DNA from: Bacillaceae bacterium
GTDB taxonomy: Bacteria; Bacillota; Bacilli; JACDOE01
NCBI GenBank assembly: GCA_017656255.1
Contig: JACDOE010000010.1
Location: 36,400-100,399, forward strand
Direction: 5' to 3'
Length of the DNA stretch: 64,000 bases
Program-made: the position numbers and the translations under genes
Part shown: piece by piece, positions 1-64,000 of the stretch
Layout of the letters: the number at the start of each line of letters is the position of its first letter
Numbering within the stretch: the stretch's first letter is position 1
Notes under the pieces: generated by a model
The model's input: only the letters and a program-made list of their open reading frames with translations
What the model was told of the DNA's origin: nothing
Databases searched by the model: none

Positions 1-33
1 GCAGGCAGCACCCGCCCACTCCTAGGTGAGACT

Positions 34-441
34 ATGGATAATACGTATTTAAAACAGCAACTGACCCTGGAAGAACTGAGTATTCTGGAATCGGAAATGC
101 TCAAAAAACGGAAAGGGAAAGAAGCGGCATGGGGCCTGTGGGCCGGGTTATCTTTCTTTGGTGCTCATCGGTTTTACACCGAAGATTATAAATACGCATC
201 GGTGATGCTGACTACAACCATCATTCCGATAATCGGACTGATATTAATCTTAATATACGGTTCCGATACGGATTCCACGTGGTTTCTTGTTCGCCTTTTC
301 CTGATTTTCCTCGCCGGTTCAGTGGTCTGGAGCTGGATCGATGCTTTTTTTCTGAACCGGAGACTGGAAACATTAAATAACGAGATCGAGCAGAAGATCT
401 TACAGGATATTATGCAAAAAAGAGAAAGGCATGGAGCTTAA
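34..441 (+). CDS. TM2-domain small membrane protein
   Basis: 135-aa ORF with a GAHRFY motif followed by hydrophobic segments, as in TM2-domain proteins; start not verified. Confidence 0.45.
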   Translation: MDNTYLKQQLTLEELSILESEMLKKRKGKEAAWGLWAGLSFFGAHRFYTEDYKYASVMLTTTIIPIIGLILILIYGSDTDSTWFLVRLFLIFLAGSVVWSWIDAFFLNRRLETLNNEIEQKILQDIMQKRERHGA

Positions 442-497
442 GTGCTTCCACGCCTTTCTTTTTATTATGGCTTTTTCCTGTCGTTCTACCTTCTGTC

Positions 498-537
498 CTG
501 TTACACCCATACCCGCGAGTATGTTTGTAACAGAACC
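498..537. repeat. Intergenic palindromic repeat, copy 1 (TGTTACACCCATAC-N7-GTATGTTTGTAACA)
   Basis: Imperfect inverted repeat between convergent genes; near-identical copies at 26864-26903 and, inverted, 48385-48418. Confidence 0.55.
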
Positions 538-551
538 CTCCCTCTCTTCCT

Positions 552-1757
552 CTACGAAGCCGATATCGCCTTCGGTCGAAACACCTTTTCCCCGACGGCA
601 ACAATTACCTTTTCCGAGAGCGGGAAGGCAAATCCTGCCGGATCCTTCTGAACGGCCGGCACGGTCTTCTGAATGGTATCCTGAGGAACGCCGCGATCGG
701 AAAAATCAGCGGGGAGTCCCACCTCTTGCTGCAAATCCCTAATCCGGTCAATTACTTCGGCCAGGACGGTCTGCGGATGCTTGCCTTCCACTTTTAATCG
801 CAACGCTTCACCGAACTCATGGATTCTTGGCAGGTACAATTCGGGCAGTTCCTCCATCACCACCGGCAACAGAACCGCATTCGCCAGTCCGTGGGGGATC
901 CTGAACATGGCCCCGTAGGCATGGGCAAAATTATGAACCGGAATCGGCCCCAGCGCAAAACTGAATGCCGTAATCCCCATCAGGCTTGCCTGCAACATCT
1001 GCAGCCGGGCCTCAATATTCTCTCCGTTCTCCACGGCCTGAGGTAGATAATGCTCAATCAGTCGAATCGTCTGTAGGGCATACGCATCCGTCAACGCCGT
1101 CGCGCTGGGAGACATCAGCGCTTCCACCGCATGAGTGAGGGCATCAAACCCGGTAAAGGCAGTGATAAAAGGAGGCAGTCCCGCCGTCAATTCCGGATCC
1201 AGGACGGCCATGTCAGCACTGATAAACGGATGAATGATGTTGGTCTTCAGTTTCAACTCCTCATGATAGATCACCGCAATCGGGGATACTTCCGACCCGG
1301 TGCCGGCTGTAGTAGGTACGGCAATATGGGGGATCGGGATAAGATTGGCTTCCGGCCAGGTCAGATTGACCAGCCCACCCTGCAACCCGTCTTTGATATC
1401 GGTCAGCTCTTCATGCAAAGAAAATTTGACACCCTTCACCGTATCCATCACACTTCCGCCGCCGACTGCCAGGAGCCCGTCTCCTTCCACGTCGCGAAAA
1501 TAGTGGACGGCCTCATTAACACACCGACTGGCTGCATCCTGTTCAATATCCAGGAACACGCCTGCCAGTTCTACATCGGCATCCTTGAACTGTTCCACGA
1601 CCTTTTCTACGACGCCAGCCTTCTCCAGGCCCCGGTCACTGAACAAAACCACCCGGCGAGACTGCAATCCTTTAAACAGATCCGGGATCAGTTCCCGACT
1701 GCCGGCACCACTGTGCACCGCGGTCCGCATCATAAATTGGGCATGATTTGAAGTCAT
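552..1757 (-). CDS. Iron-containing (group III) alcohol dehydrogenase family protein
   Basis: 401-aa ORF; GGGS glycine-rich NAD(P) loop and conserved His-rich metal-binding region typical of Fe-ADH. Confidence 0.7.
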   Translation of the reverse strand: MTSNHAQFMMRTAVHSGAGSRELIPDLFKGLQSRRVVLFSDRGLEKAGVVEKVVEQFKDADVELAGVFLDIEQDAASRCVNEAVHYFRDVEGDGLLAVGGGSVMDTVKGVKFSLHEELTDIKDGLQGGLVNLTWPEANLIPIPHIAVPTTAGTGSEVSPIAVIYHEELKLKTNIIHPFISADMAVLDPELTAGLPPFITAFTGFDALTHAVEALMSPSATALTDAYALQTIRLIEHYLPQAVENGENIEARLQMLQASLMGITAFSFALGPIPVHNFAHAYGAMFRIPHGLANAVLLPVVMEELPELYLPRIHEFGEALRLKVEGKHPQTVLAEVIDRIRDLQQEVGLPADFSDRGVPQDTIQKTVPAVQKDPAGFAFPLSEKVIVAVGEKVFRPKAISAS

Positions 1758-1778
1758 GTCGACACCTCCATCAGGATA

Positions 1779-2675
1779 TCAGGCTTGAACACCCAGTTCA
1801 CTTTCACTGGTTTTGTATATCTCAGCCAAACTTTTTCCCCTTGCTTTAGACAGCACTTCCATCCGTGCCTTGATCTGTTTTTGTGAGAATGCCATGGTAT
1901 CTTCCAGTGCCACCCCGAAGTTACTGACCTCTTTGCCACTCAGCCCTTCCTGATTCAGCCGGAAGGAGTATGGAGCGAGCTCTTCCATTTTTTGAACGAC
2001 ACGATCATAGATGTGGGGCTTTTCACTGATCAGGCGCTGTAACAGAAATGTCCCGTATGCGATATGCCGCGATTCATCCCGCTTCAGATACCCGATCCCC
2101 TTCATCAGCCCCGGCATGATACCGGCTTTGTCCAAAGACTCGTAGAATGAAAAATAACCCGTTTCCGCGAGCACCCCTTCGACGAACATGTTATAAACCG
2201 TTGACGCTTCAGCCAGGGCTTCCGGTGATTGATCCGTCACCAGCCGTTCCATCGCTTCCGGGAGAATCTCATAGAAAATCTCTTTGTAGGTATCCGAATG
2301 AAAATGGGACAAATCGTGGTTCGCCCCGAGGGCATTCAGGACCAACCGGAAAAACTCAGTGTGTTTCGCCTCTTCAAAGAGAAACGTGGTCAAAAACATC
2401 TCTTCCTCCAGGCGTCCTTCCTTCGCAATCACCATAATCAGTGGCAGCAAATCCAGGGTCACCGCTTCTTCCCCCGCCTGAAACTGGGAAATGAGCCGCA
2501 GAATATCATGCTGCTGCTCGGATGTGAGGGTCTGCCAGTCATCTACATCTTTTGAGAAATCAATGTCTTTCGGATCCCACACCCCGAATTTTTTGGCTTT
2601 TTGATACAGCCGGAAGGGGAGCGAGTCTTCGTTGATGCCCCGTTCACTGGTGGTGATAATGTGTGTCCTGCCCAT
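1779..2675 (-). CDS. R2-like ligand-binding oxidase (ferritin-like, RNR small-subunit-like)
   Basis: 298-aa ORF with paired E...EExH-type ferritin-like motifs (EEAKH, RDESRH); immediately upstream of and co-oriented with the Fe-ADH gene. Confidence 0.55.
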   Translation of the reverse strand: MGRTHIITTSERGINEDSLPFRLYQKAKKFGVWDPKDIDFSKDVDDWQTLTSEQQHDILRLISQFQAGEEAVTLDLLPLIMVIAKEGRLEEEMFLTTFLFEEAKHTEFFRLVLNALGANHDLSHFHSDTYKEIFYEILPEAMERLVTDQSPEALAEASTVYNMFVEGVLAETGYFSFYESLDKAGIMPGLMKGIGYLKRDESRHIAYGTFLLQRLISEKPHIYDRVVQKMEELAPYSFRLNQEGLSGKEVSNFGVALEDTMAFSQKQIKARMEVLSKARGKSLAEIYKTSESELGVQA

Positions 2676-2820
2676 TACGCTTACCTCCTTTTACTAAATG
2701 GAATGTATGACGCATAAAATAAACATGTATGATATAGTTATAATATTCAGAATTTTATCCACCTTCATTGTATACCGGTTAGACTCAAGAAAACCATTCC
2801 CGAAAAAAGGGGGGTGAAAT

Positions 2821-3498
2821 GTGTCGATGAACACGGATAACATGAGGCCTTACGTTTCTGAAGAACCTCTGGAAAAATTGAAGGAGATGATGCGGACCAG
2901 CCTGGAGCTTTTTCCGTTTCAGAGAGCCTCACTTTTTACATATTCTCCACTGACACAGGAGGCTCAGGGACTATTGGCGGCAACGCCCTGCGGCATTTTC
3001 TCCATGGAACATATCAAAGAAGATGTCCGCTCCATTCCCCTGGTTGAAATGGCGATTAAACAAAAAAAGGCGCAATTCGCCGTTATTTCCAGGTCCACTT
3101 TTCTTTTTCCTGAGAAATATATAGAGGCTTTTTCTCTTTCTTCCCTGCTGGTGGTCCCCCTGTGTGATCAGCATGCCGTGACCGGCTGTGTGCTGGCCGA
3201 TCGTTTTAGTCGGGACCAGGCCATCGATGATGTCCTGATCGGGAAGGTTGAACGGTACTTTAATCATGAGGTAAAAAAGATGATCGGTCGGGAGGAACCG
3301 GTCTGCAAATTGAGCCGGCGGGAGAGGGAAATCCTGTACTGGTTCTCCCGGGGACTGGGGACGAAGGAAGTGGCGGACCGCATCCGGATCAGTGAATATA
3401 CGGTGCGGGATTATACGAAGTCCTGTATGCGAAAACTGGGGGCGAAAAACCGGACGGAAGCGGTGGCGATTGCGCTACGGGAGAGGATGATTGATTAA
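2821..3498 (+). CDS. LuxR/GerE-family transcriptional regulator
   Basis: C-terminal LuxR-type HTH (REREILYW...GLGTKEVADRIRISEYTVRDY); N-terminal sensor domain of unknown type. Confidence 0.7.
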   Translation: MSMNTDNMRPYVSEEPLEKLKEMMRTSLELFPFQRASLFTYSPLTQEAQGLLAATPCGIFSMEHIKEDVRSIPLVEMAIKQKKAQFAVISRSTFLFPEKYIEAFSLSSLLVVPLCDQHAVTGCVLADRFSRDQAIDDVLIGKVERYFNHEVKKMIGREEPVCKLSRREREILYWFSRGLGTKEVADRIRISEYTVRDYTKSCMRKLGAKNRTEAVAIALRERMID

Positions 3499-3535
3499 AT
3501 GAAAAAGAGGACGTATGTCGTCCCCTTCTTTGATG
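3499..3535 (-). terminator. Putative intrinsic terminator downstream of the sigK 3' fragment
   Basis: Minus strand GGGGACGACAUACGUCCUC hairpin followed by a U-run, a few nt after the stop at 3545. Confidence 0.4.
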
Positions 3536-3544
3536 TTTACTCTG

Positions 3545-3920
3545 TTATTTTCGTTCCGGATGTTTGCGGTAAAATTCATGCAGCAGCTTCATCAAGGCCC
3601 TTTTTTCAATCCGGGAGACATAGGAACGTGAAATCCCCAGCTCTCTGGCAATTTCCCGCTGCGTCTTTTCTTCTCCCGATTCAAGCCCGAACCGGCCGAT
3701 GATCACCTCCTTTTCTCTTTTATCCAGCACGTGAATGTTTTTGTAGATCTTGCTTCGTTCGATTTTGAATTCCACTTTGTCGATGACTTCGTTGGCGTCT
3801 GTTCCGAGGATATCCATCAGGCTGATTTCGTTACCTTCTTTGTCGGTGCCGATTGGATCGTGGAGGGAAACGTCTTTGCGGGTTTTTTTGAGGGAGCGCA
3901 GGTGCATGAGGATTTCATTT
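3545..3920 (-). pseudogene. sigK: Orphan sigK 3' fragment (codons ~122-245 plus stop)
   Basis: Nucleotide-identical to 8150-8526 of the intact sigK except one synonymous difference (3551 vs 8156); identity ends abruptly at 3920 where AT-rich DNA begins; lacks the sigK 5' half. Confidence 0.85.
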
Positions 3921-4024
3921 CTAAAGTCAATATTTGAGCTATAAATTTGTTATATGAATGTTTATTCTCTTTCTTTAAAAAAATCTATAATAAAAACTAT
4001 TATAAGTTTCATATACTCACTAAC

Positions 4025-4816
4025 TTATTTCACTGCCTTCCATATTGTCCATCTATCTTTTTCGACTATATTTTTTTCTATATTAATTGACTTATCTATA
4101 TATTTTATTAGTTTATCCAATTCTTTATCATCTATTTCATATAAAATGCTTCTTCCTGTTCTATTCCTTAAATCTTTAAATAATTCCTCTTTCGTTTCAT
4201 GTACCTTTCTTATTTCCCATAACTTAACTTCTATAACATCTCTGAATCCAACATATTTAAGGGATTCAATAACAGTTTGTCCATTATGACGTCGATCAAT
4301 TTCTTTTTCAATTAGTCTGGGGAAAAGTTTAAAAAAATATCCTCTAATATGAGTTTCGTCCCCTTCTAATAAGCAATCTTCAGGGGTACGGTCTTGAACA
4401 ATATAATATCCATCTTTCTTTAATAATCTATATGCTTCTTTGAAACAAGCATATAAGTCATTAATATGATGTATTAATGCTCTTTCAAGTAATAAATCAA
4501 AACAGTCGCTTTCTAAATCAGTATCAAAAGCATTTCCATACTTAAAAGATATGTTTTTATATTCCTTACAGTTTTCTTCAGCTTCTTTAAGTATAGCTTT
4601 TGAAAAATCAACACCAGTAACGGAAGGTACACCCATATCCGAAAGTGCTTTACAATATATTCCACCACCACAACCGACATCTAAAGCTTTAGAAACATTT
4701 TCGATTGGTACAAGTTTTTTAATTGCTTCTATCCATGATTTGTCTGCCTTTCGTGTTGAATAAGTCTTGCTGTTTTTCTTATTATGAAAATCTATACCCA
4801 TGGTAAATCTCCTCAT
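4025..4816 (-). CDS. Class I SAM-dependent methyltransferase
   Basis: VDVGCGGG motif I; start probably at the internal Met (MGIDF...). Confidence 0.65.
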   Translation of the reverse strand: MRRFTMGIDFHNKKNSKTYSTRKADKSWIEAIKKLVPIENVSKALDVGCGGGIYCKALSDMGVPSVTGVDFSKAILKEAEENCKEYKNISFKYGNAFDTDLESDCFDLLLERALIHHINDLYACFKEAYRLLKKDGYYIVQDRTPEDCLLEGDETHIRGYFFKLFPRLIEKEIDRRHNGQTVIESLKYVGFRDVIEVKLWEIRKVHETKEELFKDLRNRTGRSILYEIDDKELDKLIKYIDKSINIEKNIVEKDRWTIWKAVK

Positions 4817-4926
4817 TCTATTGATTAAACTTTTATAGGGTAAATTTATATGAATGTTTATAATTTACCTCTTTAATTTTAAAACATACCACTAATGTTG
4901 CATAAATAGTTACAGAAAATCCAGAT

Positions 4927-5460
4927 TTATATGTTTGCGTGGAAATGGGCTAAAAAGCCAAATGCTAAAGTAAAATGTCCATTTAGAGTTGCAACGATAT
5001 AGATTTTCTTATGGACTACCTCGGATTTCCCATTGAATTTGGCGAACCATTTTTGAAAGGGATTTAATGTTTGTAACCAACGTTTGAAGAAGGGATTGCT
5101 TTGTTCTGTTTCCACGAGTAAACAATTTGTGATTAGGGCGGATTAAAGTCGGTTTTGAACCACCGTTTCCCATTTATACCATAAAAACCCTTTATTCAAA
5201 CATGTTGCTTAAACTATTTGAATAACTTAATTCCCCAACGAAACCAGTAGGTGTTACTAATCTGTTTAGCACTAATATCAAAGCGACTAGTAACGAATAT
5301 CTTTGCCTTGTGAGTCTACCGTTTCCACTAATTGAAATTCATTTTCGGTTCGCTTTACGTAGTTCCGATGACAAAGAGTCTAAGGAAATCGTTTTTATTT
5401 CAGATATAGCAAAGTGCTTGATTGTACAGTTCAACAACGGAATTTTTCTTGAGTCGTGAA
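4927..5460 (-). pseudogene. Possible degraded DDE transposase (IS remnant)
   Basis: Minus-strand frames give stop-interrupted peptides resembling transposase C-termini (ENEFQLVETVDSQGKDIRY, DISAKQISNTYWFRWGIKLFK); family not assigned. Confidence 0.25.
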
Positions 5461-5932
5461 GCAAAAGAAAATCCTTTAATAAGAAAAGCGATCAAAAAAC
5501 GTACATAGATTCTTTTTAGTCAATCAAAATCTCATGTTGCTAAAATTTGTTCACACGTTAAGAGTGATGATGACTTTCTCCGTAGATGGTACCGAAATCG
5601 ATAAATGCCAAACTTAAGTATAGTTTTACCCCTGCTTTTGTTTTTTGCGAAAGGATTCTCACTGGTAGTTTGTTAAATACATGTAGAATAATACTTGAAT
5701 TAATGATTTATAGATCAACTCATTTACCAAATAACTTGTCACATAGCGTTTTCCTTTCCTTTACTTTAGATTTGGATAGGGATCACCTATACTCTCCATT
5801 GTAAAGGATTTATAACACTTGCAGATCGAACATTCATTGTATTTTTAATACTCTGATTTAATTATTACAATACTAATACATAACAATCTGAATTATAAAT
5901 ATTATTCAAAGATTAACTTTGAAAGGTGCGTT

Positions 5933-7144
5933 TTATTTCATATCCAACTTACTGTTATACTTAATCGAGTCGGGAAGTGGAATATGCTCTACCTTAGGAA
6001 GAGATAAAAGACTTAGTAAACATAAACCCATAAATCCCAAGAATACATAGTGCGTATTCATAATCCCAGCCAAATACCCAGAAAGCAAGGCTGAAGAAAT
6101 CTTAGCAAATGATACCACAATTGACCGGAAACTAATCACGCGGCCCATTAACTCTTTAGGAGTGTTAATCTGAACCAGTGTCTGCATAGAAATCACATGA
6201 AATAGAATGAAGAATCCGAACCCGAACAAAGCAAAAACTGTAAACCAAACGTACCCATCAATTCCCATAAATAAGGAAAATACTACTAAACCAACTAAAG
6301 TTACCACACTAACTTTCTCTTTATATTTATATAATGCTTTTTCCACAACAAATCCACCCAATGATCCACCTAGTGTGAATGAAATGGTTATTATAGAAAA
6401 TAAAACGCTGGAACCTTTCATATCTCGTGCAACCATTGGAGCGAGTAGAGTATTTGTCATTTGATACCCTGCACTACTAATAGTAGCGAGGAAAAACAAG
6501 TATAACATTCCTCTTTTTTCATTTACAAACTTCCAACCAACTTTAATACCTTCAATAACGTCCATACTTTTACTTTGAATATTACGTCTATCTATTCGAC
6601 GAAGCAGTATAAAGAAAATTGATGATACCATAAAGGTTAATGCATTGATTGCAAAACAAATTTCTACTGATAAAATAGACATTACGATTCCTGCTATACC
6701 AGTACCAATCAATGCCATGACAAAATTAATTGAAGATGACTTAGAGATAACATAAACCATTTCTTCATCGCTGAATGATTCTCTAATTAACGTTTGAGAA
6801 GATGGCTTAAATACCAGATGACAAACTGCTAAAACAACTTGAAGAAGATAAAACATAACAATTGATATAGTATCTATAAAAATTAACAGAACAACAATAG
6901 ATACAGCTAACCCACGAATTAACTGAACAGCAACTGTTAACACTTTGGAGTCCTGATGGTCTGTAATTATTCCTACCCATGGTGCGAAAAATAAGGGAGG
7001 TAGGTAATTAATGGCGATTAATATTCCAAGGGACAGGGGACTTCCTGTAAGTTTTAAAACCAACCACATCAACGCTACCGATTGGAAACCATCTCCTAAA
7101 TTATTAATTGCTGAACCTAACAAATAAAAGAACTTATTTCGCAT
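5933..7144 (-). CDS. MFS transporter
   Basis: 403-aa ORF, about 12 predicted hydrophobic helices, N-terminal region typical of MFS efflux pumps. Confidence 0.7.
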   Translation of the reverse strand: MRNKFFYLLGSAINNLGDGFQSVALMWLVLKLTGSPLSLGILIAINYLPPLFFAPWVGIITDHQDSKVLTVAVQLIRGLAVSIVVLLIFIDTISIVMFYLLQVVLAVCHLVFKPSSQTLIRESFSDEEMVYVISKSSSINFVMALIGTGIAGIVMSILSVEICFAINALTFMVSSIFFILLRRIDRRNIQSKSMDVIEGIKVGWKFVNEKRGMLYLFFLATISSAGYQMTNTLLAPMVARDMKGSSVLFSIITISFTLGGSLGGFVVEKALYKYKEKVSVVTLVGLVVFSLFMGIDGYVWFTVFALFGFGFFILFHVISMQTLVQINTPKELMGRVISFRSIVVSFAKISSALLSGYLAGIMNTHYVFLGFMGLCLLSLLSLPKVEHIPLPDSIKYNSKLDMK

Positions 7145-7308
7145 AGTTGTGCCCTTCCATTTTTTATTTTAACTGGAAAATCATTTTATTTAGAAACATT
7201 AAATCGAGGAGGAATCGAAAAATAACATTCAAAAACACACTCTCTAAAATATATCCTTAAACTGTTGCTATTCGAATTCCTCCTCTGACATTCATGAAGT
7301 GAAGTGTT

Positions 7309-7989
7309 TTATTGTCTTCGTAATGAAAGGTTAGATAACTTAACGAAGCGTTTATATTTAAGAATAGTATCTAATACATCGCAAAGAATTAACATATTAG
7401 ACTCTTCCCCTGGAAAGTCACCCCAACTATCGTCATCGTTGCGAATGCTCATTAACCATTTGAAACCTTTTTCAATAGTGTTATGCCAAGAATAATCATC
7501 AAGGAGTTCACTCGCTAATATTAATGCTCGAATACTGTCACAAGTGTGGTCAACATTCATGTTATCGTAATGTCCTTCAGGATGTTGAGTCTTAACCAAG
7601 TATTGAACTGCTTTCTTAGAAGCTTTAACACCTTTCTTATCATATCCAAGAGTCTTTTGTAATAAGTGTGCTGTAACACAAACTGGTGTTTCATACTTTT
7701 CTTTATATTCCCATTCACCATCCTTACCCTGTCTTTCTATAATAAACTCCATAGCTTTGTTGTAAGGTTCTTCTACCATGTTTCTAATACGTTGTGGTAT
7801 ATCTGGAAGCATTCTAGCGAACATCAATGTACCGGCGCTTACACTAACAGCATCATAGAGTCCCCACTTATCATCCCACAAAGTCCCATCCTCTTTTTGT
7901 TGAGTGATTAACCAGGATAACCCATTATAAATTGCATTATCAAATCGCTCATTCCTCTGAGACAATGCATTATTAGCACGTAGAAGCAT
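7309..7989 (-). CDS. Prenyltransferase/squalene-cyclase-type (QW-like) repeat protein, possibly a fragment
   Basis: Repeated Q-x2-DG-x-W motifs (QQKEDGTLW, RQGKDGEW, NDDDSWGDFPG); only 226 aa and abutting the sigK repeat junction. Confidence 0.4.
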   Translation of the reverse strand: MLLRANNALSQRNERFDNAIYNGLSWLITQQKEDGTLWDDKWGLYDAVSVSAGTLMFARMLPDIPQRIRNMVEEPYNKAMEFIIERQGKDGEWEYKEKYETPVCVTAHLLQKTLGYDKKGVKASKKAVQYLVKTQHPEGHYDNMNVDHTCDSIRALILASELLDDYSWHNTIEKGFKWLMSIRNDDDSWGDFPGEESNMLILCDVLDTILKYKRFVKLSNLSLRRQ

Positions 7990-8149
7990 TTGTGTAGAAA
8001 ACGCAGTTTTTCTTACATGGCTTTTAATTTCCTTAGTGGTATTTCCCCAGCCACCATCCTCATGTGGGATAGAGCCCCATCTGAATTAACAGGGTCTGGG
8101 GTTTACACAGAAAAATTGACAGACCCTCCCCTTATTTTGACGTGTGCTT

Positions 8150-8887
8150 TTATTTGCGTTCCGGATGTTTGCGGTAAAATTCATGCAGCAGCTTCATCAA
8201 GGCCCTTTTTTCAATCCGGGAGACATAGGAACGTGAAATCCCCAGCTCTCTGGCAATTTCCCGCTGCGTCTTTTCTTCTCCCGATTCAAGCCCGAACCGG
8301 CCGATGATCACCTCCTTTTCTCTTTTATCCAGCACGTGAATGTTTTTGTAGATCTTGCTTCGTTCGATTTTGAATTCCACTTTGTCGATGACTTCGTTGG
8401 CGTCTGTTCCGAGGATATCCATCAGGCTGATTTCGTTACCTTCTTTGTCGGTGCCGATTGGATCGTGGAGGGAAACGTCTTTGCGGGTTTTTTTGAGGGA
8501 GCGCAGGTGCATGAGGATTTCATTTTCAATACATCTTGCTGCGTATGTGGCCAATTTGGTCCCTTTGTTTACCTTGTAACTTTCGATGGCCTTGATCAGC
8601 CCGATGGTGCCGATGGAGATCAAGTCTTCGCTGTCTTCGCCGGTGTTTTCAAATTTCTTGACGATATGCGCCACCAGGCGAAGGTTATGCTCGATCAGCA
8701 TATTCCGTGCCTCAACATCTCCCTGTTCCATCAAGCGTAAGTATTTCTCCTCGTCTTCTTCCGACAGTGGCTGGGGAAAGGCATTGTTCTTGACGTAGGA
8801 GACGAACAGAATCAGTTCTTTGTACAGAAGCGCCAGTAACCCGAGCAGTCCAGACACCCGATCCCACCTCCAGGAATAGTGCTTCAT
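8150..8887 (-). CDS. sigK: RNA polymerase sporulation sigma factor sigma-K (pro-sigma-K), intact
   Basis: 245-aa ORF with pro-sequence and conserved sigma-70 regions 2-4 ([84 protein letters not shown]), closely matching B. subtilis SigK from memory. Confidence 0.9.
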
Positions 8888-9061
8888 TTATGCCTATTCC
8901 CTTCTGGGCTTGTTTGTGTCTGTACTAAAAAAACTGTAATCAGTTTTATTTGCTTTTTTAAATTCTTTAAGTAAGTATCATATAACACCATAACAGACAG
9001 TAAAAGACAAGATCCCGGTTTGAATACCGAGATCATCACAGTAACTTAATACATCTCTAAT

Positions 9062-9562
9062 TTAATTAACCTTCTGATCATAAAACGCAATGGCCTCATC
9101 TATTAATTTTTCAAGATGTGGTTTAAGTTCAATTGCTTTTGATTTAGCTTTGTGTGTGTCATAGCCTAAATCAATTAAAAATGCATATGTACTAACCATT
9201 TCCAAAAACTGAGAACTTTCCTTGACCATAGAATTCAAAAGATCAGTATTAATTTTTAAAGAGTATCCTCCATCAGCTTCTAAAGTTTCTTTAAATGCTT
9301 TCCCCTTCTTAGTAATAGAGTACACATAAGCTTCATCGTTTTTTGATTCAGTTAGAAATCCTTGTTGTACTAAAGTATTTATCTCTTCTTGAAGTTCTGC
9401 AGAATATGGGCCATAAAAGTGGTATTCATACTTAAATGGTAAATCTAATCCGGCTGATTCAAGCAAATGCACCATCTTTTGTACCTTTTTTCGACCGTGT
9501 ACCTTTTTAATTTCATCAAACAGACTCAATAAACTGTAGGCTCCTTCGAACAATTCAATCAC
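9062..9562 (-). CDS. Panacea (DUF4065)-like protein, possible antitoxin-type partner of the HD protein
   Basis: GRKKVQKMVHLL...FYGPYS resembles the Panacea/SocA-like signature; start overlaps the HD gene stop (ATGA). Confidence 0.35.
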   Translation of the reverse strand: MIELFEGAYSLLSLFDEIKKVHGRKKVQKMVHLLESAGLDLPFKYEYHFYGPYSAELQEEINTLVQQGFLTESKNDEAYVYSITKKGKAFKETLEADGGYSLKINTDLLNSMVKESSQFLEMVSTYAFLIDLGYDTHKAKSKAIELKPHLEKLIDEAIAFYDQKVN

Positions 9563-10869
9563 CCTCCAAAAATTTCATTTTTATAATCTTCGGGCATAAA
9601 GTATCTATCTATAGAGATTTTTTTATTTCTAATTCCATTAATTATATCAGAGATCACTGATAATTCTGTACCATTTCCGTTATTATCAAATAAAATTATT
9701 TGCTCTGAAGCTTCACGTTCGCCTTCTTTTTCATCCGTTTTGGGCGTATGAAAAATATAGGGATCTTTGTATGAACTACTTTTAGCTTCGTCCATTAGAA
9801 AGTAGTACTTAATTGGAATGCCTTTTTTGTTTGAATATTCGAATACCTCCTGCCAAAACTCCATAGGACTTTTGTCTGGAATGGAAACTGACTTAAAAAA
9901 CTTTCTTCTTAATAGTCGAGTACAAAGATCGCTCAATATCGAATCTTGGTGTCTACTCCATATCGAAATAAAATACCAAATCGTATTATCTGTTAAATTA
10001 ATATAATTATGTAGTGTTTCTTTAAGGTTGCCTTTTTCTGATAAAATCCGAATCAAATCTTCAGGAAATTCAATCTCCTGTTTTTCTTGAAAAATCTCAT
10101 AAGCTCTATTAAATATTTTATCTACTAGTAGTTCAGCGCTCCGAGTTGTTTTGTGAAAATACACATTCATATACATATAGTACCTTGCCATAACAAAATC
10201 TTCGGCTATACTAATACCTTTTTCAAGATCTAACCCTACCTCAATTTGACCATTATATTCACCGATTCTCAATACATTTATCATCCATTCAAGATCGAAT
10301 GAACCGTAGCCTGCACCAGTCATTTTAGAGTCTCTTAATAAATAATCAATTCTATCTGTATCTAACTGACTTGATAACAATTTCACAAGAGCTTTGGATC
10401 TATGAGTTCGTTGAATAACATCAGCAACTTCATCTGGGTCCACATTGTACTTTTTGAGAACGCTATTGATTTCTGTATCCCCACGTATTATTTCTATTGT
10501 CCACTTTTCATGTCTAACGCCAGTTGTTTTTTCTAAAGCATGGGAAAAAGGGCCATGCCCAATATCATGTAGGAGTGCTGCAGTTAATGCTAACATTCTA
10601 TTATCAGCTAGCTCTTGAGAATATTGTTTGTATTGTTCATCCTTTAAGCTACATATCTTATTAATAAATCTTTTAGTTAAATGTGTCACACCAATAGAAT
10701 GAGCAAACCGAGTATGTTCGGCTCCTGGATATGTAAATGACGATAATCCAAGTTGTTTTATATGGCGTAGTCTTTGAAATTCTTGGGTATCTATTAATTC
10801 CAAAAGCAAAGCATCTGATTCTTTATCAAAATGAATAATATTATGTACGGGATCACGAATAGTTTTCAC
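9559..10869 (-). CDS. HD-domain dNTP triphosphohydrolase-like protein (dGTPase/SAMHD1 family)
   Basis: Motifs RFAHSIGV, LLHDIGHGPFSH, DTDRIDYLLRD characteristic of HD dNTPases; 436 aa. Confidence 0.7.
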   Translation of the reverse strand: MKTIRDPVHNIIHFDKESDALLLELIDTQEFQRLRHIKQLGLSSFTYPGAEHTRFAHSIGVTHLTKRFINKICSLKDEQYKQYSQELADNRMLALTAALLHDIGHGPFSHALEKTTGVRHEKWTIEIIRGDTEINSVLKKYNVDPDEVADVIQRTHRSKALVKLLSSQLDTDRIDYLLRDSKMTGAGYGSFDLEWMINVLRIGEYNGQIEVGLDLEKGISIAEDFVMARYYMYMNVYFHKTTRSAELLVDKIFNRAYEIFQEKQEIEFPEDLIRILSEKGNLKETLHNYINLTDNTIWYFISIWSRHQDSILSDLCTRLLRRKFFKSVSIPDKSPMEFWQEVFEYSNKKGIPIKYYFLMDEAKSSSYKDPYIFHTPKTDEKEGEREASEQIILFDNNGNGTELSVISDIINGIRNKKISIDRYFMPEDYKNEIFGG

Positions 10870-10917
10870 ATTATCACCCCATTATAAAACTCTTTAATTA
10901 TTATCTAACTCGACAAA

Positions 10918-11556
10918 CTAGAATGCATTGTGTTTTCCCATTTGTCTCAGTACTTCTAATCTATCTAAACAACTTGTACATAATAAGCAATGTCGATCCC
11001 CTAAAGCATTACAAGAAAAGGTTTTTTCTATTGGTACTGACATGTTAATTGCCTCATCAATTACAATCTGTCTGTCTAAACCCACAAATGGAGTGATCAA
11101 TTCAAATTCATGAAGTGATTCTGAAAGAGTAGTAGATATGCTCTCTATAAATGACTTACTTGTATCCTTATAAGATCTTGACCCAGTCACACCTATTGCT
11201 ATTTTTCGTATATCGTTTTTATACGCATATGCTCCAGCCAAAGATATTAAAATCATATTTCTGTTCGGAAAAAACTCGGTATTAAACCATTCTTCTGCTG
11301 AATATCCTGATTGAGGACTATCCCCCACAAGTGATCCAGAGCCAAGGTGCTTCATATTAGAAATGTCTAAAAATAAGACTTTATCCGCATACTCATTTCC
11401 TATTATTGATTTAATTGCTCTAATTTCGCCAGACACTGTTACTTGCCCATAGTTAATATGAATAGGGAATATATCGTATTTTCTTTTTCGCAACCAATAA
11501 TAAAGAACAACAGAATCAATGCCCCCTGATAATAATAATACGACTTTTTTTCTCAT
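10918..11556 (-). CDS. QueC-like PP-loop ATPase (7-cyano-7-deazaguanine synthase family)
   Basis: PP-loop SGGIDS near the N-terminus and a C-terminal Cys cluster (C-x8-C-x2-C-x2-C) as in QueC. Confidence 0.75.
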   Translation of the reverse strand: MRKKVVLLLSGGIDSVVLYYWLRKRKYDIFPIHINYGQVTVSGEIRAIKSIIGNEYADKVLFLDISNMKHLGSGSLVGDSPQSGYSAEEWFNTEFFPNRNMILISLAGAYAYKNDIRKIAIGVTGSRSYKDTSKSFIESISTTLSESLHEFELITPFVGLDRQIVIDEAINMSVPIEKTFSCNALGDRHCLLCTSCLDRLEVLRQMGKHNAF

Positions 11557-12818
11557 AATATATACAACTTCTCTATTAATTCTTCAATAGATTCAACTAT
11601 AACATTACAACCATAAACTAGCATATTATTTAATTCAAACTGTGAGGTTTTTAAAGCAATTATAGGGATACCTCTTTCATAAGCAAACCCAACTTCAAAA
11701 CATGTACCCGGATCATTATGATCTAACAATGCTACCACAACATCAGATTGTCTTATCAAGTCAAGATCTTTATCAAAAATATTTTTGCGTTCATCCATTG
11801 GTGTGTCTTTCTTTATAATTCCATTTTCTCGTAGAGGTGATAAAACTTTAAATCCACAATTTTCTATTCTATTCGTTATTAATTTAACCCAATCCTCTTC
11901 CTGTTTACTAAAAAATGGACCTGCCAAGTAAACGCTTTTGTCTGAATTACCAGATACAACAATTTCTCTTCTGTCCATATCTTCTTCTACCGCTACTCTA
12001 TTTATTATATTTTCAATTGTAAAATTCTCAATGAAGTTAGCAGCAACACAACTTGCTAACCTCGTACTATACTCAATATCCCTCGTCCTGAGAAATGTAG
12101 CAGCTAATGCACCACCAAAAACATCACCAGAGCCTAAAGTGCATTTAACATTACTTTTATACGCCGGTATATGTATAGTCTTTCCTTCGTTTACTAGAAT
12201 ACAACCTTTATATCCTCTTTTTACGATTATGTACTTAGGCCCCATATGAATTAACTTTTCAATAGCATTCTCTAAAGTATTTGCTTGAGTTAATAATAAA
12301 ACCTCTTCCTCATTTACTAAAAGTACAGATACATATTCTAAAATTTTTCTAGCATCATGAATTGATTTGCTATTTGGTTTTGGGTCAAGAAAAACAGGAA
12401 TATTTTTTTCACATGCTTGCTTACATAAATCTTCCGGAAGCGAGTGATCCACTGGAAATACTAAGATACCCTCACATTCATCACTTAGCTGTGGATTATA
12501 TTCAATACCGATTTTAACATCTATCAAAGGAGTACTTTTTTTAACTTCATAAGCTTTATAACCTTTTACTAAATATTTTGGCAGACAATAATTTTCCATA
12601 TATTTAGCACTCGAAAAACTTACACCCATTAAGTTCCATATTTTTATACTATATGAATCGATTTCGGGCCCGTATACTGTCATAAACTCAACATTGATGC
12701 CTTGTTTTGCTGCAGATATTGATGCATATAAACCGGCTCCCCCAAATCTATCGATAATCTTTGTATCATAATCTAATAATAAGTCAATACCTATCTCTCC
12801 GTATACAGCAATATTCAT
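11553..12818 (-). CDS. PfkB-family kinase fused to a nucleoside 2-deoxyribosyltransferase-like domain
   Basis: N-terminal ribokinase-like motifs (GGAGLY; TLGSGDVFGGALAA); C-terminal NDT/Rcl-like motifs (VYLAGPFF; DPGTCFEVGFA with putative catalytic Glu). Start set at the internal Met with a GAGGTG RBS; the track ORF runs to 12866. Confidence 0.6.
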   Translation of the reverse strand: MNIAVYGEIGIDLLLDYDTKIIDRFGGAGLYASISAAKQGINVEFMTVYGPEIDSYSIKIWNLMGVSFSSAKYMENYCLPKYLVKGYKAYEVKKSTPLIDVKIGIEYNPQLSDECEGILVFPVDHSLPEDLCKQACEKNIPVFLDPKPNSKSIHDARKILEYVSVLLVNEEEVLLLTQANTLENAIEKLIHMGPKYIIVKRGYKGCILVNEGKTIHIPAYKSNVKCTLGSGDVFGGALAATFLRTRDIEYSTRLASCVAANFIENFTIENIINRVAVEEDMDRREIVVSGNSDKSVYLAGPFFSKQEEDWVKLITNRIENCGFKVLSPLRENGIIKKDTPMDERKNIFDKDLDLIRQSDVVVALLDHNDPGTCFEVGFAYERGIPIIALKTSQFELNNMLVYGCNVIVESIEELIEKLYIL

Positions 12819-12823
12819 CGGTA

Positions 12824-13534
12824 TCACCTCACGAATTGAAAGTATCCGTTTCTCCCTAATATCCATAATAAATAGTCCATCTTACCTAAAGGCACTCCAA
12901 TCTTCAAGCAAATAATTCGTAATGCTTCTTCATATTGTAAGTAAACCTTTTCTGTTATGTTTTTAGGAATATTATATCCTAAGTAACCAAGAAATCTTAG
13001 TATATGGATATCCAGTACTGCACAATCATTATTAAATCCTGTATTCCTTAATAGCCAACTAGCTGATTTCATGCCAATACCTGGACATTCACATAGCCAT
13101 GTTCTAGCATCAAATGAATTAAGTTCATTAAGTTTATCAAATAATCTCCAGTGACAGTTCTCCCAAAGCCAATATCCAGCCTTGGATATAACCTTAGGCT
13201 TCGTTTCCACAAATCTATATTTTCTGAACTGGCCGTTACAAGTAATGGGATAAAACTGCTTTTTTGATAACTCTCTCTTTATTACATTTTCAATTATATA
13301 TAAGTTAGATATAGAGGAATAATATTTTGCTTCGATTAACCCTTTATTCTTTAATACATGTAAACCTGATTTGTTTAACTCATAACTGATTCCAAATCCT
13401 CCAAGAACTACGAAAAAAAATTCATCTATAACTTGTTCATTAGATTTTGAAACAAACGAAAACTCTCTTTCAATTGCAATACCATAAGTTTCCCAAAGTT
13501 CTTTTAACACATTGAATGCTCTAGTATTTTCCAT
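12824..13534 (-). CDS. Ogg-type HhH-GPD DNA glycosylase-like protein
   Basis: Helix-hairpin-helix with Lys (CPGIGMKSASWLL) followed by an Asp motif (VLDIHILR), matching the 8-oxoguanine glycosylase/AP lyase pattern. Confidence 0.6.
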   Translation of the reverse strand: MENTRAFNVLKELWETYGIAIEREFSFVSKSNEQVIDEFFFVVLGGFGISYELNKSGLHVLKNKGLIEAKYYSSISNLYIIENVIKRELSKKQFYPITCNGQFRKYRFVETKPKVISKAGYWLWENCHWRLFDKLNELNSFDARTWLCECPGIGMKSASWLLRNTGFNNDCAVLDIHILRFLGYLGYNIPKNITEKVYLQYEEALRIICLKIGVPLGKMDYLLWILGRNGYFQFVR

Positions 13535-13540
13535 ATCACT

Positions 13541-13891
13541 TTACGCCTCTACCTCTACTGTAACCTTCGGGTCATGTTGATTCCCTTCTTTTTTTATTAC
13601 AACCCCCTTGTATTCCCACCCTTCTTCAATACATTTTAAGAGCCAACTGTATTTTGGAGGAACGACCCCTATACTAAAATTATCTTTTTCTTTTTTTACT
13701 TCCATGACCGGCAATGTATCATCATTTCTTAAGATAATAGACACTTCATCATTCACAGAAACATTTCTCCACACTGCTTTTTGATTCTCATTAACAATTA
13801 ATAAAATTGTAACTTTTTCACCGCATCTATTTACTGTTTTTCCAGTTCCTCCTCCAAAACCACCAAATGATGAAAAGCCACCACTTCCCAT
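13541..13891 (-). CDS. Small protein with glycine-rich N-terminus (unknown function)
   Basis: 116 aa; N-terminal GSGGFSSFGGFGGG; strong RBS (TAAGGAGGA); first or second gene of the block B operon. Confidence 0.4.
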   Translation of the reverse strand: MGSGGFSSFGGFGGGTGKTVNRCGEKVTILLIVNENQKAVWRNVSVNDEVSIILRNDDTLPVMEVKKEKDNFSIGVVPPKYSWLLKCIEEGWEYKGVVIKKEGNQHDPKVTVEVEA

Positions 13892-14024
13892 ATAAATCCT
13901 CCTTACTAGTTATTTTTTTTTTTGCAATCTTTATAATACTCCAAAACTATTTATATTTAAATTAAATGAAATCTCATTTTGATCACTTCTTTTGTAAATT
14001 GTCTAATGTGCTTAGAATATGTTA

Positions 14025-14450
14025 TTATTTCTCTAGACCAAATTCTCTTTTTAATTTATTAAAGTCATATTCTTTTATTTCGATTGGGATACTAAGGTTC
14101 TTAAGTTTTGACATCAAATCGCTTTTATTAACAACAGGTTTGTCCTCGTAAACAATTGCGAATATCAATTTAAAATTATTTATTGAAGCACTGTCTAAAT
14201 TTTTAGCTGTCTGATATAACGATTCAATAACATTACGAGTTAACTTACCTCGTTTATTATATTTTATCTCAAATCCATAAGTTGAATTATCAGTTTTACT
14301 AATACCATCAATTTCAATTAACTTATCAGAAGATTTAAATGCCATGTGTCTCTGAATAGGAATTTTAAATTCTTGTTCAAGTTTCCTAAACACCAAATCT
14401 TCAGCTAAAAAGTATTGCATTTTGGGATCAACAGTCACTTTGGAAGGCAT
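14025..14450 (-). CDS. Hypothetical protein, possible PD-(D/E)xK-like fold
   Basis: 141 aa; spaced D...E-x-K residues (IEIDG, FEIKY); weak RBS; in-frame open sequence upstream without an ATG suggests possible truncation. Confidence 0.3.
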   Translation of the reverse strand: MPSKVTVDPKMQYFLAEDLVFRKLEQEFKIPIQRHMAFKSSDKLIEIDGISKTDNSTYGFEIKYNKRGKLTRNVIESLYQTAKNLDSASINNFKLIFAIVYEDKPVVNKSDLMSKLKNLSIPIEIKEYDFNKLKREFGLEK

Positions 14451-15283
14451 GTCTAACGTACCCGCTTTATCCTCTTCAATATTATTATCACTAGAAGATT
14501 CTTCAAGCTCTGCTTCTGCTTTCTTTCTTTGTGAATCACTAGTTAATTTTAAGAAATTCCCTTCATCCTTAAAATCACTTGGCGCATATAATTTGGTATG
14601 ATAAAAATCACAAGTCTATAAAATGTAAATAAAACAAGTAAAGGGAAAATTACTATGAAACACACAAGGAACCATTTTTGAGAAACATTTAATTCCGAAC
14701 TAAATTGAAGTACTAATGCTGCTATTCCATAAATTAGTGATATAAATAATGCAATGATACCTAAGGGGTTCTTTGTAAAACCTGATGCACTTCTCGTGAA
14801 TTCTATTATTATCGCTCACCTTCCTTGTAAAAATTTTAAAATGATGCCAACGTTACTCATTCTTAATACCAATCCAAATCATATCCGTGGACAAAAATGG
14901 CTGGAAAATATAAAACATGTCTGAGTATCAAAAAATTAATCTTTTAATATAACATTCTTCTCTTTTTTCTCATTAACTCCTCCTAGCTTTTGTGCACACC
15001 AATATATTAAAAAACAATCTTCAAAACTATACTTACTCCTTTTAGATCAAAGATCAAAAAATCCCTAACAAAAAAATTAGTGTTTATTCTCAATTGTATT
15101 TCGGTAAAAAAACAGATAATCCCTTTTAGGACAAATAAAAAATAATTAGTAAGGATATCACTCTATACTATATACTTATCTGAATTAATAGGTTTAATTG
15201 GTTTTATAATTATCTTCTTTTAGCTATTTGAAACCCCCCCTGACCCAGCACCACACCAGCATTCTTCCGACATCGCTTCGTGT

Positions 15284-15561
15284 TCACAACCTCTTGACGA
15301 TATGCGCCACCAGGCGAAGGTTATGTTCGATCAGCATATTTCGCGCCTCAACATCTCCCTGTTCCATCAAGCGTAAGTATTTCTCCTCGTCTTCTTCCGA
15401 CAGTGGCTGGGGAAAGGCATTGTTCTTGACGTAGGAGACGAACAGAATCAGTTCTTTGTACAGAAGCGCCAGTAACCCGAGCAGTCCAGACACCCGATCC
15501 CACCTCCAGGAATAGTGCTTCATTTATGCCTATTCCCTTTTGGGCTTGTTTGTGTCTGTAC
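15284..15561 (-). pseudogene. sigK: Orphan sigK 5' fragment (36-bp leader plus codons 1-77, then VKRL-stop)
   Basis: 15292-15561 matches 8654-8925 of the intact sigK with 4 mismatches, all synonymous or in the leader; homology ends at codon 77/78. Confidence 0.85.
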
Positions 15562-15742
15562 CGGAGATTTGTTTTTGCTCTTTTGTTAAAAACTGTTTAA
15601 GCATTTTTAACACTAGCGTTCTCAAATAAATTTAATGTTTCTGTCCTTCACTTCTTTTTTCTACAAGTAAACAAACATCCCGCAATACCTTAATAGTAAT
15701 GCGGGATATTATGAGAACCTTTTAGACATACCCTTCTTTACC

Positions 15743-18346
15743 TTATAACCTCGGGTCAATTTCTTTCTCTTTACTTACTTCAAATAGCATGTTAGCAACC
15801 ACCTGTTTATATTTATGATCTGACTCATTTATTTTATCTAAATGAAAGGCCAACATCTCTTTCCCAAGTTTGAATTCATTGATAGAGGTTTTTAGTTTCT
15901 TTGAAATATTTTTTTGCTTTAAAAGCTTGGCATATTTGTGTGGAAAGCGATAATCATATCCATAAACAATGGTTAAATAATCTGGATTGCGAACTTTCAT
16001 ATAAGGGGCAGTATCATCTGCCAATTTTTCAGGTTTAATCACGACACCTTCCATTTTTCTTTCTGTTGTCAAAGTCTTAAAAAAGGTTAAAGCTTTTTCA
16101 TAATAATCCTGTTCGTTTAAATCGATCAACATAAATTCATCATCAGATACAAACTTAAAAATTTCCGATGTTGATTCTGCAGGGATGATCTCTTCTCCAT
16201 TTTCCTTGACCATTTTTAAAATATTAAATGGTTTATAGTTAATCTCATCATCCTTTGCATAGAGCTCGATTTGTTCATGATATTTTTGATGGGCTTCCAC
16301 ATGTTTTTCTATTGGTTCATATGACTTTAACATAGTTTGCAACGCCTTATAAGTCTGGTAAGTGGCACCGCCAAACTTTTTAATCAAATCTTTCTTAGAC
16401 ATTGTTTGCTGATCGACTTCATAGTCACTTGATTTATATTGCTCAACAAGTTTTTGAAAGTGGGCATCAAAGCCTTGCTCCTTTAAAAAATCCAACTCTG
16501 TTTGTAAAGCTCTGTCTATAGTCCTAAATTGCTTTTCAATCAATTCCTCTCCCAAAATAGACCAGGGCAGTAATTCACCATCAAACACGATTGTTTTTAT
16601 TTTATTCTCTTTCATGTAATCCGAAAATTTATTTAACAGATTATCATATACCGGAGACAAATCCACTTTCTTAATTTTAAATCCATTTCGACTCACTGCA
16701 TAACATTGATCTAGTTCCCTTGCTAAGTAAATGTTACATCTTGACCCCATGTACTTCGGTTGCAAAACCACTTTATGGACGCCTTTTCTCTTAAAATACA
16801 ACAACCCCTGTTTTAAAGATTCCAATTCATTGCTATCCAAATCTTTGTCAGCCGGCGACATGGTACCAGAAATATAATTAATCTTATTTTTCAAGACATA
16901 ATTAAGGCGCTTTTGGTCCTGTTCATGTAAATCCTCGATGTTAACATGTTTATCTCTTTGTTTAAATAAAGTAGGTAAAGGTTCGTTCCAGTATTTACTA
17001 GTGCTTGTAATTCGCTGCTGTTTAAAAAACGGTCTCCAGGAGTCAATCACAACAGAAGAAAGAACATTTCCATTGGCAGCTCCCGTATCAATGTTAATCT
17101 TATTTTTAATTTGGACTATTTCTTTTACAGCAACATGTCCAAAAATATGATACGGATGATTTCCAACACTCTCTGACTCCAGAAAGTGCAATTGCTCCTC
17201 GTAGGGTTTTTCTCGATCAAGAACAAAGCTTCTTTGCTTTTTCAGAGACGTTTTATCTAACTTCCCTATATATTTGTTTTGACACGGAGCATGTGTCACA
17301 TAAAAGGAAGGCTTTTGTAATCCAATATACCTGTAGAATTCTTTCGAAGATTCAACGAGTCGGAAAAATTTGTGTTTTAAATCCTCATCCTTTTCAAAGA
17401 TTTCTATAGAGTCAAAGTAGTTGTCTAGTAAACTTGAATCTACTGAATTCTTATCAATTTCACCTTTCAAGTATTTGTAAACAAAATTCTCATGATTTCC
17501 TTTTACAAGCACAAAATGATCCATATTTTGTTCAATAAATTCTACCGTCTCTTTGGTAGCATTTCCTTTGTCAATCCAGTCTCCGTTAAGAATAATTTTA
17601 TATTCATCCGTTTTTTCAGTGGATAAAATACGATTATTTTCAATATTAAACCCATAGCTGATAAGCAGCTTTTTTAAATCAGCCACTTTTTCATGAACAT
17701 CTCCAACAATTATATATTTGTGTTCCTGCGGCAAAATATGACTGAGATAATGATCTAAATCCTCTATCATAATTTTATAATTTGCATTCGGTTCATTGGT
17801 ATCAGGGTTATAGAAATCCCGCTCCCTAATTTTGTGTATTCGACGAAATTTTGACTTTGAAATTTGTTTCAGAACCTCTCTTTTGAGACGAGTGACATGA
17901 TTTGAAATTAATCGTCTTGAACCACCTGAAGCATAGAAATCTTCTCTATTTTTAAAATCAAAAAGTATAGCTTCCAGGTTATATTGCTTTTCTTTAGCAA
18001 TTTCCATGATTTGCTCACGGAATTCTTCTGAAAGGCCAATTGTATCAACAATGACGAACTCGGCGTTAATTGGAAATGACGTAACGGCTTTTAGTTTCTC
18101 AAATAAAATATGAAAGGCTTGTTCGCTGCTTTCCATCATAATTCTGTCATGTTTGTCATATTCATGTCCCAAAATATCCTGCCTGATTTCATCAGAGGAA
18201 ATATATTGAACATTGGTTTTAAAGCCCCGATCCTTATCCTGAATAGAAAGTTGAGGCAACAATATTTCTTTAGCAAATGTTGATTTACCGGAATTAGTAG
18301 CACCAATTAACATAAATATGGTATGCATATTTGTTTTTAATTCCAT
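15743..18346 (-). CDS. pnkp: Polynucleotide kinase-phosphatase (Pnkp): kinase, metallophosphatase and ligase-like domains
   Basis: 867 aa; P-loop GATNSGKST; calcineurin-like GDVHEK and GNHE motifs; C-terminal domain with a KYMGSR lysine motif; size and order match bacterial Pnkp. Confidence 0.8.
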   Translation of the reverse strand: MELKTNMHTIFMLIGATNSGKSTFAKEILLPQLSIQDKDRGFKTNVQYISSDEIRQDILGHEYDKHDRIMMESSEQAFHILFEKLKAVTSFPINAEFVIVDTIGLSEEFREQIMEIAKEKQYNLEAILFDFKNREDFYASGGSRRLISNHVTRLKREVLKQISKSKFRRIHKIRERDFYNPDTNEPNANYKIMIEDLDHYLSHILPQEHKYIIVGDVHEKVADLKKLLISYGFNIENNRILSTEKTDEYKIILNGDWIDKGNATKETVEFIEQNMDHFVLVKGNHENFVYKYLKGEIDKNSVDSSLLDNYFDSIEIFEKDEDLKHKFFRLVESSKEFYRYIGLQKPSFYVTHAPCQNKYIGKLDKTSLKKQRSFVLDREKPYEEQLHFLESESVGNHPYHIFGHVAVKEIVQIKNKINIDTGAANGNVLSSVVIDSWRPFFKQQRITSTSKYWNEPLPTLFKQRDKHVNIEDLHEQDQKRLNYVLKNKINYISGTMSPADKDLDSNELESLKQGLLYFKRKGVHKVVLQPKYMGSRCNIYLARELDQCYAVSRNGFKIKKVDLSPVYDNLLNKFSDYMKENKIKTIVFDGELLPWSILGEELIEKQFRTIDRALQTELDFLKEQGFDAHFQKLVEQYKSSDYEVDQQTMSKKDLIKKFGGATYQTYKALQTMLKSYEPIEKHVEAHQKYHEQIELYAKDDEINYKPFNILKMVKENGEEIIPAESTSEIFKFVSDDEFMLIDLNEQDYYEKALTFFKTLTTERKMEGVVIKPEKLADDTAPYMKVRNPDYLTIVYGYDYRFPHKYAKLLKQKNISKKLKTSINEFKLGKEMLAFHLDKINESDHKYKQVVANMLFEVSKEKEIDPRL

Positions 18347-19618
18347 TTACTTTTCACCTCTTGCTTTAACCAAAACTCCCTGAGTGGTATAAACCCCGTC
18401 TACACAATCGCCAATACTTAAATGATGAATCTCAAAATCTCGTTCATCAAAAATCTCACTTATCCATTGTTTAAATTCATTTGTCCCCATTTCCCATTTA
18501 TGATCTTCATGCCGATATTCATCCAGGGAATAATACTTATTAAAATCATGATTTGGAGTCGTTATAATAATGGATTCAAAATGAATGTCATCAAGAATTG
18601 TTAAAATTAGTTTTTTAGCCTCATCCTTCTCCATGTGTTCAATGACTTCTGTAAGGATGACATCAACTAATTCCCCATTGTAATCTTCAATAAAATCCTC
18701 AATGGATCCATAAGTTAATATATTTTCAATACCCCTTTTTTTAATTCTTGCATCCAGCGAACGAATGATATCTTCATCAATGTCAATGGCATAATAGTAT
18801 TTGTCACCTATACTTTCGGAGAAAAGAAAGGCATAATAACCTTCCCCACATCCAACATCAACAATTGGTTTGTTGAAGGGTAATAACTTTTTTATCGCTT
18901 CTCTTCTTTGGTGAGCTGTATGTCCGTAAGAAAAGTTTATGTCATACCTTTGTGTTTCTTCCAGGCTTTCTTTAAATTTTGAAAATAATTTCCTGCTGGT
19001 AAGTATGTTTCGTGCAAACAGATACCTTATAAAAAACGGAGCATCCAGGACTTTAATTTGATTAACATACTTTTCAATCAAACTATCTGTAACATCAAGG
19101 TATTCGTTACCTATTAAAGATAAAAATAAAAACAATAGATTAGCTGTATTCAATAAATCATAAATACTTTTGTTCGTTTTGATTTTAATTGAATAGCTCT
19201 TGTGAGATTGATGAATCATTTCGATAGAGAAATCCTCAAAATGTTTGCTAAAAAAATCTATATATCTTGGTAGTGTGATATGAACCATATTCACAAATAA
19301 TTCATTTTCATATCCTTCAAGATCATTATCATACCGGTTTTTGATTGTGGAATTAAAGAATTCTGTCATTGCGTTTAATGGAAAAAGAGGTGTATTATAT
19401 CTTGAAACATTTAGATATTCAAAGCTTTCTTCTTTATGTTGCTTGTAAGATATCTCGTTGTCAGCGTCCTTAAAATATATATTGTAGGTTTGATCATCAG
19501 AATACCAGCCAAACGCAATTCCCTGTCTGACTGTACGCAACATCATGCCTGAAGCTGGATTTTTGCGTATTAAAAAAGAAAAGTGCGGATTCGTTGATTT
19601 TAACTGAACAATAGCCAT
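18347..19618 (-). CDS. hen1: Hen1-like RNA 3'-terminal ribose 2'-O-methyltransferase
   Basis: 423 aa; C-terminal class I MTase motif (VDVGCGEGYY); stop abuts the pnkp start. Confidence 0.7.
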   Translation of the reverse strand: MAIVQLKSTNPHFSFLIRKNPASGMMLRTVRQGIAFGWYSDDQTYNIYFKDADNEISYKQHKEESFEYLNVSRYNTPLFPLNAMTEFFNSTIKNRYDNDLEGYENELFVNMVHITLPRYIDFFSKHFEDFSIEMIHQSHKSYSIKIKTNKSIYDLLNTANLLFLFLSLIGNEYLDVTDSLIEKYVNQIKVLDAPFFIRYLFARNILTSRKLFSKFKESLEETQRYDINFSYGHTAHQRREAIKKLLPFNKPIVDVGCGEGYYAFLFSESIGDKYYYAIDIDEDIIRSLDARIKKRGIENILTYGSIEDFIEDYNGELVDVILTEVIEHMEKDEAKKLILTILDDIHFESIIITTPNHDFNKYYSLDEYRHEDHKWEMGTNEFKQWISEIFDERDFEIHHLSIGDCVDGVYTTQGVLVKARGEK

Positions 19619-19773
19619 CTACTTTCACTCCTGTTATTTCCCTCAATCATTTTCCAATAAACCAATAAACTTTAATTGCTATACTAACCTGATTCCCAGT
19701 TCAAAAGAATAATCAAATAAAATATGAAAAGAGGAAAAATGTAGTCCCCTTTTCCTAGTGCTTGGTAAAAATA

Positions 19774-21105
19774 TCATGCTTTTGAAGATATACAACACAA
19801 CATAAAGAGACCAATTATGAATCCATATAAGATTAAAATCCAGTAGCATAAACTTAACACATACTTTCTTTTGATTCGTCGTCTCATCTGAATCCAATAT
19901 TCAATTATAGAGGCTTTAAGTAATATTCGGACATAAAAAAATTGATATATCATAACTAGCAATATAATCCCCGCTGTCATTATTGTCGCAAGTAACAACT
20001 TGAACCAAAAAGAAACAGTTTGAATATCAATCATCATAATAAATAGTAATATGCTGCCCCCTGTTCCTAATGCAATCAGTAACAGCATAGATAAAGAAGC
20101 AATAATTCTTTTAGATAGGGAAATATGGTCAATATTTAACGTTTCCTCCAAAACTTCTTTGTTCTCCTCATGATTTTTTAGTTCGTCAAGATTTTCAATA
20201 CCTCTTAAATCAAAAAAGTCTCTAAACTTATCTAAAAACCACTTAGCTATATCATGTGCATCTTTTTCAAGTTCTTCAGAACGAAGAGATAATTGGATAT
20301 ACTTTTCATCTTTATCTGTCGTGTCTTCAATAACACCTTTAACTCCCTCTCCCCTTCTATCAATCTGGATATACATAAGTAATTGATCCTCTTTAATTTG
20401 AAAAATTATCTGAATTTCATCCATCTTATCCCATAGAATTTCCTTTATCGGTTTAAAATCGTATATAAACATAAAAGGTTTCTCATCACTATAGGTATAA
20501 AAAGAGTTGAAATTCATTCTCATATTATCAATAGACACATGGGATTCTGTTTTTAAATTCTTTTTATATCCTTGCCAATTTTTAAACTGATACAAAATGT
20601 AAGATAATGAAAAACCAAGTTCTTTCTGAAGAGCTTCAATTACTTTTTGTACCCATGGATGAGGGAAAACATTAATTTCGTTATATTCCTTCCAATTTGG
20701 CCACTTGTCAAGGGAGCATATCGTGTCAATCGATATATGAAAGAATCCTTTAGAAACCAAATCCTTATCTCCATTTTCTGATTCTTTTACATTGTGAACG
20801 GCAATAGGGGTATCATAGGGAACCTGAAAAGAAAAGGAAAATTCTAATTTTTCACCAATTTCAATTTTACGTTCTTTTGCAATCGTAGTTTTTAACAGTG
20901 GGACACGAGAATATATTAAGTCGTCACGGGTATCCATTTTTGTTGTAATCTGAATGACTAATTCCTTAATTATTCTTTCCTGTATTCCTCCCTGAACTAT
21001 TACTTTGCCCGATACTTGTTCACCGGGGCGGTAATAATTTTTATCCAGAATAGTCTTGATTGCTATATCTCCATGTCTTAGCCTCCAAAGCTTTTTTCTT
21101 AACAT
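19774..21105 (-). CDS. Spo0M-like (arrestin-like) protein fused to a C-terminal multi-pass membrane domain
   Basis: N-terminus DKNYYRPGEQVSGKVIVQGG resembles Spo0M; the C-terminal ~130 aa are strongly hydrophobic. Confidence 0.45.
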   Translation of the reverse strand: MLRKKLWRLRHGDIAIKTILDKNYYRPGEQVSGKVIVQGGIQERIIKELVIQITTKMDTRDDLIYSRVPLLKTTIAKERKIEIGEKLEFSFSFQVPYDTPIAVHNVKESENGDKDLVSKGFFHISIDTICSLDKWPNWKEYNEINVFPHPWVQKVIEALQKELGFSLSYILYQFKNWQGYKKNLKTESHVSIDNMRMNFNSFYTYSDEKPFMFIYDFKPIKEILWDKMDEIQIIFQIKEDQLLMYIQIDRRGEGVKGVIEDTTDKDEKYIQLSLRSEELEKDAHDIAKWFLDKFRDFFDLRGIENLDELKNHEENKEVLEETLNIDHISLSKRIIASLSMLLLIALGTGGSILLFIMMIDIQTVSFWFKLLLATIMTAGIILLVMIYQFFYVRILLKASIIEYWIQMRRRIKRKYVLSLCYWILILYGFIIGLFMLCCISSKA

Positions 21106-21664
21106 ATTTTCACCTACTCCTTAAAAGCCTTTTATCAATTTCATATTCTACAAATTTCAACAATTACCTTTAAGTAGAAAAGGCATAAAGAAAGGAGATA
21201 AATATTGCCGCTAATCCCCATGGCTAAATAATGGGCCAAAAGAGAGTAAGATTGCAGATTGTCCTTATTATTATTTTGATCTGGCCAGTACATATCAGGG
21301 TGCTCTATAAGATATTCCTTTTAATCTTTGTAGTCGAATCTTTTGATACCCCCCATCTGAACTCTCGGAAGTGACAATTTCGATGTTAGCACCTAAATCT
21401 TTTAAACGGTTATATAATTATATCCCTTGATAACATTCTTAGAGCTATTTCAAATGTCCCCGATGTCGTTTATAATATGACTACCTTTTCTTATAAACTT
21501 CTTTTCTTCTGCTTTTTGTAGAATATGTTTTAGGTTAACTTCATAATATAAAAACTTGCCCCCAAACAAATTTTTCTCTAATGGTCTATTCCAGGTAATA
21601 CATAATCTGAAAAAGGCCAACCTTTTGTAGGAAAGCCAAACATATAAATACCCTCCCTAAAAAA

Positions 21665-22810
21665 TCAAAAAGATAAACCTTTAAAACCATGAGAGGTGGA
21701 AATGGCCAGGATTCTGTCAGATTCATCCACCTCATGTTTAAGTTGTGTGATAGCACTCCAGATCGTGGCTGACGACGTTTCCAAATACAATCCATATCTC
21801 CCTAATTCCTGTTGACTTTGCAACGCATTTTGAAGGTTAACGACTTTGACCAGGCCCTTTGTATCAGTAATCGTCTTTTTTAACTGATACGTTACCGTTG
21901 ACCCACTGATAGAAGGAAGGCCATCAGATACACCTGCAAAATGATTTCTGTAATCTTCACCTTTTATGACACGCGTTAATCTGGGAAACGGTTCCACCGC
22001 TACAAATTTTGGGATTTCATTAATCCATCCAAGTTCTCTGGCGTCCCTGAAACCGCGATATATGCCCCAGATTAAATCGCCTCGAGAAGCTGGCGCTACA
22101 ATAATACTCGGCAGCGTCTCTTTCAGTTCTTCCATAATTTCATAGGCAATCGTTTTATATCCTTCAACCCCAAACACATGACTGCCGACGGGTGGGTTAA
22201 TGAAATTTGTTGCAGGATACCACCCTTTGTTTGAAACGGCTTTCTCCATACAGTCCCAGCGACTCAATGAAGTTTGCGTATAAATCATTTTGGCTCCGGT
22301 CATTTTAATCGCTTTAGAGTATGTCTTCTGAATGGCATCCGTAGCGATAATGACACATTTCAGACCAGAAGCAGCACTATAACTGGCTATCGACACGCCG
22401 GCATTGCCTGATGAAGCGGCCACCACTGTCGAATACCCCATGTTCTTCGCTCTTGCCATGATGAGAGGACTCATTCGATCTTTGTGAGAACCGGTCGGAT
22501 TTTGAGCTTCATTTTTGATCCAGACATGGCGAACACCGATTTGTCTGGCTAAATCCCTTAATTCCATGATAGGAGTCGATCCTTCTCCCAATGTAGGAAA
22601 AGAACGATAAGGCAATAAATCGGTGTATCTTTGTAAGCCTCTTTGTGACCGGTCAATATTAACTTTTTGATAATCATACAGAGCAGTCAAACTGGCCGGA
22701 TACCCTTCTTCCAGACAAAGAGGACATCCTTTGAAATAATCTTTGACTTCAAAGATAGAATGACATCGAATGCATTGGAAACCGATCATATTTTTGTTTA
22801 ATTGATACAT
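21665..22810 (-). CDS. PLP-dependent threonine synthase-like enzyme with N-terminal zinc ribbon
   Basis: PLP-lysine motif TGSHKDR, glycine-rich SSGNAG loop, N-terminal CxxC...CxxC; start set at the internal Met with a GGGGA RBS. Confidence 0.55.
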   Translation of the reverse strand: MYQLNKNMIGFQCIRCHSIFEVKDYFKGCPLCLEEGYPASLTALYDYQKVNIDRSQRGLQRYTDLLPYRSFPTLGEGSTPIMELRDLARQIGVRHVWIKNEAQNPTGSHKDRMSPLIMARAKNMGYSTVVAASSGNAGVSIASYSAASGLKCVIIATDAIQKTYSKAIKMTGAKMIYTQTSLSRWDCMEKAVSNKGWYPATNFINPPVGSHVFGVEGYKTIAYEIMEELKETLPSIIVAPASRGDLIWGIYRGFRDARELGWINEIPKFVAVEPFPRLTRVIKGEDYRNHFAGVSDGLPSISGSTVTYQLKKTITDTKGLVKVVNLQNALQSQQELGRYGLYLETSSATIWSAITQLKHEVDESDRILAISTSHGFKGLSF

Positions 22811-23068
22811 GTTTAAAATCCCCTTCATGGAAATATGTTTTGAATCAAAACCCCAACAAAACATATACCGGATAAAGCTAAGCCAGGCCGCCATTCACAT
22901 CCCTGTCAGACCCGGACCTTATTCCATGCCTCCCTGCACTATTTGACAACCACCCAGTAAAATCCTTCCTTATAATGATTAAATCCCCATCAACCTAAAT
23001 ACATCCAAAGACTATACCGAAGTATAATATCTTCCACCGGTGCACCGTGATACATTATTGACAAAGAG

Positions 23069-23440
23069 ATGTTTTCAGGAGAGAAACGGAAACATCAATT
23101 AAAAGGAGAGATCATTTTGCTTGAAGAAAAAGTGGAAACGAAAGACGTTGAGGAAAACAAAGCGATGGGGATACTGGCTTACATTTTGTTTTTCATCCCC
23201 CTGCTTGCTGCCAGAGAATCAAAGTTTGCTATGTACCATGCCAACCAGGGGCTAAACCTGTTCTTAACCAGCGTGATCATAAACGTTGTCGGTACTATCA
23301 TTCCCCTTCTGGGCTGGCTGCTCATCCTGCCGATCGGAAACCTGTTTGTCATCATCCTGGCCGTCATGGGAATTATTCATGCGGCAAAAGGGGAAACCAA
23401 ACCGCTCCCCATTATCGGAAAATACAAACTGCTGAAATAA
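23069..23440 (+). CDS. Small membrane protein (DUF4870-like)
   Basis: Hydrophobic segments and a YHANQG motif; true start probably an internal Met. Confidence 0.4.
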   Translation: MFSGEKRKHQLKGEIILLEEKVETKDVEENKAMGILAYILFFIPLLAARESKFAMYHANQGLNLFLTSVIINVVGTIIPLLGWLLILPIGNLFVIILAVMGIIHAAKGETKPLPIIGKYKLLK

Positions 23441-23513
23441 CCAAACCTGCCATCGAGTATGCAGATATCGAGTTGGCCAGGATATCTGCATCTCATCCCA
23501 TTATCCCGTCATC

Positions 23514-25544
23514 TCACATAAACCGTTTCATCAATTGTAACCGGTTCTTGACCCCGGTCTTTTTAAGAATGCTGCTGACATGCTTTTTCACCGTAATCTC
23601 CGTGACATGCAGCTGTTTCGCTATCTCTTTATTGGAGAGCTCCTGCAGGATCAGTTTGACAATTTCTTTTTCCCGTTCCGTCAATTGAAACTGTTCAGCC
23701 AGCTCATGCAGATTCTGATCCTCAGCAAACAGGTGGGACGTGATCTTCTTAAGATAGTGAGCCAGTTTCGGCCCGCGCAAATCCAGCACATAAGTGGGAG
23801 AGGGCTGATCAGGACCGTAGTCATAGTGAGTGGCACCATCCACCTGTTGATATCCCATTCGTTTGTTAAGTTCCTGATAAAAAGGGATCGGCGTAGATAC
23901 AATAATGCGTCCACCGGTGAGAAGAAGAGGAAAGAGGTTATACAGGAGAAACGAGCGGATATCCGCATTGGTCGGATCAAGAACATCCAGCATCCGGATA
24001 AACCACCCGGCACACCGATCTTCTCGGACCGCATATTCCTTTTCTTCATCCGGGCTTAGACGGCTAAAATACGCTCTCGAGACAGGCTCCGTTTTCAGGT
24101 GAGGCAGAGTGCGTTCATTGATGGGGACAATGATGGACAGACCCAGCGTCTCACCCTGCCTGTTTTTAACCAGTTTTGCCGAATCATACCCCATTTTTTT
24201 CACATAATCGGCACCGATTAATTCCGATTCCTTTTTGTTATGCTGGGCTGTAACATAATAATGATACATTTCATCGGTTTCCCGGTTATAAAAATGGGCA
24301 CTTGTTTCGATCGCCTGTTTTTTTCGCCTGTCAAAGTACTCTTCTATCTCGTGAAAATTGTGGGGCCCTACGTGTTCAATATACTTGTCATCATCCAGCG
24401 CCCCCTGGAAAAAGGTGGATTGAATAACCCTGTCCCCCATATGGTAAAAGAACTGGGCCACATCCCAGTAGGATACAGATTGTTCGTTAATTTTGTTGTA
24501 ATAATAAGTCATGGCTCGCTGGCGCAAAGCCTGGCACCGATCCGGATTTCGCTGTTGCAATTCAACTTTAATGGCATCACCGATCAATTCATGCAACATC
24601 CAGCCACGGCTGTTCTTTTTAATAAAGGAGAGTGAGACGAATGCTTTAAATTGAGAGGCGGAAATTTCCTGCTCCAGCAGAAATGAAAGAGAGGATTGAT
24701 CGAAGTGTCCCATGACGGCCGCCGCTTCCAGCATATCATGCCACTCCGGTTCCGATACTTCTTCCAGCCATTTGTGGGTAAGCTCCGTTAAGATATCTAT
24801 TTTTTCATCTGCTTCCGGGAGAGATGACAGATTTTCCTCCCCGGCCATCACGGCCAGCGACAGCGTGAGCGGGTGTCCCTGGCTGAACAGCCACAGATTA
24901 CGAATCGTCCTGTCTTCTTTAATGTCATAGCGATTTAAATACTGGCGGGTTTGCGAACGGGTAAACTCCTTAATCTCAAGCTTTTGGACCATCCTTCGCC
25001 ACGCCGGCGATTGCGACCAGGTTCCGGACAACGGAAACCGGCCGGCAAGGATGATCTTCACCTGCCCGGGGAGTTGTTCCAGAAAGAACTCTCGAATCCA
25101 GCGATCCATATCACCCATTTTTTCATAGGTGTCAATGGCGATAACCACCCGGTTATCCCGGACCAGCTTTTCCAGCATATTGACCACGTAGGTCAGACTA
25201 CTGGAATGGTTTGAAAGTGGCATGTTCAACTGGCTCTCCAGCGCAGCCAGCAGATTGTGGGCCAGTGTAAATGGTGAGTGCAGAAAGTCCTGGCTGTCCA
25301 GCATCAGGAAAATCACATCTTTTTCACGTTCAGCCACCCTCTGAAAGGCGTGAAGCAGATACGTCTTGCCGGTTCCACCGGTTCCGTACAGATTGAGAAC
25401 ACGTGGGGTTTCTTCACGTTGTTGAAGAAAACGGCGAAATACATCCAATTCTTTTTCCCGTCCGACAAAGAAATGCTCTTCCATCCTGCTTACAGCCGAA
25501 CCCATTTTTCCCACTTGCTTGTTCGGCTCTTTAGAAACTTCCAT
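23514..25544 (-). CDS. ATPase-domain (STAND/MalT-like) LuxR-family transcriptional regulator
   Basis: N-terminal Walker A (GTGGTGKT); C-terminal LuxR HTH (LTEREKEIVKL...NKEIAKQLHVTEITVKKH). Confidence 0.65.
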   Translation of the reverse strand: MEVSKEPNKQVGKMGSAVSRMEEHFFVGREKELDVFRRFLQQREETPRVLNLYGTGGTGKTYLLHAFQRVAEREKDVIFLMLDSQDFLHSPFTLAHNLLAALESQLNMPLSNHSSSLTYVVNMLEKLVRDNRVVIAIDTYEKMGDMDRWIREFFLEQLPGQVKIILAGRFPLSGTWSQSPAWRRMVQKLEIKEFTRSQTRQYLNRYDIKEDRTIRNLWLFSQGHPLTLSLAVMAGEENLSSLPEADEKIDILTELTHKWLEEVSEPEWHDMLEAAAVMGHFDQSSLSFLLEQEISASQFKAFVSLSFIKKNSRGWMLHELIGDAIKVELQQRNPDRCQALRQRAMTYYYNKINEQSVSYWDVAQFFYHMGDRVIQSTFFQGALDDDKYIEHVGPHNFHEIEEYFDRRKKQAIETSAHFYNRETDEMYHYYVTAQHNKKESELIGADYVKKMGYDSAKLVKNRQGETLGLSIIVPINERTLPHLKTEPVSRAYFSRLSPDEEKEYAVREDRCAGWFIRMLDVLDPTNADIRSFLLYNLFPLLLTGGRIIVSTPIPFYQELNKRMGYQQVDGATHYDYGPDQPSPTYVLDLRGPKLAHYLKKITSHLFAEDQNLHELAEQFQLTEREKEIVKLILQELSNKEIAKQLHVTEITVKKHVSSILKKTGVKNRLQLMKRFM

Positions 25545-25659
25545 TTCGCCTCAACTCAGCCCCCTTAACATAATGGTTAAATTAAATTTTACCAGCTATA
25601 CGATAAAAAGAAAGAGAAATATACATAAAATATCATTAAATAGACGGTAATCAGATGAC

Positions 25660-26781
25660 TTAATCGGTTATACGGCTGTGACGTTTTTGAAAATCCACAC
25701 CCGGATAATATACATTTTTAACCAGAAGATTGGGGCCCAGACACTTGACTTCCGGGCAATGACAACTGAGACTCCCTGCTGTTTCAGATGCGACCCATTT
25801 TTGATAGGCCTCATGTAACGTATCCTGTTGAATGTGTCCCAGCGGGGGTTCATCACCGAAGTCCGTCACGATGATCTCACCGGTGAAAATATTGACATTT
25901 AGCCGAGAACGTCCGTCGGGATCATTGCGAACGGTGACGTTTTTTTCCTGGTGGAGTCGTTTTAACAGGTGCAGGTCTTGTTCACGGTCACTGCACGCAA
26001 AAAAGGGCAATGTTCCGAACAGTAGCCAGATGTCCGGGTGACGGTGATCCAGCAGTGTATGGATCGCCTGCCTGATTTCATCGAGAGAAAGAGTGTCCAG
26101 GTTACCGGCAAAATCGCTGGGATACATCGGATGGACCTCATGCCTCCTGCAACCCATTTCGGCGATCTGGTGATGGATCTCTTTTAAATAGGGAACCGTT
26201 CGCTTATTTAACATGGTCTCCGCCGAAATGAACACACCTGCATCCGCCAATACCTTCGCATTCTTGATCATGCGCTCAAAATAGGCGACGCGCTGCTGAT
26301 AGGACGGCTTTCGTTCCATCATGGCGAACCCGAATTCAGCAAACTCTGCTTCGGTTCCCCAGTTGTGTGAAATATGCAGCACATCCAGATACGGGATAAT
26401 CTTCTCGTAACGTTTCAGGTCCAGCGTCAGATTGGAATTGATCTGGGTACGGACACCCCGCTCGCGAGCATATTTTAACAGCGGCACCACGTATTCTTCC
26501 ACGGATTTCATGGATAGCATGGGTTCACCGCCGGTGATGCTTAAAGCCCTTAACTTCGGTACTTCTTCCAGGCGTTGAATCAAGAGATCAAGTGGAAGAG
26601 CCTCCGGATCTCTGCTCTGCAGGGTTTCACCCACGGCGCAGTGCCCGCACCGCATATTGCACAGGGTCGTCGTAGTAAATTCGACATTGGTTAATTGAAG
26701 TTGACCGTATTGTTCGACATCCAGATACGCTTCCCACGGATCAAAAGAAGGGGAAATGTGCTGTTGTTTTATTGTATTCAT
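25660..26781 (-). CDS. Radical SAM domain protein
   Basis: CNMRCGHC (Cx3Cx2C) cluster near the N-terminus and a glycine-rich SAM motif (SITGGEP). Confidence 0.6.
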   Translation of the reverse strand: MNTIKQQHISPSFDPWEAYLDVEQYGQLQLTNVEFTTTTLCNMRCGHCAVGETLQSRDPEALPLDLLIQRLEEVPKLRALSITGGEPMLSMKSVEEYVVPLLKYARERGVRTQINSNLTLDLKRYEKIIPYLDVLHISHNWGTEAEFAEFGFAMMERKPSYQQRVAYFERMIKNAKVLADAGVFISAETMLNKRTVPYLKEIHHQIAEMGCRRHEVHPMYPSDFAGNLDTLSLDEIRQAIHTLLDHRHPDIWLLFGTLPFFACSDREQDLHLLKRLHQEKNVTVRNDPDGRSRLNVNIFTGEIIVTDFGDEPPLGHIQQDTLHEAYQKWVASETAGSLSCHCPEVKCLGPNLLVKNVYYPGVDFQKRHSRITD

Positions 26782-26863
26782 GCGTCATCACCTTTTTTAC
26801 ATGGAAATCAGGGTCAAGTCTATGATAGCGTAAAATCGTATTTTATCAATGAGTGAATTCGCT

Positions 26864-26903
26864 TTGTTACACCCATACTCGCGGGTATGTTTGTAACAGA
26901 ACT
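26864..26903. repeat. Intergenic palindromic repeat, copy 2
   Basis: TTTGTTACACCCATACTCGCGGGTATGTTTGTAACAGAAC between the radical SAM and TetR genes. Confidence 0.55.
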
Positions 26904-26967
26904 TAAGGTAAATGCAATAAAATTCCTCACCTCCATCATTGAGGTGAGGGTATTGGTGAAATCGGAT

Positions 26968-27630
26968 TTATTCCTTTCTCCGTGACAACCCGTGCATCAA
27001 AAACTGAATCGTATGCTCAATCTCCACATCATCATCCCAGTCCCTTTCAGGGAGAACCAGAAACCGGGTAATCAAATAACCGACAATCGTGGTAATCGTC
27101 ATACGTATCACAGTCTCTGGCGGCAGCTCGATGATTTCCCCTTTTTGCTGAAAATGAGAGACAATCTTTCTAAATTTGTCATAGACATGTTCCACAAAGA
27201 TGTGACGATATTGTTCCTTGATTTCAGGGTGAAAAGCCAACTCCTGCAAAAATATCTTGATCATCGGCAGGTGCTTTTTCACAAAATCAAAGCGGTTGCG
27301 AATCAGGGCCCGAATGAAATTCTCATAACTCTGGTAATCATCTTCAAACACTTTCTGGGCAAAATCCCGGGCCAAAAAAGGAGCCACCACCCGGGTCAGC
27401 ACGGGTGTGACAATGGCCATCAACAGATCCTTTTTCGTTTTGTAGTGACGAAAAATGGTTCCTTCCGCCACCCCTGCTTTTCTGGCGATCTCACTGGTGG
27501 ACGTTGCCGCATACCCTTTTTCCGAGAACATCTCGATCGCCGCTTCCAGGATCTTTACTTTTTTTTCACTCATTTTTTCCTGCTCGTCACCGGCCTGCAA
27601 CAGTTCCCGCAGCAGCTCCTGTTCGGTCAT
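26968..27630 (-). CDS. TetR/AcrR-family transcriptional regulator
   Basis: N-terminal TetR HTH (ILEAAIEMFSEKGYAATSTSEIARKAGVAEGTIFRHY). Confidence 0.8.
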   Translation of the reverse strand: MTEQELLRELLQAGDEQEKMSEKKVKILEAAIEMFSEKGYAATSTSEIARKAGVAEGTIFRHYKTKKDLLMAIVTPVLTRVVAPFLARDFAQKVFEDDYQSYENFIRALIRNRFDFVKKHLPMIKIFLQELAFHPEIKEQYRHIFVEHVYDKFRKIVSHFQQKGEIIELPPETVIRMTITTIVGYLITRFLVLPERDWDDDVEIEHTIQFLMHGLSRRKE

Positions 27631-27650
27631 GATCCATCATCCTCTAACAT

Positions 27651-28676
27651 TTATAATCGACGGTGTTTTTTAAGAGCATAGACATTTAATATCATAAAAA
27701 ACAGAGAGAAGGCAAGCAAGATGTAGATATCGTGATCAATGAACGACCAGCCTTTTCCTCGAATCATCACTTCCCGCAGGGCATCTGCGCCATAAGTAAG
27801 CGGCATGATCACGCTTATAGACCTTAACCATTCCGCCATCGTGTCCAGATTGAACAATCCGGAAAAGAAAATCTGCGGAATCACCACCAGTGGAATAAAC
27901 TGCATCATCTGCAGTTCGTTATTGGCGAAGGCAGACAAAAGCGTCCCCAGCGTCAGCGCGGTCATCGCCAGCAAAAACGTGATTAACAGGACATATCCAA
28001 AAGAACCTGCCATCATGATGCCGAGTACCTTAATCGCAAACCAGGAAATAATACTGGCTTGAAACGTGGTGAATATACCAAACCCGAGTACGTATCCGGT
28101 GACAATCTCCCATCTTCTCAAAGGTGTGGCCAGCAGCCGTTCCAGTGTTCCGCCGGTCCGTTCACGCAGGAAAGAAACCCCGGAAATGATGAAAACAAAG
28201 AAAAAGATGAAAAAACCGATAAGCACCGGACCAAAATTGTCGAACAGGGACAAATCTTCCGCACCATACAGATACGTGACATCAGGACGAACACTTCGTT
28301 CCGATGGTTTCATGTTCTCAAACGCCTGCTGGAGAGCCTGCATCACTGCCCGATTGGCGGTCGGATCACTCCCTTCCAGTATAACAGAAGGTGTCATACC
28401 GTTCATCGTAATGAACGCATCGATTTCCTGATGGTCCATCGCCGTGTAAGCTTCCGGTTCCGTCATCCGATCCGTTTTTGCCCCTGTATCCGCCAGTTGG
28501 TCTTCAATCTGCTCCGGTACGTCCCCCACACCGATTACCGGGATATAATCCTCCCCGTTGAAGACCAGGTGCAGAAGCAAGAGAATAAACATCGGAGCTA
28601 CGATCATCAGAGCCAGTGTTCTTTTGTCCCGGAAAAACTGGCGGATAATACGGATCACAATCGCTCTCACTCTCAT
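27651..28676 (-). CDS. ABC-2 family transporter permease
   Basis: Multi-pass membrane protein directly downstream of and overlapping the ABC ATPase stop (ATGA); start set at the coupled ATG. Confidence 0.7.
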   Translation of the reverse strand: MRVRAIVIRIIRQFFRDKRTLALMIVAPMFILLLLHLVFNGEDYIPVIGVGDVPEQIEDQLADTGAKTDRMTEPEAYTAMDHQEIDAFITMNGMTPSVILEGSDPTANRAVMQALQQAFENMKPSERSVRPDVTYLYGAEDLSLFDNFGPVLIGFFIFFFVFIISGVSFLRERTGGTLERLLATPLRRWEIVTGYVLGFGIFTTFQASIISWFAIKVLGIMMAGSFGYVLLITFLLAMTALTLGTLLSAFANNELQMMQFIPLVVIPQIFFSGLFNLDTMAEWLRSISVIMPLTYGADALREVMIRGKGWSFIDHDIYILLAFSLFFMILNVYALKKHRRL

Positions 28677-29395
28677 TGTCTTGCACCCCCGTAATACAGA
28701 AACGCTTCTTCGAGCGTGGCGGAAGAAGAGGCTTCCTTCAGTTGATCCGGTGCTCCCATAGCAATCAGCCGTCCATCCCTTAACATACCGAGGGAATCGC
28801 ATTTTTCGGCTTCATCCATCACATGCGTGGTGACGACGATGGTGGTCCCTCTCTGACTCCACTGGTGAAGTTCTTCCCACACGGCCTGACGAAGGACGGG
28901 ATCGATTCCCACTGTCGGTTCGTCGAGAATCAGGATATCCGGTTCGTGGAGCAGGACGGCTGCCAGGGAAAGCCGTCGTTTCATACCGCCGGAAAACTGG
29001 TTGACGATTTTCTTCCGGTCCTCCGTCAAATTGACCAGTTCCAGCACTTTTTCGATCCGTTCTTGACGCTTTTTTTTGGGAAGGCCATAGACCGATGCAA
29101 AAAAGTCCAGATTCTCATAGGCGCTTAACTCGCCGTACAGGGCATCAGATTGCGCCATGAAGCCGATCCTGCCCATGGTGTTCAGATCAGGCATCACCGT
29201 ACCCAGAACGGTAATCCTTCCGGTTGAGGGCGATTCGATGCCGGCCATCATCTTGACCAGTGTTGTCTTGCCGGCACCGGAAGGGCCCAGCAGGCCGAAA
29301 ATTTCAGATCCCTTGACTGTTAGAGAGACGTCTTTTAAAACTTCTTTTTTTCCAAAGGACTTACTCACGTGATCGACCTTTATGTGAGGTTGCAA
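28673..29395 (-). CDS. ABC transporter ATP-binding protein
   Basis: Walker A GPSGAGKTT, signature LSGGMKRR, Walker B ILILDEP; start set at a TTG with a GGGAGAGGAG RBS because the longer track ORF would overlap the operator palindrome. Confidence 0.8.
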   Translation of the reverse strand: MQPHIKVDHVSKSFGKKEVLKDVSLTVKGSEIFGLLGPSGAGKTTLVKMMAGIESPSTGRITVLGTVMPDLNTMGRIGFMAQSDALYGELSAYENLDFFASVYGLPKKKRQERIEKVLELVNLTEDRKKIVNQFSGGMKRRLSLAAVLLHEPDILILDEPTVGIDPVLRQAVWEELHQWSQRGTTIVVTTHVMDEAEKCDSLGMLRDGRLIAMGAPDQLKEASSSATLEEAFLYYGGARQ

Positions 29396-29428
29396 GTGTA
29401 TCCGACTCCTCTCCCTGATTAAAATAGT

Positions 29429-29492
29429 GTGAGTAATCACTCATTTTTATTTTAAGGGGTAAAAGATTGTTTGTAAAGTGAGTAATCACTCG
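29429..29492. promoter_or_regulatory. Two copies of a palindromic operator-like 14-mer (GTGAGTAATCACTC) upstream of the ABC operon
   Basis: Copies at 29429-29442 and 29479-29492; each an imperfect palindrome GAGT-N4-ACTC; candidate binding sites for the TetR regulator at the operon end. Confidence 0.4.
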
Positions 29493-29531
29493 CTTTTTTC
29501 AAAAAATGGGAGCTTTCCGATCTCCGGCAAA

Positions 29532-30065
29532 CTAATTTTCCAACAACTCAACCAGCGAAAACGATTGTTCAATTTTTTCCCCGTTTTCAACCCAGCTTAC
29601 ATCAATGTATTCATCTTTAAAAATATGTTTTAAATCCGCCACATCAAGCCCCTGATAGTCAAAAACCAGATCCCGACTCGCAACCAGATTTGTCCCTTCG
29701 CTGCCGATATCTCTGGAATAGGAGGATATAGACCGCATCCGGTCATAACCGTCGATGCTCGGTACCAGTTCCGGAATTAAAACCTCAACATCCCGAACAT
29801 CACCGGGATGTTCGATCGTGACCGTCACCCTTAACAGTCTGACATCTTCACGTTGCAAATCATCTCTCGGTCGAAACGCATTGTTAATTGCATTAAATTC
29901 CGCTTTCGTTACGGTGGTTAATTGAACGTCCGGAACCACACTGAATCCGGAATGGCAGGATGTGAGACTCAGCAATAGCATGAGCATGATCAATCCGGTG
30001 ACCCATGTATCAACCCATTTACTAAACCACTTCATCGTATTCTTTCCCTCCCGAAAATGACTCAC
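29532..30065 (-). CDS. Putative lipoprotein
   Basis: Signal peptide ending in lipobox-like LTSC; start probably the internal Met (MKWFSKW). Confidence 0.4.
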   Translation of the reverse strand: MSHFREGKNTMKWFSKWVDTWVTGLIMLMLLLSLTSCHSGFSVVPDVQLTTVTKAEFNAINNAFRPRDDLQREDVRLLRVTVTIEHPGDVRDVEVLIPELVPSIDGYDRMRSISSYSRDIGSEGTNLVASRDLVFDYQGLDVADLKHIFKDEYIDVSWVENGEKIEQSFSLVELLEN

Positions 30066-30276
30066 TTACCAAAATCACGAAACCCTTCCCGTCCATTTTG
30101 TCAAACCATTACCGTTCAATTATTTCCCTGTATTTTTCATTATATATTCAGATTTACTCAATAGCCATAAAAAGTGAAAACACGGCTGTTATAAAAACTT
30201 AAAACCTGCCAATCAATCTGATTGCGATTAAGAGGATTTTGCGACAAAAAATAGAAAGTAGTAAAAAAGAACGATT

Positions 30277-32463
30277 TTGGTCGAAAGGATTGGAACAATG
30301 TCGGAAAACACGAACGAAGCTATCTTTTCTCTCGATATCGGAACCAGAAGTGTTGTCGGATTGATTCTGGAACCGGAGGACAACGGAAAAATGAAAGTGG
30401 CCGGATGTGAAGTGGTCGAACATGAGGACCGCTCCATGCTGGATGGACAGATTCACGACGTCGTCGCCGTATCTAAAGTCATTCGGCAGGTCAAGGAAAA
30501 ACTGGAGAAAAACCACGGCCCTCTTCACAAAGTAGCGGTGGCGGCAGCCGGGCGCTCCCTGAAAACCATCCGGGCCTCGGTGGAAAAAGAAATTAACGGC
30601 ATGCCGATACTAACCCGGGATGACATCCTTGCCCTGGAACTATCGGCGGTCCAGGATGCTCAGAAACAGCTGGCTGCAGAACAGGATACCCACGACCAGC
30701 ACGAATACTACTGCGTCGGCTACAGTGTGGTTCATTACTATCTGGATCATGAGGTTATCGGGAACTTAATCGATCAACGCGGCGAAACGGCAAGCGTCGA
30801 AGTCATCGCTACCTTTTTGCCCCGGGTGGTGGTCGATTCTTTGCTCGCTGCCCTGAAACGGGCCGATCTGGAAATGAACGCTCTGACTCTGGAACCGATC
30901 GCGGCCATCAATGTCCTCATCCCCTCCACCATGCGTAAATTAAATATTGCGCTGGTGGACATCGGGGCCGGCACCTCCGACATTGCCATCGCGGAACACG
31001 GCACGATTACCGCCTATGGCATGGTTCCCAGTGCCGGCGATGAAATTACAGAGGCACTCAGTGAAGCGCTGCTGCTCGACTTCACGATGGCGGAACAGCT
31101 GAAGCGGAACCTGAATGATCCGAAGCAGGAAGAATATAAAGTCACCGACATCCTCGGCTTCGAACAAACGATGAGCAAGACGGACATTCTGGATCAAATC
31201 GACGAACCGATCGACCGTCTGGCCCAATTAATCAGTGATAAAATCCTGGAATTGAACGGCAGGGCGCCCCAGGCCGTCATGTTGATCGGAGGCGGAAGCC
31301 AGATTCCCCGGCTGACAGATAAAATCGCGAAAAAAACGGGACTCTCACCGAACCGGGTGGCGGTGCGCGGTGCCGATGCCCTGCAGAATACCATTCACAA
31401 ACACCGGAAAATCAAAGGGCCTGAATTTGTCACACCGGTTGGTATCGCCGTGGCAGCGACGCTTCATCCGGTCAAATATTTGACAGTCACGGTCAATGAC
31501 AATATTCTGCGTATTTTTGACCTGAAAGAACTGACCATCGGCGATGCCCTGCTGCATGAAGGCATTGATATCAAAAAACTGCACGGACGTCCGGGATTGG
31601 CTGTAACAATCCAGGTCAACGGCAAACTTAAATTTATTCCCGGCGGGCACGGTACGCCCCCGTCCATTCTTTTGAACGGTGAACCTGCCCATCTGGATAC
31701 GCCCATTTCCGAAGGGGACAGTATCACGGTCATCAAGGGCGAAGATGGTGCGGACGCCAGCGCCAGCGTCAAGGATGTGATCGATGAATTGACGACACTC
31801 GATATCACCATCGACGGCCGTCCCTATTCCCTGGCACCTCTCATTCGGGTCAACGGGGAACCGGCCACACTGGAAACTTCACTGACAGACCGGGACGAAC
31901 TGGATATCCACCTCCCTTCCACGCTGGAAGAAGTAGTGGATGAATCGGAGCTTCTGAGCTGGGATGATATTATTGCCAGCTACACGTACCGTTTAAACGG
32001 ATCAGAAAAACAGTTGAAATGGCAAAAGGCCACGATCTATGTGAACGGAAGAAAAGCCGGACGCAAAACACCGGTCAAAACCGGTGACCGGATTACGATT
32101 GAACCGCAACCATCTGGTCAGCCGTTATTGAAAGATGTGATCCCGGCGGACCAACTTTCCGGGATGATGACACCGGTCACTTTTAACGGTGAAAAGGTGA
32201 ACATCCACGACCTGCAGTACAGCATCATCATGAACGGTGAGAAGGTCTCTCCTGATGAGCCGCTGGTTGACGGGGCGACGATCCGGATTGAACGTCATGA
32301 AGACCAGGGGCTCATTTTCAGCGATGTTTTCCGTTACGTTGAAGTGGATACCGGGCAACCGCCCGGCAAAAAAAAGCTGGTGATTCTCGTCAACGGGGAA
32401 CCCGCTGATTTAAACACCCCGATCAAGGCCGGCGATCATCTGGAAATGAGATGGGAAGCCTGA
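30277..32463 (+). CDS. Actin-like ATPase domain protein (FtsA/PilM/EutJ-like) with C-terminal ThiS/MoaD-like repeats
   Basis: N-terminal SLDIGTRSVVGLI and VAVAAAGRSLKT phosphate-loop-like motifs; at least five C-terminal repeats of VNGE-x(n)-GD-x-I type. Confidence 0.45.
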   Translation: MVERIGTMSENTNEAIFSLDIGTRSVVGLILEPEDNGKMKVAGCEVVEHEDRSMLDGQIHDVVAVSKVIRQVKEKLEKNHGPLHKVAVAAAGRSLKTIRASVEKEINGMPILTRDDILALELSAVQDAQKQLAAEQDTHDQHEYYCVGYSVVHYYLDHEVIGNLIDQRGETASVEVIATFLPRVVVDSLLAALKRADLEMNALTLEPIAAINVLIPSTMRKLNIALVDIGAGTSDIAIAEHGTITAYGMVPSAGDEITEALSEALLLDFTMAEQLKRNLNDPKQEEYKVTDILGFEQTMSKTDILDQIDEPIDRLAQLISDKILELNGRAPQAVMLIGGGSQIPRLTDKIAKKTGLSPNRVAVRGADALQNTIHKHRKIKGPEFVTPVGIAVAATLHPVKYLTVTVNDNILRIFDLKELTIGDALLHEGIDIKKLHGRPGLAVTIQVNGKLKFIPGGHGTPPSILLNGEPAHLDTPISEGDSITVIKGEDGADASASVKDVIDELTTLDITIDGRPYSLAPLIRVNGEPATLETSLTDRDELDIHLPSTLEEVVDESELLSWDDIIASYTYRLNGSEKQLKWQKATIYVNGRKAGRKTPVKTGDRITIEPQPSGQPLLKDVIPADQLSGMMTPVTFNGEKVNIHDLQYSIIMNGEKVSPDEPLVDGATIRIERHEDQGLIFSDVFRYVEVDTGQPPGKKKLVILVNGEPADLNTPIKAGDHLEMRWEA

Positions 32464-32556
32464 ACCGGATAATATGATGACCCCAAATCGCATACAAATG
32501 AAAAAACATCCCGATCCACCTGTATGGAACGGGGTGTTTTGTTTGTCGGCTACTAT

Positions 32557-32748
32557 TTAATAACACTCAGGATAATAACGGTACAACCACCCAAGTCCCA
32601 AAAACAAGATCGAGACGACACCCAGCGTCAACATACGTTCTGATAGTGAACCGTCAGCCATCAGAACCGGCCCCAGCCCGAAGAAGGCAACCAGTAACAG
32701 GCAAAATATAAAAATGAGGTGTACGAATAACCTTTTCACTTGTATCAC
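32557..32748 (-). CDS. Small hydrophobic protein (hypothetical)
   Basis: 63-aa ORF with two hydrophobic stretches; no other support. Confidence 0.25.
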   Translation of the reverse strand: MIQVKRLFVHLIFIFCLLLVAFFGLGPVLMADGSLSERMLTLGVVSILFLGLGWLYRYYPECY

Positions 32749-32813
32749 GCTCCTGTTCTCTCATTTTATCGCAGATACAGAAGAACAGGTACAGGAAACA
32801 GATGGACCGTATG

Positions 32814-33242
32814 TCAGATTTCGATATCTTCCGGTGGCCGGTCAGACAGATACAACAAATGGCTTACACACCGGCAATCTGAAGAGCCAAATCCCCTTGC
32901 CGGCATACTCGCCCTATTTTCGTTCTTCACATGTTCACACAGGCTGCATTCTGTCCACACGTCTCCGGAAAACGTCTCCACCCGGACAATGTCCGCATGC
33001 GGTCGCAGATAATCCATGTGCCATCGCTTCTTTTTCTCTCTCTTTAGATGGCGTTCAATTCTCGCTTTAATATGCTTACGGGCACTTCCGATATAAGCAT
33101 AGAATCCGGGCGGAAAATGAAAGCTTCCCAGTTTGCCGATTTGTAGCGTTTGATCCTGTGCCACATAAAGATGCAGGACATACAACTGATGTTCCGTGTT
33201 AATATCCATTCCAGAACGTACTCCTTTATACCTTCCGTTCAT
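32814..33242 (-). CDS. GIY-YIG domain protein (DUF123-like)
   Basis: GFYAYIGSA matches the GIY-YIG core; size typical of stand-alone GIY-YIG proteins. Confidence 0.5.
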   Translation of the reverse strand: MNGRYKGVRSGMDINTEHQLYVLHLYVAQDQTLQIGKLGSFHFPPGFYAYIGSARKHIKARIERHLKREKKKRWHMDYLRPHADIVRVETFSGDVWTECSLCEHVKNENRASMPARGFGSSDCRCVSHLLYLSDRPPEDIEI

Positions 33243-33504
33243 ATTATATTAACATTGAGATCTTGAGTTGAACACCATCGCTATTATGGCATCCTTTTAA
33301 TAGGTATGAATCAAAATAAAAAAATCGTATTAAAAGACAATGTTTCAGGTGTCATCCTTTTTTTATTATAAAGAAGTTTCCCTGGTTGCGACCTGATCAT
33401 CCATATTAAAATGAACCCGAGCGAAAACAAAAAAAGACCCTGTTATTTTCCGGGAAATAATAAGGGTCTTCGATTCAATCTCGCCGTAACTTCAACGTAT
33501 GTAC

Positions 33505-34425
33505 TTATCCTCTCGGCCCCGCCTGTTCTTCCCTGTTTTTCACCATGTTCATCCAGCGGTTATTGACACATTTTTTCTTGAATAGATTCCATTTATGGCG
33601 AATTTGATATCGCTGATTGATGCGTGTTGCAACACCCTGTTCCGGAAGTGGATACGGATCTTCAATCCCGGTCACAAATAGACTCACTTTAAAGCGTTGG
33701 CCGGGTTCATCCATCGAATAGGTGCCCATCTTCAGAATGTCCGCTTTGTGAAACAGGTCATTAAGACGGAGCGTCATGTGGCGAAAGGTATTCATGTCCA
33801 CCTCACGCGCATACCCGATATTGACGATCATATTGCGCCCTTCCGCATAATCCGGGGCCAGGTAAGGTGCCGATATGGCATACTTTAAAGGTTCATTGAA
33901 AGAGTCGCCTTCGATCGTCCGGATAAAAACCGGACCGTCATCTCCTTTCAACAGCGTTTTGATATCATGGACATCGATATTGATTTCACCGGATAAACGA
34001 ACCATCTCCTCTACAATTCGCACCGGGGCTTCTTCAAGGGATTCAATGGTCTCCTGGGCCTGCTTGTACGGCACCTCCGGGTCCATCAATTCCATCATCC
34101 CGTCACTGTCAAAATAAGTGACCGCGTCGCAGATTCCCTTCATCTGGTGGTACTGCATCACAGCCGTTTCAAGTCGCTTTTTTCCTTCAAACTTGAACGG
34201 AAACCGAAAGATGCCGATCAAAAAACCCTGCGTCTCTTTCAAACGGTACAAACTTTCCACCATCTCCTCCGTTTCACCCGGATTGCCGCCACGAAACCGG
34301 AAAAAACAGATGTCATCCGGTTCTATCTGAGAGACCTGCGACATATCCTTGTTACCCACAGACTGTTTAAAAATAAAGATGCTGACCTCTTGACCCATAG
34401 CCTGTCCCCCTTGCTTTTTATTCAT
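33505..34425 (-). CDS. Divergent FtsZ/tubulin-like protein with degenerate GTP-binding loop
   Basis: FPFKFEGKKR aligns with FtsZ RPFTFEGRKR; NIDVHDIKT matches the T7 loop NxDFxDxxT; the position of the GGGTGTG loop is GGNPGETE. Confidence 0.45.
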   Translation of the reverse strand: MNKKQGGQAMGQEVSIFIFKQSVGNKDMSQVSQIEPDDICFFRFRGGNPGETEEMVESLYRLKETQGFLIGIFRFPFKFEGKKRLETAVMQYHQMKGICDAVTYFDSDGMMELMDPEVPYKQAQETIESLEEAPVRIVEEMVRLSGEINIDVHDIKTLLKGDDGPVFIRTIEGDSFNEPLKYAISAPYLAPDYAEGRNMIVNIGYAREVDMNTFRHMTLRLNDLFHKADILKMGTYSMDEPGQRFKVSLFVTGIEDPYPLPEQGVATRINQRYQIRHKWNLFKKKCVNNRWMNMVKNREEQAGPRG

Positions 34426-34565
34426 TATATACGGAACAGGACGTAAAGAATGTCATCCCGGGTCGATGGCGGGGTTCTAGTTTTGCAGAATTTTGATGAA
34501 ACTGATTGTAATTCCTGATATACTCTAGTAACGAATAGATAATGACATAAATTGGAGGCATTGAC

Positions 34566-35798
34566 ATGGATCAATTTGCTGAAAAACTTGAAAAATACGC
34601 TGAACTGGCTGTCAAAAAAGGGGTAAACATCCAGAAGGATCAAACCCTGGTGATCCACGCCCCGATTACAGCCGCCGATTTTGTGCGAAGAACCGCCAGA
34701 ATTGCCTATCAAAGCGGAGCACGGCATGTTCATGTCGACTGGCAGGATGAACAATTGTCACTCACCCGCTTTATGTATGCTCCGGACGAATCATTTGATG
34801 AATATCCGATGTGGAAAGCCAGAGGTCTGGAAGAAATGGCGGAAAACGGCGCCGCTTTCCTGGCAATTTATGCGCCAAATCCCGATCTGTTGAAAGATGC
34901 AGATCCGGATCGCGTGGCCCGCGCCAATCGCGCCAGTGCGCAGGCCCTTGAAAAATATGCCGACTACCGGAAAAAAGATGAGGTGAGTTGGTCGATTATT
35001 TCAGTTCCCACGCCGGAATGGGCCACCCGGGTTTTCCCCGATGCCACGGAGGAAGAAGCGATGAATCGGTTGTGGGAGCGCATTTTTAAAGCGACCCGCA
35101 TCGAGGAGGCGGATCCGGTGCAGGCGTGGGATGAACACAGCCGCACGCTGCATGAAAAAGTGAATTATCTCAACCAGAAAAAATATAAAAAGCTTCACTA
35201 CCGGGCACCCGGCACTGACCTGACTGTGGAACTTCCGGATGGGCACATCTGGGTAGGCGGCGGCTCGACCAATAAAAACGGCGTTCCCTTTATCGCCAAC
35301 ATTCCGACAGAAGAAGTGTTCACCCTTCCCAAAAAGGACGGGGTAAACGGAACCGTATCCAGCACCAAACCGCTCAACTACAGCGGAAACCTCATCGACA
35401 ACTTCACCCTGACGTTTAAAGACGGAAAAATTGTTGATTTTAAGGCTGAAAAAGGGGAAGAAACGCTGAAACGCCTGATTGAGACGGACGAAGGATCTCA
35501 TTACCTTGGAGAACTGGCGCTTGTTCCGGATGACTCACCCATATCCAACCAGAACACCATTTTCTACAACACCCTGTTCGATGAGAACGCTTCCTGCCAT
35601 CTGGCAATCGGCGCGGCCTATCCCCTGTGTCTGGAGGGAGGCACCAAAATGAACAAAGAAGAGCTTGAAAAGAACGGAGCCAATACCAGCCTGACTCACG
35701 TCGATTTTATGATCGGTTCCAGCAAGCTGGACATCGACGGCATAACCGAAGACGGAAAAACAGAACCGGTGTTTCGCGGAGGTAACTGGGCATTTTAA
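34566..35798 (+). CDS. M29-family aminopeptidase (AmpS-like)
   Basis: 410 aa; N-terminal region and overall length match thermophilic aminopeptidase AmpS/PepS family. Confidence 0.75.
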   Translation: MDQFAEKLEKYAELAVKKGVNIQKDQTLVIHAPITAADFVRRTARIAYQSGARHVHVDWQDEQLSLTRFMYAPDESFDEYPMWKARGLEEMAENGAAFLAIYAPNPDLLKDADPDRVARANRASAQALEKYADYRKKDEVSWSIISVPTPEWATRVFPDATEEEAMNRLWERIFKATRIEEADPVQAWDEHSRTLHEKVNYLNQKKYKKLHYRAPGTDLTVELPDGHIWVGGGSTNKNGVPFIANIPTEEVFTLPKKDGVNGTVSSTKPLNYSGNLIDNFTLTFKDGKIVDFKAEKGEETLKRLIETDEGSHYLGELALVPDDSPISNQNTIFYNTLFDENASCHLAIGAAYPLCLEGGTKMNKEELEKNGANTSLTHVDFMIGSSKLDIDGITEDGKTEPVFRGGNWAF

Positions 35799-35924
35799 AC
35801 TCTCTTTACGGTCCTCCCTGTCAATAAGCCGCCTTGATCAGGCGGCTTTTTCTATCAGAGCGAATCTTACATTAAAATACCCGGCATCACTGAAACGTGC
35901 CGGGTATGTATCGATTCCACATGA

Positions 35925-36815
35925 TCAGCTGACCGCATCGGTAATCATCTTGTGGTGAAACACCTGCTTCAATGCCGCCATCTCTTCGTCCGTCAGAGGG
36001 ACCAGGGGCAGACGAACCGATCCAACCTGAACCCCTGTCAACTCCAGCGCCGCCTTGACCGGAGTCGGACTCGGCGCGGCAAACAGAGCTTTCATCATGG
36101 GGAGCAGTTCCCGATGCAGACGGGCTGCCTCCTGTACCTCACCGTTAAAATAGGCTGATACCATTTGTTTCATTTCGTTACCAATCACGTGAGACGCCAC
36201 GGATACCACACCCCGACCCCCGATGGACAGGACGGGAAGTGTCATGGAATCGTCTCCGCTGTACAGGCTGAAATCAGCATCGGTTTGTTGAATGATCTCT
36301 GCCATCGCGTCCAAATTGCCACTCGCTTCTTTAACCGCAACGATATTTTCAATCCGGGACAGCCGCACGATGGTCTCGACAGAGATGTTGACGACACTTC
36401 TGCCCGGGATATTGTAGAGCATCACCGGAAGTGTTGTTGATTCTGCAATCGCCTTGAAGTGCTGATACAACCCTTCCTGTGACGGTTTGTTGTAATAGGG
36501 AGCCACCAGCATAATCCCATCAACGCCGCAACGCTCCGCTTCTCTTGTCAATGCAATCGATTCCGCCGTATTGTAAGAACCGGTTCCGGCAATAACCGGG
36601 ACCCGTCCGTCAACAACTTCCACCACATGCCTGAATAACTGGATTTTCTCATCCTTCGAGAGTGTCGGAGATTCCCCCGTTGTACCGGCTACGACAAGTC
36701 CGTCGGACCCATTGCTGATCAAATGGCGGATCAGCTTACTGGTTGCCTCGAAATCCACTTCATTGTTCTGATCAAACGGTGTTACCATTGCCGTCAATAC
36801 CTGACCAAAGTTCAT
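35925..36815 (-). CDS. dapA: 4-hydroxy-tetrahydrodipicolinate synthase
   Basis: 296 aa; TPF, GTTGE and catalytic-Lys region (AVKEASG) conserved. Confidence 0.9.
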   Translation of the reverse strand: MNFGQVLTAMVTPFDQNNEVDFEATSKLIRHLISNGSDGLVVAGTTGESPTLSKDEKIQLFRHVVEVVDGRVPVIAGTGSYNTAESIALTREAERCGVDGIMLVAPYYNKPSQEGLYQHFKAIAESTTLPVMLYNIPGRSVVNISVETIVRLSRIENIVAVKEASGNLDAMAEIIQQTDADFSLYSGDDSMTLPVLSIGGRGVVSVASHVIGNEMKQMVSAYFNGEVQEAARLHRELLPMMKALFAAPSPTPVKAALELTGVQVGSVRLPLVPLTDEEMAALKQVFHHKMITDAVS

Positions 36816-36894
36816 GCATTTTCACCCTCTACTTAGAATTTTAGATTGCCGGGTATCTCCGCCTGACCTGAGACGTTCACACCAAACGCCCTTT

Positions 36895-37140
36895 AAACGC
36901 AAAAAAGCAACAGCGGAGGGTTTCCGTTGTTGCTTTAGAAACAATACCGGATCGTTTCCTTAGCGTGAGATAGCCCTCCATATAGCAACAAGACTATATG
37001 ACAGTTCTGCACTTATTCAGTGCAAAACCAGCTGCAGGAATCATGAGCTTCCCGAAGCTTCGGCAAATCCCCCTTTCCACAACCTTCACCGGAGCTCATT
37101 CTCCTCTGATTGTGTACTGATGGTCTTTGCGCCTCTATCC
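36895..37140 (-). ncRNA. Lysine riboswitch (L-box) with terminator, in the dapA leader
   Basis: Minus strand contains AGAGGCGC, UGCACUGAAUAAGUGCAG and AUGGAGGGCUAUCUC, matching conserved L-box segments of the B. subtilis lysC leader from memory, followed by a hairpin plus U-run (36899-36936). Confidence 0.65.
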
Positions 37141-37237
37141 TCACTCCATATATATTACTGAAGCAGGAAATATTGAATTTTCCTGTACTATATCAAATAA
37201 ATTTTTTTCTTGCAAGGTGTTTGTCACATTTTTTTGT

Positions 37238-37281
37238 ATTTTTATAAAATCAGGCCGTTACTCCGCAAGGAGTAACAGCCT
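37238..37281 (-). terminator. Intrinsic terminator after MCP gene 1
   Basis: Hairpin GGCUGUUACUCC-UUGC-GGAGUAACGGCC followed by a U-rich tract. Confidence 0.6.
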
Positions 37282-37296
37282 TAAATGTAAGATCTG

Positions 37297-39033
37297 TTAC
37301 ATTTTGAATCGGGACAGGGACTGATTCAATTCTTCCGCCATCTGGGCCAGGTTCTCGGCCATGCTGTTGATCTCCTGCATGGACGCGTTCTGCTGTTCCA
37401 TCGAGGCAGACAGTTCTTCCGTTCCCGCGGATGATTCTTCCGTCACGGCAGCGATGTCTTCCACCGCTTTCACACCCTGTTCCACTCTTCCCGTAATCTG
37501 TTCCGTTGCCATCGACACCTGCTGGATCTTGCCGCCCATCTCCTGGATGATTGCCGCAATCTCTTCGAAGGTCTTGCCGTTGGTTTCGATTACTTCCGAA
37601 CCTTCTTTGACCTGATCCACCGCTTCCTGCATCACCGTACCGGCTTCTTCTGCTTCCTTCAGCACCGAATGAACGATATCGGCGATCTCATTGGTAGATT
37701 TACCCGCCTGTTCTGCCAGTTTCCGTACTTCATCAGCCACCACGGCAAACCCTCTTCCCTGTTCACCGGCACGGGCTGCTTCAATCGCTGCATTCAGTGC
37801 CAGCAGGTTGGTCTGCTCGGCTATTTCATTGATCACTTTCAAGATTTCACTGATCTCTTTCGACTTTTCACTCAGCGTAAACACCACATTGGCCGATTGT
37901 GACACTTTCTGTTCGATGATTTGCATCTGTTCGATGGACTGATGGGCACTTTCCGCTCCCTGCCTGGATGCTTCATCTCCCCGGCGGGAACTTTCTTCCA
38001 TCTCCGTGGCACTGGCATTAATCTGTTTGATCTCTTCGTCGATCTGCTGCATGATCTCCAGCGCACTGCCTGCCTGCTCCGCCTGTGTGGTAGCACCTGC
38101 CGCCAGTTCTTCGGTGGTGGCAGATACCTGTTCGATTCCCTGGGTGATCTGGTTGGACGAAGCCGTCAGTTCCTCACTGGAGCCCGTCACCTTCTCAGAA
38201 ATGGTGCTGGCATCCTTGATCAGGGATCTCAGGTTATCCACCATGGCGTTCATGGCCTCGGACAGCTGACCGATCTCATCTTTCGAACGCACTTTCATCT
38301 GCGAAATCGCCAGGTTACCGTCCGCCAGCTGTTTCATTTTCTCCGTAATCTGTACGATCGGCGTACCCATGCGTCCGGCAAACATATAAATCACCACGAT
38401 ACCCACCACCAGTGCAATACCGAGGGTCAGCATCAACACCTGCAGAATACGGGTCGCTCCGCTGTTATAGTCCTCCATGTAAGAACCGGCACTGATCACC
38501 CATCCCCAGTGAGGGTCCAGTTCGCTGTAAGAAATTTTCGGCGCCAGTTTATCGGGGTTATCGGGAAGCGGCCACTCGTAATAGGTGAAACCTCCGCCTT
38601 CCTGAGCCTTTTTAATAAAATCACGAATAAAATAAAAACCGTTTTGTGTCTGGAAATCCCACATGTTTTTCCCTTCTACTGCGGGATGAGCCAGGGTATT
38701 CCCTTTTTGATCCACAACGGTAAAGTACCCGCGGGCCCCCAGATCGATCGTCTTATCGACCGGGCGCTTGCCCTCACTGTTTTTTTCACCGAGAATCTGT
38801 ACTTTGACCCGCTCCTGAGCTTCTTCGAGGGTCAGGGTTCCTTTCTGTACTTCCTCATCCAGCGTGGCAATCATTTTTTTAACCATCCGTACATTATTCT
38901 GGAGTCCCGTCGCTCCGGCATCATTCAGCTCATTCTCGGCGATCTGATAGGCTATCACGCCGATGATGAGACCGGGTATCACCAGTAAAGCAAGGCTGAT
39001 CAAAATAAGTTTCGCTTTAATGTTAAGTTTCAT
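37297..39033 (-). CDS. Methyl-accepting chemotaxis protein 1
   Basis: 578 aa; periplasmic sensor domain, two TM segments, HAMP and conserved MCP signalling domain ([34 protein letters not shown]). Confidence 0.85.
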
Positions 39034-39074
39034 TGTCCTACTCCCATCCTTTTAATCTGTCTTTGTATATGAAT

Positions 39075-39235
39075 ATAAAAAGACTATTTCAACCATATGA
39101 AATAGCCTCCGTTACCTGTAGATGCACGTTCCCTGAAGCTGGTTCTCTCTTCGGTAACCCGGCATCTGTTCGATCTGATTTCAGACACCTGGGCTTTGCG
39201 CCCCCATCTCTCAATGAGTTTGCCGTTTCGGAGTT
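39075..39235 (-). ncRNA. c-di-GMP-I (GEMM) riboswitch with terminator-like expression platform, leader of MCP gene 1
   Basis: Minus strand ACGGCAAACUCAUUGAGAGAUGGGGGCGCAAAGCC...GCCGGGUUACCGAAG matches the Vc2 c-di-GMP-I aptamer core from memory; followed by hairpin CUAUUUCA-N6-UGAAAUAG plus U-run. Confidence 0.75.
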
Positions 39236-39479
39236 CATTATGTATTTGTGACAAAAACATGAAAGTTTTTCCTGTAAAACAATTAATAATATACGACAAT
39301 TTTTTATATTTTTCAACATCTGCAGTGTAAAATTGCAGTTAAAAAGTACTATTTCCTTTGTACCAGTAGGTGATCAGGGAATTCGCAAAAAATTATTTTG
39401 CACGTCGTTAAATAGTCTGTCTGAAACAAAATAAAAATGCCGCCACTCCCGAAGGAGTAACGGCATGATCTGACCGCTG

Positions 39480-41219
39480 TTACATTTTGAATCGGGACAG
39501 GGATTGATTCAATTCTTCCGCCATCTGGGCCAGGTTCTCGGCCATGCTGTTGATCTCCTGCATGGACGCGTTCTGCTGTTCCATCGAGGCAGACAGTTCT
39601 TCCGTTCCCGCGGATGATTCTTCCGTCACGGCAGCGATGTCTTCCACCGCTTTCACACCCTGTTCCACTCTTCCCGTAATCTGTTCCGTTGCCATCGACA
39701 CCTGCTGGATCTTGCCGCCCATCTCCTGGATGATTGCCGCAATCTCTTCGAAGGTCTTGCCGTTGGTTTCGATTACTTCCGAACCTTCTTTGACCTGATC
39801 CACCGCTTCCTGCATCACCGTACCGGCTTCTTCTGCTTCCTTCAGCACCGAATGAACGATATCGGCGATCTCATTGGTAGATTTACCCGCCTGTTCTGCC
39901 AGTTTCCGTACTTCATCAGCCACCACGGCAAACCCTCTTCCCTGTTCACCGGCACGGGCTGCTTCAATCGCTGCATTCAGTGCCAGCAGGTTGGTCTGCT
40001 CGGCTATTTCATTGATCACTTTCAAGATTTCACTGATCTCTTTCGACTTTTCACTCAGCGTAAACACCACATTGGCCGATTGTGACACTTTCTGTTCGAT
40101 GATTTGCATCTGTTCGATGGACTGATGGGCACTTTCCGCTCCCTGCCTGGATGCTTCATCTCCCCGGCGGGAACTTTCTTCCATCTCCGTGGCACTGGCA
40201 TTAATCTGTTTGATCTCTTCGTCGATCTGCTGCATGATCTCCAGCGCACTGCCTGCCTGCTCCGCCTGTGTGGTAGCACCTGCCGCCAGTTCTTCGGTGG
40301 TGGCAGATACCTGTTCGATTCCCTGGGTGATCTGGTTGGACGAAGCCGTCAGTTCCTCACTGGAGCCCGTCACCTTCTCAGAAATGGTGCTGGCATCCTT
40401 GATCAGGGATCTCAGGTTATCCACCATGGCGTTCATGGCCTCGGACAGCTGACCGATCTCATCTTTCGAACGCACCTTCATCTGCGAAATCGCCAGGTTA
40501 CCGTCCGCCAGCTGTTTCATTCTCTCCGTAATCTGTACGATCGGCGTACCCATGCGTCCGGCAAACAGGTAAATGGCCACGATACCTACCACCAGCGCAA
40601 TGCCGAGGGTCAGCATCAATACCTGCAGAATACGGGTTGCTCCGCTGTTATAATCTTTCATATAGGAACCGGCAGCCACTATCCAACCCCAGTGGGGATC
40701 CAGTTCCGTGTATGCAATCTTGGGCGCAAGAGAGTCCGGGTCATCCGGAAGCGGCCAGTCATAATAAGTGAATCCTCCGCCCTCCTCCGCCTTCTTTACC
40801 ATATCACGGGCAAAGTAGTATCCGTCTTCTGTTTTTGTATCCCACAAACTCTCTCCCTCAAGCAGTGGATGTGCAATAAGGACTGCTTTTCGCGACATAA
40901 CAAAATAGTAACCGTTTTCACCAATGTCAATCGTTTTATCGATCGGGCGCTTGCCCTCACTGTTCATTTCTCCCAGAATCTGTACCTTCACCCGCTCCTG
41001 GGCTTCTTCGAGGGTCAGGGTTCCTTTCTGTACTTCCTCATCCAGGGCGGCAATCATCTTTTTTACCAGGCGGACATCATTTTTCAATCCCGTAGCCCCG
41101 GCGTTGTTCAATTCGTCCTTGGCAATCTGAAAGGCCGTCATCCCGATGATCAGGCCGGGGACCGCCAGCAAAGCAAGGCTGATTAAGATAAGCTTGGCTT
41201 TAATGTTGATGAGTTTCAT
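39480..41219 (-). CDS. Methyl-accepting chemotaxis protein 2 (tandem paralog)
   Basis: 579 aa; divergent sensor domain; 3' ~1 kb nearly identical to MCP gene 1. Confidence 0.85.
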
Positions 41220-41254
41220 ATGTAGCTTCCCATCCTTCTTTTCTTTTTGATGAT

Positions 41255-41410
41255 TATAAAAAGGCTATTTCAACCCGTTGAAATAGCCTTCGTTACCTGC
41301 TGTTGATGACTCTTGATGAGGATTTCTCACGGTAACCCGGCATCTTTCATCTACTTCACAGACACCAGGGCTTTGCGCCCCCATCTTTCGATGAGTTTGC
41401 CTTTTCTAAA
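41255..41410 (-). ncRNA. c-di-GMP-I (GEMM) riboswitch with terminator-like expression platform, leader of MCP gene 2
   Basis: Minus strand AAGGCAAACUCAUCGAAAGAUGGGGGCGCAAAGCC...GCCGGGUUACCGUGAG; followed by perfect hairpin GGCUAUUUCAAC-CG-GUUGAAAUAGCC plus U-run. Confidence 0.75.
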
Positions 41411-41577
41411 TCCTGTTGAAACGACATATCGTAAGATATTCCCGATTCATTTATACTAAAATATACGACAATTTTTGTTATTTTTCAACAATTATTGTGT
41501 CGAGTGGGATAATAAAGGTTTATATCCTATGATAAATTATTATAGCCCCGATCACCACGGTTGGGCCGGCCGGGACT

Positions 41578-42075
41578 TTAATTTTTTACCTCATAGAAAC
41601 GATGCTCAAATGTCAGCTTGTCCCCAACAGTCAAGACACCATATGAATAGCGGGGTTGTCTGCGTTTATCCGTTGGAGAGCCCGGATTAAACAAAATGAT
41701 TCCGTCACGTTCTTCAAGCAGCGGAATATGCGAATGACCGAAAATAATGGCATCCACCTGTTCCCCCTTAAAGGCATCCACCGCCCGCTGTAAGGTAGTC
41801 TTCCCCCGACCGTCCCCGTGAACGAGACCGACTCTGAACCCTTCCAGAGAGAGAATCTTCTTTTTGCCAAACCGCCGGATGATCTCTTCGCCGTCTACAT
41901 TACCTGCTACCCCTTCAACCGGGGCGTAGGTTCTAAGTAACTCATAGATCTCCATGGTCTGCCAGTCTCCGGCATGGATGATGAGATCCGCCTGTTCCAG
42001 CTCCTCCACCAGTTGATGGGGGAATTCCTTAGCGCGACGCGGCATATGGGTATCGGAAACAACACAGACTCTCAT
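41578..42075 (-). CDS. Metallophosphoesterase (YfcE/MJ0936-like phosphodiesterase)
   Basis: 165 aa; DTH, GD and GHSH metallophosphatase motifs. Confidence 0.7.
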   Translation of the reverse strand: MRVCVVSDTHMPRRAKEFPHQLVEELEQADLIIHAGDWQTMEIYELLRTYAPVEGVAGNVDGEEIIRRFGKKKILSLEGFRVGLVHGDGRGKTTLQRAVDAFKGEQVDAIIFGHSHIPLLEERDGIILFNPGSPTDKRRQPRYSYGVLTVGDKLTFEHRFYEVKN

Positions 42076-42704
42076 GCCTGACGACCTCCTGAAGGTAACA
42101 TTTTTAAATAGGTCAACACCTGATCGGGATGATCAATCAGGTTCCATCCCCTGGCCTGCAATTGTTCTTGATGGACACGATTAAATGACTCCGCCTCTTC
42201 GATAATACTTCTTTGCCACGTTTTCAATTGCTGCCGGGTTTCTTCCGCAGCCTGATCTTCAATGGTATGACAGACAAACGAGCGGCAGATACTGGTCTTG
42301 TAACGGGGTGGCAGGCCGCACCCCTTTCCTGAAACAAAAAAAGAACAGATCGAATATGTCATCTTGAAATCCACCGCGCGATAACGGGTGGAAGCATTGG
42401 CCAGCCATTTCCTGTATTTCTCCTGTTCCTCTGAACGGTAAAACCGGTCATCCACCTGTGCTTCAACCAGGATCTCGTAAGGGAAGATACGTCGTTTCGG
42501 ATGATGATAGATATGATTCATAAAAAAATCGTCATCTCCATCCCGCACCATTTTATAGATTTCAAACAGAGTAAACACCGGCTCATACCGGCAGCACCCC
42601 ACATTTTCCATATCGTCAAAAACAGGCGTGAAATCCGGATCACCGCAGTGCATACACAGCGAGGAAAGGATCTGTTTGTTGTCACCGTCCCAGCGGCAGG
42701 ACAT
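42072..42704 (-). CDS. Cysteine-rich hypothetical protein
   Basis: 210-aa ORF, several Cys pairs, stop overlaps the start of the downstream phosphoesterase gene; no recognised family. Confidence 0.35.
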   Translation of the reverse strand: MSCRWDGDNKQILSSLCMHCGDPDFTPVFDDMENVGCCRYEPVFTLFEIYKMVRDGDDDFFMNHIYHHPKRRIFPYEILVEAQVDDRFYRSEEQEKYRKWLANASTRYRAVDFKMTYSICSFFVSGKGCGLPPRYKTSICRSFVCHTIEDQAAEETRQQLKTWQRSIIEEAESFNRVHQEQLQARGWNLIDHPDQVLTYLKMLPSGGRQA

Positions 42705-42896
42705 ACCACATTCTCCTTTGTTTCTGAGCTAATATTATGTTCATTATCTTAACACATCCCCCGGTATCACGGGAAACGAAATACTTTCCCCCGGCAGATC
42801 ACCCCTGTTGACGCAAGGATAAAATATTTGAAAATTCGTGAAATAACATCTACAATGAAAGAAGTTAGGAAAAGTCAGTGTTCAGGAGGAAAATCA

Positions 42897-44843
42897 ATGA
42901 CATGTAATCATCTGTTTCAACCGATTCAAATTGGGGGAACAACTCTGCCCAACCGGGTGATGATGGGTTCGATGCATGTTGGACTTGAAGGTATTGATGA
43001 AGACGGTGAAGCCCTGATCGCATTTTACAGGGAAAGAGCTGGCACGGACGGCCCGTCCCTGATCGTCACCGGGGGTATCGCCGTGTCTCCGGAGGGCGAA
43101 GGAGGCGGCCATTTTCATGGATTTTACCGGGAAAAAGACTGCCGATTTATGCAGCGGATGAACGATGAAATCCACAGGGCCGGCGGACGCATGGCCGCTC
43201 AATTGTTTCATGCCGGCCGCTATGCCCATGCTTTTGCAGGAAAAGGGACCGTTGCCCCGTCAGCCATCCAGTCACCGATTACCCGCTTTCCACCCCGTGC
43301 CCTTACGTCCGGAGAAATTGAAGCCCTGATCGAAAAATACGCCGCCAGTGCAGCAAAAGCAAAGGAAGTCGGATTTGATGCGATTGAAATTATGGGCTCA
43401 GAAGGATATCTGATCAATCAATTTCTGTCTCCGGTCACCAACCAGCGGGACGATGAATGGGGCGGCGATTTTGAGCGAAGAACCCGCTTTCCCCTGGCGA
43501 TCATCAAAGCGATCCGCCGCGAGGTGGGCAAAGATTGTCCCGTCATTTTCAGGCTTTCCGGTGCTGATCTGGTCCCGGACAGCACGACGGAAGACGAAAC
43601 GCTCCGGTTTGCCCGAATGGTACAGGAAGCCGGTGTGGACCTGATCAATGTCGGCATCGGCTGGCATGAGTCCCGGGTTCCGACCATTTCCATGATGGTG
43701 CCCCGTGCCGGATTTGCTCCTATCGCCCGGAAAATCAAAGAAGCCGTTGAGATTCCAGTGGTGGGCAGCAATCGTATCAACGACCCGCTGCTGGCAGACA
43801 GACTGATTGAACAGGGTGATTGTGACATGGTTTCCATGGCCCGCCCCTTCCTGGCTGATCCAGATCTACTGCGGAAGGCACGCAGGGAGGAATATGACCG
43901 AATCAACACCTGCATCGCCTGTAACCAGGCTTGTCTCGATCATATCTTCGAAGGAAAACCGGCTTCATGCCTGGTCAATCCGCGGGCGGGACGGGAGTGG
44001 AAGTGGCCTCTATCTGCAACGGATAACCGGAAGACTGTCGTGGTGATCGGCGGAGGCGCCGCCGGTATGGAAGCCGCTCGTTCCCAGGCCGAAATCGGCA
44101 ACCGGGTGATCCTTTATGAAAAAAGTGACCGGCTCGGTGGACAGCTCAATCTGGCCACCCGAATTCCAGGGAAAGAAGAATTTAACGAAACACTCCGTTT
44201 CTACAGGCATGAGCTGGATCGATTAGAGGTGGACATCCGGTTCAACCACACCCCTTCCGCTGCAGAAATTATGGAAGACAAACCGGATCTGGTGGTCATC
44301 TCGACCGGTGTCCGTCCCCGCGTTCCATCTATTCCGGGTGTTGATCTTCCTCATGTGATGTCGTATCCCGAAGCTCTTCGGGAGCCTGAGCGGATCGGCA
44401 AACAGGTAGCGATTATCGGAGCCGGCGGCATCGGATGTGATCTCGCTCATTTTTTGACGGAACAGGGAGATCATCAGGTGGTGCTGATGAGAAGGAAAGG
44501 AAAAATGGGTGAAAATCTGGGGAAAACAACCCGCTGGGCGTTAATATCCCACCTGTATCAGCAGGGAGTTCGTTTTTTAAATAACCTGCGGTATGAAAAG
44601 ATTGAAAAAGACGGCGTTCTCATTACCCTTTTTGGAGAAGAAGGTGCCGAACAGAAAAAGATCCCGGCCGATACCGTCATTCTGGCGGCCGGACAGGAAT
44701 CAGTTCTATTCGATCAAGAACGTCTGAAACAGGCAGGGATCCCTGTCGTCACGGTGGGTGGTGCCCGGGAAGCGGGCGAACTGGATGCCAAACGGGCCAT
44801 TTATGACGGCGCCCGACTTGCCTATTCCACGACGACCGTTTAA
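42897..44843 (+). CDS. NADH:flavin oxidoreductase / 2,4-dienoyl-CoA reductase-like (OYE TIM barrel plus FAD/NAD(P)-binding domain)
   Basis: N-terminal old-yellow-enzyme-like region and C-terminal GGGAAG dinucleotide-binding motif; start set at the ATG behind an AGGAGG RBS (track ORF starts at 42828). Confidence 0.7.
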   Translation: MTCNHLFQPIQIGGTTLPNRVMMGSMHVGLEGIDEDGEALIAFYRERAGTDGPSLIVTGGIAVSPEGEGGGHFHGFYREKDCRFMQRMNDEIHRAGGRMAAQLFHAGRYAHAFAGKGTVAPSAIQSPITRFPPRALTSGEIEALIEKYAASAAKAKEVGFDAIEIMGSEGYLINQFLSPVTNQRDDEWGGDFERRTRFPLAIIKAIRREVGKDCPVIFRLSGADLVPDSTTEDETLRFARMVQEAGVDLINVGIGWHESRVPTISMMVPRAGFAPIARKIKEAVEIPVVGSNRINDPLLADRLIEQGDCDMVSMARPFLADPDLLRKARREEYDRINTCIACNQACLDHIFEGKPASCLVNPRAGREWKWPLSATDNRKTVVVIGGGAAGMEAARSQAEIGNRVILYEKSDRLGGQLNLATRIPGKEEFNETLRFYRHELDRLEVDIRFNHTPSAAEIMEDKPDLVVISTGVRPRVPSIPGVDLPHVMSYPEALREPERIGKQVAIIGAGGIGCDLAHFLTEQGDHQVVLMRRKGKMGENLGKTTRWALISHLYQQGVRFLNNLRYEKIEKDGVLITLFGEEGAEQKKIPADTVILAAGQESVLFDQERLKQAGIPVVTVGGAREAGELDAKRAIYDGARLAYSTTTV

Positions 44844-44910
44844 CGAATCTTTCATAATATCGATTCAAAAGAAATGATCCCGTCCGGAAATGGGGACGGG
44901 ATCATTTTTA

Positions 44911-45699
44911 CTATTTCTGAAGGGGGCGCAGGACCGGTTGTTCCTTATCGGCATTACTCACAAATTTGTAGATTGAGATTTCAACACGGCGATTCAGCGC
45001 TCTTCCCTCTTTCGTTTCATTGGTTGCAATCGGACGGAATTCCCCGTAGCCTTCTGCATGAAACCGGCCGGGATTTAACTGATCATTTTGCAACAGGATT
45101 TTCATAAAATTGAGTGCCCGTTCGGTGCTGAGATCCCAGTTGGATTCAAACTGAGCAGTACGAATGGGACGATTGTCCGTATGACCGGCCACCACCACTT
45201 CATAGCCCGGATATTCAACCAGCATTTCCGAAAGGGCGACGCCGAGTTGTCTGGCTCCGGGATTGACCTCGGCACTTCCCGAGTCAAACAGGGCATGGTC
45301 GCGAATGGTGATCATCAGCAGGTTTTTGTTCAGGCTCGTTTCAATTTCCGATTCCAGATGATTCTCTTGAATGTAGCGATCAACCCTTTTTTTCAATTCT
45401 TCCAGATTTTTTAATTCCGCCCCGATGTTTTTATCCGTATCGGAACCCCGGTGTTCCGTCGACTCCGTCGGTTGATCCACTTCAAGCGGAAAGGCACTGG
45501 TATACTCCAAAATGCCTGAACCACTATGGAAGGCAGAATTCATGGCCAGTATCAACCGGTCATATTTCTTCTGATCAATGTTACTGACAGCAAAGAGAAC
45601 AATGAACAGAGCCAGCAGCAGGGTCAGCAGATCGGCATATGGAATAAGCCAGGTTTCATCAATATGCTCTTCCTCATGCTGTTTGCGCTTCTTCGGCAT
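44911..45699 (-). CDS. motB: Flagellar motor stator protein MotB (OmpA-like C-terminus)
   Basis: N-terminal TM with WLIPYADLLTLLLALF and C-terminal OmpA-like peptidoglycan-binding domain; overlaps the motA stop. Confidence 0.8.
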   Translation of the reverse strand: MPKKRKQHEEEHIDETWLIPYADLLTLLLALFIVLFAVSNIDQKKYDRLILAMNSAFHSGSGILEYTSAFPLEVDQPTESTEHRGSDTDKNIGAELKNLEELKKRVDRYIQENHLESEIETSLNKNLLMITIRDHALFDSGSAEVNPGARQLGVALSEMLVEYPGYEVVVAGHTDNRPIRTAQFESNWDLSTERALNFMKILLQNDQLNPGRFHAEGYGEFRPIATNETKEGRALNRRVEISIYKFVSNADKEQPVLRPLQK

Positions 45700-46498
45700 T
45701 TGCCGGATCCTCCTGTTGAGTGCCTGTATCCTCCTGCACCTGTTTCAATTCGGAGCTAGAAACAAATACAGACAATTTTTGTTCAATATTCGTTGGCGAC
45801 ATCCCCAGTTGGATGGACAACAATCCTTCCACCATCAACAGTTTGGTTTCAACTTCCTGTCTGGACAAACGTTTAAGTTTGTTGGCAATGGGATGCCACA
45901 GGACATATCCGGTAAAAATACCGAGGAGCGTTGCGACAAACGCGGCAGCAATCGAATGCCCGAGGACTTCAATGTCATCCAGATTTCCCAGGGCAGCAAT
46001 CAGGCCGACAACAGCCCCAAGTACCCCCAGTGTCGGTGCATATGTACCAGCCTGTGTAAAAATCAGGGCTCCAGCTTTATGTCTCTCTTCGATGGCTTCG
46101 ATCTTTTCCAGCAACACATCGCGGACAAAGTCGTTTTCACTTCCGTCAATAATCATCATCAGCCCGTCTTTTAAAAAGGGATCGTCCAGATCTTCCACTT
46201 TGTTTTCCAGGGATAAAAGGCCTTCGCGTCTGGCATGTCCGGCCAGGTCGACAAATAATTTGATCAATTCCGGTTTGGAGGGAATATCCGGTTTCTTAAA
46301 CACAATTTTGATCAATTTGGGGAATTTTTTTAATTCTTCCAGCGGAAAACCGATAAACAGAGAAGCAGCTGTTCCGACGATAATAATTAAAAATGCAGCC
46401 GGGTTAATCAGTGCGGCGAGGGAGGCGCCTTTTAACACCATTCCCAGTCCCACTGCAATAAGTCCCAGTGTAATCCCGATCCATGTTGATCTTTCCAT
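45674..46498 (-). CDS. motA: Flagellar motor stator protein MotA
   Basis: Close match to B. subtilis MotA across the length (from memory), e.g. IFTQAGTYAPTLGVLGAV and AAAFVATLLGIFTGYVLWHP; start set at MERSTWIG. Confidence 0.85.
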   Translation of the reverse strand: MERSTWIGITLGLIAVGLGMVLKGASLAALINPAAFLIIIVGTAASLFIGFPLEELKKFPKLIKIVFKKPDIPSKPELIKLFVDLAGHARREGLLSLENKVEDLDDPFLKDGLMMIIDGSENDFVRDVLLEKIEAIEERHKAGALIFTQAGTYAPTLGVLGAVVGLIAALGNLDDIEVLGHSIAAAFVATLLGIFTGYVLWHPIANKLKRLSRQEVETKLLMVEGLLSIQLGMSPTNIEQKLSVFVSSSELKQVQEDTGTQQEDPANAEEAQTA

Positions 46499-46877
46499 GA
46501 TTGCCACTCCCTTTCGGTCCATGGTCCTTGTTGCGTTCTACATGTTTCGATTTATTTTTTAAGATTATATCATTAATTGGTCAAAACTACCAAGTTTTTT
46601 TACATATCATGACACTGCATTTAATTTTATGTAATAAATTGTCGTATAGATAAATGTTATCCATTTATAGAAAAAGGTCACCGGGGTTCAATGGTTGTCG
46701 TGGAAGGCAGAGTTCGACCGAAGGAGTGTCTCCGAATTAAAAGGGGGACCCGTCCTGGAGAATTTCTCTGTTATACGCCGATTTAGACTCGAATATGAGG
46801 CGACGGGTTGAGAGCTGATCTTCCGTTTTCCGGAACACCTGACGACTGTTTCTGTCACATCTTCACCCATCCCCTGT

Positions 46878-46919
46878 AAAAAAAAGCTGTTTCACACAGG
46901 AATGTGAAACAGCTTTTCA
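46878..46919. terminator. Bidirectional intrinsic terminator
   Basis: Perfect hairpin AGCUGUUUCACA-N6-UGUGAAACAGCU flanked by an A-run and a U-run. Confidence 0.6.
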
Positions 46920-46984
46920 CATGGATTCGACAGGGTCTATCTTACGGGGTTTCGGACCACTCATCAGACAGGAACGGCCGCCAT

Positions 46985-47116
46985 TTACTCCTGATGTGTA
47001 TTCATACACCGGCAGCATTCATACATCACACCATCACGCTGATCCAACAGTTCGACTCCGCACTCGACACAGGTTCCTTTCGTCCTCCGGTTCTGCTCAC
47101 GATTGTTTTTCATCAT
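46985..47116 (-). CDS. Small cysteine-rich protein (43 aa) not in the ORF track
   Basis: Translates to MMKNNREQNRRTKGTCVECGVELLDQRDGVMYECCRCMNTHQE with a GGAGG RBS upstream; four Cys arranged like a small zinc ribbon. Confidence 0.35.
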   Translation of the reverse strand: MMKNNREQNRRTKGTCVECGVELLDQRDGVMYECCRCMNTHQE

Positions 47117-47312
47117 GTTTTTCCTCCTTAATCGTTTTTTAATCCGTTTATCTTTGTTAATGGTATTGTACTATAACAGTTTTTATAAGTCAACAACTGT
47201 TTTAAAACAATTCACCCATTTTATGATTACCACTATTTGGTTGATGAATCGAGGCCCTATCAATTTTAAAATGGAATCGGTAGGATATGAATAAATACTG
47301 GGAGGGAAACAA

Positions 47313-48353
47313 ATGCGCGTCTGGCATAAAATCAAATGGAAAAAATGGATGTTGACCGGTTTCACCGCCACGATGATAGCAGGAACGGGGCTTCTAACCG
47401 GTGAGGCCAGTGTCCATGCAGCAGCCGACACCGCCATACACACGGTACAACCGGGAGACAGCCTGTATAAAATTGCACAGAAGTACAACATTACCGTTGA
47501 ACAAATCATGACATGGAATCAATTGCAAACTACCTGGATCTATCCTCAGGATCAACTAATTGTATCACCTGTTCGTACATATCAGGTCAAAGCGGGAGAT
47601 TTCCTCTGGAAAATCGCTAAGGAACAGGGAACAACGGTAGAAACCATTCAAAACCTCAATCATTTGACCTCCAGTTTGATCTATCCGGGGCAAACGCTTC
47701 GTATCCCGGAATCATCAGCAAAATCCAGTGTCTCCGATTCCCCGCAACCGGAACAATCACGGGTCGAATACAAAACCCATACCGTCCAACAGGGGGAAAC
47801 CGGCTGGACCATTGCACTGAAATACGGAATCCCGTTCCAGGAATTTCTCGACCTGAACAATCTGAAGGAATCTTCCATTTTGATGCCGGGAGATCAGGTA
47901 ACGGTCGCCATCCATCACATTGCCGTCAAACCGACACTGGGCCCCCGTTTCGGAGAATATCTGGACTGGTGGAGTGAAGCTCAGTATGTATGGCCGATCG
48001 GAACTGTGGCAAAGGTGACAGATTTTGAGACAGGAGCAAGCTGGAAAATGAAACGAACCATCGGCGCTTTTCATGCGGATGTTGAGCCGCTTACAGCACA
48101 GGATACAGCGACCATGAAGAAAGTGTGGGGGGGAACATGGAGTTGGGAGAGACGCCCTGTACTGGTAGAAGTAAACGGACACCGCATTGCGGCGTCAGCC
48201 AGTGCCATGCCGCACAGCGTCCAGTACATTCAGGATAACCAGTTCCCGGGGCATACGGATATTCATTTTGCCGGAAGCCGGCGTCATAAAGATAACCGGA
48301 TCGACCCCGAACATCAGAAAAATGTGCGGATTGCCGCCGGTCAGGATCAATAA
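47313..48353 (+). CDS. LysM-domain cell-wall-binding protein
   Basis: Signal peptide followed by three LysM repeats (e.g. HTVQPGDSLYKIAQKYNITVEQI); C-terminal domain unassigned. Confidence 0.7.
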   Translation: MRVWHKIKWKKWMLTGFTATMIAGTGLLTGEASVHAAADTAIHTVQPGDSLYKIAQKYNITVEQIMTWNQLQTTWIYPQDQLIVSPVRTYQVKAGDFLWKIAKEQGTTVETIQNLNHLTSSLIYPGQTLRIPESSAKSSVSDSPQPEQSRVEYKTHTVQQGETGWTIALKYGIPFQEFLDLNNLKESSILMPGDQVTVAIHHIAVKPTLGPRFGEYLDWWSEAQYVWPIGTVAKVTDFETGASWKMKRTIGAFHADVEPLTAQDTATMKKVWGGTWSWERRPVLVEVNGHRIAASASAMPHSVQYIQDNQFPGHTDIHFAGSRRHKDNRIDPEHQKNVRIAAGQDQ

Positions 48354-48384
48354 TTGAATGTTTAATGGTTCATAATACAAAAAA

Positions 48385-48418
48385 TGTTACAAACATACCG
48401 ACGGGTATGGGTGTAACA
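48385..48418. repeat. Intergenic palindromic repeat, copy 3 (inverted orientation)
   Basis: TGTTACAAACATACCGACGGGTATGGGTGTAACA between the convergent LysM and GGDEF genes. Confidence 0.55.
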
Positions 48419-48423
48419 TTTTT

Positions 48424-49563
48424 TTATAGATTTACTGTTTTGGCATCGCTGTAAATGATTCGGTTGCGACCGGCCTTTTTGGCTGCATACATGGCCTGGT
48501 CCGTCCGGTTGATCATTTGATCCGCACTTTCAGCAGTTCCGGGTACCACCGTGGTAACGCCGATACTGACGGTCACCCGTGAAGACGTATCTGAATGCGG
48601 GTGTTTAATGTCCAGAGACTCAATGTCACGACGGATATTTTCCGCTATGTGGAGCGCATTGTCCTTGTCTGTATCAGGGAGGATCATCATAAATTCTTCT
48701 CCACCGTAGCGCGCCGCCAGGTCTCCCGGTCGCGTCGCCGCATCAACCAGTACCCGTGCCACCTCTTTCAAACAGGCATCCCCGGCCTGGTGACCGTAAA
48801 CATCATTGTAGTTCTTAAACCGATCGATATCGAGCATCAGTAAAGAGAGTGGATTTTTCTCACGAATCGCCCTGTTCCATTGCTTTCTCAGGGTCTTTTC
48901 AAACTGTCTCCGGTTTGGGATACCGGTGAGGCCGTCCACCATGGAAAGACGCCGCAGCGAATCTTCTCTTTTTTTACTCTCTGTGATATCGCGGGACACT
49001 CCCAAAAGGTGCGTACAGTTCCCTGTTTCATCAAGCATGGGAATCAGGGATGTTTCTACAATCAGCGTTCCCACCGGAAGCTGAACGTCCTCTTCATATT
49101 TTAAGGTATCCCGTTGTTGAACCGCTTCTTTATATTTACCGATGACAAAATCGGCTTCACGTGGTGGAAGGATGTGTTCAATACGATTTCCCACGACGTC
49201 CTCCCTTTTCATTCCCGTTGCCTGCAGATAAGCGTCGTTCACCTCGACACATCGAAAGACTTGTCCCGGTTCCACCCTCATTAAAAACATCAAATCGGAT
49301 ACCCCGTTAAAAATGAGGGAAAGCCTTCTTTTTTCATGCATTTCCCGGGCAAGAAAACGAACACCAAACAGATAGACAAAAGGTAAGCTGATCAGTGATA
49401 AAAGCACAGCATCAACCAAGTGCTCCCAGCGATTCGGAAGGGTTAGCCTTTCCAGAAATATCATGATGAAATATTCAATGATTCCGATGATGACCAGATT
49501 CAGCAGAAACAGATAAACCAGGGTTCCGGTCTTTTTATTAGGCAACATCCTCACGCCTTTCAC
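48424..49563 (-). CDS. Membrane-anchored PAS-GGDEF diguanylate cyclase
   Basis: Active-site-type RYGGEEF motif and upstream DxLTG-like region; N-terminal TM segments. Confidence 0.8.
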   Translation of the reverse strand: MKGVRMLPNKKTGTLVYLFLLNLVIIGIIEYFIMIFLERLTLPNRWEHLVDAVLLSLISLPFVYLFGVRFLAREMHEKRRLSLIFNGVSDLMFLMRVEPGQVFRCVEVNDAYLQATGMKREDVVGNRIEHILPPREADFVIGKYKEAVQQRDTLKYEEDVQLPVGTLIVETSLIPMLDETGNCTHLLGVSRDITESKKREDSLRRLSMVDGLTGIPNRRQFEKTLRKQWNRAIREKNPLSLLMLDIDRFKNYNDVYGHQAGDACLKEVARVLVDAATRPGDLAARYGGEEFMMILPDTDKDNALHIAENIRRDIESLDIKHPHSDTSSRVTVSIGVTTVVPGTAESADQMINRTDQAMYAAKKAGRNRIIYSDAKTVNL

Positions 49564-49690
49564 TGTAAACGATAGCTTATCTTAAGTATACACGGGTTCA
49601 GACTGGAAAGAAATATAAAAATGGCAAGTTTCGACTTTTTTCTTGAAACTGTTTCCAGCTTAACAGAGGTCGGAGGTTAGAGGCCGGAAG

Positions 49691-50428
49691 TCAGATTATG
49701 GGGGCATTCAGCAGGATTTTACTGAACAAATCCATTTTGTTCCCTTTTATTCCGAAGGGATACCCATTTCCATCCTCTCTTTCATGGTGTTGAAGGGCAA
49801 CCAGCGCCAGGCGGCGTGAAGCACCTACCGTATTTTGAATTAATTCATAGCCGTAAATGGTATGTTTTTGTATAATTTCATACTCTTGATCTGTGAGTTT
49901 ACCCGGTTTGTTCAGAATCTCGACAGGGATTCTGGTTTTGCCGATATCGTGGAGTGTAGCAGCGAGGGATAGAAGTGAAAGCTGAGAAGATTCAAGGTTC
50001 ATCCAGTTACCGATCATTGTCGCGATGATTCCCACTCCGATATTATGCCGGAATGTATAATCATCTTTGGACTGCAGTTCAGCAAACAATTGAAAAATGT
50101 CCGGATCTTCCGTGGCCTGATGAATGGCAGGAATGATTTTTTCTCTGATTTCAAAAAGAGGGATTTTTTTGCTGAACCTGACCGATTCGAATATGTGCGT
50201 GATCTCCTCAGTCGCCTGTTCGATCAGCACCTGACTTGCCTTTTTCTCCGGTGATTCCTCCGTCAACACAACATCGTCTTCCGTCAACCGAACGTTGTTT
50301 TCTACCATAATCATCCGGAGATAATGTTCATTGAGAACCGTGTCTTTTGGTAACAACAGAATTCCGGAAGCGTTAAAGATATCTCGCCTCAACCGTAAAC
50401 CGATCCATTTTTTAAAAGATGATGCCAT
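49691..50428 (-). CDS. HD-GYP domain c-di-GMP phosphodiesterase-like protein
   Basis: HDIGK and HHEREDGNGYP motifs; start set at the Met behind a GGAAGGGGA RBS. Confidence 0.7.
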   Translation of the reverse strand: MASSFKKWIGLRLRRDIFNASGILLLPKDTVLNEHYLRMIMVENNVRLTEDDVVLTEESPEKKASQVLIEQATEEITHIFESVRFSKKIPLFEIREKIIPAIHQATEDPDIFQLFAELQSKDDYTFRHNIGVGIIATMIGNWMNLESSQLSLLSLAATLHDIGKTRIPVEILNKPGKLTDQEYEIIQKHTIYGYELIQNTVGASRRLALVALQHHEREDGNGYPFGIKGNKMDLFSKILLNAPII

Positions 50429-50570
50429 GCATTCCCCTTCCTTTGACAAATGGATTCATTTTTTGAATGCGCCGTATACCAGATGATGCTAGTTAATGTT
50501 AGATTATGTATGATATTCTTCATAAAAGTAAAATCTCCTTTTTTACAAATGGTTTATTTCTTCCTAAAGC

Positions 50571-50601
50571 CATAAAAAAAAGGCGGAATAAACGCCGCCT
50601 T
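50571..50601 (-). terminator. Intrinsic terminator after the KamA-family gene
   Basis: Hairpin GGCGG-N8-CCGCC followed by a U-run on the minus strand. Confidence 0.55.
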
Positions 50602-50624
50602 TCATGTTATCCATTAAGTTATAC

Positions 50625-51797
50625 TCAGGATTTAACCGTTTTTTTCTGCGGGGTATCCGGTAATTCATCCACGGACACCACTTGATCGGTTTTCTTCTTC
50701 GGTTTATTCCAGTACTTTTCGTTTCCGGGCAGATCATCAAACCAGGCCGCATCTTTCGGGCAATCCAGTACCATGAACTTGCCGTAATGGCCATCGCGGG
50801 ACTGGTGATACTTGAGGTAGGCCTTTCCGTTTTCGATAGCCAGAATTTCGATCTTACCAGACGTATGACTCATGGACAGGCGTACCCGCTTACCAAGACC
50901 GGATGTTTTCGCTTTCGCCTGTTCCACAATGTTGTACACTTCTTCAAGAGTCAACACGAAGTCGCGGTTTCCGGCCACCGGACGGTTGACGAAGAAGTAA
51001 TACGGGGTGACGCCGGCCCAGGACAGTTTATCCAGCAGTTCACCCAGAACTTCCGGGTCATCATTAATCCCTTTGAGAACCGGTGTCTGGTTGACGACAA
51101 TTGCACCGGCATCATGCAGGGCGTCGATTGCTTTCTTGGCCTGTTCCGTAATTTCACGCGGATGGTTGATGTGAGCCATGACGTAAATCCGTTTGTCCGG
51201 GGAGGAATGCTCACGGATCAATTCAAGCAACTCCTGGTCTTCATAAATACGCATCGGATTAAAGACCGGCAGTTTGGATCCGAAACGGATAATCTTCACG
51301 TGATCGATGGCACGCAATCTTTCCACGATCATCCGCAGTTTCTTCGTAGCCAGAATAAGTGAATCTCCACCAGTCAGGAGAACGTTGTTAATCTCGGGAT
51401 GTTCACTGATATATTTCAAACCGGGTTCAACGTCGGACATCGCTTCTTTAACGTCATTTCTGAACAAACGCTTGCGGAAACAATAACGGCAGTAAGCACC
51501 GCATACTTCTGAAACGATTAATAGAGCCGTGGTTTCATATTTGTGCTGGCAGCCCGGCACCACATAATTGGTGGCTTCATCGGAAGCATCCCAGCGTCCG
51601 TATTCCATTAACTCTCCTTCATTGGGGATGACCAGCTTTCGAATCGGGTCATTGGGGTCATTCCAGTCAATCAGGCTGAGATAATAGTCATTTACGCGAA
51701 ACACATATTTTTCAGTGATTTGCTTCAGCTTCTTCCGCTCTTCCTCCGGAATCTGCTCAATCTTGTCAATGTCCGTAATATACTTCGGCATTGCCAT
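50625..51797 (-). CDS. KamA-family radical SAM protein (lysine 2,3-aminomutase-like)
   Basis: CGAYCRYCFR radical SAM cluster in a KamA-type context; 390 aa. Confidence 0.75.
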   Translation of the reverse strand: MAMPKYITDIDKIEQIPEEERKKLKQITEKYVFRVNDYYLSLIDWNDPNDPIRKLVIPNEGELMEYGRWDASDEATNYVVPGCQHKYETTALLIVSEVCGAYCRYCFRKRLFRNDVKEAMSDVEPGLKYISEHPEINNVLLTGGDSLILATKKLRMIVERLRAIDHVKIIRFGSKLPVFNPMRIYEDQELLELIREHSSPDKRIYVMAHINHPREITEQAKKAIDALHDAGAIVVNQTPVLKGINDDPEVLGELLDKLSWAGVTPYYFFVNRPVAGNRDFVLTLEEVYNIVEQAKAKTSGLGKRVRLSMSHTSGKIEILAIENGKAYLKYHQSRDGHYGKFMVLDCPKDAAWFDDLPGNEKYWNKPKKKTDQVVSVDELPDTPQKKTVKS

Positions 51798-52003
51798 CGC
51801 GTATCACCCTCCCATTAAGATTATTGAAAACACGCCTGAAAAAACTTGTCTTATAACAAGCAAGCCTCCGGCGCATTTGTACGGCTCAGCTGCCTCTTAA
51901 GCTTAACAGGATTAAAGAATTCATTCCTGTCCGCCAAAAAAAAGAGAGCAACTATATTATAACAGGAGGGGTGTCAAACGGTCAAAAATGAAATAAAATT
52001 TCA

Positions 52004-52032
52004 ATTATAATTCTATTGACGAAAAAAATCAA
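52004..52032 (-). promoter_or_regulatory. Candidate sigma-A-type promoter (TTGATT-N17-TATAAT) ahead of the KamA-family gene
   Basis: Hexamers read on the minus strand with a 17-nt spacer; leaves a ~200-nt leader containing a hairpin plus U-run at 51838-51862. Confidence 0.3.
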
Positions 52033-52126
52033 TCATTTTTGAAGGAAAAGATTCATTTTTTAAGAATGAAAGAATTCTTTTATCATTTTGTCCCAATATG
52101 ACAGGCCTGTTTCATGGGAGACCCAC

Positions 52127-52267
52127 TCAGGTTGATGGACGATTGGGACCATCCAGTTTTTTATTGCCGTAACCCGGTGCTTTTTCCTTCGTCACTTCCG
52201 GTTGTTCCGTATGTTCTTCCACTCTTTTCTCGACATTGCTGCTCGTCCGCTTCGGGTCCTGTTTCAT
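52127..52267 (-). CDS. Small hydrophilic protein (46 aa)
   Basis: Internal Met of the track ORF has an AGGAGG RBS 8 nt upstream; product MKQDPKRTSSNVEKRVEEHTEQPEVTKEKAPGYGNKKLDGPNRPST. Confidence 0.3.
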   Translation of the reverse strand: MKQDPKRTSSNVEKRVEEHTEQPEVTKEKAPGYGNKKLDGPNRPST

Positions 52268-52337
52268 TTTGACAGAAACCTCCTTTCCGTTGTAGTATGT
52301 GCAAAAATAACGAAAATCAGAAGGACGTTTTGAGAGG

Positions 52338-52988
52338 GTGATCATGATTAAAGGAATTCTGTTCGACCTGGACAACACACTGCTTCAATCCCGGATTGAT
52401 TTTTTCGCCATGAAAAAAGAGCTTTATGAAAAGCTCCTTGACAAAAGTATATTTGAGCCCTTTGACTGGAAACACAACACCCCGTCCCAGATCATTGAGC
52501 TGGCCCGGAACAAGGGGATTGACCCCGAAACAGAGGCGATGATCTGGGAAACGGTGACCCGATTTGAAGAAGAAGGGATGCGCGATGCCGCTCTGTCACC
52601 AGGCGTTCCGGAAATGCTGCAGTTCCTTTCACAGCAGGGGATCGTCCTGACCGTTGTCACCAATAATGCTCATTCCGCCGCCGTGAAAGCCCTGAAGGAA
52701 ACCGGTATCGTGTCCTTTTTCGACCGGATTGCCGGCCGGGAGCAGATGAAGGCGCTCAAACCTTCCCCTTCCGGCATTGAATACATACTGGCCGGGTATC
52801 CGGACATCCGGCGCAGCGAATGGCTGTATGTGGGAGATTCATGGATCGATGGCCGTGCCTCAGAGCTGGCAGGGATTTCATTCGTTGCCTTCTGCGCCTG
52901 TGAAAAAACACTGAAGCAAAAAGGGGTTGAGCCGGTGGCCCGGATCACTCAATTCTCCGATCTGCCGGATATCCTTGCGGCTCTTTGA
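52338..52988 (+). CDS. HAD-family hydrolase
   Basis: N-terminal FDLDNTL motif I and downstream HAD motifs. Confidence 0.7.
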   Translation: MIMIKGILFDLDNTLLQSRIDFFAMKKELYEKLLDKSIFEPFDWKHNTPSQIIELARNKGIDPETEAMIWETVTRFEEEGMRDAALSPGVPEMLQFLSQQGIVLTVVTNNAHSAAVKALKETGIVSFFDRIAGREQMKALKPSPSGIEYILAGYPDIRRSEWLYVGDSWIDGRASELAGISFVAFCACEKTLKQKGVEPVARITQFSDLPDILAAL

Positions 52989-53692
52989 CCTTTCTTCCTG
53001 CGGCACGCCTCGATGAACGCCTGAAACAGGCGGTGTGCCAGGGCATCGGTGGCAGTCATGTTTTCCGGATGCCACTGTACCCCCAGCACAAACGGGTGGC
53101 TTCGGCTTTCAATCGCTTCAATTACCCCGTCTGCCGTCCTTGCCGAAACCACAAAACCGGGGGCGGGTTCTTTCACCGCCTGGTGATGAAAACTGTTCAC
53201 CTTAAAACTTTCTTCCCCTGTGATTTGATACAGTAGAGACGGTTTCACGACCCGGATTTTGTGGGAAGCATGATACCTCGGAGCCTGCTGGGTGTGCTGT
53301 AACAGGCCGTCGAGCTGACTGTCCAGATCCTGGTACATGTCTCCTCCGGCAGCGACATTGAGAATCTGGCATCCCCGGCATATCGCGAAAATCGGGCTGC
53401 CGCGATTCAGCATGAGCCGAATCATCCTGATTTCCAAGTGGTCCCTTTCCGGTGTAATGGGCCCCAGCCCCGGCAATGGATCTTCACCAAACAGGGACGG
53501 ATCGATATCGCCTCCCCCGGTGAGAAGCAGTCCGTCCACCTGATCCGCCATCTGATTGAAATCCTCGTCATCCGTGGAATAGGGCAAAATGAACGGGAGT
53601 CCTCCCGCCCTTCGGACACTGTCCGTATAATCACGATGAACCCTCACCGACTCATTTTCCAGAGATGGGATGATGCCGATAATCGGTTTCAT
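52949..53692 (-). CDS. Class I glutamine amidotransferase-like peptidase C26 (gamma-glutamyl-GABA hydrolase family)
   Basis: Catalytic Cys context (AICRGCQ) and H-x-E-type C-terminal region (SFHHQAV). Confidence 0.65.
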   Translation of the reverse strand: MKPIIGIIPSLENESVRVHRDYTDSVRRAGGLPFILPYSTDDEDFNQMADQVDGLLLTGGGDIDPSLFGEDPLPGLGPITPERDHLEIRMIRLMLNRGSPIFAICRGCQILNVAAGGDMYQDLDSQLDGLLQHTQQAPRYHASHKIRVVKPSLLYQITGEESFKVNSFHHQAVKEPAPGFVVSARTADGVIEAIESRSHPFVLGVQWHPENMTATDALAHRLFQAFIEACRRKKGQRAARISGRSEN

Positions 53693-53783
53693 GGCCGGCT
53701 CCTTTCAGGGGCTGACAGATTTGTGCGTATGACGCTACATTAATTATAAAATGCAACGGGATGCCATGAGGTTCGCCCGAATC

Positions 53784-55607
53784 CTAGACAACAGTCCTGC
53801 CGGAATCGGCTGAAAACCTCCCGTCATGGATTAAGGTTTCCACCGGAATGTGGCCATACTCCATTAATTTTTCAAAATAGTCCAGTTCCACCGGACGTGC
53901 GTCTTTTAAACCCCTGTCCTGGAAACACTCAAAATGTTTCTTTTTGTAAAGGCGTGCCACCACAAATTTACGTGCGTTCCCGTCACGGGTGACCTGATCC
54001 TCCGCTTCTTTTAAAATCTGAATCAGTTGGAATACGTCGATCATGTAATCGGCAAAACGCTTCATGTGCCAGGTGATCACGTCTTCTTTTTGCTGAAACA
54101 GGAATTGGATTGTTTCCCTGATCTCCGCCACGGCATTGTTTAGCACCGGTATGAAGGCCTGAGAAAGCGGATGGTTCAGTTCATTTATCTCCTGTTCCAT
54201 GACACGAATAAAGACATCATGCCCCTTTTCCTTACGAAATACCCTAATCACATCAAGGGCCAGGATGTTGGACGTTCCCTCCCAGACAGTCAGCACCTGG
54301 GCGTCCCGCAAAAGGCGGGGCGTGACATATTCCTCGATATATCCGTTGCCGCCGTGGGTTTCAATCGATTTGTGCGCGGCGGCTACCGCCTCTTCCCCGG
54401 TCCGGTATTTCAGCAATGGAACCAACAGCCGGGCCATCACCTTTTCATCCCGGGTGGCATCGCCGGTGGTTACCACACGGTCAAAATAGCGAATCATCTC
54501 AAAACAGGCGCCTGTGTTGACCTCCAGTTCCATCAGCATATCCAAAAGCGTTTCACGTACCATGGGATAACGGCTGATCGCCTGGCCGAAGGCCTTTCGC
54601 TGCGACGCATAGTGCCAGGCCTCATAAAAAGCCCGCCGCATAATCCCTACTGAAGCTATTGCGTTACAGATCCGCGAGATATTGAGGGCATCCGCCATAT
54701 ACTTGAATCCTTTATCCGGATCTCCGATCAGATAACCTTCCGCCTCCTCCAGGATCACTTCAGCCGATGGGACGGCATTGACACCCAGCTTATCCTTCAG
54801 GCGGCGGACATAAACGGTATTACGGGTCCCATCCGGTTTCACCCACGGGACCAGAAACAGGCCAAGCCCTTTTGTCCCCGGCTTATCCGGGTTGACCCGA
54901 GCCAGAACAGTAGCGACCATCGCCCCGGCATTGCTGGCGAAAAACTTTTCACCGGTCAGGCGATACACACCCCGTCGCTTTGGATCCGGTTCCGCCACCG
55001 TCAGATTCGCTCCCACATCAGACCCTCCCTGCCGCTCCGTCAGCCACGTGGCACCTTCGTAGAGGGTCTTATAGTCAAGGGAAGCCAGGCCTTTCAGGTA
55101 GGTTTCTTTTTGTTCTTCCGAACCGTAACGGTCAATCAGGTAAGCCGCCGACATGGTGAGGGTCACCGGGCAGTAGAATCCGGGTTCACTCTGGCTGAGC
55201 AAGTAGCCCTGCAGATAGGAATAGGCATAGGGTGCCTTATGTTTCAATTCGGGAATCTCGTGGTACAGATACCCGACGATGCCGGATTCATAAACGTCTT
55301 TCACCGTCTGTTTATAGCCGTCATTGGTGATAATCTCCGAAATCTCTTCTCCGCGTCGGTTGTATCGCTTTAATCGGGGACGCCCTTCGTCATCGGTGTA
55401 AGATGCCCGCTCATCCACCGGACCGGCCACCAGTTCCCCGAATCGAGACAGTTCACGGTCCGCCCATTCCTGCATGGATGCCGGCAGATAACGCATCATC
55501 AGATAGCGGATGTTGGGATCATCCTCATAGAAATTGGAGTTTTCGGCGGGGCGCGGAATATTGTTCGAATAGGCGCCGCTGTCAATTTCCCGCTGGATGT
55601 GCCTCAT
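53784..55607 (-). CDS. Acyl-CoA dehydrogenase family protein (long form)
   Basis: ACAD middle and C-terminal domains; start set at the Met behind a GGAGAGGA RBS. Confidence 0.75.
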   Translation of the reverse strand: MRHIQREIDSGAYSNNIPRPAENSNFYEDDPNIRYLMMRYLPASMQEWADRELSRFGELVAGPVDERASYTDDEGRPRLKRYNRRGEEISEIITNDGYKQTVKDVYESGIVGYLYHEIPELKHKAPYAYSYLQGYLLSQSEPGFYCPVTLTMSAAYLIDRYGSEEQKETYLKGLASLDYKTLYEGATWLTERQGGSDVGANLTVAEPDPKRRGVYRLTGEKFFASNAGAMVATVLARVNPDKPGTKGLGLFLVPWVKPDGTRNTVYVRRLKDKLGVNAVPSAEVILEEAEGYLIGDPDKGFKYMADALNISRICNAIASVGIMRRAFYEAWHYASQRKAFGQAISRYPMVRETLLDMLMELEVNTGACFEMIRYFDRVVTTGDATRDEKVMARLLVPLLKYRTGEEAVAAAHKSIETHGGNGYIEEYVTPRLLRDAQVLTVWEGTSNILALDVIRVFRKEKGHDVFIRVMEQEINELNHPLSQAFIPVLNNAVAEIRETIQFLFQQKEDVITWHMKRFADYMIDVFQLIQILKEAEDQVTRDGNARKFVVARLYKKKHFECFQDRGLKDARPVELDYFEKLMEYGHIPVETLIHDGRFSADSGRTVV

Positions 55608-55647
55608 AATATATCCTCTCCTCTGGTTCGGGCAACGCCCGTGACTT

Positions 55648-56010
55648 TTATTCTTGCAACGCGGCCAGTTTCGCTTCAAACTTCTTCTTGTATGCCATCA
55701 TCTCGTCCCGCAGCCGGGTCAACTCGTCAATCTGCTCATTGATTTCCGTGATTTTCCGTTCACCGTATTCAATCGTTTTCTCCAGTTGTTTTTTTCCGCT
55801 GCGGTCCTCATCAAACAGCGTAATCAGTTCCTTGATTTCCCTCAGGGAAAACCCGAATCGTTTCCCGCGCAAAATCAGTTTCAATCTAGCCCGGTCCTTT
55901 CGGGTATAATACCGGGTACCCCGCCCGCTTCGCGCCGGTTGCAACAGATCCAGTTCTTCATAATACCGAATCGTCCGTGTACTGATGTCAAGTTCCCGGG
56001 CCAGTTCGGA
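55648..56010 (-). CDS. MerR-family transcriptional regulator (start uncertain)
   Basis: N-terminal HTH (ISELARELDISTRTIRYYE) continues in frame upstream of the track ORF without a canonical start codon; an AGGAGG lies 9 nt before an in-frame ATC. Confidence 0.55.
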   Translation of the reverse strand, partial: SELARELDISTRTIRYYEELDLLQPARSGRGTRYYTRKDRARLKLILRGKRFGFSLREIKELITLFDEDRSGKKQLEKTIEYGERKITEINEQIDELTRLRDEMMAYKKKFEAKLAALQE

Positions 56011-56224
56011 AATTGTAAAATAGGTTTCTGACGGATTGAGTGGGATGGCCGTTCACCTCCTGTACGCTGCCATGTTACCTGGTTTCATCATAATGGCTGG
56101 ATCTCATTAACGTCAACGTTAATTTAGTTAATTGATAAAATTATCAGATTATTATGCACGCCTGTTATTCATGTTATCCGGCCATCCGGTAATCCTATAA
56201 CTATCACATCATGCAGCAGGAGGA

Positions 56225-56692
56225 ATGAATTTGTACAAAATGCTGACAGCAATCACGTTGTGCCTGGTTGTGTTGACGTTTCTGTTTCCTGCGCAGGCGG
56301 AACCTGCAAAACCGCCTCCGGAATCAACGGAGGAACTTTATCACGATCTGTTCATCACCCTGCTTCATCCACATATCAAGCAGGCGGTAGCCGCTTATTA
56401 TACAAAGGCCGGAAAAAGGGTCCCCATGGTCTATCCATACATGGTCGAGCTCATCGAGGCCGAACGGATTCTCGGCTATCGCTCCTTTTTATTCAGAGTC
56501 ACGCTTGACGTCACATCCGTTGTAGGGCCGCACCACCCTGTGGGCCGGGACCGGTTAACCTTTAAAATCGGAACGGGACGCATACAACTGGAACAGTTTA
56601 AACACCTTGAGAGTTATGATCCTCCACCACGGGGACCGGCTGAACCCATCATTTCCATCCGTCAGGAACCATACGTATTCCGTAAAATCTGA
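56225..56692 (+). CDS. Secreted hypothetical protein
   Basis: N-terminal signal peptide (LVVLTFLFPAQA); no recognised family. Confidence 0.4.
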   Translation: MNLYKMLTAITLCLVVLTFLFPAQAEPAKPPPESTEELYHDLFITLLHPHIKQAVAAYYTKAGKRVPMVYPYMVELIEAERILGYRSFLFRVTLDVTSVVGPHHPVGRDRLTFKIGTGRIQLEQFKHLESYDPPPRGPAEPIISIRQEPYVFRKI

Positions 56693-58458
56693 ATCACCTG
56701 CCGGAACATCTCGACTGCCTGATTGTTCCCATAAGACGGCTGATTTTCAGCCACAACCGCAATCGCATAACGGGGACGATCAGCGGGAGCATAACCGACA
56801 AACCACTGGTTGACCCTGCTGGTCGGTGAATCCGTGACTTCCGCCGTCCCACTTTTGCCCGCCACCTGCCACCCGGCATCCTGCAGGTCGGAACCGGTAC
56901 CTTCGGTTACGACCATCCGCATCATCCGCTGCAGTTGATAGGCGGTGTAACGTTCAATCGAATCAGTTGAGAGGCTGCGGCTTTCAAAGGTGTAAAAAGG
57001 AACGCCGGTTTTATACCGGATTTCGTTGACAATCCGCACCTGTTCACTCCTCCCCTCTTCGGCGATGGTTGCCGCCATGTTCGCCGCCTGAAGGGGTGTC
57101 ATGCGGACGTCCCGCTGGCCGATGGCCGTCTGGATCAGAACCCCCTCATCATCGGACGGGGTGGAAGGGGCAAATACCTGCCCGACATCTTCGGCATCAA
57201 ACTGGGCAAACGCCTCCATCTTAAAAAAGGGGGCTTTTTGCCAGCCATTGGGGAGCGTGACCCCTATTTTTCCAGCATATTCCCTGATTTTTTCATCCCC
57301 CAGTTCCAGGGCAACCCGGGCAAAGGTAATGTTACAGGATTGGGCATACGCTTCGGCAAAGGTCAGTTCACCGTGACCCCCTTTTTTCCAGCAGGAGAAC
57401 CCGTATTTTCCCCATTCCCCGTCGCAATAAAAACGATCCAGGGGCTTCGCTACGCCTTCTTCAAGGGCCGCTGCGGCAATCACGGTTTTGAATACAGAAC
57501 CCGGCGCAATCTGTTCCAGGGCACGATTTCGCCAGCCGCCCTGCTCCAGGTCCACCTGATTGGGATCAAACCCGGGCCGGCTGACCATCGCCAGCACCTC
57601 CCGGCTTTCCACATCCAGCACCACAACCGACCCTTTATGAAGGCCCTGCCGGTCCGCAAGCTGCTCCAGTTCCCGCTGCAACTCCAGATCGAGGGTGGTG
57701 ACCAGTGAGAGGGGATAAAACTGATTTTCAGGCTGATACAAACGAACATCCAGCCCCTTTAATGGATTGCCGTAGGCATCGACAAAATAGGAAACGGTCG
57801 TCGGCCCCACTCCATGCAAAAAAGATTGGAAACTGCGCTCCAGGCCGGATCCGCCGATCAGGCTGTCCAGATGAAGAATCCCGTCTTCCCATTCTTCCCG
57901 GTAACGGGTTCTGATGGCCTCCGGGTTCTGGCTGATGTAGCCGATCACCTGTGCCGCCATCATATCCGAAGGGTAACGTTCTTTGACGGGAAACGTAAGG
58001 ATACCGGGTATGTTCATTTCCTGAACCGCTTCAGCCTCCATCGGGGTTAAACGCACGATTTCACCACGTCGATTCCGATACACCGCCGGCTGTTTCAAAT
58101 GCTTGACAAACCGGATCAGTTCATCGACGGGGATCTGCAATTGACGGGCTACTTTTTGCAATTCATCCGTCCGGTCTTCATGCCGGACCACGGGAAAAAT
58201 GATCAGGGCCTGTGTCTTTTTACCGGTGAGGGGACGGCCTTCCCGATCCAGGATATCTCCCCGTCCGGTGTCCAGCACTAGACTCTGCTGACGCTGCTTG
58301 ACGGCCTGGCGGACCAGATCAATCCCCTGATCGGAAAAGTGGCGGGTATCGACCAGTTGAATCCAGGCCAGTCGCGACCACAGGAGAGCGATCATGAAGC
58401 TGATCACCAGAAGTGTCGCAAACATGCGACGTTTGGTGGACTTCGGAGCGGTTTCCAC
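56662..58458 (-). CDS. Class B penicillin-binding protein (transpeptidase)
   Basis: N-terminal membrane anchor, dimerisation domain and transpeptidase SxxK motif (GSVFKTV) with SxN and KTG(T) regions. Confidence 0.8.
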   Translation of the reverse strand: METAPKSTKRRMFATLLVISFMIALLWSRLAWIQLVDTRHFSDQGIDLVRQAVKQRQQSLVLDTGRGDILDREGRPLTGKKTQALIIFPVVRHEDRTDELQKVARQLQIPVDELIRFVKHLKQPAVYRNRRGEIVRLTPMEAEAVQEMNIPGILTFPVKERYPSDMMAAQVIGYISQNPEAIRTRYREEWEDGILHLDSLIGGSGLERSFQSFLHGVGPTTVSYFVDAYGNPLKGLDVRLYQPENQFYPLSLVTTLDLELQRELEQLADRQGLHKGSVVVLDVESREVLAMVSRPGFDPNQVDLEQGGWRNRALEQIAPGSVFKTVIAAAALEEGVAKPLDRFYCDGEWGKYGFSCWKKGGHGELTFAEAYAQSCNITFARVALELGDEKIREYAGKIGVTLPNGWQKAPFFKMEAFAQFDAEDVGQVFAPSTPSDDEGVLIQTAIGQRDVRMTPLQAANMAATIAEEGRSEQVRIVNEIRYKTGVPFYTFESRSLSTDSIERYTAYQLQRMMRMVVTEGTGSDLQDAGWQVAGKSGTAEVTDSPTSRVNQWFVGYAPADRPRYAIAVVAENQPSYGNNQAVEMFRQVIQILRNTYGS

Positions 58459-58536
58459 AATAAAAATCCCCTTTCACACCGATTTACTTCCATTTTTGCC
58501 GGTGTAAAAGAGGATTTATACCTTCTTAATGGCAGA

Positions 58537-59853
58537 TTAGACACTCTCTTTTCGCATCATATCCCGCGGCCGAACGGGCCGGTCTACTTTCATCCGGACC
58601 AGTTGCAGCGGATGGCGGGCGGCATCCAGTTCGTTCCCGTCCTCATCCCAGATGGTATCGATGGTCTGGACGAAGGTATAGTCGGGTCCGAAAAATTCCA
58701 CTTCCTGTCCCGGTTTGAAGTGATTGCGCTGCTGAACCGTGGCGATACCCGTCTGCTCGTCATAATCGACAACCAGGCCGGCAAATTCATACTGCGCATG
58801 TTCTTCCGCTTCATGGAACAGCTGATCTTCATGTCCCGGTTTTCCATAAAAGAACCCGCTGGTCGCCGAACGATGTCCCGATTTTTTCAATTCTTCGATC
58901 CATTCGGGTTTCAGTTCATAGTTGTCGGGATCTTCACAATAGGCGTCGATCGCCTGACGATAGACTTTGACGACGGTAGCCACGTAGTGAATACTCTTCA
59001 TCCGCCCTTCAATCTTGAAGCTTTCCACGCCAAGATCGACGATGTCCGGAATGTGGCGGATCATCGATAAATCCTTGGAGCTCATCGTGAACGGATCATC
59101 CTGTTCGTTAAACAGCGGAATTTCCCGTTTACCCACGTTTGCCTGAAGGGCATCCTCATCCGGTCCTTCTTCGAATAGATCATATTTCCAGCGACAGGAC
59201 TGGCAACAACCGCCCCGATTGGAATCCCGCGCCGTAAAATGGTTGGAGAGGACGCAGCGTCCCGAGTAGGAAATGCACATGGCACCATGAATAAAGACTT
59301 CCAGCTCCACGTCCACATGTTCCTTGATCTGGCGAATCTCCTCCAGGGAAACTTCCCGGGCCAGCACGATCCGGGAGACCCCTTCCTCTTTCCAGAACTT
59401 GACCGCCTGCCAGTTGGCCGTCGAAGTCTGGGTACTGAGATGAACTTCCAGATCGGGAGCAGCCTCCCTGCAGGCCTGGATCAGGGCCGGGTCGGCCACG
59501 ATGACGGCGTCAATGCCGATATCCTGTAGCGTTCGGTAATAATCATGCACGCCGGGTAAATCTTCATTATGGGCGATAATATTGGTGGCGACAAATACTT
59601 TGGCGCCCCGTTCATGGGCAAAACGGACGCCTTCTTCCATCTCTTCAAAGGAAAAGTTGTCAGCGTTGGCACGGAGCCCGTACTGCTGTCCGCCGATATA
59701 GACAGCATCCGCTCCGTAATGAACGGCACACTTCAATTTTTCCAGATTGCCGGCCGGCGCCAGCAATTCCGGCTTCTCGAGTCTGGGCCGGACGATTTTT
59801 TTATCTGGTACCGTAATGGTTGACGACATGTGAGTTCCCCCCTTTTTACACAC
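58537..59853 (-). CDS. U32-family peptidase (YrrO/TrhP2-like)
   Basis: U32 N-terminal region (ELLAPAGNLEKLK...AVYIGG) and size; adjacent to a second U32 gene and an O-methyltransferase as in the B. subtilis yrrMNO cluster. Confidence 0.75.
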   Translation of the reverse strand: MCKKGGTHMSSTITVPDKKIVRPRLEKPELLAPAGNLEKLKCAVHYGADAVYIGGQQYGLRANADNFSFEEMEEGVRFAHERGAKVFVATNIIAHNEDLPGVHDYYRTLQDIGIDAVIVADPALIQACREAAPDLEVHLSTQTSTANWQAVKFWKEEGVSRIVLAREVSLEEIRQIKEHVDVELEVFIHGAMCISYSGRCVLSNHFTARDSNRGGCCQSCRWKYDLFEEGPDEDALQANVGKREIPLFNEQDDPFTMSSKDLSMIRHIPDIVDLGVESFKIEGRMKSIHYVATVVKVYRQAIDAYCEDPDNYELKPEWIEELKKSGHRSATSGFFYGKPGHEDQLFHEAEEHAQYEFAGLVVDYDEQTGIATVQQRNHFKPGQEVEFFGPDYTFVQTIDTIWDEDGNELDAARHPLQLVRMKVDRPVRPRDMMRKESV

Positions 59854-59864
59854 TTTTATCCTAA

Positions 59865-60803
59865 CTAAAAGATCTGTTCCTTGAAAAAGAATCCGGTGGT
59901 CAGCGGACGTCCGTCAGGTTGCATCGCTTCTAACTGTTGTCTCAGTTCAGACGCCTGTTGCTCATAGTCAACAGGGTTCTCCAGATACAGATCGATAGCT
60001 TCCCGGTACGCTTTCACCACGTTAATCTGGTAATCCGCCGATTTCATCAACCCATCCACTTTCAGGCTGTCGATGCCGGCGTCAAGGAGTTCCGACAGGT
60101 GGTCAATCATGCAGACATCCTCGGCACTCATGATATGGGTACCGTGATCATCTTCGTAAATGGGGTATTTATAATCTTCCCTTTTTTCTTCCCTGATAAA
60201 TAAACGGCGCTCAAGTGACGTATCCCGGTCCCGGTCTTCTCCGCGATGGGTCAGGTAGTTGGTAACCAGATCCCGCTTCGAGTGAAACATACACATTATG
60301 CCGTGCACCTGAACCTGGATCTCCAGATTGGCCTGCTCCTTGGTTTCAATAATCTCTTCCATATTCAGCTCCCGGGCGAGATCGGCACGACTTGCTCCCC
60401 GGGATGCCCAGTAATTGATGGTCGCCACATTGGTGGTCGTGATTTCCGTACTGAAATGAAGCGGTATCTCGGGAATCTCCGCCCGCGCCGTCATCAAGAC
60501 TGCCGGATCGCTGAATACAATCGCATCCACACCGGCTTCTCCCAGTTCAGACAGATAGGCGGGCAGGCCGTCCAGGTCTTCATTATGCATCAGACTGTTG
60601 ACGGCAACATAGAGCTTCGCTCCTTTTTCCCGGGTGTATGCGGCGGCCGTGCGGATCTCTTCCATGCTAAACCTGCCGGGGGTGCGCAGGGCGTACTTTT
60701 CGCCTCCTATATGAACAGCATCGGCACCCGCTTCGATGACGCCTTTCAGTTCATCAAAATCAGCTGCCGTTGCCAGCAGTTCCGGTTTCTTCATCGGTTT
60801 CAC
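59865..60803 (-). CDS. U32-family peptidase (YrrN/TrhP1-like)
   Basis: U32 N-terminal region (ELLATAADFDELK...AVHIGG). Confidence 0.75.
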   Translation of the reverse strand: MKPMKKPELLATAADFDELKGVIEAGADAVHIGGEKYALRTPGRFSMEEIRTAAAYTREKGAKLYVAVNSLMHNEDLDGLPAYLSELGEAGVDAIVFSDPAVLMTARAEIPEIPLHFSTEITTTNVATINYWASRGASRADLARELNMEEIIETKEQANLEIQVQVHGIMCMFHSKRDLVTNYLTHRGEDRDRDTSLERRLFIREEKREDYKYPIYEDDHGTHIMSAEDVCMIDHLSELLDAGIDSLKVDGLMKSADYQINVVKAYREAIDLYLENPVDYEQQASELRQQLEAMQPDGRPLTTGFFFKEQIF

Positions 60804-61440
60804 CTCTTTTTACGCCAACCGCCAGTCCGTCCCCGACCGGAATAAAAGACACGTCCAGTTGCGGATGGCGGCTCAAATACGCATTAAATGCCTTCAGTTT
60901 CTCAACAAGCTGTCTGTAACGGCCGGAGGGGGGCTCATCTTCCGCCACCATGCCGCGAAACAGCACGTTGTCACAGACGAGAATCCCCTGTTCTTTTAAC
61001 CGGGGAAAATATAAGTCAAAATAAGTGCGATATTGCCCCTTGGCCGCATCCAGAAAAATAAGATCAAAGGTATAGTGATCAGGCAAACCATCCCGGGCAT
61101 CTCCTTCGATCACTTCCACCCGGTCCCGTACTCCGGCCTGTTCCAGGTTGTTCAGGGCGCGCGTGACCCGGTCCGGATCCAGTTCCATGGTGGTTATCCG
61201 GGCGCGGGGAGCGGCCAGGGCCAGCCAGATGGTGGAGTATCCGATGGCTGTTCCTACTTCCAAAATCCGGGTCGGCTGCCGGGCGGCAACCAGGGTGGCG
61301 AGAAACTGTATCGCCGGCAGCTGCATAACCGGAATATTTTCTTGCGCGGCCTCCCGTTCCAGCCGTTCAAGCAGCGGCGTTCTGGGGGGAACGAGTTGCT
61401 GGAGATAGGCCTCTGTTTTCGGGTCCGTGATCGTCATCAA
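60760..61440 (-). CDS. SAM-dependent O-methyltransferase (YrrM/TrmR-like)
   Basis: Class I MTase motif (ILEVGTAIGYS) in an O-methyltransferase family 3 context. Confidence 0.7.
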   Translation of the reverse strand: MMTITDPKTEAYLQQLVPPRTPLLERLEREAAQENIPVMQLPAIQFLATLVAARQPTRILEVGTAIGYSTIWLALAAPRARITTMELDPDRVTRALNNLEQAGVRDRVEVIEGDARDGLPDHYTFDLIFLDAAKGQYRTYFDLYFPRLKEQGILVCDNVLFRGMVAEDEPPSGRYRQLVEKLKAFNAYLSRHPQLDVSFIPVGDGLAVGVKRGETDEETGTAGNGS

Positions 61441-61443
61441 TGG

Positions 61444-62568
61444 TCACTCCGTTCCCAGCTCGCGCTGGTTCTGTTTGCTTTTGGCGATGTTTCGCTGATG
61501 CTCGGGAAATGTCTCGGCAAAATAATGCTCGCCGGATCCGTCTTTTTTGGTCACGTAATAGAAATACGGGTGTTCTTCAGGATAAACCACCGCTTCCAGG
61601 GATTTGCGTCCCGGGCTTCCGATCGGTCCGGGAGGAAGTCCTTTTTGAATGTAGGTATTGTAAGGATCTTTGATCTCCAGATCCTCATAGGTCACGATTT
61701 CCTTCTGTTCTCCCAGAATGTACTGAATGGTGGCATCCGCCTGAAGCAGCATATCGATGGCCATTCGATTGTAGTAAACGCCTGCCACTTTGGCCCGTTC
61801 TTTATCGGAGCGGACTTCCCGTTCCACGATGGAAGCGAGGGTGACAGCGTCATGTATCGTCAGCCTTTTCTGTTCCATGACCTGTTGCCATTCTGCTTTA
61901 AATTCGGTGTCAAATTGTTTTAGCATGCGGTTGATAATATCATGCTCAGTGGCCCCGACTTCCATTTCATAGGTCTCGGGAAACAGGTAGCCTTCCAGGC
62001 GGTATTTGATGTCTGGATTGTCCGGAATCTGTTTGACAAAGTCGTAATCAAACTGACCCTCATTAACCTCTTTTAAAAAAGTTTCCCGGTCCACCAGTTC
62101 CTGTGCAGCCAGCCGGTCCGCAATCTGCTCGACGGTGAACCCTTCCGGAATGGTAAAGGTGAAGGTTTCCATATAGGTATCGCCTTTGACCAGTTTTTCC
62201 AGAATCTCTTCCTTGGATACGCCGGGTGTGAATTGATAGTCCCCGGCCTTTAACTGGCTCCCTTTTTCCGTGTATTTAATATAGTAATTAAAGATAGTAG
62301 CATTTTTAATCAGTCCGTTATCCTCCAGAATCTGAGCAATCTTCAAGCTGGTCGCTCCGGACGGAATAGTGACGATAACCGGTTCCACATCCCCGGACGC
62401 TTCGACTGGCTCAAGATTACTGAAAATGTAGGCAGCCAAGCCTCCCAGACCGGCAATTCCCAGGATAACGACTGTCATGACTGAAATGATGAGTATTTTC
62501 CAGATATTCGTGCCAGATTGATTTTCTTTGAATCCCACGAGGATTCCCCTCCTCTCACCAGATTCCAT
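61444..62568 (-). CDS. mltG: Endolytic murein transglycosylase MltG (YceG-like)
   Basis: N-terminal TM and YceG-like domain; conserved position in the yrr cluster. Confidence 0.8.
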   Translation of the reverse strand: MESGERRGILVGFKENQSGTNIWKILIISVMTVVILGIAGLGGLAAYIFSNLEPVEASGDVEPVIVTIPSGATSLKIAQILEDNGLIKNATIFNYYIKYTEKGSQLKAGDYQFTPGVSKEEILEKLVKGDTYMETFTFTIPEGFTVEQIADRLAAQELVDRETFLKEVNEGQFDYDFVKQIPDNPDIKYRLEGYLFPETYEMEVGATEHDIINRMLKQFDTEFKAEWQQVMEQKRLTIHDAVTLASIVEREVRSDKERAKVAGVYYNRMAIDMLLQADATIQYILGEQKEIVTYEDLEIKDPYNTYIQKGLPPGPIGSPGRKSLEAVVYPEEHPYFYYVTKKDGSGEHYFAETFPEHQRNIAKSKQNQRELGTE

Positions 62569-62616
62569 TATACAATAACGGGGAAAATAAAAAAAACGGC
62601 TGAACCTGCTTGAAGA

Positions 62617-62931
62617 TCAGCCGTTCTCCTTATGTTTGAAATACAACCATTCATCATAGGCGTCTGCTACCTGTTCCCATTCCTGGTCATCCTCAATCGG
62701 TTCCACCCGGTGATGATCGCCATCCAGCTGATACCGGTAGATATAGAGATCATCCCGTCTGGCGTCCTGCGGAAGCAGACAGGCATAAAATTCTCCGCTG
62801 ATTTCCAGTTCCGCAACGATGTGGCAGGGAACTTCCTGTGCATCTTCCTGCAGTGACAGCCGGGATCCGATTTTCTCACGCAACAGTTGTATTTCTCTGG
62901 CCAGCGGCCGGTTCGAGGACAAGGTCATCAC
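62617..62931 (-). CDS. DUF1292-family protein (tandem copy 2)
   Basis: Paralogous to the upstream DUF1292 gene (shared YxCLxPxE...EPIEDDQEWE pattern). Confidence 0.5.
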   Translation of the reverse strand: MMTLSSNRPLAREIQLLREKIGSRLSLQEDAQEVPCHIVAELEISGEFYACLLPQDARRDDLYIYRYQLDGDHHRVEPIEDDQEWEQVADAYDEWLYFKHKENG

Positions 62932-63272
62932 CCTTGCTGGTCATCAGTTTCTGCTTCATGAACCAGTGTTTCAAAAGTCTGCTGGACATTTTCCCATTCC
63001 TGTTCATCTTCAATGGGTTCCAGTGTATCCGTTCCGTTGTAGCGCAGGAAATAGACATCATATTCTTCCTCGGTCTGCTGTTCGACCGGAACCAGGCACA
63101 GATAGGTCTGGTCCTCAATATCGAATGCATACATAATGGTAAAGTCTTTTTCAAACTCCTCATTGCCTTCTTCGGTCAGGGTGATTGTTTCACCGACTTC
63201 AATCCCATCCAACATAGGAAAATTATCATCCCTTCTTTCAAAATTTACAGGCCGGTGGATGACCTGTTTCAC
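62928..63272 (-). CDS. DUF1292-family protein (YrzB-like)
   Basis: Acidic ~110-aa protein with the [10 protein letters not shown] motif; directly downstream of ruvX. Confidence 0.55.
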
Positions 63273-63694
63273 TCCTTCAACTGGTTTCCCCTGTAATCCA
63301 GATAACTCTGAAGGATCATCACCGCAGCCATCTTGTCGATGACGCGTTTGCGTTTCTTACGGCTGACATCGGCTGAGAGAAGGGCACGTTCAGCGGCCAT
63401 GGTGGTCAGTCGCTCATCCCACATGGTAACGGGGAGGTCCAGCGACGCTTCCAGCTGTCCGGCAAAACGCTGACATTCCTCCCCTCTGAAACCGATGGAT
63501 CCATTCATATTTTTGGGAAGACCTACGACGATGTGACGGACCTGATATTCATTGACAAGTTCCTGTAAACGTCTGATGTCCGTTTGAAGATCACGGCGAC
63601 GGATCGTTTCGATGCCCTGGGCAGTCCAGCCCATTTCATCACTGACCGCAACACCGATTGTCTTCTCCCCGACATCAAGTGCCATGATTCTCAT
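63269..63694 (-). CDS. ruvX: Holliday junction resolvase-like RuvX (YqgF)
   Basis: N-terminal [16 protein letters not shown] and conserved GLPKNMNGS region. Confidence 0.85.
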
Positions 63695-63752
63695 TGTTTA
63701 CTGACTCCTGTTTTTTAGTGTGGCAACGGAAAGCGGCAAATATTCATCGCTT

Positions 63753-63995
63753 TTACCTGCTGTGCTGGTTCAGATAAGATCTGACCAGTTCTTCGATGAG
63801 TTCGTCTCTTTCCAGTTTGCGAATAATGGTGCGGGCATTGTTGTGCCTCGGGATATAAGCCGGGTCTCCGGACAGAAGGTAGCCGACGATCTGGTTGATG
63901 GGATTGTATCCTTTCTCCTCCAGAGCCTGATAGACTGTGAGAAGTGCTTCCTGGGCACTGATCTCCACTTCTTCCGTCTTCATATTGAATTTCAT
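63753..63995 (-). CDS. IreB-family protein (UPF0297, YrzL-like); N-terminus may lie beyond the window
   Basis: [21 protein letters not shown] core typical of YrzL/IreB; the reading frame is open to the window edge. Confidence 0.7.
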
Positions 63996-64000
63996 AGTCC

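Follow-up and report, generated by a model that had tools for sequence, protein, structure and literature searches.

An intact sigK gene between displaced copies of its own ends: a probable healed target of two large serine recombinase-type elements

The sigK gene in the analyzed window, a 64,000-nucleotide stretch of bacterial DNA, is complete and lies between two AT-rich islands, each bracketed by direct repeats of sigK itself. The locus is likely a repaired ("healed") sigK that still bears the scars of two different sigK-intervening elements of the large serine recombinase (LSR) type, one of which would have inserted at the skin site between codons 121 and 122 and another between codons 76 and 77. 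Literature searches for an intact sigK with orphan fragments found no description of such an arrangement. The features of the locus are as follows.

3502-3530, minus: native sigK intrinsic terminator, now 3' of the 3' orphan (fold of 3490-3550)
3545-3920, minus: orphan 3' sigK fragment, codons 122-245 plus stop, beside GC-normal host DNA
3920-3930, minus: class II (skin-type) element-side half-site TTGACTTTAGA, directly beside the AATGA core and the 3' orphan; attR-type scar
3931-8126, minus: island A, ~31% GC
4025-4816: SAM methyltransferase (island A)
5933-7144: MFS transporter (island A)
7309-7989: squalene-cyclase/prenyltransferase-like repeat protein (island A)
8127-8149, minus: tail past the intact sigK stop, possibly diverged homology to the native terminator region
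8150-8887, minus: intact sigK, 245 aa as annotated
8656-8925, minus: gene-proximal 5' repeat copy, from promoter-like GTACAGACAC... through codon 77, joined to island B
8926-15269, minus: island B, ~32% GC
9011-9034, minus: terminator closing island B, immediately 5' of the promoter copy that belongs to the intact gene (-14.2 kcal/mol, z -3.95)
9062-9562: DarG-C-like/DUF4364 (island B)
9559-10869: HD/dGTPase-like (island B)
10918-11556: QueC-like (island B)
11553-12866: PfkB kinase fused to nucleoside 2-deoxyribosyltransferase (island B)
12824-13534: Ogg-like glycosylase (island B)
15270-15288, plus: class I element-side half-site, ACATCGCTTCGTGTTCACA on the plus strand, which is TGTGAACACGAAGCGATGT in gene orientation; attL-type scar
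15292-15561, minus: orphan 5' sigK fragment, promoter-like segment plus codons 1-77
15562 to ~21650, minus: block C, 30-34% GC, ~6 kb upstream of the 5' orphan
15743-18346: Pnkp (block C)
18347-19618: Hen1 (block C)
19774-21105: Spo0M/arrestin-like membrane protein (block C)

The copies of the 3' and 5' ends of sigK beside the intact gene, reported in a preliminary description of this DNA, were recovered by a repeat search, BLAST, and pairwise alignments. The 3' repeat aligns positions 8127-8525 with 3521-3920 over 401 columns at 97.8% identity. Within codons 122-245 the orphan differs from the intact copy (8150-8525) by the single synonymous change noted earlier (CGC/CGA), and 124/124 residues of its product are identical to the intact SigK in tblastn. 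The 5' repeat pairs 8656-8925 with 15292-15561 over 270 bp; the start of the intact copy, previously placed at 8654, is thus corrected to 8656. The four silent or leader mismatches ascribed to this copy are confirmed by the alignments, one being upstream of the ATG and three synonymous, with no amino-acid change. The reading frame of the 5' orphan ends two codons past the junction. All coding differences between the repeat copies of both pairs (4/4) are synonymous, a pattern expected of alleles that were both functional as they diverged.

Each island has sigK direct repeats on either side, with the intact gene at one junction and an orphan at the other. What makes the gene whole is duplication: codons 122-245 occur again beside island A, on its gene side, and the promoter with codons 1-77 occurs again on the gene side of island B. 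Only codons 78-121 (8526-8655) are single-copy, and they are found solely in the intact gene. A simple segmental duplication in place was rejected, because the junctions carry foreign att half-sites.

The 3' orphan at 3545-3920 is the displaced native end of sigK. It retains the native terminator, as had been suggested from its appearance: in the fold, a U-run comes after a stem of 12 bp (-15.3 kcal/mol, z -5.8). For the intact gene, the fold test gave no intrinsic terminator (z -0.3). The proposal that diverged homology continues past the stop stands in part: ~24 bp of it is seen, but the match is weakly significant, with 2-3% of shuffles scoring as well. Rfam searches over window positions 1-24000 yielded sub-threshold chance matches only.

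The SigK protein of the window is 100% identical to an NCBI MAG SigK and shares 83-85% identity with SigK of Ammoniphilus and Aneurinibacillus. Alignments with the relatives begin at residue ~11 of the annotated protein, and near this residue a GTG codon (8857-8855) is preceded by a GGAGGTG ribosome-binding site. Judging from the sequence, translation probably begins not at the annotated ATG but at the GTG at 8857; in that case the "leader" of the repeat probably holds the core promoter. The contexts of the nearest SigK homologues show no synteny with the window: the PBP-YceG cluster adjoins sigK or lies within ~3 kb of it in these contexts and is ~48 kb off in the window. An exact look-up of the SigK protein among assemblies retrieved no record, and a scan of the genome collection with SigK gave a best match of 80% and no close relative that could define the island-free native locus.

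GC content is 29-35% between the repeats versus about 46-55% in the flanks. In addition to the genes listed above, island B contains two small ORFs of no recognised kind. Upstream of the 5' orphan lies block C, which has no bracketing sigK repeat and falls outside the healing model; its first ~180 bp may be native sigK upstream DNA. Block C, the codon 76/77 junction as a recurrent recombinase site, and the MAG origin of the contig were absent from the preliminary description.

The scars at the island junctions belong to two classes. The class II target is codon 121/122 with the core AATGA, and the class I target is codon 76/77 with the core within TCGTCAAGA. The sole exact match to TTGACTTTAGA in the window is at the 3' orphan junction. 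In prophage contigs (L081-L085) and Aneurinibacillus migulanus (L142) the same motif separates sigK codon 122/123 from a SpoIVCA-like LSR gene, lying ~25 bp past the stop of an LSR of 500-540 aa and directly before the codon; it also adjoins orphans in three further loci (L057, L070, L075). The 3' breakpoint, previously said to be near the skin site, is the skin site, and a skin-type half-site marks it. The class I consensus was built from loci of other species and not from the window. It has one match in the window, with 0 mismatches versus 0.02 matches expected, and this match is inverted and located at the 5' orphan junction, 3 bp beyond the end of the orphan. TGTGAACACGAAGCGATGT is the inverted form of a motif conserved at codon 76/77 in other species. 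The motif is oriented as in the window in L012 and L018, and its mirror image abuts 3' orphans in L008, L046, L054, and L056 and the LSR-side junction in L142. The earlier view of islands that targeted sigK and have a replacement segment on one side and an orphan segment on the other is upheld, and each orphan is still joined to an LSR-type half-site.

The preliminary description recognised no recombinase gene in the window. The same result was obtained with Pfam, applied to long reading frames across the window and to every one of those in the islands, and with tblastn using nine LSRs of three clades. Partner half-sites of either class are absent from the window, leaving one half-site per island. 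The gene being whole, the recombinase missing, and the scars lacking partner sites, islands A and B would be fossilised, and site-specific excision should no longer be possible. They could then be removed only by homologous (RecA-type) recombination between the 270- or 376-bp direct repeats; as stated previously, recombination between either pair would delete one island and leave sigK intact.

Comparison with sigK loci of relatives, the check suggested earlier, revealed the same architecture but no shared cargo. An intact sigK with extra sigK fragments was found in 17/80 related species-level loci, so the healing process appears recurrent; nine of the 17 have breakpoints at site I and three at site II. 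No cargo or non-coding DNA common to the window islands and any related locus was found, and cargo is likewise unrelated among these loci. Fragment and intact copies are 78-98% identical in relatives versus 98.5-99.7% in the window. The more diverged and hence unambiguous repeats occur in isolate genomes on large scaffolds, e.g., in L046, L056, and L075. In relatives, nearest-neighbour identity did not tell the native copy (orphan or gene-proximal) from the other, because the 5' part was often closer to the sister species than either 3' copy.

In A. migulanus (L142, GCA_050483405.1) three elements truly divide sigK into four or more pieces, with one LSR clade per site, in the order LSR, attR(I), codons 74-127, attL(II), element, LSR, attR(II), codons 123-155, third LSR. 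This arrangement is likely the ancestral, unhealed state predicted for the window locus. The LSRs form three clades matching three sigK sites. Members of clades I and II share 56-78% or 66-76% identity, those of clade III share 46%, and identity drops to 25-31% from one clade to another. In Brevibacillus fortis (L057) only C-terminal LSR remnants remain beside the class II scar, which shows recombinase decay in progress.

A natural explanation is that an LSR would have integrated each element into sigK, and that homologous recombination with an intact sigK copy would then have rebuilt the gene. The rebuilding may have gone by way of illegitimate recombination anchored in homology, or a circle with captured flanking sigK may have inserted by the Campbell route; the repeat geometry fits both alike. 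The recombinase genes, now useless, would have been lost, and the displaced native sigK ends would have been left behind as orphans, each still carrying a single terminal half-site of the element that had been there. Viral and metagenome scans did not yield a related circle carrying a sigK fragment. LSR remnants beside the scar were found in 0/8 class I 3'-orphan loci. This argues against simple decay in place, in which some remnants are expected, and favours mobilisation in trans or a model in which cassettes already of the form "repeat-cargo-scar-repeat" spread by homologous recombination. Further points count against healing. The near-identical repeats of the window require a very close donor or gene conversion, block C does not fit the model, the contig is from a MAG, and a free attP with both class I arms was not found in viral or metagenome contigs, where the scans for it and for a class I attR gave only unrelated palindromes or one chance match inside an ORF.

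Another scenario is that the islands are active or recently active gene-restoring integrative elements, with a sigK segment (promoter plus codons 1-77, or codons 122-245) built into the att site and the LSR supplied from elsewhere in the genome, as for satellites or cis-mobilisable elements; integration would then never inactivate sigK. We regard this as unlikely, with some points in its favour. In Paenibacillus auburnensis, P. albidus, and two other genomes of the genus, a class I LSR is directly followed by a complete sigK that has a promoter of its own, and a dN/dS of 0.05-0.08 indicates strong purifying selection on these LSRs; the order LSR, 61-aa ORF, promoter, sigK is common to L018 and L141. 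In L018 such an LSR is joined with a minimal 983-bp 3'-restoring insert, and the close spacing of class I scars and cargo, within about 100 bp in all class I loci and with no LSR remnant, also fits. However, the window has no LSR, and with one half-site per island there is no site pair for a recombinase to act upon. For LSRs such as phiC31 and Bxb1, hybrid sites composed of P-type and B-type halves are not known to recombine with attB unless special factors are present. The distal ends of the restoring segments also vary by locus, lying ~38 or 79 bp ahead of the annotated start at the upstream end and between 0 and 400 bp beyond the stop, and look like ad hoc capture rather than a designed site. 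It is similarly doubtful that the sigK-restoring cassettes are an evolved strategy and not debris, with class I and II LSRs moving them in trans via hybrid (half element, half gene) sites, a logic that to our knowledge has not been described for large serine recombinases. If so, elements or recombinase-less satellites would occupy sigK sites without blocking sporulation, and, given the orphan promoter and the terminator-less sigK, transcription of the co-oriented genes in islands B and A would become mother-cell-specific.

An assembly artefact, in which sigK is plain and the repeat-bounded blocks are separate circles or DNA of other strains or organisms, is distinctly improbable. In its favour, the 103,489-bp contig derives from a MAG ("Bacillaceae bacterium"), exact matches in the repeats extend over about 220 and 370 bp, the islands differ from host DNA by about 18 points of GC, and the protein collection holds no second sigK copy of the same species. 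On the other hand, every junction needs a real molecule, and the assembled order is the only linear arrangement that uses all junctions. The alternative circles (4.6 and 6.6 kb) lack replication genes, the repeat copies differ at specific positions, half-sites lie exactly at the junctions, and the architecture recurs in the isolate genomes mentioned above. A developmentally regulated split gene of the B. subtilis kind, with fragments joined by excision in sporulation, is effectively ruled out, as the preliminary description had concluded, provided that the intact copy is no assembly artefact. The breakpoints are genuine recombinase targets in sigK, one of them the skin site, but the orphans cover codons 1-77 and 122-245 only, joining them without codons 78-121 cannot yield a gene, a complete sigK is already present, and the window has neither a recombinase nor paired sites.

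If the locus is indeed a healed sigK, about a fifth of the sampled related loci have sigK permanently intact, with cargo and one att scar left between duplicated pieces. LSRs have three or more distinct target sites in the gene, with a different recombinase clade for each, so that repeated hits are possible and a conserved sporulation gene becomes a hotspot for accessory and defence-type genes. The duplicated sigK pieces act as portable homology arms, and the islands are therefore exchangeable or losable by ordinary recombination. Since unsplit, split, and healed states all exist, culturable strains of Paenibacillus, Brevibacillus, and Aneurinibacillus offer a way to test in which order the events took place.

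A gene that is kept broken and rejoined during development is what skin-type elements classically exemplify. The window resembles the B. subtilis skin and other sigK-intervening prophage-like elements in its target, in the position of the class II scar (...ENE|IL..., 5-bp AATGA-type core), in the element-end motif, which is that of SpoIVCA-type prophages, and in the lack of relationship between the cargo of different elements. Unlike skin, which has the SpoIVCA LSR and an RDF, the window has an intact sigK and no recombinase or RDF, and excision is neither needed nor possible; one of the two junction sites is kept per element, and a second target site at codon 76/77 is involved. The skin core is 5 nt (PMC13141910). 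In skin elements spoIVCA is found at the element edge, usually just upstream of spoIIIC, and cargo is unrelated between elements (bioRxiv 10.1101/2022.02.25.481979).

Gene-restoring integration, attP sites with a target-gene fragment, and tandem IGE arrays have been described (PMC7192596). The window shares with tRNA-targeting islands and with e14/phage 21 in E. coli icd an intact target, a displaced orphan, and bracketing direct repeats. Such elements encode an integrase, mostly of the tyrosine type, by the site, and the repeat is part of a functional att, whereas neither island of the window has an integrase, and here the scars are of LSR type, the restoring segments are long (270-376 bp), and their distal ends are variable. 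The recombinase-less islands, target-gene repeats, and shared target are also reminiscent of CIMEs and tandem accretion at Streptococcus thermophilus fda (ICESt1/ICESt3). CIMEs retain both att sites, and an incoming ICE can mobilise them in cis; the lack of mobility genes fits, but the window islands keep one half-site each, of different recombinase classes. There are also parallels with A. migulanus, which shares both target sites and their half-site motifs. There, the middle piece (about codons 75-122) lies between a junction of class I and one of class II, whereas in the window the LSRs are gone and the middle piece is continuous with the full 5' and 3' parts of sigK.

The intact sigK of the window lies between two orphan copies of its own ends, and DNA with different gene content fills each interval.

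Features of the sigK region
3545-3920: orphan copy of the sigK 3′ end (3′ orphan)
Between the 3′ orphan and intact sigK: island A, with genes for a SAM methyltransferase, an MFS transporter, and a squalene-cyclase-like repeat protein
8150-8887, minus strand: intact sigK
9062-13534, within island B (between intact sigK and the 5′ orphan): genes for DarG-C-like, HD/dGTPase-like, and QueC-like proteins, a PfkB kinase/nucleoside 2-deoxyribosyltransferase fusion, and an Ogg-like glycosylase; island B holds two further small unknown ORFs
15292-15561: orphan copy of the sigK 5′ end (5′ orphan)
15562-21650: block C, with genes for Pnkp, Hen1, and a Spo0M/arrestin-like membrane protein

Repeat search and pairwise alignment within the window verified both copies, as the preliminary description had claimed, far above chance. 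The 3′ repeat (R3) matches 3521-3920 to 8127-8525 with 97.8% identity over 401 columns, and within codons 122-245 a single synonymous base separates the 3′ orphan from the intact gene. The 5′ repeat (R5) aligns 15292-15561 to 8656-8925, 270 bp with four mismatches, one before the ATG and three synonymous. Codons 78-121 are present in one copy only. The intact reading frame encodes an ordinary SigK protein containing sigma-70 regions 2 and 4, 100% identical to one NCBI MAG protein and 83-85% identical to SigK of Ammoniphilus and Aneurinibacillus. Fold prediction detects a strong intrinsic terminator at the 3′ orphan, in line with the native-looking terminator reported earlier, and none at the intact sigK; another predicted terminator (9011-9034) separates island B from the promoter copy of the intact gene. 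The diverged homology described past the sigK stop is present as similarity, but its significance is marginal.

Because the alignment with relatives begins only at residue ~11, at a GTG preceded by GGAGGTG, the annotated ATG is probably wrong and the true start probably lies at 8857. The "leader" within the 5′ repeat would therefore probably carry the predicted core promoter; it contains GTACAGACAC…CATAAATGA, similar to the Paenibacillus sigK promoter GTACATGCAC…CATAGAATA. With the GTG at 8857 and this ribosome-binding site, the pro-sequence has the same length as in relatives (window 8855-8887). The annotated ATG falls within the CATAAATGA element, which is similar to a sigma-E/K -10 box.

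The DNA between the repeats has a GC content of 29-35%, compared with about 46-55% in the flanks. The earlier picture of repeat pairs bracketing AT-rich blocks thus stands for islands A and B, but it overlooked block C, in which AT-rich DNA runs on for ~6 kb past the 5′ orphan to about 21650 without a bracketing sigK repeat. The island B cargo at 9062-13534 suggests a module for nucleotide modification or defence; the QueC-like protein is a PADLOC QueC match, and no complete PADLOC system was matched by this cargo. Pnkp and Hen1 of block C are an RNA-repair pair, and the spacer 21106-21664 beside the PALP gene (21665-22894) contains apparent pseudogene fragments of a PLP-dependent enzyme. Elsewhere in the window, two methyl-accepting chemotaxis protein genes (37297-39033 and 39480-41219) are tandem duplicates spaced 2183 bp apart (37294-41185) and share a 300-nt stretch at 100% identity. 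A palindromic element of 34-38 nt, TGTTACACCCATAC…GTATGTTTGTAACA, occurs at 499-536, 26865-26902, and 48385-48422, and might act as a terminator present in several copies or as an operator-like site.

The island-side sequence touching an orphan is conserved across species within each breakpoint class. At class I sites (codon 76/77), the motif …TTACATCGGTTCGTGTTCACA|TCGTCAAGAAATTCGA adjoins 3′ orphans in other species, and the 5′ orphan of the window ends in the inverted form of it, …ATCGTCAAGA|GGT|TGTGAACACGAAGCGATGT. The class I consensus derived from other species only has a single match in the window, without mismatches, at 15270-15288, exactly at the 5′-orphan junction (expected 0.02). The same attL-type form is found at two other sigK loci (L012 and L018). 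At class II sites (codon 121/122), the motif TTGACTTTAGA adjoins the window 3′ orphan (3920-3930) and the orphans of Brevibacillus fortis (L057) and of loci L070 and L075. In five prophage contigs, the gene for a large serine recombinase (LSR) of 500-540 aa stops about 25 bp before the class II motif, which is followed by sigK codon 122/123. From these contigs and the B. subtilis sequence, the class II site is presumably the skin site by its residues (…CIENE|ILMHLR…). The class I core lies inside TCGTCAAGA and the class II core is AATGA. Inverted element ends that share a short core, as here, are the hallmark of attachment sites used by serine integrases. [quoted passage not shown]

This architecture recurs. 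In a sample of one genome per species, comprising 80 sigK loci from Paenibacillus, Brevibacillus, Thermoactinomycetaceae, and others, 17 loci have additional sigK fragments no more than 10 kb from an intact copy. Breakpoints cluster at codon ~69-79 (site I; eight 3′ orphans and one 5′ orphan, the latter in L012), at codon ~120-123 (site II; three loci), and at codon ~195-207 (five loci). The last group consists of short 3′ fragments located about 100 bp to 5 kb downstream of intact sigK in L009, L017, L066, and L071, and upstream and inverted in L005; it may represent a candidate fourth recurrent breakpoint. The two sigK copies of a locus are 78-98% identical. The islands have lower GC content than the left flank, except in L005, L012, and L046, and their cargo is unrelated between loci (McrBC/SIR2/HD, GmrSD/HEPN/OLD-like, ABC transporters, regulators). 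In the eight of these 17 loci that were scanned with Pfam, the islands gave no recombinase match. In the sister pairs L054/L053 and L073/L055, the 5′ parts of sigK are 92-95% identical, whereas the identity of either 3′ copy to the sister sequence is only 83-87%, which suggests that sigK downstream of codon ~76 is often replaced horizontally. In Paenibacillus solanacearum (L005, 10820-16140), a CRISPR-like array with the 32-nt repeat ATTTCAATCCACGCATCCGTGAAGGATGCGAC and a period of about 66 lies directly downstream of sigK.

Since the window comes from a MAG contig, its structure might reflect an assembly graph that joined a plain sigK with two circles, A+R3 and B+R5. This is unlikely, because such circles would have no replication genes and because the same arrangement, with diverged repeats, is found in genomes of isolates. 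More probably, an LSR first drove integration into sigK, homologous recombination with an intact copy then rebuilt the gene, and the recombinase was lost afterwards. As in the preliminary description, no recombinase was found in the window: both Pfam, on the long reading frames tested, and tblastn, with nine LSRs as queries, were empty. Partner half-sites for the two scars are also absent from the window, and site-specific excision of A or B is thus not possible with its content alone.

The restoring sigK could have arrived (a) as incoming intact sigK DNA by homology-anchored illegitimate recombination, (b) by Campbell insertion of a circle that had picked up the neighbouring sigK sequence, as happens in specialised transduction, or (c) as a ready-made repeat-cargo-scar-repeat cassette, brought in through a double crossover within the sigK arms. 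The geometry fits all three routes. The restoring segments have no fixed distal end: the limit lies about 38 or 79 bp before the annotated start, or 0 to 400 bp beyond the stop, and this variability favours ad hoc capture. Searches with tblastn found no LSR remnants in any of the eight class I 3′-orphan loci, which argues for route (c) or mobilisation in trans. All four coding differences between the window copies are synonymous, with a probability under neutrality roughly estimated at 0.3-0.5%; this suggests two functional alleles from close lineages, not post-duplication decay. The account covers islands A and B, and block C falls outside it. Restoring elements that are active in Paenibacillus are an alternative kept open by the class I LSRs found immediately upstream of full-length sigK in several species, where they are under strong purifying selection (dN/dS 0.05-0.08).

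Homologues of the sigK-adjacent LSR of L018 form a large family, and the LSRs fall into three clades matching three sigK sites. Class I elements share a module of three tandem tyrosine recombinases (recombinase-in-trio), a ~290-aa unknown protein, small ORFs, and the LSR (L018, 2452-9634; L141, 1-6996; L142, 4999-11641; L144, 4556-11668), directly upstream of full-length sigK in L018, L141, and L144. The third target site, near codon 155, has its own LSR clade (prophage contig L085, 1534-3278; L057, 11660-12209; L142, 15788-17476) and leaves a short sigK piece, codons 123-155, between two convergent LSR genes.

Skin-type elements, LSR att sites, gene-restoring integration, and tandem arrays are known components (PMC7192596, PMC6957869, PMC5025042). 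The literature searched contains no description of an intact sigK between orphan fragments with single att scars of two LSR classes, and gives no frequency of healed sigK loci in Paenibacillaceae and relatives. In B. fortis, only C-terminal LSR remnants remain next to the class II scar, which shows element decay in progress. In Aneurinibacillus migulanus (L142), sigK is split three times: three tyrosine recombinases and a class I LSR are followed by attR(I), codons 74-127, and attL(II) (GAAAATGAG|ACTCTAATGTCAA), and then by an element with a class II LSR, attR(II), codons 123-155, and a third LSR. Given this split gene and the site-matched LSR clades, the window looks like an A. migulanus-like arrangement after repair. 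Unlike in A. migulanus, the middle piece in the window is joined to full 5′ and 3′ parts, and the outer native pieces are left as orphans with one half-site each.

Follow-up and report, generated by a model that had tools for sequence, protein, structure and literature searches.

Two QueC-family protein-deazaguanylation systems have been described so far, type IV CBASS and QatABCD. The accessory module of type IV CBASS consists of Cap9 (QueC-like), Cap10 (TGT-like) and Cap11 (OGG-like) (Wassarman et al. 2025). Its CD-NTase bears the acceptor motif M(G/S)G(G/S)GG in the tail GGSGGSFGSGFDPR (10.1101/2025.04.06.647259), and the adduct on residue 2 is 7-amido-7-deazaguanine (NDG). In QatABCD, the disordered tail of QatB begins M-G-(T/S)-S and is essential (Gao et al. 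2026, PMC13279940); it carries an MGTS motif (PMC13279940). The pairing of a QueC-like enzyme with a PfkB kinase fused to a nucleoside 2-deoxyribosyltransferase (PfkB-NDT) has been noted in a single paper, as 'Cluster 4' of PF06508, with the motifs SGGxDS, YGQ(x)nE and a C-terminal CH(x)nCxxCxGCxK and with purine salvage as the proposed role (Libby et al. 2026, PMC13329287); a Gly-tailed small protein, an Ogg partner, a dGTPase link and a defence-island context are all unmentioned there. Here we report a locus whose four-gene core, g2-g5, is most likely an additional, previously uncharacterised member of the QueC-family protein-deazaguanylation systems. It lies in a window of 64,000 nucleotides, the whole stretch of DNA that was analysed.

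Locus and island

On the minus strand of the window, seven ORFs of the same orientation (g1-g7) extend from 14450 to 9062, with successive gaps of 133, 6, about 5, -4, 48 and -4 nt; the third gap (g3/g4) becomes a 43-nt overlap if the longer g4 start is used. The GC content of the operon region is 0.30-0.34 versus 0.45-0.55 in the flanks, which agrees with the tightly packed genes in AT-rich DNA described in an earlier note on this DNA. The operon is part of a low-GC island of 6.4 kb that is bordered on both sides by 270-nt direct repeats of the sigK 5' end, found to be 99% identical in a repeat search. The right-hand copy (8656..8925, no strand assigned) comprises the sigK 5' end plus 38 nt upstream, within an intact sigK (8887..8150), and the left-hand copy (15292..15561, no strand assigned) contains a truncated 79-codon sigK 5' fragment (15523..15284). 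Directly past g7, a terminator-like hairpin with a T-run (9011..9034, minus strand; 9-bp stem with 5 GC pairs) probably marks the end of the transcription unit; the number of terminator-like sites in the region is not above that in shuffled sequence, so the hairpin is weak evidence. The 133 nt between g1 and g2 contain promoter-like hexamers.

No CD-NTase, TGT or membrane-effector family was found among the seven proteins with Pfam, PADLOC and NCBIfam, as the earlier note had stated, and PADLOC recognised only the QueC-like g5 and, weakly, the HD protein g6. The Dpd DNA-modification system was set aside, since none of the seven proteins matched the PADLOC Dpd models (TGT-like DpdA, DpdB, DpdC). 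The 141-aa g1 (14025..14450, minus strand) had been regarded as a possible PD-(D/E)xK protein; this identity remains a guess because nothing matched in Pfam, NCBIfam, PADLOC or PHROGs. With no homologue in 91 retrieved loci, g1 lies inside the island but outside the conserved system and is an unrelated passenger.

Conservation of the core

A comparison of gene neighbourhoods showed that only four of the seven genes, which had been taken for one unit, are conserved widely: g2 (small protein), g3 (Ogg-like), g4 (PfkB-NDT) and g5 (QueC-like). Among 74 non-redundant PfkB-NDT loci from Proteobacteria, Bacteroidota, Verrucomicrobiota, Firmicutes, Acidobacteria, Actinobacteria and others, the small protein is encoded upstream in 96%, the QueC-like gene downstream in 89%, and the Ogg-like gene at a distance of at most 3 kb in 78%. 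The order small protein, PfkB-NDT, QueC-like is kept in 88% of these loci, mostly with overlapping stop and start codons. On a Bacillus cereus plasmid, PfkB, NDT and QueC are fused in a single polypeptide of 658 aa, preceded by a 118-aa small protein that begins MGSTG. Bacillus sp. V59.32b and Desulfitobacterium have the four-gene core only, and the HD gene g6 and the 166-aa gene g7 accompany it only in the two closest relatives of the locus (L086 and L088). No CD-NTase domain was found in the called genes of the examined relatives.

The genomic context of the system is accessory, mobile and rich in defence genes. It is present on 18 plasmids and in 22 of 5,426 Escherichia coli genomes (0.4%), there within an integrase-bearing island, and its neighbours include Wadjet, type II CBASS, Gabija, restriction-modification, AbiV, AbiE and Schlafen-like helicases. 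The four-gene core itself encodes no recognisable toxic effector, a point counted against protein deazaguanylation as the best explanation.

The small protein g2

The 116-aa g2 (13541..13891, minus strand), whose gene has a strong ribosome-binding site (AAGGAGG), combines a Gly/Ser tail with a HIRAN-like domain and is proposed to be the acceptor of the base modification. Residues 1-25 form the disordered tail (MGSGGFSSFGG..., MGSGGFSSFGGFGGGTGK). The family comprises 1,537 clusters at 50% identity. Among 194 normal-length members with sequences examined, 180 (93%) start with M[S/G]G, 95% have Gly at position 3, and Gly and Ser make up 63% of the first 15 residues versus 16% of the remainder. 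Judged by sequence, this N-terminus matches the deazaguanylation acceptor motif of the type IV CBASS cyclase and parallels the MGTS of QatB; past the first six or so residues, the likeness to the tail of CdnD is in slight excess only (5.7 identities versus 4.5 in a composition-matched control). Position 2 is Ser rather than Gly in most family members, which was also weighed as a counterpoint to the favoured explanation.

Past the tail, g2 is predicted to be a beta-rich, HIRAN-like domain with two invariant cysteines (C23, C87). Two search methods retrieved this fold with the modelled g2; the assignment depends on a structure model of moderate confidence and is without sequence-level support, with no match to Pfam HIRAN even at E up to 5 and none in a PDB sequence search with the family profile. 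Unlike the HIRAN domains of HLTF and Rad5, g2 stands alone, has an N-terminal Gly tail and two invariant cysteines, and lacks a Pfam HIRAN sequence match. The earlier note recorded the glycine-rich character of g2 correctly and treated the protein as filler; it turns out to be the most informative part of the locus and is likely the modification substrate of the system.

Enzymes of the core

The 212-aa g5 (10918..11556, minus strand), whose first 4 nt coincide with the last 4 nt of g4, is a QueC-like PP-loop ATPase (Pfam QueC 2e-37; PADLOC QueC 1e-32) with an SGGIDS motif and a Zn-type C-x7-C-x2-C-x2-C cluster. Its closest solved relative is Cap9 (9nto_B, 1.7e-11), followed by QueC (3bl5, 2.8e-10), which bears out the suspected kinship with the type IV CBASS accessory genes. 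It keeps the ATP loop SGGxDS, YGQ and PxRN, as well as an Asp that aligns with the Cap9 motif for base binding, Y-x-D-C, and appears from the alignment to correspond to Cap9 D117. Most proteobacterial members of the family have His-x-Asp-Gly where Cap9 has Tyr-x-Asp-Cys, and for this reason the ligated molecule may not be CDG. By analogy with Cap9, we propose that g5 ligates 7-carboxy-7-deazaguanine to the amino group at the N-terminus of g2.

Like the Cluster 4 proteins, g5 is slightly shorter than QueC, has SGGxDS, YGQ...E and a variant C-terminal Cys cluster, and belongs to a family adjoined by a PF00294-PF05014 fusion in about 89% of cases. Among the family members found here, those from Proteobacteria carry the published Cluster 4 motif SCH...C..C.GC.K, which places them in the same family. 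The Firmicutes clade of the window differs at two sites: its Cys motif has Asn instead of His, and His-x-Asp-Gly is replaced by Tyr-x-Asp-Thr. In g5 itself, YGQ(x)5E falls in the family columns, and the Cys cluster CN...CLLCTSC has the spacing of the Cluster 4 motif with His replaced by Asn and neither the Gly nor the Lys. To judge from these motifs, g5 probably belongs to a branch of the Cluster 4 family that has diverged.

The PfkB-NDT fusion g4 (11553..12866, minus strand) combines both domains in one protein (Pfam PfkB 7e-24, Nuc_deoxyrib_tr 2e-21). Its true start is probably at 12818, giving 421 aa, where the public annotation also begins. Across 29 homologues, the motifs GSGD, NxxE, YLAGPFF and DxGTxxExGxA do not vary, and the matching NDTs in the PDB are 7m5h and 6evs; the PfkB domain has diverged too far in its N-terminal half for a substrate to be named. 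By analogy, g4 holds the position of the TGT-like Cap10 in type IV CBASS, in line with the idea of a deoxyribosyltransferase in the place of a TGT.

The 236-aa g3 (12824..13534, minus strand) is an Ogg2-type HhH-GPD glycosylase/lyase-like protein (Pfam Ogg-HhH 4e-21) that aligns with PDB 9o00 (9e-15) at the catalytic Lys and Asp; at least 90% of 59 family members retain both residues. We propose that it acts as an eraser or editor by cleaving an N-glycosidic bond. The PADLOC OGG (Cap11) model does not match g3, another point held against the best explanation. The earlier calls of an Ogg-type protein with Lys and Asp, a PfkB-NDT fusion and a QueC-like enzyme with zinc cluster all held in profile searches.

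Comparison with described systems

With type IV CBASS, the locus shares a short QueC-like enzyme whose best solved relative is Cap9, an OGG-type glycosylase, a third partner of the base-exchange type, a partner protein with an M(G/S)G(G/S)GG tail, and a location in defence islands. The differences are that the core lacks both a CD-NTase and a cyclic-nucleotide effector, that a HIRAN-like protein of about 110 aa bears the tail in place of the cyclase, that PfkB-NDT replaces Cap10/TGT, that g3 misses the Cap11 HMM, and that an HD dNTPase is often present. Membership in type IV CBASS was rejected for want of a CD-NTase and a TGT domain, the Cap9-like enzyme and the acceptor tail being present. 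The likeness to QatABCD is the pairing of a QueC-family enzyme with a small partner of no known family; QatC, in contrast, has about 400 aa, extensions and a remodelled active site, whereas g5 has 212 aa and is QueC/Cap9-like, and QatB is helical whereas g2 is modelled as beta-rich and HIRAN-like. Membership in QatABCD was rejected as well (no QatA ATPase, PF07693; no QatD TatD nuclease, PF01026; no PADLOC Qat match). The view that the gene set belongs to no described system stands as far as named systems are concerned, but the QueC/PfkB-NDT pairing had already been reported (Libby et al. 2026, PMC13329287).

Proposed mechanism

By analogy with the described systems, we consider the g2-g5 core to be a third QueC-family protein-deazaguanylation system, with a kinase-NDT in place of the TGT-like Cap10 (probability roughly 0.55), most likely carried on mobile islands to act against phages or in some other conflict. 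Removal of methionine from g2 would expose Gly2 (Ser2 in most relatives) on the flexible Gly/Ser tail. Host 7-carboxy-7-deazaguanine would be adenylated by g5 and ligated to the alpha-amine of g2, as by Cap9 on the CD-NTase. The tethered base, with N9 free, would then dock in the NDT domain of g4, in the place taken by Cap10 in CBASS, and this domain would move a 2'-deoxyribosyl group onto N9; phosphorylation of the sugar by the fused PfkB kinase would give a protein-linked nucleotide. The HIRAN-like body of g2, if modelled correctly, may bring the complex to DNA 3' ends, and g3 may cut the glycosidic bond, resetting or restraining the system. Of the earlier suggestion of a modified 7-deazapurine on nucleosides, DNA or protein, the 7-deazapurine is probable, and the evidence on the target points to protein.

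The dNTPase partner and alternative explanations

The 436-aa g6 (9559..10869, minus strand; HD and HD_assoc_2) is an EF1143/SAMHD1-type HD dNTP triphosphohydrolase, as expected from its earlier description as HD dNTPase-like: it aligns over its full length with the Enterococcus faecalis EF1143 dNTPase (2o6i, 1e-77), followed by SAMHD1 (about 1e-22), and has an intact HD motif. A Dgt-type anti-phage dGTPase was ruled out (NCBIfam antiphage_dGTPase 28.5 bits, cutoff 400; PADLOC dGTPase partial, 4e-8 over 90 residues). Orthologues 84% and 74% identical to g6 lie directly 3' of the core in L086 and L088. Like antiviral dNTPases, g6 may act in dNTP depletion as an antiviral strategy; it differs from them in sharing an operon with a QueC/NDT module and in its translational coupling to the winged-helix g7.

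The start of g7 (166 aa; 9062..9562, minus strand) overlaps the g6 stop by 4 nt. Previously called Panacea-like, g7 and its two orthologues, found only in L086 and L088, gave no match to Panacea/DUF4065 (PF13274 and SocA models) at E up to 5. The protein instead resembles the C-terminal region of DarG (PADLOC 8e-11, covering profile positions 166-298 of 329; NCBIfam 2e-7), with further matches to LmuC and PDC-M19A and, below cutoff, to the winged-helix DUF4364 (2.5e-5); its AF2 single-sequence model was unusable (pLDDT 45). It is possibly a regulator or adaptor of g6. As a facultative partner of the core, g6, with g7, may serve as supplier of the deoxynucleoside donor (dNTP to dN and PPPi), as an effector that depletes dNTPs, or in both ways; the proposed coupling to nucleotide depletion is only one of these roles.

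The locus could instead comprise three independent units side by side in a defence island, namely g1 as an orphan, g2-g5 as a QueC/NDT module, and g6-g7 as a dNTPase that defends on its own, accompanied by a regulator. The lack of relatives of g1 and the loci with the core alone fit this reading, as do the status of HD dNTPases as single-gene defences, the PGAP label 'anti-phage deoxyguanosine triphosphatase' on an enterobacterial neighbour of the core, and the many loci in which the HD gene is 0.5-4 kb off or on the opposite strand. We regard it as unlikely. The HD dNTPase is the commonest extra neighbour of the core (26% of the 74 loci), and in 36 other loci dGTPase accounts for 10 of 130 nearest neighbours, versus at most 3 for any other family; both EF1143-like and Dgt-like subfamilies recur beside the module in distant phyla. 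Within the clade of the window, moreover, conservation is higher for g6 and g7 than for the core, and the pair lies 48-60 nt past the QueC-like gene in three otherwise different contexts.

Somewhat less probable is a route through the nucleotide pool by which 7-deazaguanine would enter DNA, as a mark of self or for protection. Here g5 would make the free base, NDT would swap it onto a deoxynucleoside, the PfkB kinase would make the dNMP, the dNTPase would lower competing dGTP, the Ogg-like protein would remove misplaced bases, and the HIRAN-like protein would be a DNA-binding accessory. Every enzyme indeed works on bases, nucleosides or nucleotides, and the combination of NDT, kinase and dNTPase is reminiscent of the pathways by which phages remodel the dNTP pool. 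The repeated adjacency of dGTPase also speaks for this route, together with a Dam-like methylase in one operon with the Ogg gene in enterobacterial versions and Dpd-like TGT genes close to one Bacillus locus. It leaves unexplained, however, why the tightest partner is a protein of about 110 aa with a near-invariant M[S/G]G[S/G]GG N-terminus, translationally coupled to the kinase-NDT gene; no dNMP/dNDP kinase, polymerase or restriction partner is conserved, and of the solved structures, Cap9 is nearer to g5 than QueC is. It is improbable that the genes salvage purines or nucleosides in a housekeeping role or make a 7-deazapurine nucleoside as a metabolite: PfkB-NDT adjoins 89% of Cluster 4 QueC-like genes, for which salvage was suggested (PMC13329287), a metabolic reading also counted against ours, and the core lacks a toxic effector, but the distribution is patchy and accessory, defence genes abound nearby, and a DNA glycosylase and a protein of predicted HIRAN-like fold are conserved partners, the Ogg partner and the Gly tail being absent from that paper.

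Protein deazaguanylation by the g2-g5 core may extend to a more speculative, rather doubtful form, in which the protein-borne nucleotide is made by placing 7-deazaguanine on a HIRAN-like DNA-end sensor, followed by NDT deoxyribosylation of N9 and phosphorylation by the kinase. Joining or base exchange would next place the nucleotide on a phage DNA 3' end held by the HIRAN domain, as a covalent protein cap that blocks replication, with the Ogg-like eraser protecting host DNA. If true, such end-capping would also supply long-sought answers for type IV CBASS and Qat, namely what becomes of N9 and what the deazaguanylated proteins target.

Results

The earlier note had described seven co-oriented genes at positions 14450-9062; ORF calling recovered all seven, head to tail on the minus strand, and together with domain checks (Pfam, NCBIfam, PADLOC, PDB) confirmed the observation. 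The genes are g1 (14450-14025, 141 aa), g2 (13891-13541, 116 aa), g3 (13534-12824, 236 aa), g4 (12866-11553, 437 aa; 421 aa from the publicly annotated start at 12818), g5 (11556-10918, 212 aa), g6 (10869-9559, 436 aa) and g7 (9562-9062, 166 aa). The ORFs of g4/g5 and of g6/g7 overlap by 4 nt, g2 and g3 are separated by 6 nt, and g1 stands 133 nt apart. An AAGGAGG ribosome-binding site is located 7 nt ahead of the g2 ATG, and a hairpin with a T-run lies 3' of g7. Promoter and terminator scans of the operon region gave no excess over chance, and an Rfam search upstream of the operon returned no credible riboswitch or other RNA.

The operon lies in a 6.4-kb segment with a GC content of 0.30-0.34, compared with 0.45-0.55 in the DNA around it, and both edges of the segment carry 270-nt direct repeats of the sigK 5' end that are 99% identical. 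The island is free of phage genes, which rules out a prophage structural module, and a search of 50,697 phage records gave a single distant match, to the nucleoside 2-deoxyribosyltransferase (NDT) domain only.

Two low-GC islands, 3842-8146 and 8926-15291, flank an intact sigK (8887-8150). The first is edged by a 300-nt repeat of the sigK 3' end (3542-3841 and 8147-8446, 99% identical; fragment ORF 3545-3907) and encodes a class I methyltransferase (4025-4816), an MFS transporter (5933-7144) and a 226-aa squalene-hopene-cyclase-like repeat protein (7309-7989). The repeats of the second (8656-8925 and 15292-15561) include 38 nt upstream of sigK, which is all the native upstream sequence left ahead of the intact gene; the fragment ORF at 15523-15284 comprises 79 codons. 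The islands, neither of which contains a recombinase gene, are reminiscent of skin-type sigK-intervening elements, yet sigK is whole here. Directly past the sigK 5' fragment, a low-GC bacterial RNA-repair pair on the minus strand (15743-19618) encodes Pnkp (867 aa; kinase, phosphoesterase and ligase) and Hen1 (423 aa; Hen1_N and methyltransferase), and is followed by a Spo0M-like gene (19774-21105). Two copies of a 38-nt sequence with an internal palindrome (TGTTACAC...GTAACA; 499-536 and 26865-26902, 95% identity), 26 kb apart, bracket the entire sigK island region. Just outside the low-GC region, a 676-aa fusion of a STAND/NACHT-type NTPase with a LuxR/GerE HTH is encoded on the minus strand (23514-25544).

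Of the seven labels proposed from the sequence, those for g2 (glycine-rich) to g6 held. The g3 product is an Ogg2-type HhH-GPD glycosylase (Ogg-HhH, 4e-21; PDB 9o00, 9e-15) with the catalytic Lys and Asp aligned, and g4 joins a PfkB kinase (7e-24) and an NDT (2e-21) in one protein, in which the match to known sugar kinases is confined to the ATP-side (C-terminal) half of the kinase. The g5 product is QueC-like (2e-37) with SGGIDS and a C-x7-C-x2-C-x2-C cluster; its closest solved relative is Cap9, the QueC-like protein of type IV CBASS (9nto_B, 1.7e-11), with B. subtilis QueC just behind. The HD dNTPase g6 aligns over its full length to the E. faecalis dNTP triphosphohydrolase EF1143 (2o6i, 1e-77), with SAMHD1 next. 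The labels for the outermost genes found no support: g7 has no Panacea/DUF4065 match, and family searches lent no support to g1 as a PD-(D/E)xK protein. The g7 product gave a winged-helix match below cutoff and matched the C-terminal part of DarG models; its AF2 model, made without an alignment, was too poor for a fold search (pLDDT 45). PADLOC has no model for g1-g4, and g1 and g2 have no family match in Pfam, NCBIfam or PADLOC. Two narrower assignments were ruled out, namely g3 as the OGG-like CBASS protein Cap11 (0 of 7 family members, g3 included, match PADLOC OGG) and g6 as a Dgt-type 'anti-phage dGTPase' (PADLOC and NCBIfam models).

PfkB-NDT fusions form a distinct family, with a Firmicutes clade (47-75% identity) and a broad clade (25-30%), in which GSGD and NxxE of the kinase and YLAGPFF and DxGTxxExGxA of the NDT are invariant. 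The ORFs of 80 genomic loci, and of several more from metagenomes, plasmids and E. coli, were searched with profiles that started from the proteins of the window, and neighbour shares were computed on 74 non-redundant full-length PfkB-NDT genes. A g2-like small protein is encoded just upstream in 96% of loci, a QueC-like gene just downstream in 89%, and an Ogg-like gene within 3 kb in 78%, the last placed upstream, between g2 and g4 (Firmicutes) or convergent downstream. The loci span Alpha-, Beta-, Gamma- and Deltaproteobacteria, Bacteroidota, Verrucomicrobiota, Acidobacteria, Actinobacteria, Firmicutes and others. Only the four core genes (g2-g5) occur in Bacillus sp. V59.32b and Desulfitobacterium. 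Homologues of g1 were absent from all 91 loci, and the seven-gene unit proposed earlier is reduced to four core genes and two facultative ones (g6, g7), with g1 as a passenger.

An HD phosphohydrolase occurs anywhere in the locus in 26% of loci and within 1 kb in 18%. Orthologues of g6/g7 directly follow the core in the two closest relatives (L086, 84/75% identity; L088, 74/66%), the surroundings of which otherwise differ, and a Paenibacillus relative carries a Dgt-like HD protein and a nucleotidyltransferase in their place. That the dNTPase pair is an independent neighbour of the core appears unlikely, and would bear on the outer genes only.

Many proteobacterial loci have a fifth gene 3' of the QueC-like gene, which encodes a divergent nitroreductase-like protein of 220-250 aa (11813-12499 in L004/L005, 8255-8929 in L089, 12151-12825 in L091, and ~20 other proteobacterial loci; Pfam Nitroreductase, E 2e-3 to 7e-3; PGAP 'nitroreductase family protein' or 'dehydrogenase') and is missing from the window's clade. 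In enterobacterial versions, the Ogg-like gene is paired with a Dam-like DNA adenine methylase. A B. cereus megaplasmid (locus L090, NZ_CP042875.1, 5441-8296) encodes kinase, NDT and QueC fused in one protein of 658 aa. Ahead of it come the 118-aa small protein (MGSTG...) and a NUDIX gene; the latter stands instead of the Ogg-like gene, which suggests that a pyrophosphatase can fill the eraser role.

A single-sequence search with g2 found only itself, and its family was reached via the neighbours of PfkB-NDT homologues and subsequent profile building. The profile retrieved 1,537 clusters at 50% identity (1,004 at E ≤ 1e-10), nearly all of them stand-alone proteins of 105-115 aa in which residue 1 coincides with the profile start. 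Among 194 normal-length members, 180 start with M[S/G]G; position 2 is Ser (87%) or Gly (8%), position 3 is Gly (95%), positions 4-8 are Ser/Gly, and Gly and Ser make up 63% of residues 1-15 but 16% elsewhere. C23 at the end of this tail and C87 in the second helix region are invariant across the family alignments and may serve a disulfide, a metal site or catalysis. An AlphaFold2 model of moderate confidence (57 aligned sequences; pLDDT 75.5 overall, 82-90 over much of the core) has residues 1-25 disordered and the remainder as β-α-β-β-β-α-β-β, and in this model the body shows a HIRAN-like fold; sequence searches found no link to HIRAN. An extended tail homology to CdnD was rejected, as the GFDP motif occurs in only 16 of 185 members and the similarity is barely above shuffled controls; the likeness to CdnD is therefore claimed for the first residues only.

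The context of the system is accessory and defence-rich. Among the neighbours of the core are Wadjet, type II CBASS, Gabija, restriction-modification, AbiV, AbiE and Schlafen-like helicases, as well as Dpd-like genes. In a scan of the 130 nearest neighbours from 36 loci, dGTPase was the most frequent PADLOC family (10 members; best E-value 1e-146), and every other family had at most three members. The system is carried by 18 plasmids and by 22 of 5,426 complete E. coli genomes; in one of these genomes the system is part of an integrase-bearing island, next to a prophage and a gene annotated as anti-phage dGTPase.

Discussion

Protein deazaguanylation was first discovered in 2025. In type IV CBASS, Cap9 ligates 7-carboxy-7-deazaguanine onto Gly2 of the CD-NTase, which has a conserved M(G/S)G(G/S)GG N-terminus (tail GGSGGSFGSGFDPR); Cap10, which is TGT-like, then keeps hold of the tethered base, leaving N9 free, and a subsequent transfer may be undone by the OGG-like Cap11 (Wassarman et al., bioRxiv 10.1101/2025.04.06.647259). 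QatBC follows the same logic, and the MGTS tail of QatB is essential (Gao et al., PMC13279940). The present core has three components in common with type IV CBASS, namely a QueC-like enzyme (closest to Cap9), an OGG-type enzyme and a partner that bears an acceptor-type tail, but has a kinase-NDT fusion in place of the TGT, a HIRAN-like protein in place of the cyclase, and no signalling effector. The gene set, which the earlier note could not assign to any described system, is not type IV CBASS, since cyclase and TGT are missing, and neither Qat nor Dpd. It is best filed as a QueC-family protein-modification system of a hitherto unnamed type.

We propose that g5 would ligate a 7-deazaguanine carboxylate onto the N-terminal amine of g2. 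The partnership with an NDT and a sugar/nucleoside-type kinase suggests that the free N9 would be glycosylated and phosphorylated: in g4, the NDT domain would bind the tethered base and glycosylate N9 with deoxyribose, and the PfkB domain would phosphorylate the sugar. The HIRAN-like body of g2 suggests that the system acts at DNA ends, and this domain may bring the complex to DNA 3' ends; g3 would cut the glycosidic bond as an eraser, and the dNTPase may supply deoxynucleoside donors, deplete dNTPs, or both. The analysis establishes domain identities, conserved catalytic residues, widespread tight linkage, the fusion protein, the N-terminal motif, the HIRAN-like fold of the g2 model and the accessory, defence-rich context; judged from sequences and models, a protein-deazaguanylation system acting by these steps has a probability of roughly 0.55. 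Its weak points are the lack of a clear effector among the core genes, Ser rather than Gly at position 2 in most g2-family members, a base-binding motif that reads His-x-Asp-Gly in most proteobacterial QueC-like members, and the moderate confidence of the g2 model. A nucleotide-pool route to 7-deazaguanine DNA is an unlikely alternative reading.

The only literature found on QueC-like proteins paired with these partner enzymes is that of Libby et al. (PMC13329287), who describe them as 'Cluster 4' with a PfkB-NDT neighbour in 89% and suggest purine salvage. The proteobacterial QueC-like members studied here bear the Cys motif published for 'Cluster 4', and g5 is probably a divergent branch of that family with unchanged Cys spacing. 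That account does not mention the small protein or the Ogg partner. We consider salvage or metabolite synthesis quite improbable.

With about 1,500 sequence clusters, the family offers a setting that is both simpler and much more abundant than type IV CBASS or Qat, and natural versions exist in E. coli, Citrobacter and Bacillus. If protein deazaguanylation is confirmed, the system would be a third branch of QueC-based immunity, the 'purine salvage' reading in the recent literature would be corrected, and the target of deazaguanylation would be directly testable. The recurrent link to two dNTPase subfamilies hints at a new wiring of nucleotide depletion into defence.

Follow-up and report, generated by a model that had tools for sequence, protein, structure and literature searches.

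The gene pair at positions 9,062 to 10,869 of the window (the whole stretch of 64,000 nucleotides analysed here) joins a homolog of the EF1143/SAMHD1-type HD dNTP triphosphohydrolases to a small protein of the YwgA family. Among characterised domains, the one to which sequence profiles and a predicted structure bring this protein closest is the DarT-binding C-terminal domain of DarG, an antitoxin. Because this fold serves DarG as its toxin-binding domain, YwgA by analogy probably binds and regulates the HD enzyme. Our tentative reading, to which we give somewhat less than an even chance, is that the pair is a horizontally acquired ywfO–ywgA-type module in which YwgA would bind, and most probably restrain, the HD dNTPase.

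Depletion of dNTPs by SAMHD1-like enzymes is an antiviral and cell-cycle strategy common to bacteria through humans, and how cells protect their own replication from such enzymes is under active study, with the inhibitory nucleotide of the Clover system as one recent answer. The pair of HD and YwgA genes occurs very widely, with YwgA in ~4,000 representative clusters from many phyla, B. subtilis included, yet it is uncharacterised. A partner with the DarG C-terminal-domain fold leads to the testable hypothesis of a bacterial dNTPase gated by a protein subunit, and would give the DarG C-terminal-domain/Panacea fold a new and strictly dedicated partner enzyme. The six-gene cassette that the pair closes is a candidate for a new island system centred on nucleotides.

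The HD gene and its coupled neighbour

The sequence-only reading had placed two open reading frames within 9062–10869, and both were found there on the minus strand, an HD gene at 9559..10869 and a small one at 9062..9562 (166 aa from GTG). We regard the two as genuine genes rather than chance open reading frames because homologs of each number in the hundreds to thousands. The features of the pair are:

9559..10869, minus strand: 436-aa homolog of the HD dNTP triphosphohydrolases of YwfO/EF1143/SAMHD1 type, starting at a GTG
10874..10880, minus strand: Shine-Dalgarno-like GGGGTGA before the HD GTG start, from reading the sequence
9062..9553, minus strand: YwgA-family protein, 163 aa, predicted DarG-C-terminal-domain-like fold, likely TTG start at 9553
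9563..9567, minus strand: putative GGAGG Shine-Dalgarno of the YwgA gene, within the final HD codons, from reading the sequence

The canonical HD motifs reported for the 436-aa protein were confirmed (RFAH57S, LLH101D102IGH105GPFSH110, H120E121 and D170xD172RxD175Y), and its proposed kinship with SAMHD1/EF1143-type dNTPases was borne out: Pfam returned HD and HD_assoc_2, the E. faecalis EF1143 structures 2o6i, 3irh and 4lrl matched over the full length (residues 2–429, E 1e-77), and the SAMHD1 HD core matched at E 1e-22. Residues H57, H101, D102, H105, H110, H120, E121, D170, D172 and D175 were invariant among 82 relatives. From this homology and the intact catalytic residues we infer an EF1143/SAMHD1-family enzyme that would convert dNTPs into deoxynucleosides and triphosphate. 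EF1143 and SAMHD1 are under nucleotide control at allosteric sites; to our knowledge neither has a YwgA-like partner.

The two genes had also been described as overlapping through an ATGA stop/start, which proved wrong. The mechanical small open reading frame, running from GTG 9562 and giving 166 aa, overlaps the HD gene as GTGA, and the start that we consider likely from the sequence is TTG 9553, which gives 163 aa, begins 5 nt beyond the HD stop TGA (9559–9561) and leaves no overlap. This start is favoured because its 163-aa product is 100% identical to a database protein (P0001), because homologs begin MF[ED]xA and because GGAGG 9563–9567 sits 9 nt upstream. The quoted N-terminus of the small protein, GRKKVQKMVHLL…FYGPYS, is present, and the tight coupling of the two genes is both real and conserved, the projected gap from HD stop to YwgA start having a median of −1 nt and measuring ≤30 nt in 65 of 75 loci. 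The position of GGAGG inside the end of the HD gene suggests that translation of YwgA is coupled to that of HD.

YwgA resembles the C-terminal domain of DarG

Sequence searches with the small protein returned 67 homologs with E-values down to 1e-99, many of them named 'YwgA family protein' or 'uncharacterized protein YwgA', and the family profile recovered 4,082 representative clusters, the best 150 of which were all 85–204 aa and mostly 155–190 aa long. The window protein shows the full-length similarity, the size (~160–170 aa) and the stand-alone form of this family; among the best 150 matches of the representative search and the best 120 word-index matches there were no fusions or alternative partners, all being stand-alone.

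The PADLOC DarG model matched YwgA over model positions 166–298 of 329 (E 7.8e-11), and the NCBIfam DarG model, from an independent library, did so over positions 184–305 of 338 (E 1.6e-7, 30.9 bits against a 250-bit cut-off). The YwgA profile matched the 7yk3_B sequence at E 0.004 with YGPYS aligned, and an AF2 model (pLDDT 94.6) matched 7yk3_B/D in Foldseek over the full length (probability 1.0, TM 0.61–0.63, ~188 columns). The kinship with the DarG C-terminal domain follows from the PADLOC match, the Foldseek match to 7YK3 and the motif QK…YGPYS, which is common to both. In the account of Deep et al. 2023 given in PMC13621843, this domain blocks DarT through direct binding. Profile searches gave no Macro match in YwgA, which thus has no counterpart of the DarG N-terminal macrodomain, and no DarT-like protein in the operon, the gene upstream of YwgA being the HD phosphohydrolase; neither profile searches nor the AF2 model pointed to an enzymatic domain (nucleotidyltransferase or other) in YwgA. 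The predicted architecture is an acidic winged helix and a helical bundle, with conserved polar residues at GRKK.QK, GPYS, E69, E118, T122 and K144. Throughout the family the 'recognition helix' and the wing have an acidic composition (K/R 7–10%, D/E 19–25%; median family pI 5.9), which argues against DNA binding.

The suggestion that the small protein resembles Panacea stood in part: a weak profile–profile similarity and a shared best PDB match support it, and membership of PF13274 (SocA_Panacea) failed. Pfam gave no PF13274 match to the 166-aa protein even at E ≤ 10, an outcome that the sequence-only reading had itself set against membership. Within the YwgA family, one of 29 members (P0067) reached a sub-threshold 18.8 bits (E 0.003), against a gathering score of 25.7 bits and 65.8 bits for the positive control, PanA of phage phi52237. 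We accordingly rejected YwgA as a direct Panacea member, on the lack of a PF13274 match and an hhalign probability of 0.1% with narrow alignments.

What similarity there is lies in the motif region. There hhalign paired YwgA GRKKLQK…YGPYS with Panacea TNLxQKLAY…WRFGPV, weakly (E 6.5e-4 to 0.016, probability 3–27%); across alignments E ranged from 6.5e-4 to 0.5 over only ~58 columns, and the probability was 0.1% for A1 against A2, 2.8% for A3 against A2 and 27% for 207 against 47 sequences. The near-invariant G-P-Y-S of YwgA aligned with Panacea GPV, being a variant of the motif and not the motif itself; in Panacea the 'GPV' signature is critical for neutralisation (PMC8832971, Kurata et al. 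2022). For the YwgA model and for that of the validated PanA family the top PDB match was one and the same, the DarG C-terminal domain, which was the single credible one for PanA, and DUF4065 proteins are homologous to that domain according to PMC13621843. A fold search of BFVD returned archaeal-virus wHTH proteins only and no Panacea-named protein. YwgA, then, is antitoxin-domain-like and stands nearest to the C-terminal domain of DarG; Panacea is at most distantly related to it through the same fold.

Distribution of the HD–YwgA pair

HD lay directly upstream on the same strand in ~68 of 80 YwgA-anchored genome loci, and paired loci spanned Bacillota, Alphaproteobacteria, Rhodothermales, Myxococcota, Acidobacteriota, Desulfovibrio and Bacteroidota. 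The gene order was reversed in some clades and convergent at one locus. No close YwgA was found with another partner enzyme, HD-less loci being decayed or IS-flanked/ridden, and at several loci a disrupted HD (IS insertion, frameshifts, deletion) stood beside an intact YwgA. Seen from the enzyme, 51 of 65 informative EF1143-family HD loci (78%) had no YwgA within 3 kb. YwgA-linked HDs formed coherent clades in an NJ tree, with two YwgA-less HDs (L118, L126) nested among them, and T242 was the sole HD column that separated YwgA-linked from YwgA-less enzymes, so that there is no obvious docking or lost-allostery signature.

YwgA occurred in 1 of 72,556 plasmids and in 0 of 50,697 phage genomes, and only 2 IMG/VR contigs carried a relative; one viral contig has an orphan full-length YwgA. 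Because YwgA is near-absent from plasmids and phages and most HD loci lack it, we view HD–YwgA as an ancient, mostly chromosomal enzyme–partner module, found alone in many phyla, rather than as a classical mobile toxin–antitoxin. It shows neither the consistent partner nor the typical mobility of a type II toxin–antitoxin, although the window copy itself lies in an island. In Bacillaceae the pair has housekeeping genes as its conserved neighbours (pta–lipoate ligase–rsfA–HD–YwgA–ywhB/C/D), as for instance in a Priestia megaterium replicon, where it sits amid pta/lipoate ligase/rsfA/…/ywhB/ywhC/ywhD/PBP in what we take to be the gene order of B. subtilis 168. The window copy is ~36–41% identical to these Bacillaceae housekeeping-type pairs and 54–73% identical to Paenibacillaceae and Desulfitobacteriaceae copies. 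A literature search found no functional account of YwgA or ywfO, the latter being merely speculated to be a pyrophosphohydrolase (PMC4993169).

The disrupted HD genes beside intact YwgA and the orphan viral YwgA are hints consistent with a model of restraint; counted against it were the lack of YwgA at most HD loci, the nesting of L118 and L126 among YwgA-linked HDs, the self-regulation of EF1143 by nucleotides, the changes in gene order and the finding of no distinguishing HD column other than T242.

A six-gene cassette in a low-GC island

The pair closes a cassette of six genes, encoding a Gly-tailed 116-aa protein, Ogg, PfkB–NDT, a QueC-like protein, HD and YwgA, which also occurs in Cohnella and Paenibacillus. 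Its other members and its flank in the window are:

13541..13891, minus strand: first conserved gene of the cassette, for a 116-aa protein whose N-terminal tail (MGS…) is conserved, rich in glycine and disordered
12824..13534, minus strand: Ogg-HhH N-glycosylase/DNA lyase-like protein (PF22175 E 4e-21; NF002305 E 1e-25)
11553..12866, minus strand: PfkB kinase–nucleoside 2-deoxyribosyltransferase (NDT) fusion (Pfam PF00294 and PF05014)
10918..11556, minus strand: QueC-family protein (Pfam QueC E 1.7e-37; under the TIGR00364 cut-off)
9011..9034, minus strand: terminator-like hairpin and T-tract, 28 nt past the YwgA stop
8656..8925, minus strand: sigK 5' segment, with a second copy at 15292–15561 (99%, repeat search)

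Homologs of the 116-aa protein with like N-terminal character occur at loci L001 and L082/L083, and Pfam, NCBIfam and PADLOC gave it no family match. PADLOC matched its QueC model and, weakly, a dGTPase model, leaving the PfkB–NDT, Ogg, 116-aa and 141-aa proteins unmatched. A QueC-family gene adjoins HD–YwgA also at L001 and L082, and the PfkB–NDT fusion is the signature neighbour of QueC 'cluster 4' (PMC13329287). The hairpin at 9011..9034, the only minus-strand terminator-like site within 8700–15800, is the probable end of the transcription unit. The two sigK copies flank a 6.4-kb cassette segment, the copy at 15292–15561 being recognised also by translation of 15284–15523; no integrases that would account for the duplication were among the open reading frames scanned in two low-GC segments. 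Both in the window and in P. azoreducens the island context includes McrBC, Mrr and an SLFN-like helicase.

Relation to characterised systems

The B. subtilis ywfO–ywgA operon is the namesake of the 'YwgA family', and both of its proteins are uncharacterised. The window pair has the same two families in the same order and with close spacing; unlike the B. subtilis operon, it closes a six-gene cassette within a low-GC island, outside the housekeeping locus. Like EF1143 and SAMHD1, the window HD keeps all catalytic residues, with homology to EF1143 over its full length; unlike these nucleotide-regulated enzymes, it has a YwgA partner gene. As in DarT–DarG, the enzyme gene comes first and the gene for a binding-protein-like product second, but YwgA lacks a macrodomain and adjoins an HD phosphohydrolase where DarG adjoins an ADP-ribosyltransferase. 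With PanA and Panacea, YwgA shares small size, an adjoining enzyme and an N-terminal topology of helix, QK-helix, β-hairpin with GP[V/Y] and helix. It differs from them in its GPY motif where the Panacea signature is GPV, in a β-wing that sets it apart from the PanA model, in being tied to a single partner family (HD) where Panacea is hyperpromiscuous, and in being essentially absent from the phages and plasmids, whereas Panacea is often phage-associated.

In Clover, the dGTPase CloA is toxic without the nucleotidyltransferase CloB, the maker of the inhibitory nucleotide p3diT (PMC12265719). Of the known systems, this two-gene operon comes nearest in function to a dNTPase restrained by the product of a neighbouring gene; unlike CloB, YwgA appears non-enzymatic and would need to act as a protein ligand, and unlike CloA, which is of the Dgt-like branch, the window HD belongs to the EF1143 branch.

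A possible mechanism and its alternatives

On our tentative reading, the window pair was acquired horizontally as a copy of the ywfO–ywgA two-gene module, and HD would hydrolyse dNTPs to deoxynucleosides and triphosphate. YwgA, translated from a putative ribosome-binding site inside the end of the HD gene, would bind HD directly as a regulatory subunit, at a ratio close to stoichiometric, most probably holding back dNTP hydrolysis until some cue frees the enzyme. The pair would then have been recruited as the 3' end of the six-gene nucleotide/7-deazapurine-type cassette, to which it plausibly gives a dNTP-hydrolysing, effector-like step. A bolder version, which we think unlikely, makes YwgA an inhibitor or sensor of the DarG C-terminal-domain/Panacea superfamily that gates the dNTPase, and the window cassette an undescribed defence system with a dNTPase effector arm. 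If this were true, thousands of bacterial lineages in many phyla would set their dNTP pools by an 'antitoxin-like' subunit, the orphan YwgA of some phages (L089) would be a counter-defence, and the QueC-family enzyme would modify the glycine-rich N-terminus of the 116-aa protein in a deazaguanylation-like manner.

That the pair is instead a classical type II toxin–antitoxin or abortive-infection system, with the HD dNTPase as growth-arresting toxin and YwgA as labile Panacea-type antitoxin, strikes us as distinctly improbable, and so does the release of dNTP depletion by loss or displacement of YwgA upon phage infection. Such a system would fit the DarG-like fold with its remote motif-level similarity to Panacea, the tight coupling of the genes, the loci with a broken HD beside an intact YwgA and the island with McrBC, Mrr and SLFN-like helicase genes, and Clover is a precedent for the toxicity of an unrestrained dNTPase. 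However, YwgA falls outside PF13274, is nearly absent from plasmids, phage genomes and IMG/VR, and in Bacillaceae keeps a housekeeping neighbourhood, while 78% of the informative HD loci lack it and intact YwgA-less HDs stand beside the YwgA-linked clades. That the structures 2o6i and 2q14 exist also implies overexpression of EF1143-family proteins for crystallography, a hint that they are not strongly toxic.

YwgA-less HDs are common enough that YwgA might, as a sensor or adaptor, add a function and have no danger to suppress, whether by activating the dNTPase, by changing its substrate or allosteric specificity, or by recruiting it to a nucleic-acid or protein target. Co-occurrence and coupling fit such a positive partner as well as they fit an inhibitor, and the conserved polar residues could form a ligand or interface site; yet the only characterised homologous domains, the DarG C-terminal domain and Panacea, are inhibitors, and a pure activator does not predict a YwgA kept beside a disrupted HD, so that we hold this role to be rather unlikely. 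Still less credit, and very little overall, goes to YwgA as a PadR/DUF4364-like winged-helix transcription factor that simply controls its own operon and is not physically linked to HD. Pfam wHTH matches (DUF4364 in 28 of 29 members, HTH_45 and PadR), a UniRef homolog named 'PadR family transcriptional regulator' and weak Foldseek matches to PadR-like proteins (TM ~0.4) point that way, but every wHTH match was under its gathering threshold and the positions of the recognition helix and wing are acidic family-wide. A regulator, moreover, would need neither the stop/start coupling nor so strict an association with a single family of enzymes in many phyla, and the best full-length structural match of YwgA is to a protein-binding antitoxin domain, not to a DNA-binding regulator.

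The HD–YwgA gene pair

Both open reading frames lie on the minus strand where the sequence-only reading had placed them:

10869→9559, minus strand: HD gene, 436 aa, GTG start with GGGGTGA just ahead
9562→9062, minus strand: small ORF as called mechanically, GTG start, GTGA overlap with the HD stop
9563-9567, minus strand: GGAGG, 9 nt upstream of TTG 9553
9553, minus strand: likely TTG start of the small gene, 163-aa product

The stop/start overlap, which had been read as ATGA, is GTGA in the mechanical ORF, and the true start is likely TTG 9553, 5 nt past the HD stop; the 163-aa product is 100% identical to a database protein of a Bacillaceae MAG, and homologs, which carry the name 'YwgA family protein', begin with MF[ED]xA. 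Because of this position, the YwgA ribosome-binding site would lie inside the HD coding sequence, so that the two genes are tightly coupled with either start.

The assignment of the HD protein to the dGTPase/SAMHD1 type held up. The protein carries the Pfam domains HD and HD_assoc_2, and against solved structures its residues 2-429 align to the Enterococcus faecalis dNTP triphosphohydrolase EF1143 (2o6i/3irh/4lrl; E 1e-77) and its core to SAMHD1 (E about 1e-22). RFAH57, H101-D102, H105, H110, H120-E121 and D170/D172/D175 are invariant among 82 relatives. Identification as a dNTPase homolog is well founded on this sequence evidence; dNTPase activity and specificity are predicted properties.

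Conservation of the pairing

YwgA is deeply conserved as the translationally coupled partner of one enzyme family. Of 80 YwgA-anchored genome loci, which cover Bacillota, Alphaproteobacteria, Rhodothermales, Myxococcota, Acidobacteriota, Desulfovibrio and Bacteroidota, about 68 have an EF1143-type HD gene directly upstream in the same orientation. The tight coupling noticed in the window extends to these loci, with a median projected gap from HD stop to YwgA start of -1 nt (≤30 nt in 65/75). Where enough upstream flank was available, YwgA loci without HD were decayed (truncated YwgA, IS elements, HD remnants) and contained no new partner. Metagenomic loci anchored on HD had an adjacent YwgA in only 14 of 65 informative cases (8 downstream on the same strand, 5 upstream, 1 convergent). 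In a neighbor-joining tree, YwgA-linked HDs grouped into about four coherent clades, with YwgA-less clades interspersed among them, and no HD column except T242 divided the two groups.

YwgA is a close relative of the DarG toxin-binding domain

At E≤1e-3 the YwgA family comprises 4,082 representative clusters; the best matches listed are without exception stand-alone, at about 160-190 aa. In two independent HMM libraries, the C-terminal part of DarG aligned to the small protein (PADLOC, positions 166-298/329, E 7.8e-11; NCBIfam, 184-305/338, E 1.6e-7). In a confident AF2 model (pLDDT 94.6), a winged helix leads into a helical bundle. Significant PDB matches to this model are limited to 7YK3 chains B and D (prob 1.0, E 1e-4, TM 0.61-0.63, full length), which represent the DarT-binding C-terminal domain (DarG-CTD) of M. 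tuberculosis DarG. A 130-sequence YwgA profile also picks up the 7yk3_B sequence (E 0.004), pairing LQK…YGPYS with IQKLMYF…RYGPYS.

The N-terminus had been described as Panacea-like; the motif is real, yet the family was misnamed, as the small protein did not match PF13274 (SocA_Panacea) in Pfam even at E≤10. One of 29 family members, the most divergent (P0067), matched sub-threshold (18.8 bits vs 25.7), and the validated PanA of phage phi52237 scored 65.8 bits as a positive control. Even P0067, the Panacea-leaning member, adjoins an HD gene. Profile-profile comparison with a PanA-family alignment built around this experimentally validated protein gave weak signals (prob 0.1-27%, E 0.5 to 6.5e-4), although every alignment obtained paired GRKKLQK…YGPYS with TNLxQKLAY…WRFGPV, the segment bearing the Panacea 'GPV' signature. 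The PanA-family AF2 model (pLDDT 95.6) shares the YwgA topology of N-terminal helix, QK-helix, hairpin with GP, and helix, but lacks the wing, and its sole credible PDB match is likewise 7yk3_B (prob 0.91, TM 0.46). Independently, a paper of 2026 describes DUF4065 proteins as homologs of the DarG C-terminal domain (PMC13621843). Taken together, these comparisons place YwgA close to DarG-CTD, with Panacea a distant relation at most. The YwgA–DarG link, not found in the literature searched, neighbors the published statement on DUF4065. Panacea membership, an ATGA overlap and an operon-specific control layer, as proposed from sequence, were jointly only partly right.

Possible roles of YwgA

Searches retrieved no literature on YwgA, leaving an annotated, widespread but functionally uncharacterized pair. 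We infer direct binding between YwgA and the HD enzyme, in which YwgA would serve as a regulatory subunit and, most likely, restrain dNTP hydrolysis, by analogy with DarG-CTD, which blocks DarT, with Panacea antitoxins, and with CloB, which restrains the otherwise toxic dNTPase CloA (PMC12265719). YwgA may alternatively be an activator or adaptor of HD. The recognition helix and wing are acidic (K/R 7-10%, D/E 19-25%), as is the family pI (median 5.9), which argues against a DNA-binding regulator.

A classical mobile toxin–antitoxin system is disfavored, since YwgA-less HDs are abundant, synteny in Bacillaceae is of housekeeping type, and YwgA is nearly absent from plasmids (1 of 72,556) and phage genomes (0 of 50,697). 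The sole plasmid match (L172, Priestia megaterium NZ_CP140268.1, 315515-323904) lies in a block of pta, lipoate ligase, rsfA, HD, YwgA, ywhB-like tautomerase, ywhC-like protease, YwhD and PBP1A; with this chromosomal B. subtilis-type synteny on a non-mobilizable 410-kb replicon, it is chromid-like or a chromosomal segment rather than a typical plasmid. HD–YwgA may be described as an enzyme accompanied by an antitoxin-domain-like protein and, equally, as a dNTPase with a restraining partner. The gating hypothesis is cheap to test, and the module is very common.

Two IMG/VR contigs carried a YwgA relative: one a YwgA→HD pair with a few-nt overlap (L090, 2937-4944), the other an orphan full-length YwgA (L089, UViG_3300033150_001288, 4992-5504; E 1e-37 against the YwgA profile). 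The orphan has no HD neighbor within 5 kb and is a possible phage counter to the HD dNTPases of hosts. In Salicibibacter kimchii (L088, 5032-8504), an IS insertion interrupts HD beside an intact YwgA. HD is also broken beside intact YwgA in L004, L010, L024, L065, L009, L016 and L027, by frameshifts, in-frame stops or (near-complete) deletion; these loci are mostly from MAGs, in which sequencing errors may account for some breaks.

A six-gene cassette in a low-GC island

In the window, YwgA ends a same-strand run of genes for a 116-aa protein, an Ogg-HhH glycosylase, a PfkB–nucleoside-deoxyribosyltransferase (NDT) fusion, a QueC-family protein, HD and YwgA. A terminator-like hairpin (9034-9011) directly follows YwgA, with no other minus-strand terminator-like site back to 15800.

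13541-13891, minus strand: 116-aa protein (MGS…Gly-rich tail), first cassette gene
10918-11556, minus strand: QueC-like protein, cassette gene

The six genes keep their order (window 10918-13891) in Cohnella sp. WGS1546 (L001, 3704-8495) and Paenibacillus azoreducens (L082, 5638-10498), and in P. azoreducens the cassette adjoins McrBC-, Mrr- and SLFN-helicase-type genes; the 141-aa gene upstream (14025-14450) is not conserved with it. PADLOC matches in the run were limited to a QueC model and a weak dGTPase model, and four of six cassette proteins matched no PADLOC 2.0 model. In a QueC-family survey, the PfkB–NDT fusion is the hallmark neighbor of 'cluster 4', with no function assigned (PMC13329287).

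The first protein is 116/117 aa across carriers. Its N-terminus (MGSGGFSSFGGFGGGTGK… in the window; MGSSGYSGGSYGGAGGGA… in P. azoreducens, L082 5638-5991) has a conserved Gly and a disordered glycine-rich tail before a conserved domain. QueC-family 'deazaguanylation' enzymes (QatB/QatC, type IV CBASS; PMC13279940) act on N-terminal glycine substrates of similar character, and the analogy suggests that the QueC-like protein may modify the 116-aa protein.

The cassette segment has a GC of 0.30-0.33 vs 0.45-0.53 in its flanks. Window HD and YwgA are 54-73% identical to Paenibacillaceae/Desulfitobacteriaceae copies and 36-41% to Bacillaceae housekeeping-type copies, a difference consistent with horizontal acquisition. 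Directly upstream on the same strand (within 15743-21105) lies a bacterial Pnkp–Hen1 RNA-repair pair (867-aa kinase-phosphatase-ligase; 423-aa Hen1 methyltransferase), and ahead of this pair a gene for a 443-aa Spo0M/arrestin-like protein that has transmembrane helices at its C-terminus; as all three genes are low-GC, the region fits a multi-system island.

Duplicated sigK fragments

8150..8887, minus strand: intact sigK-like gene
8147-8446: sigK 3' 300 nt, second copy at 3542-3841, 99% identity
8656-8925: sigK 5' 270 nt, second copy at 15292-15561, 99% identity

The 270-nt duplication flanks the cassette segment on both sides; the reading frame of the 5' copy covers SigK aa 1-77 and ends with RL before a stop codon. 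The minus-strand order is sigK 5' fragment, 6.4-kb cassette, intact sigK, 4.3-kb low-GC segment and sigK 3' fragment, an arrangement suggestive of two islands that inserted into sigK, each with a replacement piece, or of a MAG assembly artefact. No integrase was found among ORFs scanned in the two low-GC segments. Genes in the second low-GC segment (4025-7989) specify a 263-aa class I SAM methyltransferase, a 403-aa MFS transporter and a 226-aa prenyltransferase/squalene-cyclase-repeat protein, and a 25-nt imperfect repeat is shared by 5044-5068 and 14669-14693.
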